From the NCBI GenBank assembly GCA_001800355.1, contig MGVF01000129.1, positions 1 through 46,203 on the forward strand: 46,203 nt of DNA, in the 5' to 3' direction. The translations under genes and the position numbers were made by a program. Below, one piece after another: positions 1 to 46,203 of this stretch (positions are counted from its first letter, which is position 1; each line of letters begins with the position of its first letter). The notes under the pieces are model-generated. The model was not told where the DNA came from. It saw only the letters and a program-made list of their open reading frames with translations, and did not search any database. The DNA comes from Elusimicrobia bacterium RIFOXYA2_FULL_50_26 (lineage in GTDB: Bacteria > Elusimicrobiota > Endomicrobiia > Endomicrobiales > XYA2-FULL-47-53).

Positions 1-2
1 AA

Positions 3-548
3 ACGCAATTTCCTTCCATAAATTTTCGTTGCGAGGATATTAGAAAAACTTCGTTCCCGGACAATCATTTTGATGCCTACATATCATGGGGTGTTATTGA
101 GCACTTCGAGAACGGGCCGGCCGAATGTATAAAGGAGGCGCATCGCCTGTTAAAACCCGGCGGGTTGTTGTTAGTCAGCGTTCCTTTTCATAACGTCCGG
201 CTTTTGCTGAGGCAATGGCTGACCGGTGTGGATGAACTAACGCCTTCGCCCGGTTGCGAAAAAGTATTTTACCAGTACAGGTTCAAAAAACATGAATTAG
301 CCGATGCATTGAAACAGGGAAATTTCGAAGTTGAAAAAATAGTGCCTATTCATAAATACCACGGTTTTTTAAGATTCCTGAATACATGCTGCCGGATTGA
401 TGTTGAAAAGGCCGGTGAGCTGATAAGAAAGAAACTGCATTCCAATATTTTGCGCAAGGCCTTTCTTTTGCCTTTTTATATTGCCGGAAGTATTATGCCC
501 GCCTGCCTGTTTTCACATATGATTCTTGCGGTGGGCAGGAAAAAATAA
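3..548 (+). CDS. class I SAM-dependent methyltransferase (5' end outside window)
   Basis: Frame 3 is open from base 3. It reads ...FPDNHFDAYISWGVIEHFENGPAECIKEAHRLLKPGGLLLVSVPFHN..., typical of Methyltransf_11/23-type enzymes. Track ORF 165..548 is only an internal remnant. Confidence 0.7.
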   Translation, partial: TQFPSINFRCEDIRKTSFPDNHFDAYISWGVIEHFENGPAECIKEAHRLLKPGGLLLVSVPFHNVRLLLRQWLTGVDELTPSPGCEKVFYQYRFKKHELADALKQGNFEVEKIVPIHKYHGFLRFLNTCCRIDVEKAGELIRKKLHSNILRKAFLLPFYIAGSIMPACLFSHMILAVGRKK

Positions 549-550
549 CC

Positions 551-1483
551 ATGCCACAGATAAGCGTAATAATGTCAGTCTACAACGGTGCGCGTTACCT
601 GCGCCAGGCCGTGGAAAGCGTGCTTGCCCAGAGTCTCGGCGATTTTGAGTTCATTATAATTGATGACGGCTCAAATGACGAATCTCCGGCCATTCTTGAC
701 GAGTATGCAAGCAGGGACGGACGCATTCGCCTGACACACAGGCAGAACAAAGGATTGACGGTTTCTTTAAATGAAATGATTGCCTCGGCCCGGGGTGGGA
801 TTATAGCGCGCCAGGATGCCGATGACTACTCGCACCCTGACCGTTTCATGGAACAAATGCGGTATCTGCGCAATAACCCGTGGATCATGCTTCTTGGAAC
901 AGCCGGATATATAATCAATGAAAATGGCGTTGTGATACAGCGCCAGAAAATTATGACGGGAACATCCCGCCTCCATAAAAAAATACTCAAAAATAACCGG
1001 TTTATTCACGGTTCGGTTATGATAAGAAAATCGTGCCTCGATGAGATAGGCGCCTATAATGACGTATTCATATACGGCGAGGATTACGAATTATTTCTGC
1101 GTATCGCGAACAAATATCCCGTTGACAATATTGATATGCCTCTCTATTATTACCGCATCAACCCGGCGTCCGTCTCGCTGGTTAACTGTCGTAAGCAGGA
1201 GCAGACCGGTATTGTCGTGCGGGAATTTTATCGCCGGAACAAGAACACAAGTGCTTTACTTGGCGCTACGGAATACGAAGCCCTTGCTAAACTTATCGCA
1301 GGTTCCTGGCTTAACAGGTTACTGGAAAGCAATATACACCTTGCAATGGGGAGAAATTTCAGGTTACGCGGCATGATACCAGAGGCACGCAGGCAATACG
1401 GGAAGGCATTTTTTTACTTACCGTCGCCCAGGAGCTTCTATCATCTTGCAAAATCATTTATATGCCGGGGTATAAAGAAATGA
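551..1483 (+). CDS. glycosyltransferase family 2 (GT-A fold)
   Basis: N-terminus ISVIMSVYNGARYLRQAVESVLAQSLGDFEFIIIDDGSNDES plus a DADD motif. Starts 3 nt after the upstream stop. Confidence 0.85.
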   Translation: MPQISVIMSVYNGARYLRQAVESVLAQSLGDFEFIIIDDGSNDESPAILDEYASRDGRIRLTHRQNKGLTVSLNEMIASARGGIIARQDADDYSHPDRFMEQMRYLRNNPWIMLLGTAGYIINENGVVIQRQKIMTGTSRLHKKILKNNRFIHGSVMIRKSCLDEIGAYNDVFIYGEDYELFLRIANKYPVDNIDMPLYYYRINPASVSLVNCRKQEQTGIVVREFYRRNKNTSALLGATEYEALAKLIAGSWLNRLLESNIHLAMGRNFRLRGMIPEARRQYGKAFFYLPSPRSFYHLAKSFICRGIKK

Positions 1484-2865
1484 AAGCGGTATTGATTCAA
1501 CCGAATGTGATGATGAAGGACACGGGGATACAGATTAACCACGGCCTGGCTGTTCTTGCTTCCATACTGTTGCAAAACGGTTGTGATGCGGATTTAAACA
1601 TAATTGACACCGTGTCATTTAACAATAAATCGTACCTGAAATTCATCGCCGCCGGAAATTACGACCTTGTCGCCGTAACCGCATATTCCAACCAGTGGGA
1701 GTTTATTAAACAAATAGCGTCCGGGATAAGGGAAATAACCGCTGCTCCTGTAATATGCGGCGGCCCGCACGCCACTCTTTTTCCCGGCGCCATTTGCGAG
1801 ACGGATGCGATAGATGCATTTGTCATAGGCGAGGGTGAAACGGCAATAGGTGATATCGTCCGGGGCATACGCAGCGGAAACGGCTGGTTGAATACGCAGG
1901 GAATACGTTCGCGCAATGTCGCGGCGCGCGGGGCTGCGCAGCGTACCGAGGACATTGATGTGTTGCCGTTTCCCGATTATGAGATATATGACAGAAAAAT
2001 AGTTCATAATTATCCGGGTATATTTTTCTCACGAGGTTGCCCCTATAATTGCAGTTATTGCTGCAATAGCGCTTACAGGGCGATTTACGGCGGGCAGGGG
2101 AAACCCATACGGTTTATGAGTCCCCCGCGGGCTGTCGCGCTGGCCAGGCGGTATAAGGATACAATCGGCCCCGATCATTTTGAGGTTGATGACGATACTT
2201 TTACCAAGAACCCTAAATGGCTGCGGGAATTCCTGGCTGAATACAGGAAAGACGTGAACATCCCGTTTAACTGCAACGCGCGCCCGGAGACGATTACACC
2301 CGAGGTGGCCCGGTTATTAAAAGAGTCCGGATGCATGACCGTGTCAATAGGCATAGAAAGCGGAGACGAGAATATTCGCCGGCAAGTGTTAAAAAGGAAC
2401 ATGAAGAATTCTTTTATAGAAAAATCGGCGGAGATCATTCACAGGGAGGGGTTGAAGCTTTCAACGTTCAACATGGTCGGCTTGCCGGGCGAAACATGGA
2501 GCAGTTTTTATGAAACGGTAAGGCTAAACCAAAGGATCAAGCCGGATAATGTTCAAATTTCCATCTATTACCCGTTCAGGGGCACGGAACTTGGCGAATC
2601 GTGTTATTCCGGAAACCTGGTTGAGGAGCACGCAAATTCGGGAAGCTATTTCGGGAAAAGCATTTTGAAACTGCCCGGTTTTCCTAAATGGAAAATTTCA
2701 GCAGGCCAGAGGCTGTTTAAGTTCCTCGTCTTTTCAAAAAGCTCATTGTTGGTTTCTGTCCGGGAATTGTTGAAGGATATAATAAAATCATTGCCCCTGT
2801 CTTATCTGCTTATTCCGCCATATCTGAAAATGAAAAAGTATTTAGCCGCAAAAGGCGGGGCATGA
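1480..2865 (+). CDS. B12-binding-domain radical SAM protein (paralog 1)
   Basis: ATGA overlap with the upstream stop (ATG 1480, TGA 1481-1483); track start 1462 is less likely. N-terminal Rossmann/B12-type module (DLVAVTAYS, CGGPHATLFP), then FFSRGCPYNCSYCCN (CX3CX2C). Confidence 0.85.
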   Translation: MKAVLIQPNVMMKDTGIQINHGLAVLASILLQNGCDADLNIIDTVSFNNKSYLKFIAAGNYDLVAVTAYSNQWEFIKQIASGIREITAAPVICGGPHATLFPGAICETDAIDAFVIGEGETAIGDIVRGIRSGNGWLNTQGIRSRNVAARGAAQRTEDIDVLPFPDYEIYDRKIVHNYPGIFFSRGCPYNCSYCCNSAYRAIYGGQGKPIRFMSPPRAVALARRYKDTIGPDHFEVDDDTFTKNPKWLREFLAEYRKDVNIPFNCNARPETITPEVARLLKESGCMTVSIGIESGDENIRRQVLKRNMKNSFIEKSAEIIHREGLKLSTFNMVGLPGETWSSFYETVRLNQRIKPDNVQISIYYPFRGTELGESCYSGNLVEEHANSGSYFGKSILKLPGFPKWKISAGQRLFKFLVFSKSSLLVSVRELLKDIIKSLPLSYLLIPPYLKMKKYLAAKGGA

Positions 2866-3719
2866 GCGTGATTACATTTGTAATACCGACGGTCGGTGCA
2901 TCGAAGAACGTATCCCGGTGCGTTGATTCCATAGCCGGCCAGCTTTCCGGCGAAGACGAGATTATTATCGTCCACCAGGGCGAAGACAATCCGGTTAGAT
3001 TTGCTCCCGTAGCCAGGTTATTTCATGTCAGTGAGTACGGTTTATCCAATGCGCGTAACGAGGGTGCGCGTTTGGCGGGCAACGGCATAATTGCATTCAT
3101 TGACGATGATGTGATGCTGGACAAGAATTATGCTGCCAGTATAAGAAAACATTTCAGCCGGGACATATCCGCGCTTTGCGGCAGATTGCTCAATACGGAC
3201 GATCATTCGCCATATGCCAGAGTTCATGACGATAAATTGATCGCCATAACATATTCGCCGGCGAGGTTGAAGAGGTGCCTGGGCGGCAATATGGTTTTCA
3301 GAAAGGAAGCATTCTTGGATGTGGGCGGCTATGATCGTTCATTCGGCGTCGGCGCAAAATACGGCGGCGCGGAGGACATTGATATAATCTTAAGGTTGCT
3401 TCACCGGAAAAAGCACAGGGTCATTTACGCGCCGGACGCGATAGGCTATCATGCAAGGGAAAACAGGCATAAGAACAGTAATTACATTGAAAAAGTATTC
3501 AATTACGGGATGGGAGAAGGCGCTGTCTATGCGAAGCATTTCATGGAAAAGAAGCTTTTGGTTCTTCTTGCCATATATGGCGTTGAAATAGCGAAGCCTT
3601 TTATTAAGCTGCTGTCGAGTACGCTTGCATTTGACGTATACGGTGTCAAAGTATATTCGGGAATTTTAAAAGGCAGGCTCAAGGGATTTTTTGATTATGC
3701 CAATGAAAAAAAGATTTAA
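2862..3719 (+). CDS. glycosyltransferase family 2
   Basis: ATGA overlap at 2862-2865. VITFVIPTVG..., AFIDDDV (DxD) and GAEDID motifs of GT-A enzymes. Confidence 0.8.
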   Translation: MSVITFVIPTVGASKNVSRCVDSIAGQLSGEDEIIIVHQGEDNPVRFAPVARLFHVSEYGLSNARNEGARLAGNGIIAFIDDDVMLDKNYAASIRKHFSRDISALCGRLLNTDDHSPYARVHDDKLIAITYSPARLKRCLGGNMVFRKEAFLDVGGYDRSFGVGAKYGGAEDIDIILRLLHRKKHRVIYAPDAIGYHARENRHKNSNYIEKVFNYGMGEGAVYAKHFMEKKLLVLLAIYGVEIAKPFIKLLSSTLAFDVYGVKVYSGILKGRLKGFFDYANEKKI

Positions 3720-5136
3720 CAATATTCTTCTGGTTAATGTTCCCGTTTCAAGAGGCAGGTATACCGTCCCGGATTTTCCGCCGGTTGGGCTTGGGTATTT
3801 ATCCGAGGCGCTTACCGTTAACGGCATAGAGCATGATGTTTTAGACATGATGCTGGGGTATAACGAAAACCACCTGTCCTCGGCGATTAGAAATAAAAAG
3901 TACGACCTTGTGGGTTTCAGCCTGTTCACTTATCATTACAAAGCTTCTTATGCGATCATCGCCGCGATTAAGAAGAAATTCCCTTCGCTGAAAATAATTG
4001 CGGGCGGGCCGCACGTGTCTACGTTCAGGGAAGACGTGCTTAAAGAGTGTCCCGCCATAGATTACGGCGTTGTAATGGAGGGAGAAGAAGCGATAGTGCG
4101 TATTTGCGACGCTTCGATTGAATGTCGCGGCATACCGGGTTTGATATACCGCGATAACGGCGAGATAATGTCAAACGCGGTCAGTGTATTGCGCGAGTTG
4201 GACGCTATACATTATCCGCGTTACCGGAAATTCGAATTAAAAAAGTATTCTTCGAATATCTCCATCATTACTTCGCGCGGCTGCCCATATCAGTGTATAT
4301 ATTGTCCCGTGCCGAGGACGATCGGCGAAATATTCCGTTGCAGGTCTCCGCGCAATATCGCGGAAGAGATACGGTACTGGTACGGTATCGGGTATCGAAG
4401 GATACTGGTATTGGACGACAATTTTACATTGATTCCCAAACGGGTGCGGGAATTATGCGATTTATTAAAATCCCTTAAACTCGAGGGGTTGGTTCTATCG
4501 TGCGCCAACGGCATCCGGGCGGATAAAACCGATTACGGGTTGCTGAAGGAAATGCGGGATGCGGGTTTTAACGAGATAGCTTTTGGCGTGGAATCAGCCA
4601 GCAATAAGGTTTTAAGCGCGATTCGTAAAAGCGAGAAAATCGAGACGATAGAGCAAAGAATCAAGGATGCCTGCGCACTTGATTACAAGGTGGTTTTATT
4701 CTTCATTATCGGTTCGCCAACGGAAACATATGACGATTTCCTGGAATCGGTGTCATTGGCATTAAGGTATCCGGTGTATTCCACGCGCTTTTACAATTTG
4801 ATACCATTTCCATACAGCCAGTTGTTCGAATGGGTGAAATCTAACAACCTGTTCGTCTCGCTCCCGGAAAAATACCTGAGCGAAGCGTCGCACCACATTA
4901 ACGAGCCTTTATTCTCCACTCCCGAGTTTAACCTGGAAAAACGTAAGAAAGCGTTCGCCTACGCCCAGGAAGTGGAGAAAACAGTGAAAAGGCGTTACGT
5001 TTTCAATAAAACCAACGGCCCTAAATTGTTCCGATACGTCGTATCCTTCCTTTACGCAAACGATATGATTAACCATTTATATCATAGTAATCCTGTTATA
5101 AGGCGTATCGGCCTGAAGTTGCGGAGGTTGATCTAG
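3691..5136 (+). CDS. B12-binding-domain radical SAM protein (paralog 2)
   Basis: KIIAGGPHVSTF B12-module motif and ITSRGCPYQCIYCPV cluster motif. Overlaps the upstream gene; the start could also be 3697 or 3703. Confidence 0.85.
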   Translation: MIMPMKKRFNNILLVNVPVSRGRYTVPDFPPVGLGYLSEALTVNGIEHDVLDMMLGYNENHLSSAIRNKKYDLVGFSLFTYHYKASYAIIAAIKKKFPSLKIIAGGPHVSTFREDVLKECPAIDYGVVMEGEEAIVRICDASIECRGIPGLIYRDNGEIMSNAVSVLRELDAIHYPRYRKFELKKYSSNISIITSRGCPYQCIYCPVPRTIGEIFRCRSPRNIAEEIRYWYGIGYRRILVLDDNFTLIPKRVRELCDLLKSLKLEGLVLSCANGIRADKTDYGLLKEMRDAGFNEIAFGVESASNKVLSAIRKSEKIETIEQRIKDACALDYKVVLFFIIGSPTETYDDFLESVSLALRYPVYSTRFYNLIPFPYSQLFEWVKSNNLFVSLPEKYLSEASHHINEPLFSTPEFNLEKRKKAFAYAQEVEKTVKRRYVFNKTNGPKLFRYVVSFLYANDMINHLYHSNPVIRRIGLKLRRLI

Positions 5137-6296
5137 TGCCAGCCATGAATCCGGAAAAATGCCGGCGTATCGGAATTGACATACGTTCCGCCAATAATAA
5201 AATCTGTGGAGTTACAAGGGTATCCCTGTGTCTCATACAGGCTTTATCGCAAATTGATACTCAGAATGAATATGTTATCTATACCAATTATGATATCTCA
5301 TCGCTTGCGCTCGGCAAAAATTTTATTGTTTCGAATTGCCGGTATTCAAAGAAAAATCCATTAAATGAAGTTGAAATTTATGTTAAGGCATTAAAAGATA
5401 AATTGCACATTTTACATTCCACGCGTTCCTGGCTGCCGGTGCTGGTTCCGCCAAAAGTAAAAACGGTGGTAAATATTCACGATCTTTTCTTTATTGTTGA
5501 CCCGTTTTACTTCAAGAGGTACGGATTTTATTCTTTTCTTCCACGGCTATGGTTAAAGTATTCCATTTTTTCTACCGTAAGTAAGGCTCACGCCATAGTA
5601 ACAGGTTCGCAATTTTCCAAAGCCCAGATAAACGGTATTTTCAGTAAGTGCAAAGACAAATTATGCGTGATATACGATGCCGCGGGCCTGGATAAGGAAA
5701 ACCTGTCCGGAGTCTGCATAAATCCTTCGGGCAGGAAATATTTTCTGTATGTAGGCAACGGCAGGAGTTACAAAAACCTGGAAATATTATTGAGGGGATT
5801 TGCGCTTTTTACAAAGAAACACGCGGCTGCGGACATATCGTTATACATCGCGGGTAATGACGCTTACGCGCAGGAAAAAGAACTTGCAAAGAATAGCGGT
5901 ATCGGGCAAAAAGTTGTTTTCGTTTCGAATCCTTCGGACCGGGATATAATTGAGTTGTACTCCAGTGCAATGGCATTCGTTTTGCCCTCCAAATTTGAGG
6001 GGTTTGGTATACCGGTGCTGGAGGCAATGAGTTTTGGCATTCCGGTGATTACTTCAGACGCGGATGCGCTGCTTGAAATTGCCGGCAACGCCAGCCTTGT
6101 TTTCAGGCGCGACAGCCCTGACGAGCTGGCATCCTGTTTTGCCCGTATGGCAGGAGATGGTGAACTCAAGAGAGAGTTGATAGCAAAGGGATACCGGAAT
6201 ATAGAGAACTATAGCTGGAAAATAAGTGCGCAACAGTTGGTCGGCCTGTATTATAAATTAACCGGTAAGGAAATCTATGATAACCATGTGCTTTGA
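5136..6296 (+). CDS. glycosyltransferase, GT-B fold (Glycos_transf_1 / CAZy GT4-type)
   Basis: C-terminal PSKFEGFGIPVLEAMSFGIPVITSD (EX7E region). Start is GTG 5136 or ATG 5145. Confidence 0.85.
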   Translation: MPAMNPEKCRRIGIDIRSANNKICGVTRVSLCLIQALSQIDTQNEYVIYTNYDISSLALGKNFIVSNCRYSKKNPLNEVEIYVKALKDKLHILHSTRSWLPVLVPPKVKTVVNIHDLFFIVDPFYFKRYGFYSFLPRLWLKYSIFSTVSKAHAIVTGSQFSKAQINGIFSKCKDKLCVIYDAAGLDKENLSGVCINPSGRKYFLYVGNGRSYKNLEILLRGFALFTKKHAAADISLYIAGNDAYAQEKELAKNSGIGQKVVFVSNPSDRDIIELYSSAMAFVLPSKFEGFGIPVLEAMSFGIPVITSDADALLEIAGNASLVFRRDSPDELASCFARMAGDGELKRELIAKGYRNIENYSWKISAQQLVGLYYKLTGKEIYDNHVL

Positions 6297-6311
6297 ACGT
6301 TTAGATTCATT

Positions 6312-7706
6312 ATGCAATCACAACCGGGTGGAGTTATGACAGAAACACTTGTGATGGTTGATCCCGGGTTTTTGGGAGAATATGGCATAGGTAAATGGGG
6401 AAGATCCTATTGGTCAAGTGCGATAAATCATGGCGTAGCCCAGATTGCCGGAGTCTGCAAGGCGCATGGCGTCGGCGTTCATCTCATGGATTTGAGATGT
6501 TATCCATCTTACGATGAGTTTGAAAAGGAGATTAAAAAACGCCGTGAGAAATGGTATGCAATAACATGCCGCACGGTTGACGTTCCGGTTGTGGAAAATA
6601 TAATAGCTATTATAAGAAGGCAGAAACCGGATGCGAAGATTGTTGTAGGCGGTATTCATGTCAACCTTGTTCCGGGTATATATGCCGCCGATAACAGGAT
6701 TGACCATGTGTTTCTGGGCGAGGCGGATATAACAATGCCTCAATTGCTTGCCGATCCCGGTAAATTTTCAAAAATCGTTAAAGGAGAAATACCGGTTATT
6801 GACGATATTCCTTTCGAGGATATTGATATATATGATTATGATAAATCAACATCGTTTACATTGTATGGCGGCATAGTGAAGGCGCCGATGATTCCTGTCA
6901 TTACCAGCAGGGGGTGTGTGTACAATTGTAAATTCTGTCAACCCGCAGAGCGAATCCTTTACGGATCGCGCTACAGGCAGAAGAGTGTCGCGCGTATAAT
7001 GGAAGAGATCAAAAGGATTGCTGAAAACCATGAATTTAACTCCATCATGTTTTATGACGATTGTATACTGGGCCAGAAGAAAATACTGCATGAGTTGCTG
7101 GAAAAATTGGCGGCATTTAAAAAAATCGAAATAATGTTACAGGGGCGCGCCGATAATATTTGCCAATGGGGTGATGAAATCAGGAAATTGAAGGATTATG
7201 GGTTAAAGGCTGTCATCGTCGGCTTTGAAAGCGGCAGCCAGCGAATACTTGATTTTATAGGCAAGGGTACGACCGTTGAGCAAAATATGCTTGCCGGAGA
7301 AATACTTCATAAAAGCGGGATAAAAATAGTCGGTAATTTTATGATAGGATTGCCCACCGAACAGAAGGATGAGATGGATGCGACAGCGCTGCTCGCGGAG
7401 AAAATCCGGCCCACTATTGCCAGTTGTTCGTTTTATTCGCCTATGCCGGGCAGTCATATTTATGATTATTGCAATGACAATGAACTTATTATTGAAAAAA
7501 ATTTTGAAAGATTAAGCCGCGATCCTCGCAAGCCAAAGATCAAAATGGTTGATTATGCATTTGCCAATACGATATTGCCGCGGATTGTCGGAAGCAGGTT
7601 TAATAATAGATTTGTAAAAAAGCTGGTGGGTTACGCATATAAGAATATGAACAGGGGGATACTACGGGAAGCCATGACACGTTTATATAACAAGGTTGCC
7701 AAATGA
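6312..7706 (+). CDS. B12-binding-domain radical SAM protein (paralog 3)
   Basis: KIVVGGIHVNLVP module motif and ITSRGCVYNCKFCQP (CX3CX2C). Confidence 0.8.
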   Translation: MQSQPGGVMTETLVMVDPGFLGEYGIGKWGRSYWSSAINHGVAQIAGVCKAHGVGVHLMDLRCYPSYDEFEKEIKKRREKWYAITCRTVDVPVVENIIAIIRRQKPDAKIVVGGIHVNLVPGIYAADNRIDHVFLGEADITMPQLLADPGKFSKIVKGEIPVIDDIPFEDIDIYDYDKSTSFTLYGGIVKAPMIPVITSRGCVYNCKFCQPAERILYGSRYRQKSVARIMEEIKRIAENHEFNSIMFYDDCILGQKKILHELLEKLAAFKKIEIMLQGRADNICQWGDEIRKLKDYGLKAVIVGFESGSQRILDFIGKGTTVEQNMLAGEILHKSGIKIVGNFMIGLPTEQKDEMDATALLAEKIRPTIASCSFYSPMPGSHIYDYCNDNELIIEKNFERLSRDPRKPKIKMVDYAFANTILPRIVGSRFNNRFVKKLVGYAYKNMNRGILREAMTRLYNKVAK

Positions 7707-9145
7707 AAATACTCCTGGTTAACCCCCCGTTTTTACCTAAGTTTTCGCGTAGTTCGCGCAGTCCCGCGGTTACCAAGAGCGGGACTATTTATTATCCGCT
7801 TTGGCTTGCTCATGCGGCGGGGCTTCTTGAAAAGCGCGGGCACGAGGTGATGCTGCTTGATTTTCCGGCGGCCGGGCGCGCGCTTTCAGACGAAAAAGAG
7901 CGCATAATGGAGTTCCGCCCCGCCATCGTGGTTTGCGATACTTCAACGCCCAGCATAGAGTCGGACGTTCAATGTCTTGCGGAAATAAAATCGTGGTTTG
8001 CCGCGGGCGTATCTGGCGTTCTTGTGGGCACGCATGTATCGGCGCTTGCCGAGGAAACGTTTGCATTGAGCCGCGCCGTTGACGTTGTCGCGCGCGGGGA
8101 ATATGACCTTACGCTTTGCGAGCTTGCCGACGGGCGGTGCGAGCGCGAGGCCATCACGGGCATCAGCTACCGCTCAGGCGAAAAAATAGTCCGTAACCCG
8201 GACCGCCCATACATGGAATCTCTCGATGAATTGCCGTTCGTAAGCTCCGTGTATAAAAAACACCTGGACATAAACAATTATTTCTATGCCCATTGCCAGA
8301 ATCCCGTTATCTCAATATTTGCGGGGCGCGGCTGCCCGAACAGGTGTTTCTTTTGCGTTTACCCGCAGGTGATGTTCGGCCGGCGTTACCGCCACCGGAG
8401 CGCGGCGCACCTTGTTGACGAGCTTTGCTTTATCGCCCGCGAATTCCCGCAGGTAAAAGAGGTACTTATTGATGACGACAATTTCACGGCAGACCAGCCG
8501 TTCGTGGAAGAGGTGTGCGACGAGATAGTGCGCCGCGGCCTTTCCGTTACGTGGACCGCCGAGGCGCGCGTCGAACTTGCTTACCCCGTGATGGTTAAAA
8601 TGAAACGCGCCGGTTGCCGGCTTCTTGTCGCGGGTTTCGAAAGCGGCGTGCAGCAGGTGCTGGATGCCGTCAACAAAGGCACGACTGTTGCGCGAGCGGA
8701 ACAGTTTTTGCGCGATGCCAGGCGGGCTGGCTTGAGGGTTCACGGCTGCTTCATGGCAGGTAACCGCGGCGACACGCGCGAAACGCTTAATAGCACTCTG
8801 CAATGGGCCATGAAGCAAAAACTTGATACCGCACAGTTTTTCCCGCTGATGGTATATCCCGGCACCGAGGCCTACCAGTGGGCGAGTTCAAACGGCTATA
8901 TATCGGCCGGGAGTTTCCGCGATTGGCTGACGGCTGACGGTATGCACCGTTGCGTGATTTCCAGCGAAAATTTAGCCGCCGGCGAGCTTGTTGATTTCTG
9001 TGACCATGCGCGCCGGAAATTTTACCTTCGCCCGCGCTACTTTTTATACAAGCTGGCCGACATCCTGCGCCACCCGTCCGAAACCGGCCGCACATTGATT
9101 GCCGCGCGCAAACTTTTCAGCCACCTGTTCAGGAAACACAGCTAG
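7703..9145 (+). CDS. B12-binding-domain radical SAM protein (paralog 4, HpnJ-like N-terminus)
   Basis: ATGA overlap at 7703-7706. MKILLVNPPF...SRSPAVTKSGTIYYPLWLAHAAG and FAGRGCPNRCFFCVYP. From memory, the N-terminal pattern resembles HpnJ-type enzymes. Confidence 0.8.
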   Translation: MKILLVNPPFLPKFSRSSRSPAVTKSGTIYYPLWLAHAAGLLEKRGHEVMLLDFPAAGRALSDEKERIMEFRPAIVVCDTSTPSIESDVQCLAEIKSWFAAGVSGVLVGTHVSALAEETFALSRAVDVVARGEYDLTLCELADGRCEREAITGISYRSGEKIVRNPDRPYMESLDELPFVSSVYKKHLDINNYFYAHCQNPVISIFAGRGCPNRCFFCVYPQVMFGRRYRHRSAAHLVDELCFIAREFPQVKEVLIDDDNFTADQPFVEEVCDEIVRRGLSVTWTAEARVELAYPVMVKMKRAGCRLLVAGFESGVQQVLDAVNKGTTVARAEQFLRDARRAGLRVHGCFMAGNRGDTRETLNSTLQWAMKQKLDTAQFFPLMVYPGTEAYQWASSNGYISAGSFRDWLTADGMHRCVISSENLAAGELVDFCDHARRKFYLRPRYFLYKLADILRHPSETGRTLIAARKLFSHLFRKHS

Positions 9146-9151
9146 CCGATT

Positions 9152-10255
9152 ATGTTATTTCTCATTCTTCTGTTTCTGATATTCTATTCGTACATGATTT
9201 TCCCGCTTGTGCTGGCGGCGTTGCGGCCGTTTGCGCGCCGGAGGTTCGGGCATGGGCGGGTGGAAGCGGTTACGGTTGTATGCGCGGTGCATAATGAAGA
9301 GAAAATTATAGCGCAAAAGATCCACAATTTTTATGCGCTCGAATATCCCGTGCCGCCCCGGCTTTTTCTCGGGCTTGACGGTTGTTCCGACGGTACCCGC
9401 GCGCAAATAGAGGGCGCGGTTAAAGACGGCCGGGTGCAATATTTTCAGTTCCCGCGCCAGGGCAAGGCGCAAACGCTCAATGCGCTGATGGAAAAAGTGT
9501 CCACGCCCTATTCCGTCATGACTGACGCAAATTCAATGTTCGATGCCGATGCGCTTTTGCGCCTGGCCGAAACGATGAGCGATGAAACAGGTGTTGTCTG
9601 CGGCCGGCTTGTGCTTGTTGATTCACTGGGCAATTCAGGCGAAGGGCTTTACTGGCGTTATGAAACCATGCTTAAAAAATTTGAAAACGCATTCGGCTCC
9701 GTCATGGGCGCAAACGGCGCCATATATATGTTGCGCAGCGCGCTGTACGAAAAACTTCCCATGGGTACAATCAACGACGATTTTTCGATTTCGATGAAGA
9801 TATACGAGAAAGGCCATGCCATGCGCTACGCCGCCGCCGCCGTGGCGCGTGAAGAGGCCGGTTCGTCCGATGCCGATGAATTCTCCCGGCATGTGCGCGA
9901 CGGCGCCGGGCATTACCGCGCTCTGGTTTACCTTTGCGGGATGCTTAATCCTTTAAGGCCGGTGCGCTTCTTTTTTTACGTGAGCCACAGGGTCTTGCGG
10001 TGGATGGCGCCGTTTAGCATGATAGCTCTATACGTTATTTCCTGCCTCCGTTTTAATGAACCGGCCTACCGTCTGGCATGGTTTGCGCAGAGTGCCTGTT
10101 ACGGCGCGGTGGCGGCCGTGCATTTCCTCAAAACAAAGCCAAGGCTGCTTAGAATACCGTATTATTTTGTGTTGATTAACGGCGCGCTGCTTGCGGGCTT
10201 CGTTAAACTCTGCACGGGCCGCCAGCAGTCCGTATGGGTACCGTTGAAACGATGA
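9152..10255 (+). CDS. integral-membrane glycosyltransferase family 2
   Basis: N-terminal TM helix, VTVVCAVHNEE, LGLDGCSDGT, VMTDANS, and several C-terminal TM helices. Confidence 0.8.
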   Translation: MLFLILLFLIFYSYMIFPLVLAALRPFARRRFGHGRVEAVTVVCAVHNEEKIIAQKIHNFYALEYPVPPRLFLGLDGCSDGTRAQIEGAVKDGRVQYFQFPRQGKAQTLNALMEKVSTPYSVMTDANSMFDADALLRLAETMSDETGVVCGRLVLVDSLGNSGEGLYWRYETMLKKFENAFGSVMGANGAIYMLRSALYEKLPMGTINDDFSISMKIYEKGHAMRYAAAAVAREEAGSSDADEFSRHVRDGAGHYRALVYLCGMLNPLRPVRFFFYVSHRVLRWMAPFSMIALYVISCLRFNEPAYRLAWFAQSACYGAVAAVHFLKTKPRLLRIPYYFVLINGALLAGFVKLCTGRQQSVWVPLKR

Positions 10256-10292
10256 TGATTATCACAGGCGCCAGCATTACATGTGTGGTCTT

Positions 10293-10379
10293 CCCCTCAC
10301 CCTGCCCTCTCCCCGGAGGGTAGAGGGTTTTAGGTCTATAATTCCTCTCCCCGCCGGGGAGAGGATCAAGGTGAGGGGG
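10293..10379. repeat. R1 mosaic palindromic element, 2 hairpin units
   Basis: CCCCTCACCCTGCCCTCTCCCC-GGA-GGGTAGAGGG...CCTCTCCCC-GCC-GGGGAGAGGATCAAGGTGAGGGGG. The outer arms are reverse complements. Confidence 0.85.
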
Positions 10380-10403
10380 AGTTAATACGTTTTAATCAGA
10401 AAG

Positions 10404-11384
10404 ATGTATATGAAACTATTTATAATATGCTCAATTCCGTTTATTATTTCTTACGCGCTTTCGCGGGTGGTTATTTGGCGGAGCGCGGGCTGGGGGCTTA
10501 TTGATTTGCCGAATGCGCGCAGTTCGCATTCCGTTCCCACGCCGCGCGGCGGCGGGATAGGCATAGTTTCAGGCATTATTGCCGGCGTTGCGGTAGTTTA
10601 CGCGGCCGGGCTTGAACGCTTTACTTCATTGGCATGGCTGGCCGCGCTTACCGCGGCCATGGCGGTTACTGGTTTTGTAAGCGACCGCTGCAACTCGCCG
10701 GTGCGCCTGCGCCTGGCCGCGCAGCTTACCATGGCGCTTGCGGCGGTGTTTATTCTCGGGCGCGCCGGTATCTCCTGGCCGGGCGCTCTTATTGCAATAG
10801 GCATTGCAGGCGCCGTAAACTTCTATAATTTCATGGATGGCATTGACGGCCTTGCGGGCGCACAGGCGGCCATCGGCGGCGCCGCGCTTGCGGCCTTCGG
10901 ATTTATCACAGGGCAGTCCTGGCTTATTTTTTCAGGGTTAATCATGGCGGGCGCTGCCGCGGGATTTCTTGCGCTTAACGTTACCCCGGCAAAAATTTTC
11001 ATGGGCGATACGGGCAGTTACGCGATAGGATTTTTCTTCGCCTGCGTGCCATTGCTTGACGGCCGGCTGTTCGTTCCCGTCATGCTTGTGATGGGTACGT
11101 TTTTGTTCGATACCATTGTAACGCTTGCGTTAAAGCCCGGGCGCGGCATTCGTTGGCACGAGGCGCACCGCAGCCATTTTTATCAGCGGGCCGTGGCGCT
11201 TGGATATTCGCACCTGCAGGTTACCGCGGCCATGGGCGCGCTCACAATACTTTTTTCCGCGGGCGCATGTATATATCTTGTATCGCAGGCTACCGCGGTC
11301 AAGACTGTTATCGTAGCGGCAGAGTTGTCGGCGCTCGTTTTATGCGCCGCGCTGATAAGTAAAAACAGGAGAGGTCTGGCATGA
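10404..11384 (+). CDS. polyprenyl-phosphate HexNAc-1-phosphate transferase (MraY/WecA/WbpL family)
   Basis: Polytopic membrane protein with NFYNFMDGIDGLAG and IFMGDTGSY motifs. Start is 10404 or 10410. Confidence 0.85.
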   Translation: MYMKLFIICSIPFIISYALSRVVIWRSAGWGLIDLPNARSSHSVPTPRGGGIGIVSGIIAGVAVVYAAGLERFTSLAWLAALTAAMAVTGFVSDRCNSPVRLRLAAQLTMALAAVFILGRAGISWPGALIAIGIAGAVNFYNFMDGIDGLAGAQAAIGGAALAAFGFITGQSWLIFSGLIMAGAAAGFLALNVTPAKIFMGDTGSYAIGFFFACVPLLDGRLFVPVMLVMGTFLFDTIVTLALKPGRGIRWHEAHRSHFYQRAVALGYSHLQVTAAMGALTILFSAGACIYLVSQATAVKTVIVAAELSALVLCAALISKNRRGLA

Positions 11385-13219
11385 AAAAAATCCGGTACTA
11401 CCGCAAGATTCTTGTCGTCTGCATGGATATCGCGTTGACAGCCATAAGTTTCTTCCTGGCATTTTACCTGCGTTTCGACGGGCGCGTCCCGGCCGAACAC
11501 ATGGTTGGCTATTACACCTGGATGCCGGTGCTTGTCGGCATACGCCTGGGCTTCTTTTTGTTTTTCGATTTATACGGCGGCATGTGGCGTTACGCAAGCA
11601 TCAACGACCTGCTGGCGATAATCAAGGCGGCTGGTTCCGGCAGCATGGTGTTCGTGCTGGTTATCGTATTTTTTCACGGGCTTGTCGGTTTCCCAAGGTC
11701 GGTGTTCATTACCGAGCTTGTTTTTACAATTGTTCTTCTCGGCGCCAGCAGGTTTGCGCTCAGGGTTCACCGCGAGGTATTTCCTAAGAAAAGCATGCTT
11801 GCCGAGAAAAAACTGCTTATCATCGGGGCCGGGGATGCGGGCTACATGCTGTTGCGCGAGATAAAAAACAATCCCGCGCTGAATTATCGCGTCGTAGGTT
11901 TTATTGATGATGAAAAATTAAAACAGAGCATGAACATACAGGGTGTGCCGATACTCGGCACCCGCCATGACATTGCCCGCGTGGTGGAGTTGATGGAAGT
12001 TGACGAGATAATTATCGCAATCCCGTCCGCAACGCGCTACCAGCTAAGGCCGATCGTCGAGGAATGCGAAAAGGCGCGCGTAAGAGTAAAGACTACGCCT
12101 GCCATCGGCGATCTTATTAACGGGAAAATTACCTTCAGCCAGGTGCGCGAGGTCCAGATTGAGGATCTCCTGGGACGCGAAGTGGTGCGCATTGACAAGG
12201 ACATAATCGGCAAATACATCGCCGGTAAAAGGGTGATGGTAACCGGCGCCGGCGGTTCGATAGGAAGCGCGATCTGCCGCAAGGTGATGAAGTTCGCGCC
12301 CAAATCGCTTGTGCTTTTCGGCCGGGGGGAATTCAGCATATACGAGATAAATAACGAGCTGTCGTCGGTAAAAGGCGAAACTGAGCTTGCCCAGGTCATC
12401 GGCGGAGCGACGGACAAGCGCCGGCTGGACGCAATTTTGGAAAAATACAGGCCGCAGATAATATTTCATGCCGGCGCGGACAAGCATGTTCCTTTGCTTG
12501 AGCTAAATCCCGGCGAGGCGATTTTAAACAATGTCATAGGAACAAAGTGCCTGATAGAATCGGCCGAGGAACATGGCGTTGAAAAGGTTGTATGCATTTC
12601 CACCGATAAGGCCGCGGACCCGGTAAGCGTGATGGGCTGCGCAAAGCGTATCGTCGAGATGATTATCCAGGGCAGGAAGAGCGAAACCACCACTACTATC
12701 GGCGTGCGGTTCGGCAACGTGCTCGGTTCGCGCGGCAGCGTTATACCGCTGTTCCGCCGGCAGATAGCGCGCGGCGGCCCGGTAACCGTTACACACCCCG
12801 AAATGGTGCGCTATTTCATGACTATCCCCGAGGCGGCCGGGCTTGTGCTTCAGGCTGGCGCCATGGGAAAATGCGGCGACCTGTTTCTTTTGGACATGGG
12901 AAACCCCGTCAATATACATGACCTTGCGCGCCAGATGATTCTGCTTTCGGGGCTTGAGCCGGATAAGGATATACCCATAGAGTTCACGGGTTTAAGGCCG
13001 GGCGAAAAACTGGTTGAATCGCTGACCGGCGCAAACGAGGCGCTTTGCCACTCCGATCACGCAAAAATATTCCTGATCAAATTTCACGGCGAACAGCCCG
13101 GGTTAAGCCGGCAGCATATAGAAGAGCTTGCTGCCATGGCAATGGAATCCGATAGCGATAGCATCAGGCGAAAACTCAAAGAGATCGTGCCAAACTACCA
13201 ACCCTGGACGCAAAATTGA
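11381..13219 (+). CDS. membrane-anchored NDP-sugar 4,6-dehydratase/epimerase (CapD/PglF/WbpM family)
   Basis: ATGA overlap at 11381-11384. Four N-terminal TM helices, LLIIGAGDAG and VMVTGAGGSIGSAICRKV Rossmann motifs, and ISTDKAADP. Confidence 0.85.
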   Translation: MKKIRYYRKILVVCMDIALTAISFFLAFYLRFDGRVPAEHMVGYYTWMPVLVGIRLGFFLFFDLYGGMWRYASINDLLAIIKAAGSGSMVFVLVIVFFHGLVGFPRSVFITELVFTIVLLGASRFALRVHREVFPKKSMLAEKKLLIIGAGDAGYMLLREIKNNPALNYRVVGFIDDEKLKQSMNIQGVPILGTRHDIARVVELMEVDEIIIAIPSATRYQLRPIVEECEKARVRVKTTPAIGDLINGKITFSQVREVQIEDLLGREVVRIDKDIIGKYIAGKRVMVTGAGGSIGSAICRKVMKFAPKSLVLFGRGEFSIYEINNELSSVKGETELAQVIGGATDKRRLDAILEKYRPQIIFHAGADKHVPLLELNPGEAILNNVIGTKCLIESAEEHGVEKVVCISTDKAADPVSVMGCAKRIVEMIIQGRKSETTTTIGVRFGNVLGSRGSVIPLFRRQIARGGPVTVTHPEMVRYFMTIPEAAGLVLQAGAMGKCGDLFLLDMGNPVNIHDLARQMILLSGLEPDKDIPIEFTGLRPGEKLVESLTGANEALCHSDHAKIFLIKFHGEQPGLSRQHIEELAAMAMESDSDSIRRKLKEIVPNYQPWTQN

Positions 13220-13263
13220 CAAAATAGCCGGATTGTACTAATATTGAAGTGTAATTTATAATT

Positions 13264-13428
13264 CCCCCTCACCCCACCCTCTCCCCAAAGGGTAGAGGGC
13301 TTCAGGCATATAATTCCTCTCCCCAAAGGGTGGAGGGTTTTAGTCTTATAATTCTGCTCCCCAAAGGGTGGAGGGTTTTAGTCTTATAATTCCTCTCCCC
13401 GTCGGGGAGAGGATTAAGGTGAGGGGGG
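13264..13428. repeat. R1 mosaic element, 4 hairpin units in 38-bp tandem
   Basis: CCTCTCCCC-NNN-GGG(T/G)(A/G)GAGG units start at 13278, 13316, 13354 and 13392 (exact 38-bp period). Bounded by CCCCCTCACC ... GGTGAGGGGGG. Confidence 0.9.
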
Positions 13429-13464
13429 ACGTCTAAAAGCTACATTTAAAAGTACAGGTAAATC

Positions 13465-14268
13465 ATGGATGGCATAGGTATAATTCAATCGGTTGTGCTG
13501 GGCGTGGTGGAAGGGTTGACGGAGTTTCTGCCCATTTCTTCGACGGGGCACCTCATTCTTGCGGCGGAGATGCTCGGCGCTCACGGCGAGAAGGCCAAGC
13601 TTTTCGAGGTGTTTATCCAGCTGGGCGCGATACTTGCGGTGTTGTGGATTTACCGCCGGAAAATAGTTTCCGTTATAATGCAGTTGCCGTCCGAAACCGG
13701 CGCCCGCCGCCTTGCGCTGGGGCTTGTGATAGCGTTCCTGCCCGCGGCCGTCGTAGGCCTGGTGGCGCATAACGGCATAAAAAAATACCTCTTCTCTCCG
13801 TACACGGTGGCCGTGGCGCTTTTTATCGGCGGCCTTGTGATTATGTGGATAGAAAGCAGGAAGCACAGCGGCACGATAGAAGACGTTGACAAACTCACGC
13901 TCCGTTCCGCGTTTCTTGTAGGTATCGCGCAGGTGTTCGCGCTGGTGCCGGGCGTATCGCGCGCCGGCGCAACCATCATGGGCGGCCTGCTTGCCGGGAT
14001 GTCGCGCAAAACCGCGACGGAATTCTCGTTTTTCCTGGCCATTCCCACAATGCTTGCGGCAACTACGTTCGATCTCGCCAAGGGGTATTCCGCGCTGACT
14101 TCAGGCGATATGAAAATACTTGCCGTCGGCTTTATCGCCGCATTCGTATCCGCGCTATGGGTTGTCCGCTGGCTGCTTGCATTCATATCGCACAACGATT
14201 TCAAGCTCTTCGCCTGGTACCGCATAATATTCGGCATATTCCTGATGCTACTATATTATTTCAGGTAA
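13465..14268 (+). CDS. uppP: undecaprenyl-diphosphate phosphatase
   Basis: GVVEGLTEFLPISSTGHLIL and VPGVSRAGATI signature blocks of BacA/UppP; 267 aa. Confidence 0.9.
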   Translation: MDGIGIIQSVVLGVVEGLTEFLPISSTGHLILAAEMLGAHGEKAKLFEVFIQLGAILAVLWIYRRKIVSVIMQLPSETGARRLALGLVIAFLPAAVVGLVAHNGIKKYLFSPYTVAVALFIGGLVIMWIESRKHSGTIEDVDKLTLRSAFLVGIAQVFALVPGVSRAGATIMGGLLAGMSRKTATEFSFFLAIPTMLAATTFDLAKGYSALTSGDMKILAVGFIAAFVSALWVVRWLLAFISHNDFKLFAWYRIIFGIFLMLLYYFR

Positions 14269-14437
14269 CCATAAGTTCCTTCTCCCCGTCGGGGAGAAGG
14301 CCAGGATGAGGGGGAAGTCGCCGGGGACAGAACGTTCAACTCCCCCTCACCTTAATCCTCTCCCCGAAGGGGAGAGGAAATGAGTCAACGGCGATAATCT
14401 CAGGCTTATTTACAATGACAAACTCAGGATGAGGGGG
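14269..14437 (+). mobile_element. R1 bipartite element (MITE-like)
   Basis: CATAAGTTCCTTCTCCCC-GTC-GGGGAGAAGGCCAGGATGAGGGGG, a 27-nt spacer, then CCCCCTCACCTTAATCCTCTCCCC-GAA-GGGGAGAGGAAATGAG..GCGATAATC. Starts directly after the uppP stop. A solo CAGGATGAGGGGG sits at 14425-14437. Confidence 0.8.
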
Positions 14438-14473
14438 TAATGTAGTTATTTCAGCCGGAAAAGGATAATTAAA

Positions 14474-15115
14474 ATGATCGAGCAAATTTTAGGCGTGCTT
14501 TCACAGTTTGTCATTAGCACAATCAATTCCATGGGTTATGCCGGCATAGCGTTGCTTATGGCTATTGAAAGCGCATGTATCCCGCTGCCGTCGGAAGTCA
14601 TCCTGCCGTTTTCGGGTTACCTTGTGGCGCAGGGCGTTTTCAACATTCACCTCGTCGCGCTTGCCGGCGCAATCGGTTGCGTTCTCGGCTCCATCGTCGC
14701 ATATTACGCCGGCGCATGGGGCGGCCGCGCATGGATAATGAAATATGGCAAGTACGTGCTTATTTCGAGGCATGACATGGACATGGCGGACCGCTGGTTC
14801 GAGCGCCACGGCGAGATAACCGTGTTTGTCGCACGCCTCCTGCCGGTAATCCGCACATTCATCGCGCTTCCGGCCGGCATCGCCAAAATGAGAATGTCCA
14901 CGTTTATAATTTACACGTTCGTCGGTTCTTATATCTGGAGCTGGGCGCTTGCCTGGGTGGGTTACAGGATGGGGCAGAACTGGGCGTCAATTCGCGTTTA
15001 TTTTCACAAGTTCGATTTCGCCATCGGCGCGGTGATGGTTGTCGGCGCCACTTGGTATATATGGCGCCACATAAAAGCCGTCAGGTCGGAGAACGGCGAC
15101 AGTCAGGTTGGATAA
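14474..15115 (+). CDS. DedA family membrane protein
   Basis: ESACIPLPSEVILPFSGYLVAQG and VARLLPVIRTFIALPAG motifs of the DedA/SNARE-associated family. Confidence 0.85.
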   Translation: MIEQILGVLSQFVISTINSMGYAGIALLMAIESACIPLPSEVILPFSGYLVAQGVFNIHLVALAGAIGCVLGSIVAYYAGAWGGRAWIMKYGKYVLISRHDMDMADRWFERHGEITVFVARLLPVIRTFIALPAGIAKMRMSTFIIYTFVGSYIWSWALAWVGYRMGQNWASIRVYFHKFDFAIGAVMVVGATWYIWRHIKAVRSENGDSQVG

Positions 15116-15122
15116 ATAAAAG

Positions 15123-15243
15123 GTGTCTCTTTAGCAGTTTGAGGTTGTCGTCGTCATTGCGAGCCCAAAGGGCGCGGCAATCTCGCTTTTCATCAGAAGC
15201 AACGTCGAGATTGCTTCGCTTTCGCTCGCAATGACCTCAAACT
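15123..15243 (+). mobile_element. R2a MITE (GTCATTGCGAGC palindrome family)
   Basis: 121 bp flanked by a perfect 9-bp direct repeat AAATAAAAG (15114-15122 and 15244-15252). Left end GTGTCTCTTTAGCAGTTTGAGG; the right terminal repeat is shortened. Inserted between the convergent stops of dedA and the hydrolase gene. Confidence 0.8.
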
Positions 15244-15252
15244 AAATAAAAG

Positions 15253-16446
15253 TTATTGTTGCGAAGTTGTAGCGTTGGTAAGAGCGGGCGCCTGTTCAGA
15301 TTCAGGTTCCGCTCTTTTTGTTTTCTCGTAGGTATCGGCGAAACTTTCGGGCTTCAGCGCGCCTTTGGTGTAAACGCAGCGGGGGTTCCACAGCAGCCAT
15401 TCGCCTATATCGTTGTCGTATAATGCCTGTATCTGCGCCTGAACTTCCCGTGCGCCGTAACGGTGTCCCAGCGAGAAATCCTGCAGCCATGGCCGCAGTT
15501 TTGACGCGGCCTCGCCCATGCGCTTGCGCGCGCCCGACATACTCATGAACACCGTGCGATAAGGCTGCGAGTCCGGGTTTTCAATTCCGTATTCACCATT
15601 GGCATAGTGCGAAGGGTACACCATCGGGCTGACGAAATCTATCCACCTTGACATGTCCACCATCTTCTGGCCGATGCCCATGTCATGTTGCACAGTAGTA
15701 GTAAGCCCGAAAACGTCTATCGAAAGTTTTACGCCCATTGGTGCAAGCTGCCGGCAGGCTTCTTCGAGGAAACCGTTTAGCGCAACCGCGGCGGCGGATG
15801 AATTATGCACCTGGCTATAGCGGCAGTTCCGGGTGTTGCCGTCGGAAGGAAAGCGGATGTAATCGAATTGTATCTCGTCAAACCCAAGCTCCGCCGCGCG
15901 CCGGGCAACGGCAAGATTGTACTCCCATGCCGCCTTGTTGTACGGGTCAAGCCATGCAATCTGGCGCCGATCTTCCCAAAGCCCGCCGCCCGCATCCTTT
16001 ACGGCAAGCGCAGGCTGCTTTCGCGCCATAAGGTTATCCTTAAACACCACTATCCGCGCAATCGTATATATATTGCGTTGTTTTAAGGATGCGATATAAT
16101 CTTTTATTCCCGGGATGGCAGGGACGAAAGTCCGGTATTTCTCCGCGGCGTCAATGCCGGGTATATATACTTCGCCCTCGTACTCTTTAACGTCTATAAC
16201 AAGCGAGTTAAGCTCGGTCTCATCCAGCAGTTTGGCGATGGTTTCGCGCGATTTTGGCGAGCCCGCCACCCACGCGGTAAGATGAATGCCGCGCACGTAT
16301 TTCGGTTTTACCGGCATAACCACGGCTTTAGTTTCCACAGGCGCTTCGTCAGCCGAAAAAGCGCCATGCCTTTTGCCAACCCAAATACCGGCCACCAGGG
16401 CTGGTATCACCACAAGCGTAAAAATCTTCCTTGTTTTGTTCAACAA
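15253..16446 (-). CDS. membrane-anchored putative glycoside hydrolase (DUF4015-like TIM barrel)
   Basis: N-terminal anchor and a GFDEIQFDYIRFPSDG motif typical of the DUF4015 family. TTG start with GGAG 5 nt upstream. It is the only minus-strand gene in this stretch. Confidence 0.6.
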   Translation of the reverse strand: MLNKTRKIFTLVVIPALVAGIWVGKRHGAFSADEAPVETKAVVMPVKPKYVRGIHLTAWVAGSPKSRETIAKLLDETELNSLVIDVKEYEGEVYIPGIDAAEKYRTFVPAIPGIKDYIASLKQRNIYTIARIVVFKDNLMARKQPALAVKDAGGGLWEDRRQIAWLDPYNKAAWEYNLAVARRAAELGFDEIQFDYIRFPSDGNTRNCRYSQVHNSSAAAVALNGFLEEACRQLAPMGVKLSIDVFGLTTTVQHDMGIGQKMVDMSRWIDFVSPMVYPSHYANGEYGIENPDSQPYRTVFMSMSGARKRMGEAASKLRPWLQDFSLGHRYGAREVQAQIQALYDNDIGEWLLWNPRCVYTKGALKPESFADTYEKTKRAEPESEQAPALTNATTSQQ

Positions 16447-16491
16447 AAAATCTCCTTAAAATCTTCCCGCTGTCCCCTCGTAAACTTACTT

Positions 16492-16650
16492 GCGATTATA
16501 CATAAGTCTGGGATTATCGTCGGTGCCTCGTTTCCTCTCCCCGCCGGGGAGAGGATTAAGGTGAGGGGGAGCTAAAGGTTCTGCTCCCGGCGATTTCCCC
16601 CTCATCCTGCCCTTCTCCCCGCCGGGGAGAAGGAACTTATGTATAATCGC
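16492..16650 (-). mobile_element. R1 bipartite element with 16-bp perfect terminal inverted repeat
   Basis: GCGATTATACATAAGT (16492-16507) is the exact reverse complement of ACTTATGTATAATCGC (16635-16650). The core is the reverse complement of the 14269 copy. Confidence 0.85.
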
Positions 16651-16689
16651 AGGCTTAAACTTAAGAGGGGAAGGCGTAGTCAAACACGT

Positions 16690-16718
16690 ATACTACCTTA
16701 TAATGTATTCGTTGTCAA
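16690..16718 (-). promoter_or_regulatory. sigma-70-like promoter for the hydrolase gene
   Basis: The minus strand reads TTGACA-17 nt-TAGTAT. The transcript would cross the 16492-16650 element before the start at 16446. Confidence 0.4.
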
Positions 16719-16726
16719 ATTAGCCC

Positions 16727-16755
16727 TTGACACGAATAGTGCGTTATGTTAAACT
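16727..16755 (+). promoter_or_regulatory. sigma-70-like promoter for 16934..17422
   Basis: TTGACA (16727-16732)-17 nt-TAAACT (16750-16755), back to back with the minus-strand -35. The R2a MITE lies between the promoter and the ATG. Confidence 0.4.
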
Positions 16756-16786
16756 CATAAAAGCGATAATTATATTTGTAAGCGAG

Positions 16787-16907
16787 TGTCTCTTTAGCAG
16801 TTTGAGGTCATTGCGAGCGAGAGCGAAGCAATCTCGATGTTGCTTCTGATTAAAAGCGAGATTGCCGCGCCCTTTGGGCTCGCAATGACGAAACGCTAAA
16901 GAGATAC
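16787..16907 (-). mobile_element. R2a MITE
   Basis: 121 bp flanked by a perfect 9-bp direct repeat GTAAGCGAG (16778-16786 and 16908-16916). Termini TGTCTCTTTAGC / GCTAAAGAGATAC. The core is the reverse complement of the 15123 copy (about 4 mismatches). Confidence 0.9.
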
Positions 16908-16933
16908 GTAAGCGAGAAGAAAAGAGGCCAGGT

Positions 16934-17422
16934 ATGGATAAAGAACAACTTAACAGAAGAAAAGTGTTGCTGCTTCCCGAGGAAGTGGCTATTTTTAAAT
17001 GGTTGTTCCTTAAAAGCCTGGGGCCGATCGTTGTAACGCTTATTGCAAGCTGCGCGGTTCTTTTTCTGGGAGTTCAGTTTGCGATTAACCAGGTTTTTAT
17101 CTCAAGTTTCGGAGGGATGCAGCCGGCTTTCAGCCTGCATAAAATACCACAGTTTATCTACACTTACCTCTACCTTGCGTCCGCGAACATTCTTCTTATG
17201 ACGTACGTCTGTTTTGTAGTCATATATATCCTTGTGCGCAACCTTGTGCTGCCCGTTATGCGCATAACCCGCGAAATGAAGAAATCCCTTGAAGAAAACA
17301 AGCCCGTCAAAGTCGGCTTTCGCAAGAACGACCTGCTGATGATGCCGCTTGCCGAAACCATAAATAAACTCGCCGAAAAAGCAAACGTTCCCACCCCGCC
17401 ATCCGGCGACACACCGCAATAA
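16934..17422 (+). CDS. small membrane protein with HAMP-like domain only
   Basis: TM helices, then LVLPVMRITREMKKSLEENKPVKVGFRKNDLLMMPLAETINKLAEK (HAMP pattern). No output domain. Confidence 0.5.
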   Translation: MDKEQLNRRKVLLLPEEVAIFKWLFLKSLGPIVVTLIASCAVLFLGVQFAINQVFISSFGGMQPAFSLHKIPQFIYTYLYLASANILLMTYVCFVVIYILVRNLVLPVMRITREMKKSLEENKPVKVGFRKNDLLMMPLAETINKLAEKANVPTPPSGDTPQ

Positions 17423-17429
17423 AAAATTC

Positions 17430-17852
17430 CTACTTGTTTTTGTTTAAGGAAATAAGCTTGTTGATGCGCTCGGCCACGCCGATTAGCGCGTCGTTGGGGC
17501 GCAAGATAATGGCCCTGTCCTTGCCGGCGATAATCTCGTCAAGCAGTTGTTCCATGCGCTTAATGGGGCCTGCCACGCGGTAGGAGATGGCGAGGATGAA
17601 TCGGAAGGCTACGAGGAATAACACGACGGAAAGCGCGCCCCAGAATATAAAGGCAAGCTTAATCTTGTCGCCCAGTGAGATCGGATTATAAAAATCCATC
17701 TGCGCCGCCTTGATAAACAGGAACGTGCTTACCATTATCACCAGCAGGAACACTGTAATAACGACAAAAAATAAAAGCACGTATTCCTTCGTGCCCGGCA
17801 CATCGGAAAACAGCACGTTAAATATGCTTCTCTTGTTGTTCTGGCTACTCAT
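17430..17852 (-). CDS. small membrane protein with HAMP-like domain only (paralog of 16934..17422)
   Basis: Two TM helices, then SYRVAGPIKRMEQLLDEIIAGKDRAIILRPNDALIGVAERINKL. It is the last gene of the minus-strand pilin operon. Confidence 0.5.
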   Translation of the reverse strand: MSSQNNKRSIFNVLFSDVPGTKEYVLLFFVVITVFLLVIMVSTFLFIKAAQMDFYNPISLGDKIKLAFIFWGALSVVLFLVAFRFILAISYRVAGPIKRMEQLLDEIIAGKDRAIILRPNDALIGVAERINKLISLNKNK

Positions 17853-17882
17853 GTAAAAACCTCCGTCTTAACTTCTCTGCAA

Positions 17883-19739
17883 TCATTGCGCGCGATAAAG
17901 TTCCACAACCCTCGCCTTTTGGGGTTCCTTAAGCTCGTAAGGTTCTTCCCCGGGAAAAAACGGCGGCGCCTTCATCTGTGCAAGCGCGGTGTCGAATTCT
18001 GTTTCCAAACCCCATCCTTTGGTGCGAGCCGAGTTTAAGGTAGGCAAAGGGTGGTGGCGCAGGAATGACCCGCAATGCCTGATGAGGCCGGCGTACGCTG
18101 TATAGTTATTTTCAATATCCAGGTAACCTTCTACGCCGAATCCGCCCTGGGGGGTCATTACCACGGCATGGAGTGTAAGTTCATTAGCATCCGTAGCGGC
18201 ATCCTTTTTAACCAGCACGTTTTGGTTCCAGGATATAAGGGATATTACAGTATCGGCATTGGGTATGCCTCCGCCATATTTTACACTGCCACTGATATAG
18301 ACGGTGTTAGTGGCTGCCAGCGTTGTTTTGGATTTGTTGCTGACCTCGCCTTTAACTGTCAGATCTCCATTGGCGTATATAAGGAAATATGGATCGGCTA
18401 TTTTCCATACGTATTGTTCCACGGTTTCGGTGTCTGATACCGTGGTTATAATGTATTGAGTGGTTGTAAAATCCGGGCCAAGATTGTTGATTTCAACTGT
18501 AGCGCTTCCGGTTATGTATGCAGTCATGTCCATGGATTCTATGCTGCCGTCGTTGCACAATACATTGGTATGATTTCTGTCCAGAAATATCGTATTAGCA
18601 GACAGTGCAGGGATCGCCGCAGTGGTCAGCCTTCCATAGTAGGCGGCTCTTCTTTGCTTGTCGGCGGTTATGTTGTCCGGGAAAAATTTTTCATCAACCC
18701 TTCGCACTGAATTGTCCGAGCCATCGCTTTTCTTTACAGTGGTCAGGCCTATGGTCGTGCCGTCCGGATTATAGTATATCACAGGCGGATCCGCTGCTAT
18801 ATTGGATACCATCATACTGCCGTCATACTTTGCATCGCCTTCCGAGTAGAATTGGTAGGTGCTGTAGACATCGCCGGTGTATGATACACTGTCATATATT
18901 CGCGTTCCGCCAATTGCGCCGTCAATGGTATTGTAGATGGTAAAAAGGTTGTACTTTGAAAGAAGGCGCGCCAAATGCACGTTTATAGTCCGGTCCCTGT
19001 CTGAGAATATGGATGTGTGTGAACGTACGGTTACGGTTTTACCGCGCACCCCTGCCGCGTTTATAGGTGTTGATTCCACTTCAAAACCGTAGCGCATCGT
19101 AACGTCGTTAACTTTTGCCGTTATACTCCTCGGATTCAGGCTGAGAGGCGCATTTGCATCAAAAAGGCGCACCACAATTTCGTAGCGGTTTTCCCCCAAC
19201 GTTTCGTTGAGTCTCATCACGGCATATTTACTATCTTCGATTACAAAATCAAGCGACTGGGGTAGATCGGCGTTGGCGGGATCGGCAGCGTTGAGCGGAT
19301 TGTAATTGAGCCATTCTGTCCAAAAGAGCGTGCGCAGCGCCGGATCTGCTTTTGTATATGTTGCCACATTGTCATAAGTAATGGGAACGTAAGTCCCGTC
19401 TCCTTGCAAAATTCCCAAGTTTATGCGTTCCTCAAGGCGGGATAACTTCTTTTCCAGCGCCGCCAGCCCGCGCTGTACGCCGGCATCGGCGATAAAGGCT
19501 GCCTGGTTGGTTTTAACCATGGTAACCAGCGAACGGCTGTTCTCAATAGCGCGAAAGCTAAGGTACAACAATGTACTTAACACAAAAAATGCTATGAACA
19601 GCACCGTAATCAGCGCTATGCCCGGGCTGCCTGCCAATTTTATCCTGCCCGGCGCCTGCCGGCAGTTCAAGTAAACGCTCTCACGCGGTGGCGTCAAACC
19701 GTGATCTTTGCCCCAAAACCGGTTAGAAGTTTGTTCCAT
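17883..19739 (-). CDS. large PilX-N-like / GspK-like pilus-associated protein
   Basis: N-terminal GSPGIALITVLFIAFFVLSTLL resembles the PilX N-terminal hydrophobic segment. Overlaps the upstream pilin gene by 17 nt. The rest of the protein has no motif I recognise. Confidence 0.45.
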   Translation of the reverse strand: MEQTSNRFWGKDHGLTPPRESVYLNCRQAPGRIKLAGSPGIALITVLFIAFFVLSTLLYLSFRAIENSRSLVTMVKTNQAAFIADAGVQRGLAALEKKLSRLEERINLGILQGDGTYVPITYDNVATYTKADPALRTLFWTEWLNYNPLNAADPANADLPQSLDFVIEDSKYAVMRLNETLGENRYEIVVRLFDANAPLSLNPRSITAKVNDVTMRYGFEVESTPINAAGVRGKTVTVRSHTSIFSDRDRTINVHLARLLSKYNLFTIYNTIDGAIGGTRIYDSVSYTGDVYSTYQFYSEGDAKYDGSMMVSNIAADPPVIYYNPDGTTIGLTTVKKSDGSDNSVRRVDEKFFPDNITADKQRRAAYYGRLTTAAIPALSANTIFLDRNHTNVLCNDGSIESMDMTAYITGSATVEINNLGPDFTTTQYIITTVSDTETVEQYVWKIADPYFLIYANGDLTVKGEVSNKSKTTLAATNTVYISGSVKYGGGIPNADTVISLISWNQNVLVKKDAATDANELTLHAVVMTPQGGFGVEGYLDIENNYTAYAGLIRHCGSFLRHHPLPTLNSARTKGWGLETEFDTALAQMKAPPFFPGEEPYELKEPQKARVVELYRAQ

Positions 19740-20385
19740 ATAGCAGGTTCTCCAGTAGTACGAAATATTCTTTCTTTATTACAATATCCGCTTTTTCAAG
19801 TTCCATGTATACGCGTACGGTGCTTGCCGCATACCCGTCGGTTATGCGTTCTTGTATGCCGTCCGATGCATTGCCGGAATTGAAATAATTAAATTCAAGC
19901 GTTTTTATGCGCTCGTTGGCGCCGCTAAACTGCATAATTTTTTCTTCTATTACTGTAACGGTATCTGTCCCGTCGCTTATTCTCCTGTGTTGCGCCCGTT
20001 CAACCAGTTGCCCGTTTTCAAGCCCGAAATAAGTCCAAATATCGTTGTCGTCCATCTCTGAGACAGTAGTGCCGGAATCTTTCGAAAAAAAAACTATGGA
20101 AGAGCTTCCGGATATGCTCGGCAAATCCCTGAAAACCTGCAAAAGATTGGATGATGAATTAGGCATGCCATCACCGGCCTTTCTAAATGCCACGGAAAGC
20201 GTTGACATTATGCGTGTTGCGTCGGTTTGCATCTCGCTTTCCGCCTGGGAACGCAACTGTGTTTCCATCAGGTACTGTTTTGAGCTTGCAATGGCCAACG
20301 CAAGTATGCCCACTATGGCAATGCTCATAATTGCTTCAGTCATGGTAAACCCGCCGCAGCGGGATTTGTGCAGTTTCATAATCAT
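19723..20385 (-). CDS. prepilin-type N-terminal cleavage/methylation domain protein (minor pilin/pseudopilin)
   Basis: MKLHKSRCGGFTMTEAIMSIAIVGILALA matches the G|FT(L/M)xE class III signal. Start is 20385 or 20379. Confidence 0.75.
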   Translation of the reverse strand: MIMKLHKSRCGGFTMTEAIMSIAIVGILALAIASSKQYLMETQLRSQAESEMQTDATRIMSTLSVAFRKAGDGMPNSSSNLLQVFRDLPSISGSSSIVFFSKDSGTTVSEMDDNDIWTYFGLENGQLVERAQHRRISDGTDTVTVIEEKIMQFSGANERIKTLEFNYFNSGNASDGIQERITDGYAASTVRVYMELEKADIVIKKEYFVLLENLLYGTNF

Positions 20386-23078
20386 TATTTCGTTGAGGCG
20401 CCGGTAGCCGTAACGTTTATCGCCACTATGTTGGAATATTCTATGTATCCGTTCATCGCCAGGAATGCGCGCAGCTGTACCGTGCCGCCTATATTGGACG
20501 AAGTTTTAAGTGTTGTGGTCAAACTGTTGCCCGTGGGAGAGATGGAGCAGATATCATTATCAGGTTGCAATTCTATACCGTCTTTGTCCAGGGCCTGCCA
20601 GTGCAGGTTGGCAGTGGTAATGCCGGGGCCTGAAATAGTGGCTGTAAATACCTGGGATGATGAAAATCCCATGGATATAGGGGTAGCCGCCGGAGCAATT
20701 GAAACAGTCATATTAGGTACAACTGTCCATGACCTCGTGTAAGTTGTGCTGTATGTCGGCGGATCAACATTTTTTGGATACTCGGCAATTCCTTTTATGC
20801 TAAATTTGGCTCCGAGTTTTTCTGTCGCAGTAAGCTCTACCCAGTATTCATTATTAGCGGGGCTGGTGGTAGGGTTAGTAACAATGCTGTGACTTGCCAG
20901 CCCGCCATCGGGATCCGTGGCAATGGACGACTCATCGTATTGAGTTGAGTCCAGCAGCACTCCATTCAGTTTCGTAGCTACACGCTCGTATATGGTTGTC
21001 CCGGCTTTTATAGTGCTTCCTCCGTTAATAAACGTAGTAAATGAATCGCCGCCTGTTATTTGCAAAAGCATGTTACCGATGGGCGATGTGTAAGTCGCGG
21101 AGAATGGAAGCGTCTGCGGGCCATACGGGTCGGCCCCTGCCAGCGGCGTATAGTCAAATTGCAGATAAGGCGTAATTGTCAGGTTAACCTGCACAGCGTT
21201 TTGCGGTGTGCAATAGTATGGGTATTCCGTTGCATCTGTTTCAATGGATGTTCCACGTTTCTCGCTTGTGAAGGATGGCTTCAGACATCCTATGGTTTCA
21301 ATGTCCGATAAGCCGCCTTCCGCATTTGAAATAGTGTATGTAACTTTTCTTGAGAGATTGGTTATACTTCCAACGGGCAAGTCAAGAGCTCTAAAGTAAA
21401 TACCATAAATGCCGCTGCCATCAACTCCCCATTCTTCATTGGATTTGATGAAACCTAGCCCGGGTAGATTAAAGTCAGAGGGATTTATACCGTGTCCTTT
21501 ATAATTCATCCAGATGCTTAATTGTGTGGTTGCTCCCCTTGCCAACGATATGTCTATACCATCGGTGGCGTTTAAACTCTGTTCCTCGTCTAAGATAGCT
21601 GTTCCGAACGTTCCTTTCCATGTGTTTGAATCCAAATTTTTTGTTACAGATACTGTCTGGTCCGCGGTTGCAACCCTGGTATTACTACCAATGGCGCTTG
21701 ATTCCTGTTTCGCCAGAATTCGCTGGTAGCCGAGTATTTGAATATTCAGCTTGATCTTACGTTCTGTGGCATTGGGGTCGGATGTCGAATTTACTGCAAT
21801 GTTATTAAATGTTATTATTCCGTTTATGTCTGTGCTGCCCCTGGCGAAATTTTCATCATTGCTGCCTATGCGTAAAACCTGGTTCGTCTCAAAGTCAAGA
21901 AGTTCTACGTGGGTATATTGTAGTGAATTGGAGCTGGTGTCCTTTACGTTTACGGTATAATTACCGTATTTTTTTGCTACAAGATTAAAGTTTACCGTTA
22001 ATACGGAATTTTTATCCAAAGTAATATCGTGGTCCGGCATTATGGAAAAATAATCGGTTTTTGATATTTTTTTAACATAATATCCGGCGTGGGTGTCATG
22101 GCTCGTAACAGGTATCGGTATATTGAATGTCGCATTTCCATCGGCGCCTGTAAACCCTGTGTAAGTTGCCGAATTGACAAGAGGCGCCGGAACCGTAGGC
22201 GGGACGCCTGCGCGGTAACTTATTTCCACGGTTACGCCTTGAATTGGTGCCATGCCTCCAAGAAGGTCTTGCACGTTAATATTGACAGTTGTAATGTATA
22301 CGGTTTGCATGGTGCCGTTTATGGTTAAGTCATTCTGGCCTGCAAGTGAAATATCCTCAATCTCGGCCGGCCAGTAACCTTCCCTGGTGGCTGTAATAGT
22401 GTATTTCTGTACCTGTGAAGCGATATAATTGTGGAACCCGTAATTGCCCGCGTCGTTAGTGTTGGTTTCACGCATAAAAGTTCCAGTTCCAATTGTTACT
22501 ACTGCTGTGGGTATGCCGCCTCCGCTGTCTTCATCCAAAAACGTCCCCGAAATATTTATGACGCCCATGGCTGAACGTATGTCAAGCGCGTCGGGCGAAG
22601 GTTTCTTTATGATGGTTTCAACGCTTATGGGTGAAAACCGTGAAGGAGAGATGCTATCGCGCAGGGTAACTTTAACTACGCGGTATTCTGCCAACGTATT
22701 GACATTTACGGTGCTTACCTCAACCTTTCGGAATAATTGCAGACGTTCTTCGTTTGCAGCGGATGCCCCTTCCGAGAAGAACGATCGTGGATAAGTTTCC
22801 AGCGTTTCAGCACCGTCGCCGACTACAAAATTAGTGAAACCTATGGGTTTTGGGCTGGGCGGCACGTTGCCTGCCGAATCGCGTTCCGGTATACGGGCTA
22901 TTTTCTGGAAGTTTTCAAGCTCATCGTTGGCAAACTGTAACGCCTGGTTTTTAACTTTAGAATGCATGAACGATTTGCTGAGCGACAAAAAACCCTGGAC
23001 AGCGCCAAGGATGACTATGGTGAAAACTGCAACTGCAATGACTACCTCGGTAAGTGTAAGTCCGCGTTGATTTTTCAT
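20385..23078 (-). CDS. giant pilin-like protein with CarboxypepD_reg-like beta-sandwich repeats
   Basis: MKNQRGLTLTEVVIAVAVFTIVILGA prepilin signal, with GGAG 8 nt upstream of ATG 23078 (track TTG 23093 less likely). Three repeats of type ISGTFLDEDSGGGIPTAVVTI...TNDAGNYGF, IQGVTVEISY...TGADGNATFNI and VNVKDTSS...STDINGIITFNNI. Confidence 0.75.
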   Translation of the reverse strand: MKNQRGLTLTEVVIAVAVFTIVILGAVQGFLSLSKSFMHSKVKNQALQFANDELENFQKIARIPERDSAGNVPPSPKPIGFTNFVVGDGAETLETYPRSFFSEGASAANEERLQLFRKVEVSTVNVNTLAEYRVVKVTLRDSISPSRFSPISVETIIKKPSPDALDIRSAMGVINISGTFLDEDSGGGIPTAVVTIGTGTFMRETNTNDAGNYGFHNYIASQVQKYTITATREGYWPAEIEDISLAGQNDLTINGTMQTVYITTVNINVQDLLGGMAPIQGVTVEISYRAGVPPTVPAPLVNSATYTGFTGADGNATFNIPIPVTSHDTHAGYYVKKISKTDYFSIMPDHDITLDKNSVLTVNFNLVAKKYGNYTVNVKDTSSNSLQYTHVELLDFETNQVLRIGSNDENFARGSTDINGIITFNNIAVNSTSDPNATERKIKLNIQILGYQRILAKQESSAIGSNTRVATADQTVSVTKNLDSNTWKGTFGTAILDEEQSLNATDGIDISLARGATTQLSIWMNYKGHGINPSDFNLPGLGFIKSNEEWGVDGSGIYGIYFRALDLPVGSITNLSRKVTYTISNAEGGLSDIETIGCLKPSFTSEKRGTSIETDATEYPYYCTPQNAVQVNLTITPYLQFDYTPLAGADPYGPQTLPFSATYTSPIGNMLLQITGGDSFTTFINGGSTIKAGTTIYERVATKLNGVLLDSTQYDESSIATDPDGGLASHSIVTNPTTSPANNEYWVELTATEKLGAKFSIKGIAEYPKNVDPPTYSTTYTRSWTVVPNMTVSIAPAATPISMGFSSSQVFTATISGPGITTANLHWQALDKDGIELQPDNDICSISPTGNSLTTTLKTSSNIGGTVQLRAFLAMNGYIEYSNIVAINVTATGASTK

Positions 23079-23146
23079 GGTAGTTTGCTCCAATCGGTAT
23101 TTGACGTAAAGAATTATGACTTATCGTAAGGTAGTGGGTGCGAATA

Positions 23147-23203
23147 GTGAAAAAGATGTAAAAAAGATGTGAAACGGATGTGAAAAACTATAATTATTAT
23201 AGT
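23147..23203. promoter_or_regulatory. phased GATGT(G/A)AAA repeats plus AT-rich palindrome in divergent intergenic region
   Basis: GATGT at 23155, 23166 and 23177 (11-bp period), each followed by an A-tract. ACTATAAT-T-ATTATAGT palindrome at 23187-23203. Confidence 0.35.
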
Positions 23204-23273
23204 GATATTAAAGCACTATAATATAGCATGAAAAGGGGTAAACGGCAAGCATTTTTTGAATTTGATTTGAAAA

Positions 23274-23302
23274 TTGACTTTTAGGGCGCAAATAGCTACA
23301 AT
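23274..23302 (+). promoter_or_regulatory. sigma-70-like promoter for thrC
   Basis: TTGACT (23274-23279)-17 nt-TACAAT (23297-23302), 43 nt upstream of the ATG. Confidence 0.55.
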
Positions 23303-23344
23303 GAAAATGAATGCACGCAAAATCTATATGACGAGGGAATACGA

Positions 23345-24436
23345 ATGTCCTACCATGGAATAATAGAGCATTACCGCCGGTACCTGCCTGTTACGGATAA
23401 AACGCCTGTCATCACGCTTTGCGAGGGTAATACGCCGCTTATACCAGCGCCGCGGCTTGCGGAAAAAACCGGGTTCCCGGGGAAAATATTTCTTAAATAC
23501 GAGGGGCTTAACCCGAGCGGATCGTTTAAGGACCGCGGCATGGCCATGGCCATATCCAAGGCCGTCGAAGAGGGCAGCCGCGCCGTGATATGCGCCTCGA
23601 CGGGAAATACGTCCGCCTCGGCGGCCGCCTACTCCGCGCGCGCCGGCATAGGGTGCGTGGTGCTTATCCCTGAGGGGAAAATCGCGCTGGGCAAGTTATC
23701 GCAGGCGCTTGTTCATAATGCCACGGTGCTTTCAATTGAGGGAAATTTCGACGAGGCGCTGCAGCTTGTGCGCGAGTTAAGCGAACAGTACCCGATTACG
23801 CTTGTAAATTCCGTTAACCCTTACCGCATAGAAGGGCAGAAAACTGGCGCATTTGAAATATGCGACGACTTGGGGCAGGCGCCGGATTTCCAGTTCATGC
23901 CCGTGGGAAACGCCGGCAACATTACGGCATACTGGAAAGGATATAAAGAGTATCATTCCATTTTCGGCGACCGGTTCGGCCTTCCCAAAATGATGGGTTT
24001 CCAGGCGCACGGTTCGGCGCCTATCGTGCTTGGGCATCCGGTTGAAAAGCCGGAGACGATTGCCACGGCTATCCGCATAGGCAATCCCGCATCGTGGAAA
24101 ACGGCCGTTGCCGCGCGCGACGAGTCCGGCGGCGCGATAGATACTGTTACCGACGATGAGATTATTGAAGCGTATACAATGCTTGCGGCAACCGAGGGCG
24201 TTTTCTGCGAGCCGGCGTCCGCCGCGTCCGTGGCGGGGCTGATAAAATATGCCAAAGACAGGCGCTTCGACGGTGTAGATCCCGCTTCCGGCACGCTAAA
24301 GGCCGTCTGCATACTCACAGGCCACGGCCTTAAAGACCCGGACCGCGCCATAGCCTGCGCCGGGAAGCCAAAAAAGGTAAAAGCCGATATTAATGACATA
24401 TTGAAACATATCACGGGTGCCGGGTTAAAATTTTAA
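23345..24436 (+). CDS. thrC: threonine synthase
   Basis: LNPSGSFKDRGMAMAISKAVEEG PLP-lysine motif and GNAGNITAYWKGY; 363 aa. Confidence 0.9.
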   Translation: MSYHGIIEHYRRYLPVTDKTPVITLCEGNTPLIPAPRLAEKTGFPGKIFLKYEGLNPSGSFKDRGMAMAISKAVEEGSRAVICASTGNTSASAAAYSARAGIGCVVLIPEGKIALGKLSQALVHNATVLSIEGNFDEALQLVRELSEQYPITLVNSVNPYRIEGQKTGAFEICDDLGQAPDFQFMPVGNAGNITAYWKGYKEYHSIFGDRFGLPKMMGFQAHGSAPIVLGHPVEKPETIATAIRIGNPASWKTAVAARDESGGAIDTVTDDEIIEAYTMLAATEGVFCEPASAASVAGLIKYAKDRRFDGVDPASGTLKAVCILTGHGLKDPDRAIACAGKPKKVKADINDILKHITGAGLKF

Positions 24437-24441
24437 CGTCT

Positions 24442-24644
24442 CCCCCTCACCCTGCCCTCTCCCCGAAGGGGCGAGGGTCAGCGGCTTAAATTTCTTCTCC
24501 CCGCAGGGGCGAGGGTCAGCGGTTTAAATTTCCTCTCCCCGTCGGGGCGATGGTTAGCGGCTTAAATTTCCTCTCCCCGAAGGGGCGATGGTTAGCGGCT
24601 TAAATTTCCTCTCCCCGTCGGGGAGAGGATTAAGGTGAGGGGGG
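24442..24644. repeat. R1 mosaic element, 5 hairpin units in 38-bp tandem
   Basis: Units start at 24456, 24494, 24532, 24570 and 24608 (exact 38-bp period): CCTCTCCCC-NNN-GGGGCGA(G/T)GG-T(C/T)AGCGG(C/T)TTAAATTT. Ends with GGGGAGAGGATTAAGGTGAGGGGGG. Confidence 0.9.
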
Positions 24645-24689
24645 AGTTAATGTATTTTACCGTGCGGATGTGTAAACACAGGAGGCCTC

Positions 24690-24989
24690 ATGGAAGAGAA
24701 AAAGAAGCCCGAGATACAGATTGAAATTGATGAGCAGACCGCCCAGGGTGTGTATGTAAATCTTGCCATGATAGGGCATTCGGAGAACGAGATCGTTTTT
24801 GATTTCATCTTTATCCAGCCGCAGGCGCCCAAGGCCAAGGTGCGCTCCCGCATCGTTACCTCGCCCGGCCATGCCAAGCGGCTGCTTGCTGCGCTGCAGG
24901 ACAACATCGCCAGGTACGAGGCGCGCTTCGGCGCCATAAAAACCGCCCAACCCCCCGAAGAGGAAAAAAAAGTAGGGTTTTATCATTAA
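24690..24989 (+). CDS. DUF3467 domain protein
   Basis: IEIDEQTAQGVYVNLAMIGHSENEIVFDFIFIQP matches the DUF3467 core as I recall it. AGGAGG RBS upstream. Confidence 0.65.
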   Translation: MEEKKKPEIQIEIDEQTAQGVYVNLAMIGHSENEIVFDFIFIQPQAPKAKVRSRIVTSPGHAKRLLAALQDNIARYEARFGAIKTAQPPEEEKKVGFYH

Positions 24990-25050
24990 CGTAAGCTGAT
25001 GTTTGTAGGGCGCGATCCCCGCATCGCGCCGGCCGTTGAAGTTCGCCGTG

Positions 25051-25199
25051 ATGCCGTTTAGTTAAGATTTTTATCTTCACCAAATCAGTTTCCTCTCCCC
25101 TCCGGGGAGAGGATTAAGGTGAGGGGTGGTTCAATATTCCGACGAACTCCCCCTCATCCTGGCCTTCTCCCCGGCGGGGAGAAGGAACATTAGCTAAAT
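25051..25199 (-). mobile_element. R1 bipartite element with ATGCCGTTTAG outer arm (one end shortened)
   Basis: About 150 bp that is roughly 93% identical to the reverse complement of 35545-35695. Confidence 0.8.
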
Positions 25200-25217
25200 A
25201 GGGAATTAGAGGTTTTT

Positions 25218-26477
25218 ATGCGTGTGGCGGTTGTGTGCGTGGGGACGGAGCTTTTGGCGGGGAAGGTCAATACAAACGCCGCTTTTATCGGCGAGCGGTT
25301 GGATTGCCTGGGGCTTGAGCTTTCTTCCTGCATCACGGTGGGCGACAGGCGCGCGGACATGGAAAACGTGTTTGCCGGCGCGGTCGCGGGTAACGACATT
25401 GTTATAATCACCGGCGGGCTGGGGCCGACGTTCGACGATATTACGCGCGAGGCGGTTGCGGACGCGCTTAAAACCGGGCTTGAAACCGACGCGGGCGCGC
25501 TTGCGGCGGTGCGGCAGTTTTTTGACGGGCGCGGAATACCGATGCCGCCGAATAACGAGCGCCAGGCGCAGGTGATTTCCGGCGCGCGGCTTATCGGAAA
25601 CCGTGTCGGCACCGCGCCGGGACAGATTATCGAGCATGAGCGGCGAGTTATTTTCCTCTTGCCGGGGCCGCCTAAGGAAATGCAGCAGATGTTCGATGAG
25701 TCCGTTATGCCGTACCTGAGGCAATTCGAGGCCGGCATAAAGAAACATTTTACGCTGCATGTTTTCGGCATGGGCGAGTCGGCGGTTGACGAAAAGATAC
25801 GCCCGGTTATAGAATCCGCGCGCGCGGGCGATGGCGGTTGCACGGATTTTACCATACTTGCGCACCAGATGATCATTGACATCAAGGCAAGCTGCCGGGG
25901 CAGGGATGAACTGCTGGCCGATGAAACCCTTGCGGTGCTGAAATCCGAATTTTACCGTGTGCTGGGCGGTAATATTTTCGGCGAGGGCGCGCAGTCGCTT
26001 GAATCCGTTGCCGGCGAGTTGCTTAATAAACATCATAAAACCATAGCTTTGGCCGAATCATGCACCGGCGGGTTGATTGCCGATAAGCTTACATCCGTTG
26101 CCGGCAGCTCGTTATATTTCAGGGAAGCGGTTGTTGCATATTCGAACGAAGCCAAGATAGCGCGGCTGGGCGTAAAACATGATACGCTTGCGGCGCACGG
26201 GGCCGTCGCGGCTGAGACGGCGCGCGAGATGGCCGAAGGCATTTTAAAAACGTCCGGCGCATCGCTGGGATTGTCTGTTACCGGCATTGCCGGCCCCGGC
26301 GGCGGGACGGCGGAAAAGCCCGTGGGGCTGGTATTTATCGGCATTGCCGGCCATGGGATTAAAACCGAAGTGTCGCGTTTTGTATTCGCCGGGCAGCGCA
26401 ACGACATTCGCCACCGCGCCGCCAACCAGGCGCTGGATATTATTAGAAGAAAATTATTAACGTTTGCGAAAAAATAA
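25218..26477 (+). CDS. cinA: CinA family protein (MoCF-binding domain + nicotinamide-nucleotide amidase)
   Basis: MRVAVVCVGTELLAGKVNTNAAFIGERL, ITGGLGPTFDDITRE and C-terminal ALAESCTGGLIADKLT. Confidence 0.9.
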   Translation: MRVAVVCVGTELLAGKVNTNAAFIGERLDCLGLELSSCITVGDRRADMENVFAGAVAGNDIVIITGGLGPTFDDITREAVADALKTGLETDAGALAAVRQFFDGRGIPMPPNNERQAQVISGARLIGNRVGTAPGQIIEHERRVIFLLPGPPKEMQQMFDESVMPYLRQFEAGIKKHFTLHVFGMGESAVDEKIRPVIESARAGDGGCTDFTILAHQMIIDIKASCRGRDELLADETLAVLKSEFYRVLGGNIFGEGAQSLESVAGELLNKHHKTIALAESCTGGLIADKLTSVAGSSLYFREAVVAYSNEAKIARLGVKHDTLAAHGAVAAETAREMAEGILKTSGASLGLSVTGIAGPGGGTAEKPVGLVFIGIAGHGIKTEVSRFVFAGQRNDIRHRAANQALDIIRRKLLTFAKK

Positions 26478-26505
26478 GTGTTTGTGGCGGCAATGGGATG
26501 TAAGT

Positions 26506-26624
26506 CCCCCCTCACCCTGCCCTCTCCCCCAAGGGGCGAGGGTTGAAGGCTTGGAGTTACTCTCCCAGCAGGGGCGAGGGTTGGAGTTCCTCTCCCCGTC
26601 GGGGAGAGGATTAAGTTGAGGGGG
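26506..26624. repeat. R1 mosaic element, 3 hairpin units
   Basis: CCCCCCTCACCCTGCCCTCTCCCCC..GGGGCGAGGG..ACTCTCCC-AGCA-GGGGCGAGGG..CCTCTCCCC-GTC-GGGGAGAGGATTAAGTTGAGGGGG. Confidence 0.85.
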
Positions 26625-26640
26625 AATTGATTGCAAATTG

Positions 26641-27381
26641 ATGACTAAAAATAAATTTACCCTCGTTATCTGCCGTTATCACGTTGTTTTAGTCATTGCC
26701 GCTGTTTTGATTTTTTGGGGGATTGCAGTCGCTTCGCGCGATGCGGAGTTTTTATCCCTGCCTTTGCACCGCTACCCGTACAGAATCGCGCTAACATTCG
26801 ACGACGGCCCGCATGAGGGGTATACCGGACGGCTGATCTCCGTGTTGGGCCGGGCAAACGTGCCCGCCACATTTTTTGTTGTCGGCTCGTGCCTTGAGCA
26901 GCGGCCGGAACTTGCGCGTTCCCTGTGCGAACACGGCCATGAACTGGGCGGCCACACTATGACTCACCGCAACCTGTGCCGCTTAAGCGAACGCGAGATA
27001 GGCGCGGAACTGAGCCGGACGCGGGAACTTATGCGGAGCCAGTGCGGGTCTGAATCCCTGTTGTTTCGCCCGCCGGGCGGGCGGTACGACGAAAAAGTGC
27101 TTGCCGTGGCGCGTAAGCTGGGATTGTCTCTCGTCTTATGGACGGTATTTCCCCGCGATCACGAGGAGAACGACCCCGAAATGATCGTGCAGCGCGTGCT
27201 TGAGCAGGCCGACGACGGCGGCATTATCCTGCTGCACTCGGGCAGGCAGCCTACGATCGAGGCTTTGCCGCGTATAATAACCGCATTGCGCCAGCGCGGT
27301 TACCGTTTTGTTACCGTTTCCGAATTGATGAAAGGAAGCGTCCCTGGCGCTAAACATTATGCAAAGATTATTAGGAATTGA
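26641..27381 (+). CDS. polysaccharide deacetylase (NodB homology domain), membrane anchored
   Basis: IALTFDDGPHEGYT, ATFFVVG, GHELGGHTMTH and LLHSG motifs. ATG 26641 is preferred over the track's TTG 26638. Confidence 0.85.
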   Translation: MTKNKFTLVICRYHVVLVIAAVLIFWGIAVASRDAEFLSLPLHRYPYRIALTFDDGPHEGYTGRLISVLGRANVPATFFVVGSCLEQRPELARSLCEHGHELGGHTMTHRNLCRLSEREIGAELSRTRELMRSQCGSESLLFRPPGGRYDEKVLAVARKLGLSLVLWTVFPRDHEENDPEMIVQRVLEQADDGGIILLHSGRQPTIEALPRIITALRQRGYRFVTVSELMKGSVPGAKHYAKIIRN

Positions 27382-27775
27382 TTACGGCCATCGCAGGATA
27401 GGGCTTGCGCTATCCGATCCACTCGGGATTACAGCCCAGCCGCTGGAAGTGCTGGAAAGGGTGTCGCTTAAAGAGGATTTTGCCCGTATCGCCGCCATCG
27501 TGGCCAAGTACGGCGTTGAAAAAATAGTGCTGGGATTGCCGATAAACATGAACGGCACCGAGAGCGGGCTTACATCCGATGTGCGCCGGTTTGCCGAAGA
27601 GCTGCGAGAAAGCGTTGCGCTGCCGGTTGAATTCATTGACGAGCGGCTTACAACGATGCAGGCGGAGCGTATGCTGGTTGAAGAGGCCGATATGTCGCGT
27701 GAAAAACGTAAAAAAGTGAGAGATAAACTTGCGGCAAGCCTGATTCTACAGTCATACATGGATCAAAACCCGTAA
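27359..27775 (+). CDS. ruvX: Holliday junction resolvase-like / pre-16S rRNA nuclease YqgF
   Basis: LLGIDYGHRRIGLALSD and GLPINMNGTES motifs; 138 aa. Confidence 0.9.
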   Translation: MQRLLGIDYGHRRIGLALSDPLGITAQPLEVLERVSLKEDFARIAAIVAKYGVEKIVLGLPINMNGTESGLTSDVRRFAEELRESVALPVEFIDERLTTMQAERMLVEEADMSREKRKKVRDKLAASLILQSYMDQNP

Positions 27776-27778
27776 AAT

Positions 27779-28723
27779 ATGACGGATAAATTTATTAAAC
27801 CGGTTATTATCGCAGGGCTGTGTTTTATAATTGCAGGCGGCGTTTTCTGGTGGGCGCGCCTGCCGTCGGCGGTTTTTATGGTTACCATACCGCCCGGCGC
27901 CTCGGCGCGGCAGGCGGCGGGTATTCTCGCCGAGAGCGGCGTTATAGCCTCTCCCCGTGCTTTTACTTTTTTGCTTTCCGCAAGCGGCATGGCCAGGCGG
28001 CTGAAAGCAGGCACGTACCGCATACCGGCGCGCAGCAGCGTATTCGGCGTATTGAATATGATAACGCGCGGCAAATCCCAGGTGGCCAGGGTAACGATAC
28101 CGGAGGGGTTTAATGCGCGCCAGGTGGCCGGGCGCCTGCATGCGCTTAACGTGGCCGATGAGGCTGCTTTTCTTAACTTTGTAAGCGAACGTAACCTGGA
28201 GGGATACCTTTATCCCGACACTTATTATTTTGAACCGCGTTCCCCGGCGGACAAGGTTGCCGGCGTGATGACAAGGGAGTTCTGGCGTCAGTTCGCGGAA
28301 CTGAAAAAATCGCGTCCGGACGGAAAAAATATTTTAAGTGATAAGGAAATCGTCATACTTGCTTCTATCATAGAGAAAGAGGCGGTTTTGCCCGAAGAAC
28401 GGCCGCTGGTGGCCGCGGTATTTATTAACCGCCTGAATAAACACTGGTACCTTGAATCCTGCGCCACGGTGCTGTACGCGCTGGGAACGCATAAAGATAA
28501 ATTGACGTATAAAGATCTGAAAGTAGATTCGCCGTATAATACGTACCGTCATTACGGCCTGCCGCCGGGGCCTATCTGTAATCCCGGGAAAGAATCGTTG
28601 AAGGCGGCGCTGTATCCGGCGGAAACTGACGACATGTTTTTTGTGGCACAAGGCTCGGGGGCACACTCATTCTCGCGTTACTACCGCGACCACCTGAAAA
28701 ACAAGCAAAAAAGATCCAGATAA
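27779..28723 (+). CDS. mltG: endolytic murein transglycosylase (YceG family)
   Basis: EGYLYPDTYYF, ASIIEKEA, CATVLYALG and SPYNTYRHYGLPPGPICNPG motifs. Confidence 0.9.
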   Translation: MTDKFIKPVIIAGLCFIIAGGVFWWARLPSAVFMVTIPPGASARQAAGILAESGVIASPRAFTFLLSASGMARRLKAGTYRIPARSSVFGVLNMITRGKSQVARVTIPEGFNARQVAGRLHALNVADEAAFLNFVSERNLEGYLYPDTYYFEPRSPADKVAGVMTREFWRQFAELKKSRPDGKNILSDKEIVILASIIEKEAVLPEERPLVAAVFINRLNKHWYLESCATVLYALGTHKDKLTYKDLKVDSPYNTYRHYGLPPGPICNPGKESLKAALYPAETDDMFFVAQGSGAHSFSRYYRDHLKNKQKRSR

Positions 28724-28744
28724 CATACCATAGGCTGATACCGG

Positions 28745-28870
28745 GTGCCTCTTTAGAAGTTGTAGTCGTCATTGCGAGCCCAAAGGGCGCGGCAATCTCG
28801 TTTTTCATCAGAAGCAACGTCGAGATTGCTTCGCTCTCGCTCGCAATGACTTCAAACTGATAAAGAGACA
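28745..28870 (+). mobile_element. R2a MITE
   Basis: 126 bp. Termini GTGCCTCTTTAGAAG / CTGATAAAGAGACA. Flanked by TGATACCGG (28736-28744) and TGATGCCGG (28871-28879), an 8/9 direct repeat. Same orientation as the 15123 copy. Confidence 0.8.
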
Positions 28871-28935
28871 TGATGCCGGGGGGACGGGGGGTATTTTGCT
28901 TTTCTTTTGTAAACCAAATTTCATTCCGTGCGTCT

Positions 28936-29568
28936 ATGTATAATGAAGAGCGCAACACCGCCGTCATGGATGCGCCGGTTGCGGATTTCGAACTTGTCCG
29001 CCGGGCGCAGGGCGGCGACAGCGAGGCGTTCGGCGTTTTGGTAGAGCGTTACCAGGGCGGGTTGTATCTTTTTATCAGGCAGCATATAAACTCGCCGGAT
29101 GATGCGCGCGACGTCCTGGCCGAAGCATTTTTTCACGCATGGCGTAAAATCACGACTTTCAGGGGGGAGGCGGCTTTCAAGACGTGGTTATGGAGAATCG
29201 TGGTAAACCTCTGCCGCACCCACCAGAGAAGGGGCTACCTTTGGCGTAAATTTTTTTTCCGTCCGCCCGTTGCCGGCGACGGCGCAAGCTTTGAATCCGG
29301 CTGGCCGGACCGGGGCCGTGGCGGCGACCCGCAGCACTATTGCGAGTTGCAGCGCCTCAAAGCCGACGTGCGCGCCGCCCGCTCAACGCTCAGCCGCAGG
29401 GAATCGGAAGTGTTTTCGCTGAAATTCGATAATTCAATGAAAATAGATGAGATAGGCGGCGTACTGGGATTGTCGGAGAATACGGTAAAAGTTTTGCTTT
29501 TCAGGGCAGCAAGGAAATTGGCCAGGGCATTAAAAAGGTATGAAAATGAATTGCCGGAAGATACGTAA
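28936..29568 (+). CDS. ECF-type RNA polymerase sigma-70 family factor
   Basis: LVRRAQGGDSEAFGVLVERYQ (region 2) and MKIDEIGGVLGLSENTVKVLLFRARKL-like region 4. Track start 28870 lies in or at a repeat element; ATG 28936 or 28966 is more plausible. Confidence 0.8.
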   Translation: MYNEERNTAVMDAPVADFELVRRAQGGDSEAFGVLVERYQGGLYLFIRQHINSPDDARDVLAEAFFHAWRKITTFRGEAAFKTWLWRIVVNLCRTHQRRGYLWRKFFFRPPVAGDGASFESGWPDRGRGGDPQHYCELQRLKADVRAARSTLSRRESEVFSLKFDNSMKIDEIGGVLGLSENTVKVLLFRAARKLARALKRYENELPEDT

Positions 29569-29986
29569 AGAAATTGCGCTGTACCATCTGGGGGAGTTGA
29601 GCGCGGGAGGCCGCGCGGCGGTTGAACAACACCTGGCGCATTGCCGCCGTTGTGCCGGGCTTTCGCGTTCTATCGCCGGCAGCTTTGCCGCCATAGGCCG
29701 GAGCGGGCGGCCGCCGTCCGGGCAGATGTGGCCGCAGGTGCGCGCGCTTATTGAGAGAAGATCGCGAGTGCATTACATGGGGCGCCCGGCGTTTTCCGCC
29801 GCTTCGCGCCTGCTTTTGGCGCCCATGTTAAACCTTATCGTGATGGGGGCGCTTATATCCCAAATAGTTGCGGGGCCGCGCGCGCAGTTTACCGTCATAG
29901 AATGGGACGTCATACAAAACATGGAATTTTTAAACGACTTCGAAGTATGCAGGGAGCTTGATTTGCTAAGGAGAATCGGCCAATGA
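29540..29986 (+). CDS. anti-sigma factor (zf-HC2 type), single-pass membrane
   Basis: N-terminal C-x...HLAHCRRCA zinc-finger-like motif, one TM helix, overlaps the sigma gene. Confidence 0.65.
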   Translation: MKMNCRKIRKEIALYHLGELSAGGRAAVEQHLAHCRRCAGLSRSIAGSFAAIGRSGRPPSGQMWPQVRALIERRSRVHYMGRPAFSAASRLLLAPMLNLIVMGALISQIVAGPRAQFTVIEWDVIQNMEFLNDFEVCRELDLLRRIGQ

Positions 29987-30348
29987 GGCCGGCCTTTATT
30001 ATATGCGCGTTTTTAGTTTGCGTTGCCGTGGTTGCGAATGCCGCGGGCATTGCGCCTTCCGCCGGCGCGCAGGCGGGGCGATTATCCACCGGGGAGAAAC
30101 GCGTTTTAATGCAGCAATACAAGCAGTGGGAAAAATTAAACCCCGAAGAAAAAGCGATTCTCCGCCTGCGGTGGGAAACCTTTAATGCAATGCCGGCCGC
30201 GAAACGAAAGAAGCTTCTGAAAAATTATGAACGTTGGAAATCCATGAATGAAGACGAGTGCGACATGTTGCGCAAGAGGTACAATGACTGGCAAAAACTA
30301 TCTCCCGCGCAAAAACGCCGCGTACGGAAAAAATACGGCATCAAATGA
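29983..30348 (+). CDS. secreted DUF3106-like repeat protein
   Basis: Signal peptide, then repeated W..(L/M).PEE/AQK helical units (WEKLNPEEKAILRLRWETF, WKSMNEDECDMLRKRY, WQKLSPAQKRRVRKKY). Confidence 0.55.
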   Translation: MRPAFIICAFLVCVAVVANAAGIAPSAGAQAGRLSTGEKRVLMQQYKQWEKLNPEEKAILRLRWETFNAMPAAKRKKLLKNYERWKSMNEDECDMLRKRYNDWQKLSPAQKRRVRKKYGIK

Positions 30349-30358
30349 CAGAAATCTC

Positions 30359-30378
30359 CACCCGCGCTTTTGCGGGTG
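30359..30378 (+). other. intercistronic GC-rich hairpin
   Basis: CACCCGC-GCTTTT-GCGGGTG, a 7-bp perfect stem. No T-tract follows, so it is not a canonical intrinsic terminator. Confidence 0.3.
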
Positions 30379-30397
30379 CGATAACAGGAGGAACATA

Positions 30398-31000
30398 ATG
30401 ATAAAAAGCAAATGGTTGTTGACGATGGCAATAGCAGTAAGCATGAGTTCTTCGTGGGCGCTGGCACAGTATCAAACCTCGCCCGGGACAGACAATAAGG
30501 CTAACAAAGACACGCAAATGACCCAGATGAGAACCTTCGACGAGATACTAAAGGATGTAAACCAGGGCAAAAACGTAGGCGAGGAAGAGGCGGTGATGCT
30601 CGTGCAGAATTCCAGGTTCATGACTTCACTTGAGCAGAACCCCGGCATCGCCGACATTGTAGCCAGGCACCCCTATGCGGCCTCGCTGTTCTATGAACAG
30701 CCGTCTTTCAAGAGATGGTCGGATACAAATCCAGACAAGGCGAAGAAGGTTATGGATGCGGCCATGAAATGGCAGGCAATGAGCGCGGAGGATAAGGATA
30801 AATTCTTCCGCAAGTATCCGACGATCCGTTCGGGGGAAATGCAGGGTGGCGCGATGGATAAGGACACTGACATGCAGGGCGGCGGTATGCAGGAAGGAAC
30901 AACCACGCAGATGCAGGGCGGCGGACTTGAAAAAGATACCACGGGACCTGTAAAGATGCAGCCCAGGAAGAATAAGACCGAAGACAAGAGCACGTATTAG
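30398..31000 (+). CDS. secreted protein with C-terminal MQGG repeats
   Basis: ATG 30398 is preceded by AGGAGG. MIKSKWLLTMAIAVSMSSSWALAQ signal peptide. C-terminus GEMQGGAMDKDTDMQGGGMQEGTTTQMQGGGLEKD. Track start 30248 overlaps the upstream gene. Confidence 0.55.
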   Translation: MIKSKWLLTMAIAVSMSSSWALAQYQTSPGTDNKANKDTQMTQMRTFDEILKDVNQGKNVGEEEAVMLVQNSRFMTSLEQNPGIADIVARHPYAASLFYEQPSFKRWSDTNPDKAKKVMDAAMKWQAMSAEDKDKFFRKYPTIRSGEMQGGAMDKDTDMQGGGMQEGTTTQMQGGGLEKDTTGPVKMQPRKNKTEDKSTY

Positions 31001-31033
31001 CAGCTAATCTGGCTGGTTAAAAACACGTTAACT

Positions 31034-31313
31034 CCCCCTCACCTTAATCCTCTCCCCGACGGGGAGAGGAAACCCCGATGTGCAAACTGTCCCCGACGGG
31101 GAGAGGAAAGAGCTGCTGTGCAAACTGTCCCCGACGGGGAGAGGAAAGAGCTGATGTGCAAACTGTCCCGACGGGGAGAGGAAAGAGCTGCTGTGCAAAC
31201 TGTCCCGACGGGGGGGGAAGAGTTGATGTGCAAATCATTCCCGACGGGGAGAGGAAAATGTTATGTTTCATCTTAACCCTCTCCCCGTCGGGGAGAGGGC
31301 AGGGTGAGGGGGG
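31034..31313. repeat. R1 mosaic element, 7 hairpin units, distinct spacer
   Basis: (C)CCCGACGGGGAGAGG loops at 31058, 31095, 31133, 31170, 31207, 31243 and 31287 (36-38-bp period). Spacer AAAGAGCTG(C/A)TGTGCAAACTG. Bounded by CCCCCTCACCTTAATCC ... GGGCAGGGTGAGGGGGG. Lies between convergent genes. Confidence 0.9.
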
Positions 31314-31317
31314 ACGT

Positions 31318-32898
31318 TTACTTGAATTCAGAAGTAAAATGGAAATTTACGTCGGGGAATTGTTCCATGTAGTGGTGCAGCATCCATTCGGATTCCGCGA
31401 AAAAAACAATGTTATCATCCTTGTCGCGGCCTATGTGGTTGGCTTTGTAGTCGCAAAAATCCTTGAATTGAGCCGCGTTATTCGAGGTTATCCAGCAGGC
31501 CTTGTAAAAATTAAGCGGTTCAAAACTGCATTTTGCCCCGTACTCGTGTTCCAGGCGGTAACTTATGACGTCGAATTGCAGTTGCCCGACGGTTCCCACC
31601 ACCTTGCGGTGTCCAATGGCAAGGTGGAAAACCTGCGCTACGCCTTCGTCGGTAAGCTGCTTGATGCCTTTTTCAAGCTGTTTCGCCTTCATGGAAGTGT
31701 TTATGAGTTCCCGGAAAACTTCCGGCGAAAAACTCGGGATGCCCTGGAACGAAAGATTCTCGCCATCCGTTAAAGTATCGCCTATCTTGAAATGTCCCCT
31801 GTCGTAAAGCCCTATTACATCACCCGGGTATGCTTCCTCAATGACATCTTTTTTCTGTCCCAGGAAGCTGGCCGGGTTCGTAAAACGCAAATTAGTGTTA
31901 AGACGGACGTGCTTATAAAATGCGTTTCTCTCGAATTTTCCCGAACAAACCCTGAAAAATGCAATCCTGTCGCGGTGGCGCAGGTCCAGGTTCGCATGAA
32001 TTTTAAACACGAAACCGCTGAATGATTTTTCGCCCGGCTCCACTCTGCGTGTGGCCGCCTCTCTTGCACCCGGCGGAGGCGCCATTTCAATGAAAGCGTC
32101 CAGCGTTTCTTTAACGCCGAAATTGTTTAACGCGCTGCCGAAAAAAGCCGGGGCCAGGTCTCCCGCCAGATACTTTTCATTATCAAAACTTCCGTATACG
32201 CCTTTTAGAAGCTCAACGTCCTCGCGCAATTGCGCAGCAAATTCCCCGCCGACGTGTTCGTCGAGCGCGTGCCGGCTTATGTCGGTTATGGCCACTATCT
32301 CGTCATCGTCCGCCCCCCGGTTGGGGTGAAATATATGAAGATTGTTTTGATGAAAGCTGTATACCCCCTTGAAGCTGCTCCCGCGGCTTATGGGCCAGCT
32401 TAAAGGCTGAACTTTTATGTCCAGCTTCTTCTCAAGCTCGTCCACAAGGTCGAAAGGGCAGGCGCCTTCGCGGTCAAGCTTGTTGATGAATATGATAACG
32501 GGTGTTTTGCGCATCCGGCAGACCTTCATCAGCTTTTCGGTCTGCTCCTCAACGCCCTTAACGCTGTCTACGACGAGAATCACGCTGTCAACCGCGGTAA
32601 GGGTGCGGTAGGTGTCTTCGGCGAAATCCTTGTGTCCCGGCGTGTCGAGCAGGTTGATGTTAAGGCCGCGGTACTCGAAGCTCATTACCGCCGAAGCCAC
32701 GGAAATGCCGCGCTGGCGCTCTATTTCCATGAAGTCGGATACCGTGCTTTTTTTGATCTTATTCGATTTTACCGCGCCCGCGCTCTGGATGGCTCCCGCA
32801 AAAAGCAAAAACTTCTCCGTAAGCGTCGTCTTACCCGCATCCGGATGGCTGATTATTGCAAACGTCCGCCTCTTTAATATTTCATCGTTTATAGACAT
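31318..32898 (-). CDS. prfC: peptide chain release factor 3
   Basis: [43 protein letters not shown] and NKLDR GTPase motifs. ATG 32898 gives a canonical N-terminus. Confidence 0.9.
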
Positions 32899-32910
32899 AA
32901 ATATACCGGT

Positions 32911-32939
32911 ATTATAACTATTTTTGCACATGCTGTAAA
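32911..32939 (-). promoter_or_regulatory. sigma-70-like promoter for prfC
   Basis: The minus strand reads TTTACA-17 nt-TATAAT. The -10 ends only 12 nt before ATG 32898, implying a very short leader. It lies inside the longer track ORF start (32931), which argues against that start. Confidence 0.45.
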
Positions 32940-32955
32940 TGAAATCATTTCATTC

Positions 32956-32984
32956 TTGACAAAGTATGGTGCATATAATAGAAT
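32956..32984 (+). promoter_or_regulatory. sigma-70-like promoter for iscS-mnmA
   Basis: TTGACA (32956-32961)-17 nt-TAGAAT (32979-32984). Confidence 0.45.
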
Positions 32985-33014
32985 AACATATAATACATAA
33001 AAACGAGTGATAAT

Positions 33015-34223
33015 ATGAATAAGAAATCCATTTATCTTGATTATAATGCCACTACGCCGTTGCGGGCGGAACCGTTGGATGCTATGCGGCCGTACCTGTC
33101 GGATGTTTTTGGCAATGCATCCAGTATGCACGTGTTCGGCCAGCAGGCCAGGAAAGGGCTTGAGGATGCGCGCCAGGCGGTGGCGCGTTGTGTAAATGCC
33201 CAAAAACCAGGGGAAATAATTTTTACCGGTTGCGGAACCGAATCCGACAACATGGCTATAAAATCCGTGGCGCGCGCCAATAAAGCCCGCGGCAATCATA
33301 TTATCACTTCTTCCATCGAGCACCACGCCGTTCTTGCAACGTGCGAATACATGCGTTCCGAAGGCTTCCAGGTTACGGTTTTGCCGGTGGATTCATCCGG
33401 CCGAGTCAGCCCGCTGGAAGTTAAACGCAATATCCAGCCTTCCACGATACTTGTATCCATAATGCATGCAAATAATGAAGTGGGTGTTATACAGCCCGTG
33501 GCGGAAATCGGTAAAATAATTGCCGGGGAAAACGACAGCCGGGCGGCCGCCGGGCGGGGACAGGTTCTTTTTCACACGGATGCGGTGCAGACCGCCGGCA
33601 AAATACCGATAGACGTGCAGGCCATGGGCGTTGACCTGCTGTCCCTGTCGGCTCACAAATTTTACGGCCCCAAGGGCGTGGGTGCGCTCTATATAAAGCG
33701 CGGCACGGTAATCGAGCCGCTGTTGCACGGCGGCCATCACGAGGCCAATCTGCGCGCAGGCACGGAAAACGTGGCGGGTATCGTCGGAATGGCGGCCGCG
33801 CTTGAGCTTGCCGTTGCGGAGCAGCAGGCCGAGCAGGCGCGGCTTCTGGCTTTGCGGCAGAAACTTGAGAACGGCATAATGTCTTCCATACCTTCGGTTT
33901 ACGTCAATGGCCATTCGCTGGAACGGCTTGCCGGCACGCTGAGCGTTTCGTTTGAATTTATCGAGGGGGAAAGCCTGTTGTTGTCTCTTGATTTAAAGGG
34001 TATAGCGGCGTCTACCGGGTCTGCCTGCGCCTCGGGAACGTCCGAGCCGTCGCACGTGCTATCCGCCATGGGCGTTCCGCCCGAGTGCGCCCAGGGCGCA
34101 TTGCGTTTTTCTCTCGGCCGCGGCACAACGGAAAAAGATATAGATTACGTTCTTGAAACGCTCCCACCTGTTGTAGACCGCCTCCGCCGCATGTCCCCCC
34201 TCTGGAAACAAAATCCCGTATGA
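33015..34223 (+). CDS. iscS: cysteine desulfurase (NifS/IscS type)
   Basis: SAHKFYGPKGVGALYIK PLP-lysine motif and STGSACASGTSEPSHVL active-site Cys loop. Adjacent to mnmA. Confidence 0.9.
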   Translation: MNKKSIYLDYNATTPLRAEPLDAMRPYLSDVFGNASSMHVFGQQARKGLEDARQAVARCVNAQKPGEIIFTGCGTESDNMAIKSVARANKARGNHIITSSIEHHAVLATCEYMRSEGFQVTVLPVDSSGRVSPLEVKRNIQPSTILVSIMHANNEVGVIQPVAEIGKIIAGENDSRAAAGRGQVLFHTDAVQTAGKIPIDVQAMGVDLLSLSAHKFYGPKGVGALYIKRGTVIEPLLHGGHHEANLRAGTENVAGIVGMAAALELAVAEQQAEQARLLALRQKLENGIMSSIPSVYVNGHSLERLAGTLSVSFEFIEGESLLLSLDLKGIAASTGSACASGTSEPSHVLSAMGVPPECAQGALRFSLGRGTTEKDIDYVLETLPPVVDRLRRMSPLWKQNPV

Positions 34224-34230
34224 ACCCAAA

Positions 34231-34384
34231 TTTTGCATTAGGGTCGCGGAATTCGTCGAACGATGCCGGACTTTTTCTTCCGAAAAAAGGTTCGACCGTA
34301 GACAACGCTACGCTCTCACTTTTTTCGTCGAAAAACTCTCGGCCTCGCTCGCCTCGGTTCTCGCGCCCTAATGCAAAAGTTGGG
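34231..34384. mobile_element. R3 palindromic insertion at the iscS/mnmA junction
   Basis: 154 bp bounded by an 11-bp direct repeat ATGAACCCAAA (34220-34230 and 34385-34395). Imperfect inverted repeat CCCAAATTTTGCATTAGGG (34225-34243) / CCCTAATGCAAAAGTTGGG (34366-34384). Confidence 0.75.
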
Positions 34385-35503
34385 ATGAACCCAAAGTTAT
34401 GCATAGTGAGAAACAACGTCCCCAAAGTTGTGGTGGGGATGTCGGGGGGGGTGGATTCTTCGGTGGCGGCGGCGTTGCTTAAGGAGGGGGGGTACGATGT
34501 GGCGGGTGTTACTTTGCGGTTGTGGCACGCCGGCGACGACCGGGGACGGCCCGGCGGCTGTTGTTCCATGGACGATATTGCCGACGCAAGAAGGGTGTGT
34601 CATCATCTCGGCATTCGGCATTACGTGCTGGATTTCGGCAGCCGGTTCGAGGAAACTGTCGTCGCGGATTTCGTGCGCGAGTATCTCCGCGGCCACACGC
34701 CCAACCCGTGCATCGTGTGCAACCAATTCATAAAATTCGGGCTGCTTATGGAGAAGGCGCAGGCCATGGGATTTGATTTGATGGCGACCGGCCATTACGC
34801 GCGCATAGAAAAAAGGGGCGAAACCAGCGTTCTCGCAAAGGCCAAAGACGCGCTAAAAGATCAGTCTTATGTTTTATACAGGCTTACTTCCGGCCAGTTG
34901 GAGCGCCTTATTTTTCCTCTCGGTGAATATACAAAAGCAGAAGTGCGGGATATTGCCAGGCGGCTTGCTTTGCCGGCTGCCGAGAAACCTGAAAGCCAGG
35001 AAATATGTTTTGTCCCGGACGATTATGCCTCTTTCCTGCGCGCCTACCTGCCGGATTTCGACAGGAAAGTGCGCCCCGGCGCCATAGTTGACGTTAACGG
35101 CGCAATCGTCGGCAAACATAAAGGGCTTGCGTTTTATACCATCGGCCAGCGAAAAGGGCTGGGGTTGTCATCGCCGGAGCCGTTGTACGTAATCGCGCTT
35201 GACCCGGCAAAGAACGAGGTTGTAGTCGGCGGCAAAGAAAAAGTGTATTCCTCGAAAATGCCGGTTGAAACGCTGTCCTGGGCCGAAGGAAAAACGCCCG
35301 AATTGCCGCTTAAATGCATGGTAAAAATTCGGCGTATGCACAAGGAAGCCTCCGCGTTGATAAGCCCTGCTGGCGCCGGCGTGCTGGTAGAGTTCGATAA
35401 GCCGCAAATGGCCATAACTGCCGGACAATCCGCGGTGTTCTATGAAAATAACCATGTCCTGGGCGGCGGCATAATATCCGATAAACATACCGGCAAGGCA
35501 TAA
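34385..35503 (+). CDS. mnmA: tRNA 2-thiouridine(34) synthase
   Basis: VVVGMSGGVDSSVAAALLKEGGYDV PP-loop, NPCIVCN, DQSYVLY. The 55 codons upstream of ATG 34385 (track start 34220) are encoded by an inserted repeat. Confidence 0.9.
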   Translation: MNPKLCIVRNNVPKVVVGMSGGVDSSVAAALLKEGGYDVAGVTLRLWHAGDDRGRPGGCCSMDDIADARRVCHHLGIRHYVLDFGSRFEETVVADFVREYLRGHTPNPCIVCNQFIKFGLLMEKAQAMGFDLMATGHYARIEKRGETSVLAKAKDALKDQSYVLYRLTSGQLERLIFPLGEYTKAEVRDIARRLALPAAEKPESQEICFVPDDYASFLRAYLPDFDRKVRPGAIVDVNGAIVGKHKGLAFYTIGQRKGLGLSSPEPLYVIALDPAKNEVVVGGKEKVYSSKMPVETLSWAEGKTPELPLKCMVKIRRMHKEASALISPAGAGVLVEFDKPQMAITAGQSAVFYENNHVLGGGIISDKHTGKA

Positions 35504-35697
35504 TGCCGTTTAGTTAAAGTTTTTGCTCTGAAAACACGGTTCATTTTTTTAGCTCGTGTTCCTTCTCCCCGTCGGGGAGAAGGCCAGGATGAGGGGGAAA
35601 TCGTCGGAATATTGAACCACCCCTCACCTTAACCCTCTCCCCGGAGGGGAGAGGAGACTGATTTGGTGAAGATAAAAACCTTAGCTAAACGGCATTG
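35501..35697 (+). mobile_element. R1 bipartite core inside ATGCCGTTTAG-TIR element, full length
   Basis: 197 bp flanked by a perfect 10-bp direct repeat CGGCAAGGCA (35491-35500 and 35698-35707). Termini ATGCCGTTTAGTTAA (35503-35517) / TTAGCTAAACGGCAT (35681-35695). Confidence 0.85.
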
Positions 35698-35782
35698 CGG
35701 CAAGGCAAAAATATCCTGATGTAATTACCGCCCCGGAAAAATTATCATGGTAGACAGCAACGATTGAAATTTGGTAAGATAA

Positions 35783-37111
<1,329 letters not shown>

Positions 37112-37120
37112 GCATTATCT

Positions 37121-37166
37121 CCCCCTCACCCCACCCTCTCCCCGGCGGGGAGAGGATTAACGTGAG
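37121..37166. repeat. R1 minimal unit (single hairpin)
   Basis: CCCCCTCACCCCACCCTCTCCCC-GGC-GGGGAGAGGATTAACGTGAG, starting 9 nt after the eno stop. Confidence 0.8.
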
Positions 37167-37169
37167 CAA

Positions 37170-37268
37170 AGTTGCTGTCATTGCGAGCGAAGCGAAGCAA
37201 TCTTGCTGTTTCGTATCAAAACGGCGAGATTGCTTCGTCGCGAAGGCTCCTCGCAATGACAAGCTTAT
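37170..37268 (+). repeat. R2b palindromic element
   Basis: TTGCTGTCATTGCGAGCGAAGCGAAGCAATCT..GTTTCGTATCAAAA..GAGATTGCTTCGTCGCGAAGGCTCCTCGCAATGAC. Near-identical to the copy at 38888-38986. No clear TSD. Confidence 0.8.
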
Positions 37269-37298
37269 GTAACATCAGTTAACCAGTTTTAATCAAAC

Positions 37299-37574
37299 AT
37301 GTCAAAAAATAATTCGCGGCGCTTCGTTGTTTATATAATTGTGGCGCTGGTTATGGCATTTTTGTTCGGCAACACGGGGTTTCGCACGCTTGTGCGGCGC
37401 TACTGGGAATTGCATAAATTAAACGGCCAGTTCGGCGACCTGAAAAAAGAAAACCGCCTGCTGCGAAAAGAAGTCTACCTCCTTGAGAACGATAAATCCT
37501 ACATAGAGCATATAGCCCGCAAGGAACTCGGCCTCGTTTCGCCGGGTGAAGTAGAATACCGTTTCAAAAAATAA
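37299..37574 (+). CDS. ftsB: septum formation initiator (FtsB/DivIC family)
   Basis: 91 aa. N-terminal TM, coiled coil LKKENRLLRKEVYLLEND, IEHIARKELGLVSPGE. Conserved position downstream of eno. Confidence 0.7.
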   Translation: MSKNNSRRFVVYIIVALVMAFLFGNTGFRTLVRRYWELHKLNGQFGDLKKENRLLRKEVYLLENDKSYIEHIARKELGLVSPGEVEYRFKK

Positions 37575-37575
37575 C

Positions 37576-38682
37576 ATGCAAGCCAGACTCCGGCAACGTC
37601 AAACGCCAGCAGCCCGCCAGAAAATGAAACTTGCGGCGCGTATTCACCTTGGCACGGTTATGGGATTGCCGGAGCGCGCATTCTCGGCCTTTGTAACGGA
37701 TGTCGAGCAAAGCCCCGCCTTTAAACATCTCGTTTCCTTCCGGCATAACAGTCAGAAACTTTTAACGTGGCGCCGGTTTTCCGGCACGTCGCTGGCCTGC
37801 TCTTTTGCGGGTTTAAATGAAAACCTGAATCACGATAAGTCCGGCTTCGACATAGAGACGCTGCTGCATTCACGGCCCGGCATAATCGAGCTTATCCTCT
37901 CCATAGGCCGCGAAAATTTTGAAAAATGGTTTCTTTATGACGAGGAAGCGCGTACGCCGGAAGAGGTTGCGGCGCTGTGCGACGTCCCGCTGGAAACCGT
38001 TGAAAAGATCAATGAATTCGTCAACGAAATAGACATATACGATCAGTTTCATGCATCTTCAAAATTAGTGGCATCCGGCGCCGGTAATTATTACAAGATA
38101 GCAGCCATAGAGCATGACGGCGCCGGAGGTTTTAATATAAGGTTCTACTCCCCCAGGTTTGCCCGCGGAAAATACATTATTCATTACGATCTTATTAACG
38201 AGCTTAAAAAACAGGGTTGTTTTACGGGCGGCGAATGGAAAAATATAGGCCGGCTGATCAACAAGCTTGAGCTTATAAACTCCCGCAAAACCACCATGTA
38301 CAGGATAATTTACGCGCTGATAAACAAGCAGAGGGAGTATTTCCTCAGTGGCGACGAAAAACGGCTGGCGGCCTTTACACAGAGAGAACTTGCGCGCGAT
38401 ATAGGCGTTGATGCCAGCCTCGTCTGCCGCGGGATATGCTCAAGGAGCATAGAAACGCCGCAGCACGTAGAAAAACCCCTGCATTTCTTCCTTCCCTCAC
38501 TGAAGGACATACGAAAAAATATCCTGCGCGAGCTTATGGCTCATGAGGAACGCCCGCTTAGCGACTCTGAAATAAGAAACATATTGAAGCAGAGATTTCA
38601 CTCCGACATTTCCCGCCGCAGTATTGCCTGCTGCCGTGCCGAGCTTGGCATCGAATCCTCCCAAAAAAGAAAAACCAGATAA
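37576..38682 (+). CDS. rpoN: short, divergent RNA polymerase sigma-54-like factor
   Basis: The C-terminal half runs parallel to the RpoN DNA-binding domain. [71 protein letters not shown] compares with E. coli ...[21 protein letters not shown]...[38 protein letters not shown]...[15 protein letters not shown] compares with PLSDSKLTSLL...ARRTVAKYRESLSI (RpoN box). Only 368 aa. Confidence 0.55.
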   Translation: [368 protein letters not shown]

Positions 38683-38718
38683 CTTCAATGTTGGCCAGGT
38701 AGTTGTTTAGTCATTAAG

Positions 38719-38821
38719 CGGTTTCAATCTGCGGCCTGCAACTTCGGAAAACGCGGGCTTACGTAGCTACCGCTACGCCGCGCCCACCTTTTCCTGCGTT
38801 TCGGCTCGCATATTGAAACCG
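38719..38821. repeat. R4 long imperfect palindrome (MITE-like or structured RNA)
   Basis: CGGTTTCAAT (38719-38728) pairs with ATTGAAACCG (38812-38821). Central stem CGTAGC-TACC-GCTACG at 38762-38777, exactly at the midpoint. Inner arms pair imperfectly. Confidence 0.5.
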
Positions 38822-38859
38822 AAAGACTTTATGTTCGAGTTTCGGGGGGGTGGCTTTTA

Positions 38860-38873
38860 GTAACATATGTTAC
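38860..38873. promoter_or_regulatory. perfect 14-bp palindrome, candidate activator site
   Basis: GTAACATATGTTAC. Shares the ACATA..TATGT half-sites with 39028-39040. Confidence 0.3.
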
Positions 38874-38887
38874 GCAAGAAATGCTGA

Positions 38888-38986
38888 AATTGCTGTCATT
38901 GCGAGCGAAGCGAAGCAATCTCGCTGTTTCGTATCAAAATGACGAGATTGCTTCGTCGCCAAGGCTCCTCGCAATGACATGCTGCG
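38888..38986 (+). repeat. R2b palindromic element
   Basis: Same orientation and sequence family as 37170-37268. Confidence 0.8.
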
Positions 38987-39027
38987 TAAAATCAATAACG
39001 AAGTGACTACATTAGTGTGCGGGTATG

Positions 39028-39040
39028 CACATAATATGTG
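39028..39040. promoter_or_regulatory. palindrome CACATA-A-TATGTG, candidate upstream activator site
   Basis: 6-bp perfect arms, centred about 50 bp upstream of the -24 element. Confidence 0.3.
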
Positions 39041-39082
39041 TTGCTATGTTGAAATTTTGGTGCGGTAGAGGGCGGCCATCGG

Positions 39083-39098
39083 TGGTACAATAATTGCA
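39083..39098 (+). promoter_or_regulatory. sigma-54 (-24/-12) type promoter
   Basis: TGGTAC-AATAA-TTGCA against consensus TGGCAC-N5-TTGCW. GG and GC are correctly spaced. AAGGAG at 39113-39118 and ATG at 39125. Confidence 0.55.
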
Positions 39099-39124
39099 CT
39101 TAAGGGAGGTGTAAGGAGCGCTTA

Positions 39125-40381
39125 ATGTCCAAGCGGGTTGTTATTACCGGCCTAGGAGTCATAGCGCCAAACGGCATAGGCCGGAAGGATTACTGGAACG
39201 CGGTTTTGATGGGGCGTTCCGGTATTACAACAATATCCAAGTTCGACACCTCCGGTTATGCCTCTAAGATTGCCGCAGAAGTCTCCGATTTTAACCCCAC
39301 CGACTACATCGAAAAAAAACAGGCCAGGCGTTTAAGCAGGTTCGCCCAGTTTTCGCTTGCAGCAAGCTGGATGGCCTCTCTGGATGCCGGCATAAATATC
39401 AAAAAAGAAAATCCATACAAAACCGGAATAGCGCTTGGCACGGCCGTCGGCGGCCTTGAGATAGCGGAAAAAGAGTGCGGCGCATATTTCGCGGGCAATC
39501 TGCACGGCTTAAATCCCCTTTCTTCCATGTCAATGAATCCCAACTCGGCTTTGGGCATAATAGCGGTTGATATGGGTATAAAAGGGCCGAATATGACCAT
39601 ATCCACGGGCTGCTCGGCCGGGCTTAGCGCAATCGGCTATTCCTATGATATAGTTTCAAACGGCCGCGCGGATGTAATGATCACCGGCGGCGCGGAGGCG
39701 CCCCTTTTTCCCGTAACGTTCGGTTCATTTTGCAGCGCGGAGGTGCTGACACGGCGCAACTCAGACCCCTCTCACGCAAGCCGGCCGTTTGACAGGTTCA
39801 GGGACGGCTACGTGCTTGGCGAAGGCGCCGGTATGCTTGTTGTGGAGTCGCTTGAACATGCGCTTGAACGCCACGCGGACATATATGCCGAAATCCTCGG
39901 CTACGGCGTTACAAATGACGGTTACAGCGTTTTCAAGATGGAGCCGGACGGCAAGGAAGCCGCAAAAACCATCGAGCTTGCATTATGCAACAGCGGGCTT
40001 TCGCCGTATGACGTAAGCTATATCAACGCGCACGGCAGCTCCTCGGTTGTTTCCGACAGGCGGGAAACCAACGCCATAAAACAGGTATTCGGCGAGCAGG
40101 CATACCATATCCCCATAAGCTCAATAAAATCAATGGTGGGACAGTCGCTGGCCGCGACCGCAAGCCTTCAGCTTGTTACCGCTGCGCTGGCGGTAAAATA
40201 CGACCGCATCCCGCCTACGATAAATTACGAGGAACCTGATCCGGCTTGTGATCTTGATTACGTGCCTAACGTTTGCCGCGACAACGTTGACGTCAAAGTT
40301 GTGCTGGTCAACTCCTTCGGCGCGGGCGGCAACAATATTTGTATGCTTATAGGCAAATACCGCAGCGAGGTTTTACATTGA
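39125..40381 (+). CDS. beta-ketoacyl synthase, FabF/KAS-II-like with atypical active site
   Basis: RVVITGLGVIAPNG, ISTGCSAGL (Cys163), INAHGSSS (His303), KSMVGQSLAATA (Gln340 where FabF has His), NSFGAGGNN (Ala400 where FabF has Phe). Confidence 0.85.
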   Translation: MSKRVVITGLGVIAPNGIGRKDYWNAVLMGRSGITTISKFDTSGYASKIAAEVSDFNPTDYIEKKQARRLSRFAQFSLAASWMASLDAGINIKKENPYKTGIALGTAVGGLEIAEKECGAYFAGNLHGLNPLSSMSMNPNSALGIIAVDMGIKGPNMTISTGCSAGLSAIGYSYDIVSNGRADVMITGGAEAPLFPVTFGSFCSAEVLTRRNSDPSHASRPFDRFRDGYVLGEGAGMLVVESLEHALERHADIYAEILGYGVTNDGYSVFKMEPDGKEAAKTIELALCNSGLSPYDVSYINAHGSSSVVSDRRETNAIKQVFGEQAYHIPISSIKSMVGQSLAATASLQLVTAALAVKYDRIPPTINYEEPDPACDLDYVPNVCRDNVDVKVVLVNSFGAGGNNICMLIGKYRSEVLH

Positions 40382-41724
40382 ACCTGAAAATACTACTGAT
40401 ACAGCCTCCGCTTAATCCGCACCTTATCGGGGTTGGCAGCGCTTATCTTACCGAGCCGCTGGCGCTTGAGATCATTGCGGCATCCGTCGCCGATCACGAG
40501 GTTCGGATACTGGACATGCGTACCGGCGATACGCTGGGTGCCGGCTTTTCAGGTTTTTGCCCGGATGTCGTAGGCATTACCGGCAATACGGCCGATGTTT
40601 ACCGGATGCTTGCGGTGCTTGCCGACGTTAAAAAAATTGACAACTCTATTTTAACCGTTGCCGGCGGCCATCACGCGACTATGGTGCCGCAGGATTTTAA
40701 CAAAGCGGCGGTAGACGTTATAGTTATCGGCGACGGTGAGGTTACGTTTCCGGAGCTTATCAGGGTTTACGCGCGCAAGGGGGATTTTTCGTCCGTGGCC
40801 GGGATAATGTTCCGCGACGATAACGGTGTATTTCAAGCCACTGCTCCCCGGCAGGGATGCGCCTGCCTTGACACACTGCCGTTGCCCATGCGCTCGCTGA
40901 CGGCCGGTTGCCGTAACCGCTATTTCCGCGGTTCATGGCGGCCGCTTGCGTCAATTATGACTTCCAGGGGATGCCCGTTCCGGTGCAGTTTCTGTGCTTT
41001 ATGGAAAATATCCGGCGGCCGTTACATGGTGCGCAGCCCTGAATCGGTGGTTGGCGAGCTTGAAACCATAGCCGAGGATTTTATTGATTTTGCCGAAGAT
41101 AATGCCTTGCATGACGTGCCGCGCGCGCGCAAAATAGCGGAATTGATAAGCGAGCGCGGCATAAAGAAAACATATAAATTGTACGCCCGTTCCGACACCG
41201 TTGTCCGCCATCCTTCGCTTATCGAGCAGTGGAAGCGCGTAGGCATGGAGCTGGTATTAATAGGTATGGAATCGTTCCGGGACAGCGAGTTGCGCGGGTT
41301 AAACAAGGCAAACAACGTGCGCAACAACGAAGAAGCCATACGCATACTGCACCGTAATGGCGTGGAGATCGCAGCCTATTTTATAATTCAACCGGATTAC
41401 ACTGAACAGGATTTTGACCAGTTGGCATCCTACGTCGCTTCGATGAACCTGACGCAACCGATATTTACGGTGTTAACCCCCCTTCCGGGAACAGACCTTT
41501 ACGAACAGAAATTTAAAGAGCTGACCACCCATAATTACGAGTTATACGATTTCGTGCATCCCGTGCTTCCCACGAAGCTGCCGCTTGAAAAGTTTTACGC
41601 CTGCCTGTTGCAGTTGTATTCCGCGTGTTATTCGCGCCCCGGGAGCAATAACCCGGCGGGTTCAAATGAAATTTTTGCAAAAATGCAGTCAAAGCTGATG
41701 AATGCCCACGCGGCCGGCTGTTGA
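40378..41724 (+). CDS. B12-binding-domain radical SAM protein (paralog 5)
   Basis: TTG 40378 overlaps the KAS stop (TTGA), with GAGG 7 nt upstream, and gives N-terminus (M)NLKILLIQPP like the paralogs; the track's TTG 40339 is the alternative. TVAGGHHATMVP and MTSRGCPFRCSFCALW. Confidence 0.8.
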   Translation: MNLKILLIQPPLNPHLIGVGSAYLTEPLALEIIAASVADHEVRILDMRTGDTLGAGFSGFCPDVVGITGNTADVYRMLAVLADVKKIDNSILTVAGGHHATMVPQDFNKAAVDVIVIGDGEVTFPELIRVYARKGDFSSVAGIMFRDDNGVFQATAPRQGCACLDTLPLPMRSLTAGCRNRYFRGSWRPLASIMTSRGCPFRCSFCALWKISGGRYMVRSPESVVGELETIAEDFIDFAEDNALHDVPRARKIAELISERGIKKTYKLYARSDTVVRHPSLIEQWKRVGMELVLIGMESFRDSELRGLNKANNVRNNEEAIRILHRNGVEIAAYFIIQPDYTEQDFDQLASYVASMNLTQPIFTVLTPLPGTDLYEQKFKELTTHNYELYDFVHPVLPTKLPLEKFYACLLQLYSACYSRPGSNNPAGSNEIFAKMQSKLMNAHAAGC

Positions 41725-41766
41725 AAAAATGCCGCCACACCATCTCCCTTACGTGGCTTGCGGCCA

Positions 41767-41898
41767 TACATAAATTCCTTCTCCCCCTCGGGGAGAAGGC
41801 CAGGATGAGGGGGAAGTCTTGGGGGACAGAACATTTAGCTCCCCCTCACCTTAATCCTCTCCCCGATGGGGAGAGGAAACGAGGCACCGACGATAATC
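41767..41898 (+). mobile_element. R1 bipartite element
   Basis: TACATAAATTCCTTCTCCCC...GGGGAGAGGAAACGAGGCACCGACGATAATC. About 91% identical to the copy at 42485. Confidence 0.85.
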
Positions 41899-41915
41899 AG
41901 GGGAAACGTGAAAAT

Positions 41916-42491
41916 ATGTATTTCTTCTATTTTCTTGTAATTATCAATGTGCTTACGCTTGCGGAGATGGCGTATTACCGGCGATGGAGAAAGAAGGGCA
42001 TTGTTTATTACCCCTGGCTTTTCCCGGTATGCATTATTTTTTATGTCGCGGTTAATGCAAGCGCGGCGGCGGAATTTTTGATGATCGAAAGAGTTATAAA
42101 TCCCGTGGCGGTGGGGCTGGGTTTTTGCTGCGCGGTTATCCGGTTTGCATTAAAATACGTTTCCGCGGCCGGGTTGGGGAAATACTGGGGCGTGCATATC
42201 GAAATACGCAAAGATCATGAGCTTATAAAAAGTGGGCCGTTTAAGATATTGCGCCACCCGGGTTATTTAAGCACCGTATTCGAAATGCTGACCATACCGC
42301 TTGTGGCCAATGCCTGGTATACGCTGGCCTGGGTTGTCGCGGGATATTCGGTATTATTGTACGTCAGGATACGACTGGAAGATAATGTGTTGCAAAAAGA
42401 GTTCGGCAGGGAGTTCGACGATTACCGTAAAAACACCGGAGCGCTTCTGCCGTCATTGCGCCTGACCCCGCCAACTTGCGATGATACATAA
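41916..42491 (+). CDS. isoprenylcysteine carboxyl methyltransferase (ICMT)/phospholipid methyltransferase family membrane protein
   Basis: Polytopic membrane protein with GPFKILRHPGYLSTVFEMLTIPL...RLEDNVLQKEFGREFDDYRKNTGALLP. The 65 codons upstream of ATG 41916 in track ORF 41721.. are repeat-encoded. Confidence 0.75.
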   Translation: MYFFYFLVIINVLTLAEMAYYRRWRKKGIVYYPWLFPVCIIFYVAVNASAAAEFLMIERVINPVAVGLGFCCAVIRFALKYVSAAGLGKYWGVHIEIRKDHELIKSGPFKILRHPGYLSTVFEMLTIPLVANAWYTLAWVVAGYSVLLYVRIRLEDNVLQKEFGREFDDYRKNTGALLPSLRLTPPTCDDT

Positions 42492-42648
42492 GTCCCTTCT
42501 CCCCGACGGGGAGAAGGCCAGGATGAGGGGGAAGTCTTCGGTAACAGAACATTTAGCTCCCCCTCACCTTAATCCTCTCCCCGATGGGGAGAGGAAACGA
42601 TTCGCCGACGATCAAGCCCCGCCGGGGAGAGGGTTAAGATGAGCGGGA
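42485..42648 (+). mobile_element. R1 bipartite element plus an extra hairpin unit
   Basis: TACATAAGTCCCTTCTCCCC...GGGGAGAGGAAACGATTCGCCGACGATCAAG, then CCCCGCCGGGGAGAGGGTTAAGATGAGCGGG. Its first bases provide the TAA stop (42489-42491) of the methyltransferase gene. Confidence 0.85.
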
Positions 42649-42688
42649 ATCGTGTTGTTTATCCCTGGTAAATAATTGGAGGATTTTA

Positions 42689-44362
42689 ATGTCAACTAAC
42701 AGTTTGCTGGTAAATTTTGCCGGATTTCCTTCGGCGCCGCGGATGCTTGTGCCGGATAACGGGCTTGCAAACCTTGCGGGCGCGCTGCTGGCCGCAGGCC
42801 ACAGGACGCGCATACTCGATTACGCCACGGCCGATACCGTCAAGGCGCTATACCCGTATGAATACAAAGATCGCCTGCAGGAAGTGTTGCAGCGCATAAT
42901 GCGCGATATAAAAGGCGGTTCCGCGCCCTCGCCGGCCGACATGGAGCAGTTTCATTCCATTGACTATGCCATAGAGAAGCGCAAAAGCGTAAACGTTGGA
43001 GACATAGCGCGCGATATTGCGGCATACATCAGGAATAACAACATTGATTTTGTAGGTTTCAAACTCTGGATGGGCGACGGCTTCGAGGGGTCAATGACGA
43101 TAGCGCGCGAGTTGAAGAAGAATTTTCCCGCCCTTCCTGTTTTTGCCGGCGGGCCGCACGTGGACTGGTTCGGCGAAAAGATACTTGAATGCGCCGATAT
43201 GTTCGACGTCCTTGTATGCGGAGAAGGCGAAGAGGTTATAGTGCAGCTTGCCGATTACGTTATGGGCAGGCGCGTGCTTGAGAATATACCCAACCTGCTT
43301 TACAGGAAAAGAGGCGTTGCCTGCTCAACGCCGCGCCGCGAAATCGCCGATCTTAACGCTCTTGCCGCGCCGGTTTATGACGAGGACGTTTACCCTGCCA
43401 TGAAGGGCAATAAGAAACTGAAATTCTATCTTACCGACGAAAGCCGCGGCTGCCCCAACAAGTGCGCATTCTGCCTGCATCCCGCAAAAAGCGGCGGTAA
43501 ATGGAGAATGAAATCGGCAACCGGGGTGGTAAATGAAATGGAGCGCATTATGTCGAAGCACGGCAGCAACGTGTTCCGTTTTGCCGGTTCCAACACGCCC
43601 ATGCCGCTTGCCCTTGAGATCGCCCGCGAGATAATCAGGCGCAACCTTAACGTGCGCTATATCGGGTTTGCGAATTCAGGCGTAGCTGTAAGCCGGGAGG
43701 AGTTTGCCCTGCTTAAGCGTTCCGGCTGTTTCGGTTTCTGGTTCGGCATAGAGTCGGGAAATCAGGAAATGCTTGATAAGGTTATGAACAAAAAAGTTAA
43801 GGTGGAGCAGCTGCGGGAAAAAATGAAGGCCTGCAAGGAGGCGGGCATTCACGTAACAGGCAGCGTTATAGTTCCTGCGCCGGGTGAAACCGGGCAATCC
43901 AAGCAGGATACGCTGCGCCTGCTTGCGGACGTTATGCCGGATTCGATTATAGCCGAGCCGCCCGTCGTGGTTCCCGGCACGGCCTGGGACACGGACGCGG
44001 AAAAGTATAACATCGTCATCCCCGACCGCAAAAAATATGTGGAACACGCCATGTTCTATAAGATGAAGCTGCTTTACCCGCCCAACCTTTTGCCGTCGTT
44101 CCCGTATCTTACCATTGACGGTAAATCCATGGATTCAATACTCCAGGAAGCCGGCGCGTTCAATCGCGACATTGAACGCCAGGGCATATTGACCCAGGTA
44201 ACAACCGATACCGCTCTGCTGGCGACATACGCCGGCACAACCGCGCGCGAGTTCAGGGACAACGCGCGGCAATGGTTTTTGTCCGGAGATTACGAGAAAA
44301 TAAACGGCATGGTTGCAACGATTAACGAAAATATAGAGAGAACAATGACAAATTTAGTATAA
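42689..44362 (+). CDS. B12-binding-domain radical SAM protein (paralog 6, long form)
   Basis: PVFAGGPHVDWF and TDESRGCPNKCAFCLHP (CX3CX2C). GGAGG RBS upstream. Confidence 0.8.
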   Translation: MSTNSLLVNFAGFPSAPRMLVPDNGLANLAGALLAAGHRTRILDYATADTVKALYPYEYKDRLQEVLQRIMRDIKGGSAPSPADMEQFHSIDYAIEKRKSVNVGDIARDIAAYIRNNNIDFVGFKLWMGDGFEGSMTIARELKKNFPALPVFAGGPHVDWFGEKILECADMFDVLVCGEGEEVIVQLADYVMGRRVLENIPNLLYRKRGVACSTPRREIADLNALAAPVYDEDVYPAMKGNKKLKFYLTDESRGCPNKCAFCLHPAKSGGKWRMKSATGVVNEMERIMSKHGSNVFRFAGSNTPMPLALEIAREIIRRNLNVRYIGFANSGVAVSREEFALLKRSGCFGFWFGIESGNQEMLDKVMNKKVKVEQLREKMKACKEAGIHVTGSVIVPAPGETGQSKQDTLRLLADVMPDSIIAEPPVVVPGTAWDTDAEKYNIVIPDRKKYVEHAMFYKMKLLYPPNLLPSFPYLTIDGKSMDSILQEAGAFNRDIERQGILTQVTTDTALLATYAGTTAREFRDNARQWFLSGDYEKINGMVATINENIERTMTNLV

Positions 44363-44369
44363 TGCGCGT

Positions 44370-46203
44370 ATGCATATTTATTATATTATTCTTGTTTTTG
44401 CATCGGCGTTTGGCGGTTATTTCGCTTACGGCCGGCCGCATTCCATTTCCTGGCTTGCCGCCGCCGTGACGAATATGTTCCTGGCCGGATTTGTTTACTC
44501 CAACGGCAGGCAGATAAAAATAAACAGGGCATTTGCGATATTGTGTTTCTGTGTCGCCTTGTGGACGTTGTCAGTTTTCGGGCTTTATATTATAACCGAT
44601 GAGCATGGCGCCGGCCACTGGATACGCTTTTTGCGCCCGGGGTATTTCTTCCTTGCGCCTTCCATTTTTTACTTCATGCTCGCGCTTGCAAAAAGCGATA
44701 CCGGCAAAAACATAAGGCTTGTCTATGTTTCCTTTACCATTGCCGCGGCGCTCAGCCTGCTTAATTATACGGGCTTTTTCGACGAAGGTATTGTAAGCCG
44801 CGGACTGTCGTATTTTCCGAAAATCGGCAAACGCTATATCGCAACTTTAGTCAACCTCGGGTTTTGGGGCGGCTGGGGTTTATTTTTTATTTTCAGGGCA
44901 TACGGCAGGCTTGCGTCCGTGCGGGAGCGCCAGCAGTTAAAGTACTTCTTTGCCGGCAGCAGTATAGCGTTGTTTTTGGGGCTTGTATCAAATACGCTTT
45001 TCGGGCTGGGACACAGTGTTTACCCGATGGGCGGTATCGGCATAATTCTTTACGCCCTGATAGTTTCCTATGCCATTATCAAGCACCAGTTGATGGATAT
45101 AGAAGTAATAATCCGCAAAGGTATAATCTATGCCGCACTTACGTTGTCGGTAATCGGCGTTTACGCAATAACTGTAGGTATTTCGGCCGGAATATTAGGC
45201 ACACGCGCAGGCAACTGGTTTACCAATGCTCTGGGCGGAATAGTCATAGCGCTCATTTTTTTGCCGTTGCGCAGCAGGATTCAACTGGCGGTAGACAAGC
45301 TGTTTTTCAAGGACAAGTACGATTATCATAAAACGCTGAGCGATTTCAGCCGGGACATCACTTCAATACTTGACCTTGAGCTTTTATTCCGGCTGCTTGT
45401 AAACAACGTGACGGAAACCATGCACATCTTCAGGGGGTGCATAATGATATACAACCCGGACAGGGCAACGTATGAGACCAGGTACTGTACCGGAAAAGAC
45501 GAGGAGATATTGCGTTTTGAACTCCGCGAGGCGGATGCGCCCGTGGAATGGCTCAATAAGCATGCATCCGCCCTTAACCTCGCGGCACACGAGGAGTCTT
45601 CGTTTCCGCAATTGCGGGACAGGGGCATAATGCTTGTTATTCCGCTTATAAACAAGAAGAGGTTGGTCGGCATGATGAATTTCGGAGCAAAACTTTCGGA
45701 GGATGCCTACACAAGCGAGGATATAGAGCTTCTTATGACGCTTTCCGGTCAGGCGGCCATAGCCATAGAAAACGATCAGCTTTCCGCGCGCATGAGAGAG
45801 CTTGAAAAAAGCCTGCACCAGGCGGATAAACTGTCAGCGCTTGGAACTTTTGCGTCGAGCCTCGCGCACGAGATAAAGAACCCGCTGTCTTCCATAAAAA
45901 CGTTCAGCCAGCTGATGGAGAAACGCTTTAACGATACCGTGTTCAGGGAAAAATTCAGCGCCATAGTCCCGCAGGAGATAGACAGGCTTGAGGCGGTGCT
46001 AAACCAGCTTGTGGATTTCGGCAAGGAATCCAGCCTGGATTTCGAACCGGTAAAAATCGGCAAGGTTATAGACGAGCTTTTCGAACTTGTTCAATATGAG
46101 GCGCTGCGGCGCAATATAAAGGTTATAAAGGAGTGCGGCGCTTCGCTTCCGCCGGTGGCTGCGGTAGAGCAACAGTTAAAGCAGGTGTTCATGAATCTTA
46201 TAC
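44370..46203 (+). CDS. sensor histidine kinase: polytopic N-terminal domain + GAF + HisKA (3' end outside window)
   Basis: Not in the ORF track because no stop is reached. Frame 3 is open from ATG 44370 to the window end. About 7 TM helices, a GAF-like block (IMIYNPD...LVIPLINKKRLVGMMNFG...DIELLMTLSGQAAIAIEN), and H-box LSALGTFASSLAHEIKNPLSSI. Confidence 0.85.
   Translation, partial: MHIYYIILVFASAFGGYFAYGRPHSISWLAAAVTNMFLAGFVYSNGRQIKINRAFAILCFCVALWTLSVFGLYIITDEHGAGHWIRFLRPGYFFLAPSIFYFMLALAKSDTGKNIRLVYVSFTIAAALSLLNYTGFFDEGIVSRGLSYFPKIGKRYIATLVNLGFWGGWGLFFIFRAYGRLASVRERQQLKYFFAGSSIALFLGLVSNTLFGLGHSVYPMGGIGIILYALIVSYAIIKHQLMDIEVIIRKGIIYAALTLSVIGVYAITVGISAGILGTRAGNWFTNALGGIVIALIFLPLRSRIQLAVDKLFFKDKYDYHKTLSDFSRDITSILDLELLFRLLVNNVTETMHIFRGCIMIYNPDRATYETRYCTGKDEEILRFELREADAPVEWLNKHASALNLAAHEESSFPQLRDRGIMLVIPLINKKRLVGMMNFGAKLSEDAYTSEDIELLMTLSGQAAIAIENDQLSARMRELEKSLHQADKLSALGTFASSLAHEIKNPLSSIKTFSQLMEKRFNDTVFREKFSAIVPQEIDRLEAVLNQLVDFGKESSLDFEPVKIGKVIDELFELVQYEALRRNIKVIKECGASLPPVAAVEQQLKQVFMNLI

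Follow-up and report, generated by a model that had tools for sequence, protein, structure and literature searches.

The window analyzed here is a 46,203-nucleotide stretch of DNA from Elusimicrobia bacterium RIFOXYA2_FULL_50_26 (contig MGVF01000129.1), an organism of Rifle groundwater. Positions 1-13219 hold a series of genes that all lie on the plus strand, and their order, as given in a preliminary description of the sequence, was confirmed by the ORF list and by Pfam/NCBIfam scans. The series opens with the C-terminal part of a class I SAM-dependent methyltransferase (3-548; Pfam Methyltransf_11/23/25), followed by GT2a, a soluble family-2 glycosyltransferase (551-1483; PF00535, E 1.4e-31) in which the hydropathy scan finds no hydrophobic segment. 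Next are rSAM1, a radical SAM protein of class-B architecture (1480-2865, 461 aa; PF02310 and PF04055), the family-2 glycosyltransferase GT2b (2862-3719; PF00535), which is joined to rSAM1 by an ATGA overlap, and rSAM2, also of class B (3703-5136, 477 aa, with the start position taken from P0241; PF02310, E 5e-20, and PF04055). A GT4 glycosyltransferase (5145-6296, 383 aa; PF00534, E 8e-32) precedes two further class-B proteins, rSAM3 (6336-7706, 456 aa; PF02310 and PF04055) and the HpnJ-sister protein rSAM4 (7703-9145, 480 aa; B12-binding and Radical_SAM domains, with a full-length match to TIGR03471). GT2c (9152-10255; PF00535/PF13632/PF13506) is a predicted membrane-embedded GT2 with a weak GT21-like match; its hydrophobic segments 2-20 and 281-299 are above the hydropathy threshold, and further C-terminal stretches were judged by eye.

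The series continues with a WecA/WbpL-type polyprenyl-phosphate HexNAc-1-phosphate transferase, the predicted initiating enzyme (10404-11384; PF00953, E 1e-25), which has hydrophobic segments along its entire length (11 partly overlapping windows) and scores 63.8 bits against TIGR02380, under the cut-off. It is followed by a CapD/PglF/WbpM-type membrane-anchored UDP-HexNAc 4,6-dehydratase (11381-13219; PF02719, E 1e-110, and PF13727, CoA_binding_3). Two genes predicted to act in carrier recycling lie behind it, the undecaprenyl-diphosphate phosphatase UppP/BacA (13465-14268; PF02673, E 2e-83) and a DedA-family, UptA-like Und-P transporter (14474-15115; PF09335) that scores 157.5 bits against NF052604 UptA, under its cut-off of 250. 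ATGA start/stop overlaps at 1480, 2862, 7703 and 11381 were all read directly in the sequence. The core of rSAM4, GT2c, the initiating transferase and the dehydratase has the higher GC content (0.54-0.56), and rSAM1, rSAM2 and rSAM3 are found in a low-GC (0.43-0.48) variable part and recur across other genomes in differing combinations.

The upstream part can be read from contig MGVO01000003.1 of Elusimicrobia bacterium RIFOXYB2_FULL_50_12 (90.5 kb; locus L094), which is 99.9% identical to the source contig. It carries a Wzx-type flippase (Polysacc_synt_3), a Wzy_C polymerase or ligase, three methyltransferase genes in full and four additional GT4 genes, one of which includes a fused SPASM-type radical SAM domain. 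The last of the methyltransferase genes is the one that runs into the window, 273 aa when complete (L094:9177-9998). By this gene content, positions 1-13219 are the downstream two-thirds of a predicted co-directional operon of ~22 kb with an initiating transferase and eight other glycosyltransferases (three of family GT2 and five of GT4), four methyltransferases (three of class I and a weak Methyltransf_24 match) and five radical SAM domains (four class-B and the SPASM-type one on GT4). The preliminary description had proposed an Und-P-linked glycan and had looked to the upstream side for a flippase and a polymerase; both genes are there, and therefore a Wzx/Wzy-type, polyprenyl-phosphate-linked glycan pathway is indicated. 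Since Wzy_C may be a ligase or O-oligosaccharyltransferase-like, the final acceptor may be lipid A-core, protein or none. Neither Wzz nor Wza was seen in the locus of the Elusimicrobia source organism. Among related loci, L038 contains Wzy, Wzz, Wza and Wzi, and that of Clostridium sp. JS66 contains Wzz, a tyrosine-kinase-type ATPase, Wzx and a pyruvyl transferase.

Each of the six radical SAM proteins of the window has a single CX3CX2C motif, and five of them have GGxH (GGPH three times, GGIH and GGHH). In rSAM1, for example, the motifs are GGPH, IGEGE and CPYNCSYC. By the definitions in PMC9204698, rSAM1-3 have both of the motifs that are canonical for class-B enzymes with bound cobalamin, Gly-Gly (GGxH) and GE; rSAM4 has VGTH instead of GGxH, with G109 and H111 invariant across its family. 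The cofactor motifs are intact in all four operon proteins, and the GG(P/I)H- and GTH-type motifs noticed beforehand were confirmed. The six genes had been called paralogs; all of them do encode B12-binding and Radical_SAM domains, but since the proteins, those of the operon included, are merely 24-29% identical to one another, the term is true at the superfamily level only. The two distal genes (40339-41724 and 42689-44362) are 27 kb off, behind housekeeping genes and in a different, lipid-type context, and are not part of the glycan system. The window also holds a separate KAS/HpnR-like cluster.

In the NCBIfam/Pfam scans rSAM1-4 all score below the cut-offs of the curated families of known function. 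rSAM4 is nearest to HpnJ (TIGR03471, full-length match, 375.8 bits against a cut-off of 577.6), with BchE next at 142 bits, and it is 36% identical to authentic HpnJ across the full length. In a neighbor-joining tree the rSAM4 family is monophyletic, with HpnJ as its sister. The AF2 model of rSAM4 (pLDDT 84, pTM 0.86) shows a class-B fold that matches the structures of AprD4, TsrM, CysS, OxsB, MgmA and TokK, the best match being AprD4 (TM 0.75-0.79). AprD4 is not known to use cobalamin; as rSAM4, like HpnJ, also has no canonical Gly-Gly motif, its cobalamin dependence is uncertain.

Members of the rSAM4 family occur in no fewer than 362 species genomes, of bacteria as well as of archaea. The family is tightly conserved, with a median identity of 51% (46-71% for the best 80 of these at least 362). 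It spans Thermodesulfobacteriota, Clostridia, Omnitrophota, Chloroflexota, anammox Planctomycetota, Nitrospirota, Bacteroidota, Iainarchaeota and others. By Pfam, a GT2 directly follows the rSAM4 orthologue in 60 of 76 loci, and by crude gene order the pair was observed 51 times against 9.3 ± 2.9 in shuffles (maximum 20). Among the 44 loci with near-full flanks (≥19 kb), 31 have a WecA-type or Bac_transf initiating transferase and 42 have at least one GT2 or GT4. The rSAM4-GT2c cassette is common to hundreds of bacteria and archaea of largely anaerobic lineages, nearly always within glycan clusters. The conserved core is rSAM4 followed by the membrane GT2c, beside the initiating transferase and the dehydratase. 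No description of a radical-SAM-rich glycan operon with such a pair was found in the searchable literature.

The interleaved arrangement of four radical SAM genes is also kept in a second organism (L093), in the order methyltransferases-GT2-rSAM1-GT2-rSAM2-...-GT4-rSAM3-rSAM4-GT2. The four radical SAM proteins are 52-67% identical there (rSAM1 60%, rSAM2 67%, rSAM3 63%, rSAM4 52%), with GT2b at 55% in the same position and GT2c at 39%. None of the findings named beforehand as speaking against the preliminary description was made, since no family of known function was reached, the motifs are kept and the order is kept in L093. Other loci share parts of the arrangement. L006 has an rSAM1 orthologue (48%). 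In L001, L002/L034, L013 and L093 an rSAM3 orthologue (61-76%) immediately precedes the rSAM4 orthologue, and in L001, L002 and L093 a GT4 comes before the rSAM3 orthologue. The same place directly upstream of rSAM4 is taken by rSAM2 relatives (35-41%) in L007, L023, L031, L032, L038, L046 and L053, and by a split one (32-41%) in L019. From the near 1:1 interleaving with glycosyltransferases, one radical step per added sugar had been suggested. In the wider sample of 83 loci, the accessory class-B proteins adjoin a GT2 or GT4 no better than expected by chance (9 of 36 against 10.7 expected, GT9 and GT-C being ignored). The suggestion is backed for the rSAM4-GT2c pair only and, more weakly, for rSAM1-GT2b in two relatives.

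Based on the gene content, we suggest, with a probability of about 70%, that the operon makes a heteroglycan of the Wzx/Wzy type (O-antigen, capsule or EPS-like), which is linked to polyprenyl diphosphate and tailored by the radical SAM enzymes. The first sugar, of the 6-deoxy-HexNAc type and supplied by the dehydratase, would be loaded onto Und-P by the WecA-type enzyme, and at the membrane GT2c would then attach a further sugar. From an unactivated carbon of this membrane-bound sugar rSAM4 would abstract a hydrogen atom, resulting in a C-methyl, ring-contracted or deoxy sugar. The variable glycosyltransferases would extend the unit, rSAM1-3 would modify it further by radical chemistry and the class I methyltransferases would O-methylate it; Wzx would then flip the unit and Wzy polymerize or ligate it, while UppP and UptA would recycle the carrier. 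The radical chemistry may be C-methylation, ring contraction or dehydration, and its substrate may be a lipid-linked sugar or an NDP-sugar.

One tentative option is that some or all of the class-B radical SAM enzymes, especially rSAM1-3, act before transfer and convert common NDP-sugars into C-methyl, deoxy or epimerized donors for the adjacent glycosyltransferases, in which case the interleaving would reflect donor supply and not a modification of the chain as it grows. None of rSAM1-4 has membrane segments in the hydropathy scan. In L090 (Dehalococcoidales) an rSAM3 relative (37%) has a sugar-1-P nucleotidyltransferase on one side and an NDP-sugar epimerase/dehydratase on the other, and the ORFs overlap or abut; P0073 is a fusion of a radical SAM domain with an NDP-sugar epimerase; and in L089 (Omnitrophota) a GT28/MGDG-synthase-like glycosyltransferase and a UDG-family gene separate the homologue from an SDR two genes upstream of it. 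Because distant rSAM3 relatives occur in such NTP-transferase-rSAM-SDR operons and as SDR fusions, modification of the NDP-sugar before transfer is as plausible as after it. Yet, in the operon neither a nucleotidyltransferase nor an SDR adjoins rSAM1-3. Glycosyl transfer is linked to radical SAM domains by gene fusions: P0040 joins a GT2 to a B12-rSAM, and the operon has its GT4-rSAM/SPASM protein; these fusions are equally compatible with action on the glycosyltransferase product. Among the more distant rSAM3 relatives the fusion partner is a GT2, an SDR or a methyltransferase. Moreover, HpnJ, the closest characterized relative of rSAM4, has a lipid-bound sugar as its proposed substrate (PMC13459092, PMC9204698).

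Another possible, if doubtful, explanation is that all four are cobalamin-dependent C-methyltransferases that would set C-methyl branches on several sugars, giving a heavily C- and O-methylated glycan. The canonical motifs of rSAM1-3 fit, methylation is the predominant class-B reaction, and the operon is already rich in methyltransferases. MoeK5 of the moenomycin pathway is listed among the class-B C-methylases and co-clusters with HpnJ and Fom3 in a sequence similarity network (PMC9204698). However, the cut-off of no methylase model is reached, the Gly-Gly motif is degenerate in rSAM4 and HpnJ, and methylases are inseparable by sequence from rearranging or dehydrating members.

It is unlikely, despite the scores, the tree, the shared atypical motifs and the membrane GT2 partner, that rSAM4 is a true HpnJ analogue in function which contracts the pyranose that GT2c has attached, giving a five-membered carbocycle (a cyclitol ether); if so, the surface glycan would contain an acid- and glycosidase-resistant linkage. 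As the ThnK/ThnL case illustrates, 36% identity within class B is no guarantee of the same reaction, and a carbocycle within the chain would still need to accept further glycosyltransferases. No conserved HpnK-type deacetylase adjoins the pair. Since in sequence comparison GT2c resembles HpnI no more than it does generic GT2s, the analogy with HpnI/HpnJ is one of the radical SAM protein alone, and the HpnJ reaction itself was inferred from a knockout only (PMC13459092).

We consider it improbable that rSAM4, perhaps along with others, works like AprD4 as a radical 1,2-diol dehydratase that needs no cobalamin and deoxygenates a sugar in concert with a reductase. Besides being the best fold match of rSAM4, AprD4 is the best PDB sequence match of rSAM1, rSAM2 and rSAM4, but all PDB relatives are remote and such a best hit means little because the PDB coverage of class B is sparse. 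The AprD4/AprD3 pairing does resemble the fusion or adjacency of the relatives to SDR reductases; in the operon the CapD dehydratase is the sole SDR adjoining rSAM1-4, and the NF033070 AprD4 scores are 31-73 bits against a cut-off of 500, below those for HpnJ and BchE. A product other than a glycan (a lipid, for instance a hopanoid-like or an ether lipid, or a peptide), with the radical SAM genes just happening to lie in a glycan locus, is very improbable: the best NCBIfam matches are lipid- or pigment-related (HpnJ, BchE, 'ladderane' lipid rSAM; all under cut-off) and a KAS/HpnR-like cluster shares the window, but the radical SAM genes are tightly coupled in translation to glycosyltransferases, to which such domains are also found fused, the operon has no lipid-synthesis or precursor-peptide genes, and glycan clusters are where the rSAM4-GT2 pair occurs across phyla, Clostridia and DPANN archaea included, neither of which is known to produce hopanoids.

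The proposed tailoring of a polyprenyl-linked glycan can be compared with the HpnJ system. In both rSAM4 and HpnJ the beta1-alpha1 loop is long and conserved, VGxx replaces GGxH, and a (G/E)E(Y/F)D motif is present, and the rSAM4 gene, like hpnJ in hpnI-hpnJ-hpnK, is paired with a membrane GT2. For HpnJ, hydrogen atom abstraction on a lipid-bound glucosamine was proposed, and rSAM4 may start in the same way on a membrane-bound sugar.

The ORF map, together with Pfam and NCBIfam scans, reproduces the gene order given in the preliminary description, and the four ATGA overlaps it reported can be read directly in the sequence. All genes lie on the plus strand, starting with a class I methyltransferase truncated by the window edge (3-548) and continuing with the family-2 glycosyltransferase GT2a (551-1483), the radical SAM gene rSAM1 (1480-2865), GT2b (2862-3719), rSAM2 (3703-5136), a GT4 (5145-6296), rSAM3 (6336-7706), rSAM4 (7703-9145), the membrane protein GT2c (9152-10255), a WecA/WbpL-type transferase (10404-11384), a CapD/PglF/WbpM-type dehydratase (11381-13219) and UppP (13465-14268). 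Each of rSAM1-4 carries PF02310 followed by PF04055. The WecA/WbpL-type protein matches PF00953 (E 1e-25) and has hydrophobic segments along its whole length, and the dehydratase combines PF02719 with CoA_binding_3. The true start of rSAM3 is 8 codons 3' of the long-ORF start; an exact look-up of the long form returned no match. The next gene after uppP encodes a DedA-family homologue of UptA-like Und-P transporters, so that two carrier-lipid recycling genes lie downstream of the operon. Predicted terminators in 1-17000 were no different from those in shuffles and the promoter/terminator scan yielded no operon boundary. A DUF4015 putative glycoside hydrolase (15253-16446, minus strand, 367 bits) is convergent with the end of the glycan/UppP/UptA block, and the CapD-uppP spacer holds a 38-nt tandem array of 3.2 copies (13278-13400).

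By exact-sequence look-ups, the window was found to be 99.9% identical over 13.4 kb to the 90.5-kb NCBI contig MGVO01000003.1 (GCA_001800525.1), which extends the operon in the 5' direction. The genes 5' of window position 1 on this sister contig are all co-directional with the window operon. They comprise a Polysacc_synt_3 (Wzx-type) flippase of at least 389 aa (8.3 kb upstream of position 1), a 697-aa protein in which a GT4 is fused to a radical SAM/SPASM- or twitch-like domain (6.2 kb upstream; 1190-3283 of the sister-contig sequence L094) followed by a GT4, a protein with a weak Methyltransf_24 match, two further GT4s, a class I methyltransferase, a 429-aa Wzy_C protein (0.3 kb upstream) and the complete form of the methyltransferase that is truncated in the window. 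The fusion matched no curated family and adds a fifth radical SAM domain to the operon. The full operon therefore spans ~22 kb from Wzx to the UptA-like gene, with nine sugar-adding enzymes, five radical SAM domains and four methyltransferases (three of class I and the weak Methyltransf_24 match). The glycan frame proposed in the preliminary description holds, and the flippase and polymerase genes that it sought upstream are found on the sister contig, outside the window, the Wzy_C protein being predicted to act as either a polymerase or a ligase. Neither Wzz nor Wza was seen in the window or the 9.4 kb upstream; proteins of this kind do occur in two related loci, L038 and L003. Of the nine base differences between the two contigs in the first 13.4 kb, seven fall in rSAM4 and GT2c (7915-9882), the operon being otherwise identical, and the sole structural difference in the shared 15 kb is that MGVO01000003.1 is ~46 nt shorter, about one repeat unit, across the 13278-13400 array.

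The class-B assignment of the radical SAM proteins can be followed in their domains and motifs. Each of rSAM1-6, where rSAM5 and rSAM6 are two distal genes at 40339 and 42689, has one CX3CX2C motif and matches PF04055 (E-values 1.7e-14 to 9e-24), and all six exceed the PF02310 gathering score (36.8-72 bits against 32.1). With the cobalamin-tail motifs of PMC9204698 as reference (Gly-Gly in beta4, Gly-Glu in alpha5), rSAM1, 2, 3, 5 and 6 show GGxH and GEGE-like motifs, while rSAM4 (VGTH, GEYD) and authentic HpnJ (VGAK, EEFD) have a single Gly, with beta4 and alpha5 placed in each case purely by alignment. The cofactor motifs of the four operon enzymes appear intact, CX3CX2C being accompanied by GGxH (VGTH in rSAM4) and then a GE-type motif, and the Cys triad is invariant throughout the rSAM4 family. 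Pairwise identity among the six proteins is only 24-29%; they belong to one superfamily and are not recent duplicates. None of the four operon enzymes belongs to a characterised family. The best NCBIfam models for rSAM1-3 are HpnJ, BchE, PhpK, a 'ladderane' lipid rSAM and MJ_1487, with top scores of 104-136 bits far under the curated cut-offs (for TIGR03471, HpnJ, 104-136 bits against 577.6). The PDB relatives of rSAM1-3 are remote as well (AprD4, MgmA, CysS, TokK, TsrM and OxsB; E 1e-5 to 1e-15). On the AprD4 model NF033070, scores are 31-73 bits where 500 would be needed. A metagenome scan with rSAM1 returned a single relative at 26% identity and was uninformative.

For rSAM4 the nearest named family is HpnJ. 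It aligns end-to-end with TIGR03471 at 375.8 bits, under the cut-off of 577.6, with BchE as runner-up at 142 bits, and is 36% identical over its full length to the authentic HpnJ of Mycetohabitans rhizoxinica, which lies in an hpnI-hpnJ-hpnK locus. The AlphaFold2 model (pLDDT 84, pTM 0.86) has a class-B fold and is most similar to AprD4 (PDB 6FD2; TM 0.75-0.79), followed by TsrM, CysS, OxsB, MgmA and TokK, with all five of which the model aligns over its full length; AprD4 is also the top PDB sequence match for rSAM1, 2 and 4. The beta1-alpha1 loop (residues 12-30) is invariant in the family and has low pLDDT. No HpnK, HpnI or cyclase domain was found in the window. GT2c was considered as an HpnI orthologue and rejected (BLAST E 0.88); with hhalign it reaches a probability of 86.7% against HpnI, below the values for the window's own GT2a and GT2b, and scores no higher than against generic GT2s.

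In a scan of one genome per GTDB species, relatives of rSAM4 were found in at least 362 genomes. The best 80 of these are all 46-71% identical over the full length and come from bacteria of the Thermodesulfobacteriota, Omnitrophota, Chloroflexota, anammox Planctomycetota, Nitrospirota, Bacteroidota and Spirochaetota, from Magnetococcales, Veillonellaceae and many Clostridia (including the cultured Otoolea muris, Sporotomaculum syntrophicum and Desulfocucumis palustris), and from archaea of the Iainarchaeota and Hydrothermarchaeota. An orthologue of 45% identity is carried by the 27-kb plasmid of Lawsonia intracellularis. On that plasmid (plasmid 1, NC_008012.1; L086, 9001-15611) it is accompanied by a second radical SAM gene, five class I methyltransferases, GT2 genes and apparent sugar-phosphate/heptose-type pathway genes (SIS domain, HAD-IIIA, GHMP kinase). 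Median pairwise identity is 51% within the family, 50% between archaeal and bacterial members and 36% to HpnJ, and neighbour joining recovers the family as a single clade whose sister is HpnJ.

The partner gene is conserved as well. By Pfam, a GT2 lies directly 3' of rSAM4 in 60 of 76 non-redundant loci, and a clear GT2c orthologue takes this place in 38 of the 76; a GT21-like model is also matched by 55 of the 77 downstream proteins scanned, that of the window included. With a crude gene caller, the rSAM4-GT2 order was observed 51 times, against 9.3 ± 2.9 (maximum 20) in 2000 within-locus shuffles. Among the 44 loci whose flanks are nearly full, with 19 kb or more of sequence, 42 contain at least one GT2 or GT4, 31 a WecA-type or Bac_transf initiator and 16 a strict CapD-type dehydratase. 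Annotated examples include complete Wzx/Wzy-type capsule or EPS loci, such as those of Clostridium sp. JS66 (Wzz, tyrosine-kinase-type ATPase, CapD, Bac_transf, rSAM4, GT2, pyruvyl transferase, Wzx) and Deltaproteobacteria GWB2_55_19 (GT1, GT4, GT2, a PMT_2 family GT-C-type protein, Wzy, GT9, rSAM2-like, rSAM4, GT2c, WecA, CapD, Wzz, Wza, Wzi).

Another question is how the accessory genes rSAM1-3 relate to this pair. Two or more class-B rSAM genes occur within 10 kb on either side in 25 of 83 loci, and three or more in six, from which it follows that multi-rSAM glycan loci recur; six are found within 10 kb in a Brocadiaceae locus (L077, Candidatus Brocadiaceae bacterium S225, 1-12578). That series, the densest class-B rSAM set in the sample, ends in an rSAM4-GT2 pair. 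In seven 'Deltaproteobacteria'/Desulfobaccales MAGs, a gene similar to rSAM2 (35-41%) lies directly 5' of rSAM4 and often overlaps it by 4 nt; an eighth case (L019) has a split relative (32-41%) in that position. Orthologues of rSAM3 (61-76%) are directly 5' of rSAM4 in loci L001, L002/L034 and L013, and the methyltransferase-GT2a-rSAM1-GT2b block is found again in L006. The arrangement extends beyond this genome: in a second organism (L093, a Logan assembly) the entire interleaved order is kept, with identities of 60% for rSAM1, 55% for GT2b, 67% for rSAM2, 33% for the GT4, 63% for rSAM3, 52% for rSAM4 and 39% for GT2c, and with GT2a replaced (28%). Conservation is thus higher for the rSAM genes than for most of the adjoining glycosyltransferases.

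The preliminary interpretation is supported in part: its reading of the interleaving as a sign of one radical modification per added sugar is not demonstrated. Accessory rSAMs have an immediate GT2 or GT4 neighbour in 9 of 36 cases against 10.7 ± 2.5 expected, a weak test since GT9 and GT-C genes, such as the GT9 that precedes the rSAM2-like gene in L038, are uncounted. The GC content steps from 0.425 in rSAM3 to 0.562 in rSAM4 exactly at the ATGA junction at 7703, and the histories of the two genes are discordant (in L001, 76% for rSAM3 and 52% for rSAM4). Together these suggest that recombination joined a variable cassette to a conserved core at this point. The data fit an organization, familiar from O-antigen and capsule loci, in which the core rSAM4-GT2c-WecA-CapD adjoins a variable low-GC region that can be exchanged.

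Relatives of rSAM3 offer a further link to sugar chemistry. One (P0040) is a fusion of a GT2 with a B12-rSAM, in a locus with another GT2 and a PMT_2 protein; a second (P0073) fuses the rSAM to an NDP-sugar epimerase and a third (P0038) to a methyltransferase. A Dehalococcoidales homologue lies between a sugar-1-P nucleotidyltransferase and an SDR, and an Omnitrophota homologue among GT2s, PMT_2 proteins, an SDR and a GT28-like gene. These fusions and neighbours tie the rSAM families to carbohydrate metabolism, with either an NDP-sugar or a transferred residue as the substrate.

The two distal rSAM genes were considered as members of the system and rejected, since 27 kb and a set of housekeeping genes separate them from the operon and their own context is of the KAS/ICMT kind; they belong to a different, lipid-type neighbourhood. 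The separate cluster at 39125-44362 encodes a beta-ketoacyl-ACP synthase similar to FabF (455 bits), a class-B rSAM resembling HpnR (238 bits; cut-off 650), a membrane methyltransferase of the ICMT/PEMT family and another class-B rSAM of 557 aa. It appears to serve lipid modification and has no relation to the glycan operon. Just upstream of it, a gene at 37576-38682 encodes a 368-aa protein with only the sigma-54 C-terminal DNA-binding domain (PF04552), its RpoN scores being far below cut-off. Elsewhere in the window, four consecutive minus-strand genes (17430-23093) encode proteins of 140, 618, 220 and 902 aa; the last has a prepilin-type N-methylation motif and CarboxypepD_reg, the other three have no Pfam match, and the set may be an unusual pseudopilin or secretion-related one. 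A REP-like palindrome, CTCCCC-N3-GGGGAG, is present in repeat units of ~40-130 nt as 19 copies in 13 places (0 expected from shuffles), at 10347, 13395, 14282, 14360, 16537, 16615, 24611, 25095, 25167, 26592, 31052, 31281, 35565, 35637, 37138, 41781, 41859, 42499 and 42577. It is intergenic at all but one of these places, with one copy in the 148 nt that separate GT2c from the WecA-type gene. The two copies at 41781 and 41859 fall inside a long TTG-start ICMT-like ORF, so the true start of that gene is probably further downstream.

Starting from the observed domain content, the gene order with its conservation and the phylogenetic position of rSAM4, a pathway can be proposed. Following established pathway knowledge, the CapD/PglF-type enzyme would make UDP-4-keto-6-deoxy-HexNAc and the WecA/WbpL-type enzyme would start the unit on undecaprenyl phosphate; the glycosyltransferases would lengthen it, Wzx would flip it and Wzy_C would polymerise or ligate it, with UppP and UptA recycling the carrier. 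By analogy with HpnJ, for which this is proposed on bacteriohopanetetrol glucosamine, rSAM4 would use a 5'-deoxyadenosyl radical to abstract a hydrogen from a membrane-bound sugar, either the first of the unit or that transferred by GT2c. The outcome could be any of ring contraction, C-methylation or dehydration, and the same options would apply to rSAM1-3, which are the better methylase candidates because they keep the canonical cobalamin-tail motifs. A more far-reaching reading, to which we give a probability of roughly one in five, is that rSAM4 and its membrane GT2 form a module of two enzymes that has so far gone unrecognised. It would be ancient, would move horizontally, would occur in over 360 bacterial and archaeal species of largely anaerobic lineages and would install a non-canonical block in polyprenol-linked surface glycans. 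Radical chemistry on a membrane-bound intermediate would form this block, either as a carbocyclic (cyclitol-ether) residue after ring contraction or as a C-alkylated sugar; HpnJ would be a later offshoot of the glycan-tailoring family, and operons with up to five rSAM domains, the present one among them, would make glycans with a backbone modified at several unactivated carbons.

Examples of radical SAM chemistry on carbohydrates come from antibiotic pathways (GenK, AprD4, MoeK5, BtrN) and two lipid head groups (HpnJ and calditol synthase). As a routine tailoring of cell-surface polysaccharides such chemistry is not known in the literature searched, where the full texts held nothing relevant that links class-B rSAMs to O-antigens, EPS, capsules or lipid-linked oligosaccharides and two reviews place HpnJ in the hopanoid context only. 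A paper on the Kuenenia S-layer glycan describes heavy methylation, without a link to rSAM genes, and is circumstantial only. If the rSAM4-GT2 pair and its accessory enzymes do modify sugars, many anaerobes would bear C-methyl, deoxy or carbocyclic residues in their surface glycans, among them gut Lachnospiraceae, Lawsonia intracellularis, anammox bacteria and DPANN archaea, and such residues would be missed by standard glycan analysis and by glycosidases. Biochemical work on the uncharacterised HpnJ reaction could then draw on many soluble and diverse homologues, and a sizeable part of the 'unknown B12-binding radical SAM' annotations would gain a functional context.

Several known systems can be compared with this one. 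AprD4, a radical SAM 1,2-diol dehydratase acting on paromamine, is cobalamin-independent. It resembles rSAM4 in its compact size (~450 aa) and acts on a carbohydrate, as rSAM4 is predicted to do, but is only 22% identical and works in secondary metabolism instead of the synthesis of polyprenyl-linked glycans. The substrate that MoeK5 methylates is a lipid-linked sugar. Together with Fom3 and GenK, C-methyltransferases on sugars or small phosphonates, it shares the class-B architecture, but these enzymes serve antibiotic pathways of actinomycetes. MoeK5, of the moenomycin pathway, is counted among the class-B C-methylases and was grouped with HpnJ and Fom3 in an SSN (PMC9204698). HpnJ, a hopanoid-associated B12-type rSAM, is proposed to convert the glucosamine of bacteriohopanetetrol into a cyclitol ether (PMC13459092, PMC9204698). 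Among named families it is the nearest to rSAM4: the two share, unlike the other five rSAMs of the window, the long conserved beta1-alpha1 loop, the single Gly replacing Gly-Gly and (G/E)E(Y/F)D replacing GEGE, they have a DxLPFV...NYF...GRGC block in common, and both genes adjoin a membrane GT2 gene. However, the rSAM4 family is a separate clade, and its context is polyprenyl-linked glycan synthesis in anaerobes and archaea instead of hopanoids.

At the level of the whole operon, the likeness is to wbpL-wbpM-type O-antigen and capsule clusters, in that the PF00953 initiator adjoins a membrane-anchored PF02719 dehydratase at the 3' end and a variable low-GC block of GT, Wzx and Wzy genes lies upstream. 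Wzx/Wzy-dependent clusters ending in wbpL-wbpM occur in the B-band O-antigen loci of Pseudomonas aeruginosa. The operon described here differs in that it bears five radical SAM domains as putative tailoring enzymes, which in the literature searched do not feature in characterised O-antigen or capsule loci, and has uppP and the uptA-like gene joined downstream. The pathway frame is thus a standard Wzx/Wzy system with a wbpL-wbpM-like end; what is unusual is the class-B rSAM tailoring set and, above all, the conserved rSAM4-GT2 cassette, which is present in both bacteria and archaea.

Follow-up and report, generated by a model that had tools for sequence, protein, structure and literature searches.

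Which product would a cell make with a ketosynthase, two radical SAM enzymes and a membrane methyltransferase whose genes stand behind a sigma-54 type promoter and ahead of a sensor kinase gene? The question arises near the end of the window, by which we mean the whole stretch of DNA analysed (46,203 nt), where a sequence-only reading had proposed a regulated lipid-tailoring module. The features that bear on it, with the ketosynthase termed KAS, the radical SAM enzymes rSAM1 and rSAM2, and the methyltransferase ICMT, are the following:

37576-38682, forward strand: compact sigma-54-family sigma factor (368 aa; Sigma54_DBD)
38719-38990, no strand assigned: palindromic repeat elements, where relatives have the activator gene
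39026-39042, forward strand: possible activator-binding site, TGCACA-N5-TGTGTT (tentative; judged by eye)
39083-39098, forward strand: predicted sigma-54 type -24/-12 promoter, TGGTACAATAATTGCA, the sole window match to the consensus
39125-40381, forward strand: KAS (418 aa; PF00109 and PF02801)
40378-41724, forward strand: rSAM1 (448 aa; PF02310 and PF04055; cluster motif CPFRCSFC)
41757-41894, no strand assigned: 138-nt dispersed palindromic repeat, copy 1 (family D1), in the rSAM1-ICMT gap
41916-42491, forward strand: ICMT/PEMT-family polytopic membrane methyltransferase (191 aa; PF04140 at 68.4 bits, PF04191 at 38.1 bits)
42475-42612, no strand assigned: 138-nt repeat, copy 2, in the ICMT-rSAM2 gap (91% identical to copy 1)
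42689-44362, forward strand: rSAM2, a longer class B radical SAM enzyme (557 aa; PF02310 and PF04055; CPNKCAFC)
44370-46203, forward strand, cut by the window end: 7TM-GAF-HisKA sensor kinase of PrsK-like architecture (HisKA_7TM, GAF, HisKA)

The four biosynthetic genes lie exactly where the sequence-only reading had placed them, and independent gene callers returned the same four products on six public contigs. Its finer points were reproduced as well: the TTG start of rSAM1 overlaps the TGA stop of KAS (TTGA, 40378-40381), and the kinase starts at 44370, seven nt past the rSAM2 stop. Genes for ACP, KR, DH and ER were found neither in the scanned stretches of the window nor among the gene calls of the source contig, none recurred across 13 related loci, and these genes, together with a thioesterase gene, were absent from every locus, which agrees with the earlier statement that this is not a fab operon. 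The ~190-nt gaps flanking the ICMT gene were considered as regulatory spacers and rejected, each being a copy of the 138-nt repeat; relatives are free of this repeat and their genes abut. Copy 1 holds the inverted repeats I1/I2, copy 2 covers the last 17 nt of the ICMT gene, and the 21-nt core has three more near-matches in the window. Upstream, inverted repeat I3 spans 38719-38821, and the element starting at 38894 recurs exactly at 37176. The source contig also carries a PlsA/Ger-like ether-lipid gene ~5 kb downstream (PMC13159169).

Judged by profile scores and active-site residues, KAS is a divergent FabF-clade ketosynthase and not a normal FabF. Its score for the fabF equivalog, 454.9 bits, falls under the cutoff of 493.75, and alignment to FabF structures in the PDB reveals Cys163-His303-Gln340 in place of Cys-His-His, Ala400 in place of the Phe gate, and YSVFKMEP as gating loop 2. 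In FabF, the corresponding active-site residues are C163, H303, H340 and F400, loops 1 and 2 constitute the substrate gate, and a Phe-gate mutant of the S. pneumoniae enzyme is an efficient producer of triacetic acid lactone (PMC7138838). The clade signature was taken over 120 homologues, including the 74 closest relatives, all of which (74/74) combine Gln340 with a non-Phe residue at position 400; the same search retrieved 43 canonical FabF sequences with His340 and Phe400. Within the clade, loop 2 has changed from Y-H-x-T-A-P to Y-S-x-x-K/R-M/V-E-P, and T307 to S. The earlier label "FabF-like" is therefore right as to clade (PF00109/PF02801) but hides an altered catalytic triad and changes in both gating loops. 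On this residue pattern (a Cys-His-Gln triad and no Phe gate), the KAS clade is neofunctionalised, and this speaks against a role in simply elongating chains for the bulk of the membrane fatty acids. Two more distant cluster members, L008 and L011 (L-numbers denote the related loci compared), keep His340; the module can thus do without the triad change. Gln340 could equally signify a loss of decarboxylative condensation.

From sequence and modelled fold, rSAM1 is a cobalamin-type (class B) radical SAM enzyme. Its best NCBIfam match is HpnR (238.7 bits over ~390 aligned residues; cutoff 650), with BchE as the second-best profile, and its AF2 model (pLDDT 91) matches TsrM, AprD4, OxsB, MgmA, CysS and TokK at TMq 0.66-0.77; of these matches, the TokK and CysS structures contain pantetheinylated substrates. 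The label of one JGI homologue reads hopanoid C-3 methylase. The top NCBIfam matches of rSAM2, all far under their cutoffs, are ApyD (132 bits), PhpK (123) and HpnJ (120) and also include rSAM_ocin_1 RiPP methylases; HpnJ is the top match of a third rSAM paralogue found in relatives. Against the ladderane-type TIGR04072 (cutoff 360), rSAM1 and rSAM2 reach 69.5 and 107.7 bits. Membership of a clade with known non-lipid substrates would have spoken against a lipid role, and neither enzyme falls in one, rSAM1 being closest to HpnR and rSAM2 equidistant from ApyD, PhpK and HpnJ. rSAM2 is an accessory member of the module: its family comprises 487 representative clusters at E<=1e-30, orthologues with 39-50% identity occur in L007, L009, L095-L101, L103 and L125, and L175 has two 550-aa B12-rSAM genes at the rSAM2 position. 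Since class B enzymes are not all methylases (AprD4 is a dehydratase, OxsB performs ring contraction, and BchE is another case), C-methylation is proposed here, by analogy, just as the commonest class B outcome and is not demonstrated.

For the methyltransferase, the ICMT motif GPY..RHPAY...EE..L..FG..Y is kept in eight cluster orthologues, the SAM-binding motif is intact, and the second-best family is PEMT. An ICMT-like enzyme encoded next to a condensing enzyme gene, BpsB, O-methylates alkylpyrones and resorcinols, and the same activity has been proposed for DquB (PMC9827899).

Comparison with relatives bore out the expectation that the genes co-occur. Homologues of rSAM1 with at least ~48% identity and enough flanking sequence have the same KAS type adjacent and the activator and kinase around them, with two exceptions: L010 (49% identity), which has a lipid-linked context of DegV and FabH and no KAS, and the rearranged L103, where KAS lies 4.5 kb off on the other strand. 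Below ~48% identity this context is gone; few of more than 60 such loci have a KAS within 2 kb, and it is 28-38% identical to that of the window. The usual order is an optional compact sigma-54 gene, an NtrC-type activator, KAS, rSAM1, optionally ICMT and rSAM2/3, and the 7TM-GAF kinase. rSAM1 directly follows KAS in 11 of the 13 compared cluster loci; the two are separated by ICMT in L095 and L105 and by a gene of no known identity in L007. An all-against-all comparison of the 13 loci yielded as recurring families only the rSAMs, KAS, two-component proteins, ICMT, the sigma-54-like protein and an XRE regulator. A conserved module thus exists, as the sequence-only reading had it, but its core is activator, KAS, rSAM1 and kinase rather than that reading's four genes: ICMT is present in 9/13 loci, rSAM genes number from 1 to 4, and both ICMT and rSAM2 are dispensable in some loci. 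Other variable extras are ThiF and a 316-aa protein of no known identity. Some variant loci encode outer-membrane channels for hydrophobic compounds (FadL/TodX in L103, Phenol_MetA_deg in L174, an OMP beta-barrel in L009/L011). The near relative L125 offers another lipid-linked context, with a lipophile-type GT1 gene that separates rSAM2 from an rSAM1-like gene. The hosts are uncultured groundwater and sediment bacteria with the source names Elusimicrobia, Firestonebacteria, Nitrospirae and Omnitrophica.

Control of the operon was examined through its promoter, sigma factor, activator and kinase. Within the 46 kb of the window, TGGYAYN5TTGCW is matched only by TGGTACAATAATTGCA, with ~0.26 matches expected by chance and at least one match in 22 of 100 shuffles; by motif match alone this element is not significant. 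The promoter call is supported by its location, 27 nt ahead of the first gene, by equivalents in orthologous loci and by the neighbouring sigma-54 activator gene in relatives. A -24/-12 element precedes KAS in at least 10 of 11 inspected loci, equivalents having been located in L007, L008, L009, L011, L093-L098 and L100/L101 and just weak candidates in L105; the promoter noted earlier is present as placed and conserved. Upstream of these elements, TGCACA-N6-TGTGCA or TTGCACA-type repeats were recognized by eye, without statistics, in L007, L093, L095, L096, L098 and L100. The compact sigma factor gives Sigma54_DBD alone in Pfam (66 bits), with SRRSIACCR as RpoN box and an N-terminus that is Region-I-like in the family alignment. 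Its identity as a sigma-54 homologue is confirmed by its predicted fold, the AF2 model resembling sigma-54 chains of RNAP structures (probability 1.0, alignments of up to ~445 columns). In eight related loci it accompanies the cluster, lying upstream in L007, L093, L095, L096, L105 and L175 and following the kinase in L100/L101; it also occurs beside other sigma-54 activators, adjoining a different kinase-activator pair in L172 and L173.

A tblastn search found no activator gene anywhere in the window. In relatives, an NtrC/AtoC/PrsR-type activator lies directly upstream of the KAS operon (NCBIfam: AtoC 472, NtrC 433, PrsR 433, LuxO 384 bits). On the source contig the kinase reaches its full length of 713 aa, and a REC-only protein is encoded next; the kinase aligns to positions 2-679 of the 679 of PrsK (177 bits, cutoff 300), and the top NCBIfam match of its core is AtoS. 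Kinases of this 7TM-GAF type end the cluster in L007-L011, L096, L097, L100, L101, L105 and L175. L096 has an extra stand-alone 7TM module. Together, these features support the prediction of a sigma-54-dependent operon tied to a 7TM-GAF kinase. That kinase is predicted to be co-transcribed with the operon, and as the last operon gene it would let induction raise the operon's own sensor.

Our leading reading, tentative and somewhat short of an even chance, is that the region is a sigma-54-dependent, two-component-controlled operon for a specialised fatty-acid-derived lipophilic product rather than for bulk fatty-acid synthesis; the gene set probably makes a C- and O-methylated lipid-like compound, so far uncharacterised, whose nature and role we infer. 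KAS would draw on the acyl-ACP of the cell, take over its acyl chain at Cys163 and condense this chain with a malonyl unit, while His303 and the Gln340 amide would stabilise the enolate, like Asn in Cys-His-Asn enzymes. With the Phe400 gate gone and loop 2 rewritten, KAS should accept chains that are branched or beta-keto, or a looser order of reaction, and its product may be a beta-keto or poly-beta-keto (pyrone-type) acyl intermediate, not that of a normal FAS cycle. rSAM1, whose gene is translationally coupled to that of KAS, would then alkylate, most likely methylate, an unactivated carbon of the pantetheine-tethered intermediate, and rSAM2 and the further paralogues of relatives could add more C-methyl groups. 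Once the lipid is released, the ICMT-type membrane enzyme would O-methylate it at a carboxyl or an enol oxygen. The product may stay in the envelope or, in some variant loci, exit via the hydrophobic-compound channels, and the 7TM kinase would sense the membrane state or the product itself and drive the promoter through the activator. Several points weigh against this account: the cluster has no ACP, acyltransferase or thioesterase to account for loading or release, class B chemistry is broader than methylation, Gln340 may mean that decarboxylative condensation is lost, L008 and L011 keep His340, ICMT and rSAM2 are missing from some loci, and the window has no adjacent activator gene. A signalling circuit would moreover explain a kinase within a biosynthetic operon no less well than an envelope-lipid response does.

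Bulk membrane lipid tailoring, the view of the sequence-only reading, would have a special elongating KAS and B12 radical SAM enzymes introduce methyl branches into phospholipid, ether-lipid or membrane-spanning chains, with ICMT methylating a head group and the kinase sensing a membrane property. The kinase's seven transmembrane helices, HpnR (a membrane-lipid methylase) as the closest rSAM1 profile, PEMT as second-best methyltransferase family and the ether-lipid gene downstream all suit it, and autoregulated operons that join a lipid-modifying enzyme to its own two-component system exist (pmrCAB). It is nevertheless unlikely: clade-wide loss of the FabF gate and of one catalytic His is unexpected for an enzyme feeding the normal FAS cycle, and inner-membrane lipid modification needs no outer-membrane channels for hydrophobic solutes. 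The patchy distribution across phyla and variable make-up (1-4 rSAMs, with or without ICMT, ThiF and the 316-aa protein) give the look of an accessory pathway, and together with the channels they resemble a specialised-metabolite or specialised-lipid pathway more closely. What survives of the earlier proposal is the conserved, regulated, non-fab module; its chain coupling or mid-chain methylation of membrane lipids is pure inference. Distinctly unlikely, too, is a self-contained cell-cell signalling system, in which a methylated lipophilic autoinducer, the product of KAS, the rSAM(s) and ICMT, crosses the outer-membrane channels both ways and is sensed by the 7TM-GAF kinase, which acts through the NtrC-type regulator on the sigma-54 promoter in positive feedback. 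CqsS-LuxO signalling pairs a membrane kinase with a sigma-54 activator, LuxO is among the activator matches, and a methyltransferase makes the 3-hydroxy fatty acid methyl ester on which the Ralstonia Phc system relies. The kinase is last in the biosynthetic operon in nearly all loci with the activator just upstream, and the L096 module and the FadL/TodX and Phenol_MetA_deg channels would fit; yet release and sensing of the product are purely proposed, PrsK, which has no known ligand, shows the same 7TM-GAF architecture, up to four B12 radical SAM enzymes are heavy machinery for a signal, and in the window genome no activator gene adjoins the operon.

It is improbable that the system takes up a hydrophobic compound from outside to modify it or break it down, with FadL-type import, AtoS/AtoC-like sensing and transformation by the KAS-like enzyme and rSAMs. 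Kinase core and activator do match best AtoS and AtoC, regulators of short-chain fatty acid catabolism, but at scores that are far under cutoff and reflect generic domains; an altered KAS malonyl pocket could mean a non-decarboxylative reaction, but the examined cluster loci have no CoA ligase, dehydrogenase, hydratase or thiolase genes, and FadL/TodX and Phenol_MetA_deg proteins occur in a minority of loci only. Isoprenoid or hopanoid-type methylation or rearrangement, by HpnR/HpnJ-like chemistry with an isoprenoid-linked ICMT and an incidental KAS, appears very improbable: the HpnR and HpnJ matches of rSAM1, rSAM2 and the third paralogue, and the single JGI label (n=1), are offset by scores two- to five-fold under family cutoffs and by the lack of squalene, hopene cyclase or prenyl-transferase genes in every cluster locus as annotated or scanned, and KAS, the most constant partner of rSAM1, is left unexplained. 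KAS is not accounted for either by C-methylation of a small precursor peptide in RiPP maturation, which we regard as hardly credible. ApyD and the rSAM_ocin_1 methylases appear among the top rSAM2 matches only far under cutoff, compact loci such as L008 have no room for a precursor gene, no small ORF recurs in the 13 loci, and peptidase, transporter and recognition-element protein are absent.

No characterised system of this composition was found in the literature searched or in a 2026 review of lipid-modifying radical SAM enzymes, as the sequence-only reading had supposed. Among described lipid pathways, a single proposal (PMC13459092) combines ketosynthases of the FabF type with a cobalamin radical SAM enzyme that works on the acyl chain during or after its growth, a function likewise only proposed. 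That pathway involves a dedicated ACP, FabZ and a phytoene-desaturase-like enzyme, all missing here; its description has no ICMT, sigma-54 activator or 7TM kinase, and the present hosts are not anammox bacteria. E. coli and S. pneumoniae FabF (KAS II) share the fold of KAS, which is ~45-50% identical to solved FabF structures and keeps Cys163, His303, Lys335, Asp265 and Asn404; the KAS clade differs in His340 to Gln, Phe400 to Ala/Gln/Leu/Met and the replaced H-x-T-A-P of loop 2, and the KAS gene lies outside any fab operon under predicted sigma-54 regulation. HpnR, with HpnP, has the B12-domain and radical SAM core of rSAM1 and acts on a membrane lipid, whereas rSAM1 has no hopanoid gene context and a ketosynthase as constant partner. 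TokK/ThnK and CysS share the rSAM1 fold (TMq 0.66-0.71) and provide precedent for sequential C-methylation on a pantetheinyl-linked substrate, as the coupling to KAS suggests here, but their sequence similarity to rSAM1 is marginal (E 5e-11 to 4e-7), they carry extra C-terminal domains, and their own substrates are a carbapenam and a benzoate ether of antibiotic pathways.

On the regulatory side, the PEP-CTERM/exosortase-linked PrsK/PrsR pair likewise combines a kinase of 7TM-GAF-HisKA-HATPase architecture, to which the present kinase aligns end to end, with a sigma-54-dependent output; scores for kinase (177 vs 300) and activator (433 vs 503) both fall under cutoff, no exosortase or PEP-CTERM genes lie nearby, and the genes controlled here are biosynthetic enzymes. 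The BpsA/BpsB, SrsA/SrsB and DquA/DquB loci differ in their condensing enzyme, a type III PKS (Cys-His-Asn, CHS fold) as opposed to the FabF-fold Cys-His-Gln enzyme, and have neither radical SAM enzymes nor dedicated two-component or sigma-54 control. Like the present locus, they place a condensing enzyme with a fatty-acyl starter beside an ICMT-family membrane methyltransferase, which in those systems O-methylates a lipophilic product, and their products change the properties of the envelope (PMC9827899).

A ketosynthase gene (KAS), two genes for B12-domain radical SAM proteins (rSAM1, 448 aa, and rSAM2, 557 aa), a gene for a membrane methyltransferase of the isoprenylcysteine-type family (ICMT), and a kinase gene follow one another to the end of the window, with the following Pfam assignments:

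39125-40381, KAS, N- and C-terminal ketoacyl-synt domains (PF00109/PF02801)
40378-41724, rSAM1, B12-binding (PF02310) and Radical_SAM (PF04055) domains, above cutoffs
41916-42491, ICMT, PF04140 at 68.4 bits (cutoff 24) and PEMT at 38 bits
42689-44362, rSAM2, PF02310 and PF04055, above cutoffs
44370 to beyond the window end, kinase, HisKA_7TM, GAF, and HisKA domains

The coordinates of the first four genes, as proposed in the sequence-only reading, were matched base for base by the ORF listing, and its domain assignments for KAS, the rSAMs, the methyltransferase, and the kinase were upheld by the profile search. The TTG start of rSAM1 overlaps the KAS stop codon as TTGA, and a 7-nt spacer separates the rSAM2 stop from the kinase start. 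An identical copy of the rSAM2 protein is present on nine public contigs. On the longest of them (90.5 kb, assembly GCA_001800525.1) the kinase has 713 aa, and the next genes encode a REC-only protein, then an H+-pyrophosphatase, and then a large protein resembling PlsA/Ger. The closest source-named homologues of the cluster proteins belong mostly to Elusimicrobia MAGs.

Relatives of the window proteins were located by tblastn in one-genome-per-species contigs and metagenomes. While rSAM1 homologues number in the thousands, those with at least about 48% identity and enough flank lie, with two exceptions, in the same cluster; under ~48%, KAS, ICMT, and kinase vanish and the neighborhoods become heterogeneous. 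Near this boundary, rSAM1 of locus L010 (49% identity) adjoins DegV and FabH without KAS, and in locus L125 a GT1 glycosyltransferase gene sits between rSAM2 and an rSAM1-like gene. In the wider rSAM1-like family (29-47% identity), neighborhoods of 80 GTDB loci and some 65 metagenome loci were surveyed; a Pfam search of 115 proteins from the flanks revealed no recurrent partner, with only TPR, ABC, TetR, and Ddl appearing at 3-4 each. A search from the KAS side recovered the same cluster in two loci (L175 and L174) with source host names Elusimicrobia and Nitrospirae.

All-against-all comparison of 13 loci gave the following recurrence, in which the four-gene unit originally proposed held for KAS and the rSAMs and proved variable in ICMT and in the number of B12 rSAM genes (1 to 4 per locus):

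rSAMs, 13/13 loci
KAS, 13/13 loci
two-component proteins, 13/13 loci
ICMT, 9/13 loci
sigma-54-like protein, 7/13 loci
XRE regulator, 5/13 loci

The position of ICMT also varies, before or after rSAM1. Individual loci add an extra ThiF-like protein (L175) or outer-membrane proteins, namely an OMP beta-barrel in L009 and L011, FadL/TodX in L103, and Phenol_MetA_deg in L174; the OMP of L009/L011 and a 316-aa protein of L007 returned no informative family match. The module is widespread among anaerobes from aquifers and sediments, all uncultured, to which the sources give the host names Elusimicrobia, Firestonebacteria, Omnitrophica, and Nitrospirae. In L096 and L008 the cluster is followed by genes for PilZ-domain proteins, and in two farther KAS homologues (P0238 and P0244) a PilZ domain is fused to the N-terminus. 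Three versions of the cluster have IS200/Y1-type transposase genes within or next to them (L007 10365-11048, L093 12969-13973, and L008 16123-16689), which would fit mobility or REP-associated activity around the module.

Solved FabF structures align with KAS end to end, and it passes the broader subfamily model PRK07314 (446.9 against a cutoff of 387) and falls under the cutoff of the fabF equivalog TIGR03150 (454.9 versus 493.75 bits). A signature was derived from an alignment of the 120 best homologues, among them the 74 closest relatives and 43 canonical FabF proteins. Cys163 and His303 are kept in the window KAS and in all 74 relatives. Position 340 is Gln in the window protein and in 74/74 relatives, and His in 43/43 canonical FabF. 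Position 400, Phe in the 43 canonical proteins, is Gln, Leu, Met, Ala, or Val in the 74, which also share the changes T307 to Ser and E349 to Gln and a loop 2 motif Y-S-x-x-K/R-M/V-E-P that replaces Y-H-x-T-A-P. An amide at position 340 is reminiscent of KAS III and type III PKS enzymes, whose triad is Cys-His-Asn; a literature search returned no description of a Cys-His-Gln ketosynthase. Farther cluster KAS proteins (L008 and L011) keep His340 but display the same loop 2 change and Phe400 loss. In FabF, the active-site residues are Cys163, His303, His340, and Phe400, and loop 1 (GFGG) and loop 2 (265-275) form a coordinated gate for acyl-ACP entry (PMC7138838). A Phe-gate mutant of Streptococcus pneumoniae FabF efficiently produces triacetic acid lactone, suggesting lost control of reaction order (PMC7138838). 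The window KAS has a GAGG gate loop and a YSVFKMEP loop 2 and retains Asp265 and Asn404; it lacks the GFGG gate loop with Phe400 and the loop 2 (265-275) with His268, Thr270, and the Pro-Pro pivot, as these elements are defined in PMC7138838. Judged by sequence, it is a ketosynthase subclass for which we found no description rather than an ordinary FabF, and this Cys-His-Gln, gate-less clade offers a natural experiment on the FabF model of gating and decarboxylation. Genes for ACP, KR, DH, or ER were absent from the scanned window stretches and from the called genes of the source contig, and neither these nor a thioesterase recurred across the 13 loci, in agreement with the earlier view that this is not a fab operon. 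A 76-aa ORF after KAS in L174 was considered as an ACP and rejected because its sequence has no ACP features.

Both radical SAM proteins pair an N-terminal B12-binding Rossmann domain with a radical SAM core containing a CxxxCxxC cluster motif (CPFRCSFC and CPNKCAFC), placing them by domain content in class B, the cobalamin-dependent radical SAM enzymes. An AF2 model of rSAM1 (pLDDT 91) matched TsrM, AprD4, OxsB, MgmA, CysS, and TokK at TMq 0.66-0.77, and the modeled fold is that of class B. AprD4 and OxsB share this fold yet are not methylases; cobalamin binding and methyl transfer are the predicted functions of rSAM1 and rSAM2. TokK and CysS were crystallized in the presence of pantetheinylated substrates, which makes them helpful precedents for an enzyme that is coupled to KAS. 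Profile matches to named families were distant. The best profile for rSAM1 was HpnR (TIGR04367; 238.7 bits versus a cutoff of 650), with BchE second; rSAM2, whose family of ~550-aa proteins comprises 487 representative clusters at E<=1e-30, scored 62.4 bits against HpnR and about 120-130 bits, far under cutoffs, against its top profiles ApyD, PhpK, and HpnJ. The ladderane-type model TIGR04072 gave 69.5 and 107.7 bits for rSAM1 and rSAM2, respectively, versus a cutoff of 360. Despite HpnR leading the list for rSAM1, a hopanoid or isoprenoid pathway was rejected as the main reading because the scores lie far under cutoffs and the gene context is absent, no hpn or shc genes being found in any annotated or scanned cluster locus.

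Across eight cluster orthologues, ICMT displays an invariant SAM-binding motif (RHPxY ... EE ... FG ... Y). It scores under the cutoff of the model of true isoprenylcysteine O-methyltransferases (NF040696; 82.4 bits versus 160), and family membership does not single out a substrate. BpsB, an ICMT-like enzyme whose gene adjoins that of a condensing enzyme with fatty-acyl starters, adds O-methyl groups to alkylpyrones and resorcinols, and DquB has been proposed to act likewise (PMC9827899).

Three features precede KAS:

37576-38682, short sigma-54 homologue, 440 nt upstream, Pfam match in the last 135 residues only
39026-39042, candidate TGCACA-N5-TGTGTT site, recognized by eye from its likeness to repeats upstream of relatives' promoters
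39083-39098, sigma-54-type promoter TGGTACAATAATTGCA, the sole match in the window to the sigma-54 consensus pattern

Since chance would produce 0.26 such matches in the window, a single promoter match is weak by itself, and support comes instead from comparison with related loci. A TGGCAC-N5-TTGC-type element lies between the upstream gene and KAS in at least 10 of 11 related loci inspected, L105 offering weak candidates only; the sigma-54 promoter first proposed from the window thus corresponds to a GG-N10-GC element conserved at the operon start in orthologues. Most inspected loci encode a REC-AAA+-HTH_8 activator of the NtrC/AtoC/PrsR type directly upstream. Neither the window nor the 21.7 kb of source-contig sequence examined contains an activator gene, and the 440-nt space at the position that the activator takes in relatives holds palindromic repeats. 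Against the PrsK equivalog, the kinase scored 177.4 (under 300), and the relatives' activator scored 432.6 against PrsR (under 502.6); exosortase genes were absent from the called genes of annotated loci.

The short sigma-54 homologue belongs to a family of 26 clusters (347-372 aa) with a Gln/Leu-rich N-terminus resembling sigma-54 Region I, and its AF2 model matched sigma-54 chains in RNA polymerase structures along the length of the protein, over at most ~445 columns, with probability 1.0. Such homologues accompany the cluster in eight loci. A role for this Sigma54_DBD protein as a regulator dedicated to the operon was rejected, as members of the family also adjoin a kinase-activator pair that is unrelated and neighbors Hdr-like genes; from its sequence and model, the 37576-38682 product is more likely the lineage's short sigma-54, tending to adjoin activators, than a module-specific factor. 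The RpoN box of the window protein is SRRSIACCR, and proteins of this small family, about 350-370 aa, occur in several contexts beside activators of sigma-54. Promoter and KAS are ~320 nt apart in the L096 group, and the leader between them (about 3700-4000 in L096) contains a small ORF whose C-terminus, as read by eye, resembles a Fis-type HTH (…RRTVKLLGIDSETLSNY); the same locus encodes a stand-alone 218-aa HisKA_7TM-only protein (10333-10989) just before the full 7TM-GAF kinase. The leader and gaps were also considered as sites of a structured RNA such as a cobalamin riboswitch, a reading rejected since Rfam returned nothing at E<=1 except a spurious lncRNA match on the repeat around ICMT described next.

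The gaps around ICMT are occupied by two copies of a dispersed palindromic repeat:

41757-41894 and 42475-42612, dispersed palindromic repeat of about 138 nt, one copy on either side of ICMT

This repeat is REP- or MITE-like with nested GGGGAGA/TCTCCCC hairpins, is missing from orthologous loci, and has near-matches to its 21-nt core at 14301, 25142 (-), and 35584. As copies of a dispersed repeat specific to the window genome, the gaps were rejected as regulatory elements or precursor genes; the 138-nt repeat may act as an internal attenuator or RNA-stability element. Another family of repeats, which starts with TGTCATTGCGAGCGAAGCGAAGCAATC and folds into a long hairpin, occurs at 37176-37202 and 38894-38920 (element to about 38990), one copy sitting in the gap where relatives have the activator gene.

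A polysaccharide-type locus at 551-13219 (+) of the window contains four B12-binding radical SAM genes (1462-2865, 3691-5136, 6312-7706, and 7703-9145) alternating with glycosyltransferase genes of families GT2 and GT4; genes for a WecA-like transferase and a dehydratase of the Polysacc_synt_2 family come next. It is unusual for a glycan cluster to have four class B enzymes, and C-methylated sugars may be the reason. On the source contig, a gene for a 1410-aa BcrAD_BadFG and DUF2229 protein of the PlsA/Ger type lies after the H+-pyrophosphatase, some 5 kb beyond the end of the window (17317-20305 in L001 and 11249-15481 in L003). Proteins of this type make ether lipids or plasmalogens in other anaerobes (PMC13159169), and the window organism probably makes ether lipids. 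Of three adjacent genes at 17883-23093 (-), two carry prepilin-type N-terminal methylation motifs, one of them being 902 aa with a CarboxypepD_reg domain, and the third, of 618 aa, has no family match; the three may form a locus for a large pseudopilin or one associated with a type IV filament.

The findings fit a single unit, a biosynthetic operon controlled by sigma-54 and a two-component system. The chemistry would start from a fatty-acyl thioester, which would undergo an unusual condensation by KAS, elaboration via radical C-alkylation, and O-methylation in the membrane. The patchy, accessory-like distribution, the variable number of tailoring enzymes, and the recurring outer-membrane channels for hydrophobic solutes favor a specialized lipophilic product over remodeling of bulk phospholipid acyl chains. 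An envelope lipid is the product that we rank first, as a tentative choice falling short of an even chance, and the bulk-membrane tailoring disfavored by these three features ranks second and appears unlikely. An autoinducer circuit, ranked third, is more doubtful still. Less probable again is the specific proposal of a new chemical-signaling circuit, in which the Cys-His-Gln KAS, the cobalamin rSAMs, and the ICMT-type enzyme would build a C-/O-methylated lipophilic autoinducer, the co-transcribed 7TM-GAF kinase would be its receptor, and the NtrC-type activator and unusually short sigma-54 would close a positive feedback loop; if true, the 7TM sensor domain of the PrsK type would thereby gain its first ligand class.

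The remaining weight is shared by three alternatives, a catabolic, an isoprenoid, and a RiPP reading. A RiPP cluster was rejected, as the loci have no conserved small ORF and, where compact, no room for one, and an anti-phage defense system was likewise dismissed, PADLOC returning only a generic 34-bit radical SAM match. As a new compound, the product could serve as a biomarker lipid or be a signal, and the linkage of a PrsK-like 7TM sensor to concrete biosynthetic genes makes the sensor input experimentally approachable.

The earlier statement that no characterized system has this composition is borne out by a 2026 review of lipid-modifying radical SAM enzymes, which covers Tes, Mss, Gms, GrsA/B, Gmm, Cds, HpnH/J/P/R, Jaw5, and unproven ladderane candidates and contains nothing matching; a literature search likewise found no paper combining these gene families. 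Mss and Tes are membrane-spanning lipid synthases, with Tmari_0825 and Tes as confirmed radical SAM proteins, and Mss homologues have been published for Elusimicrobia. A partnership of a FabF-fold ketosynthase with a cobalamin radical SAM enzyme has so far been proposed, and not proven, for ladderane lipids (PMC13459092). If the chemistry outlined for the window cluster is correct, it would be the first defined pathway in which these two enzymes act directly on an acyl intermediate. The ladderane proposal is close in kind, with FabF homologues and a B12 rSAM in both, but ladderane clusters carry dedicated ACP, FabZ, and desaturase-like genes, partners that the window cluster does not have. BpsAB-type phenolic-lipid loci are also close, and the adjacency of a condensing enzyme and an ICMT-like methyltransferase is found in the cluster as well; the difference is that the BpsAB-type condensing enzyme has a CHS fold with Cys-His-Asn, whereas the window KAS has the FabF fold (PF00109/PF02801). 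The module draws on the same classes of parts as FabF, HpnR, the ladderane rSAM family, PrsK/PrsR, and type III PKS loci, although it falls outside the definition of all five, and we would rate it as a putative specialized pathway to a fatty acid-derived lipid with radical SAM tailoring, including a ketosynthase subclass for which our literature search returned no description.
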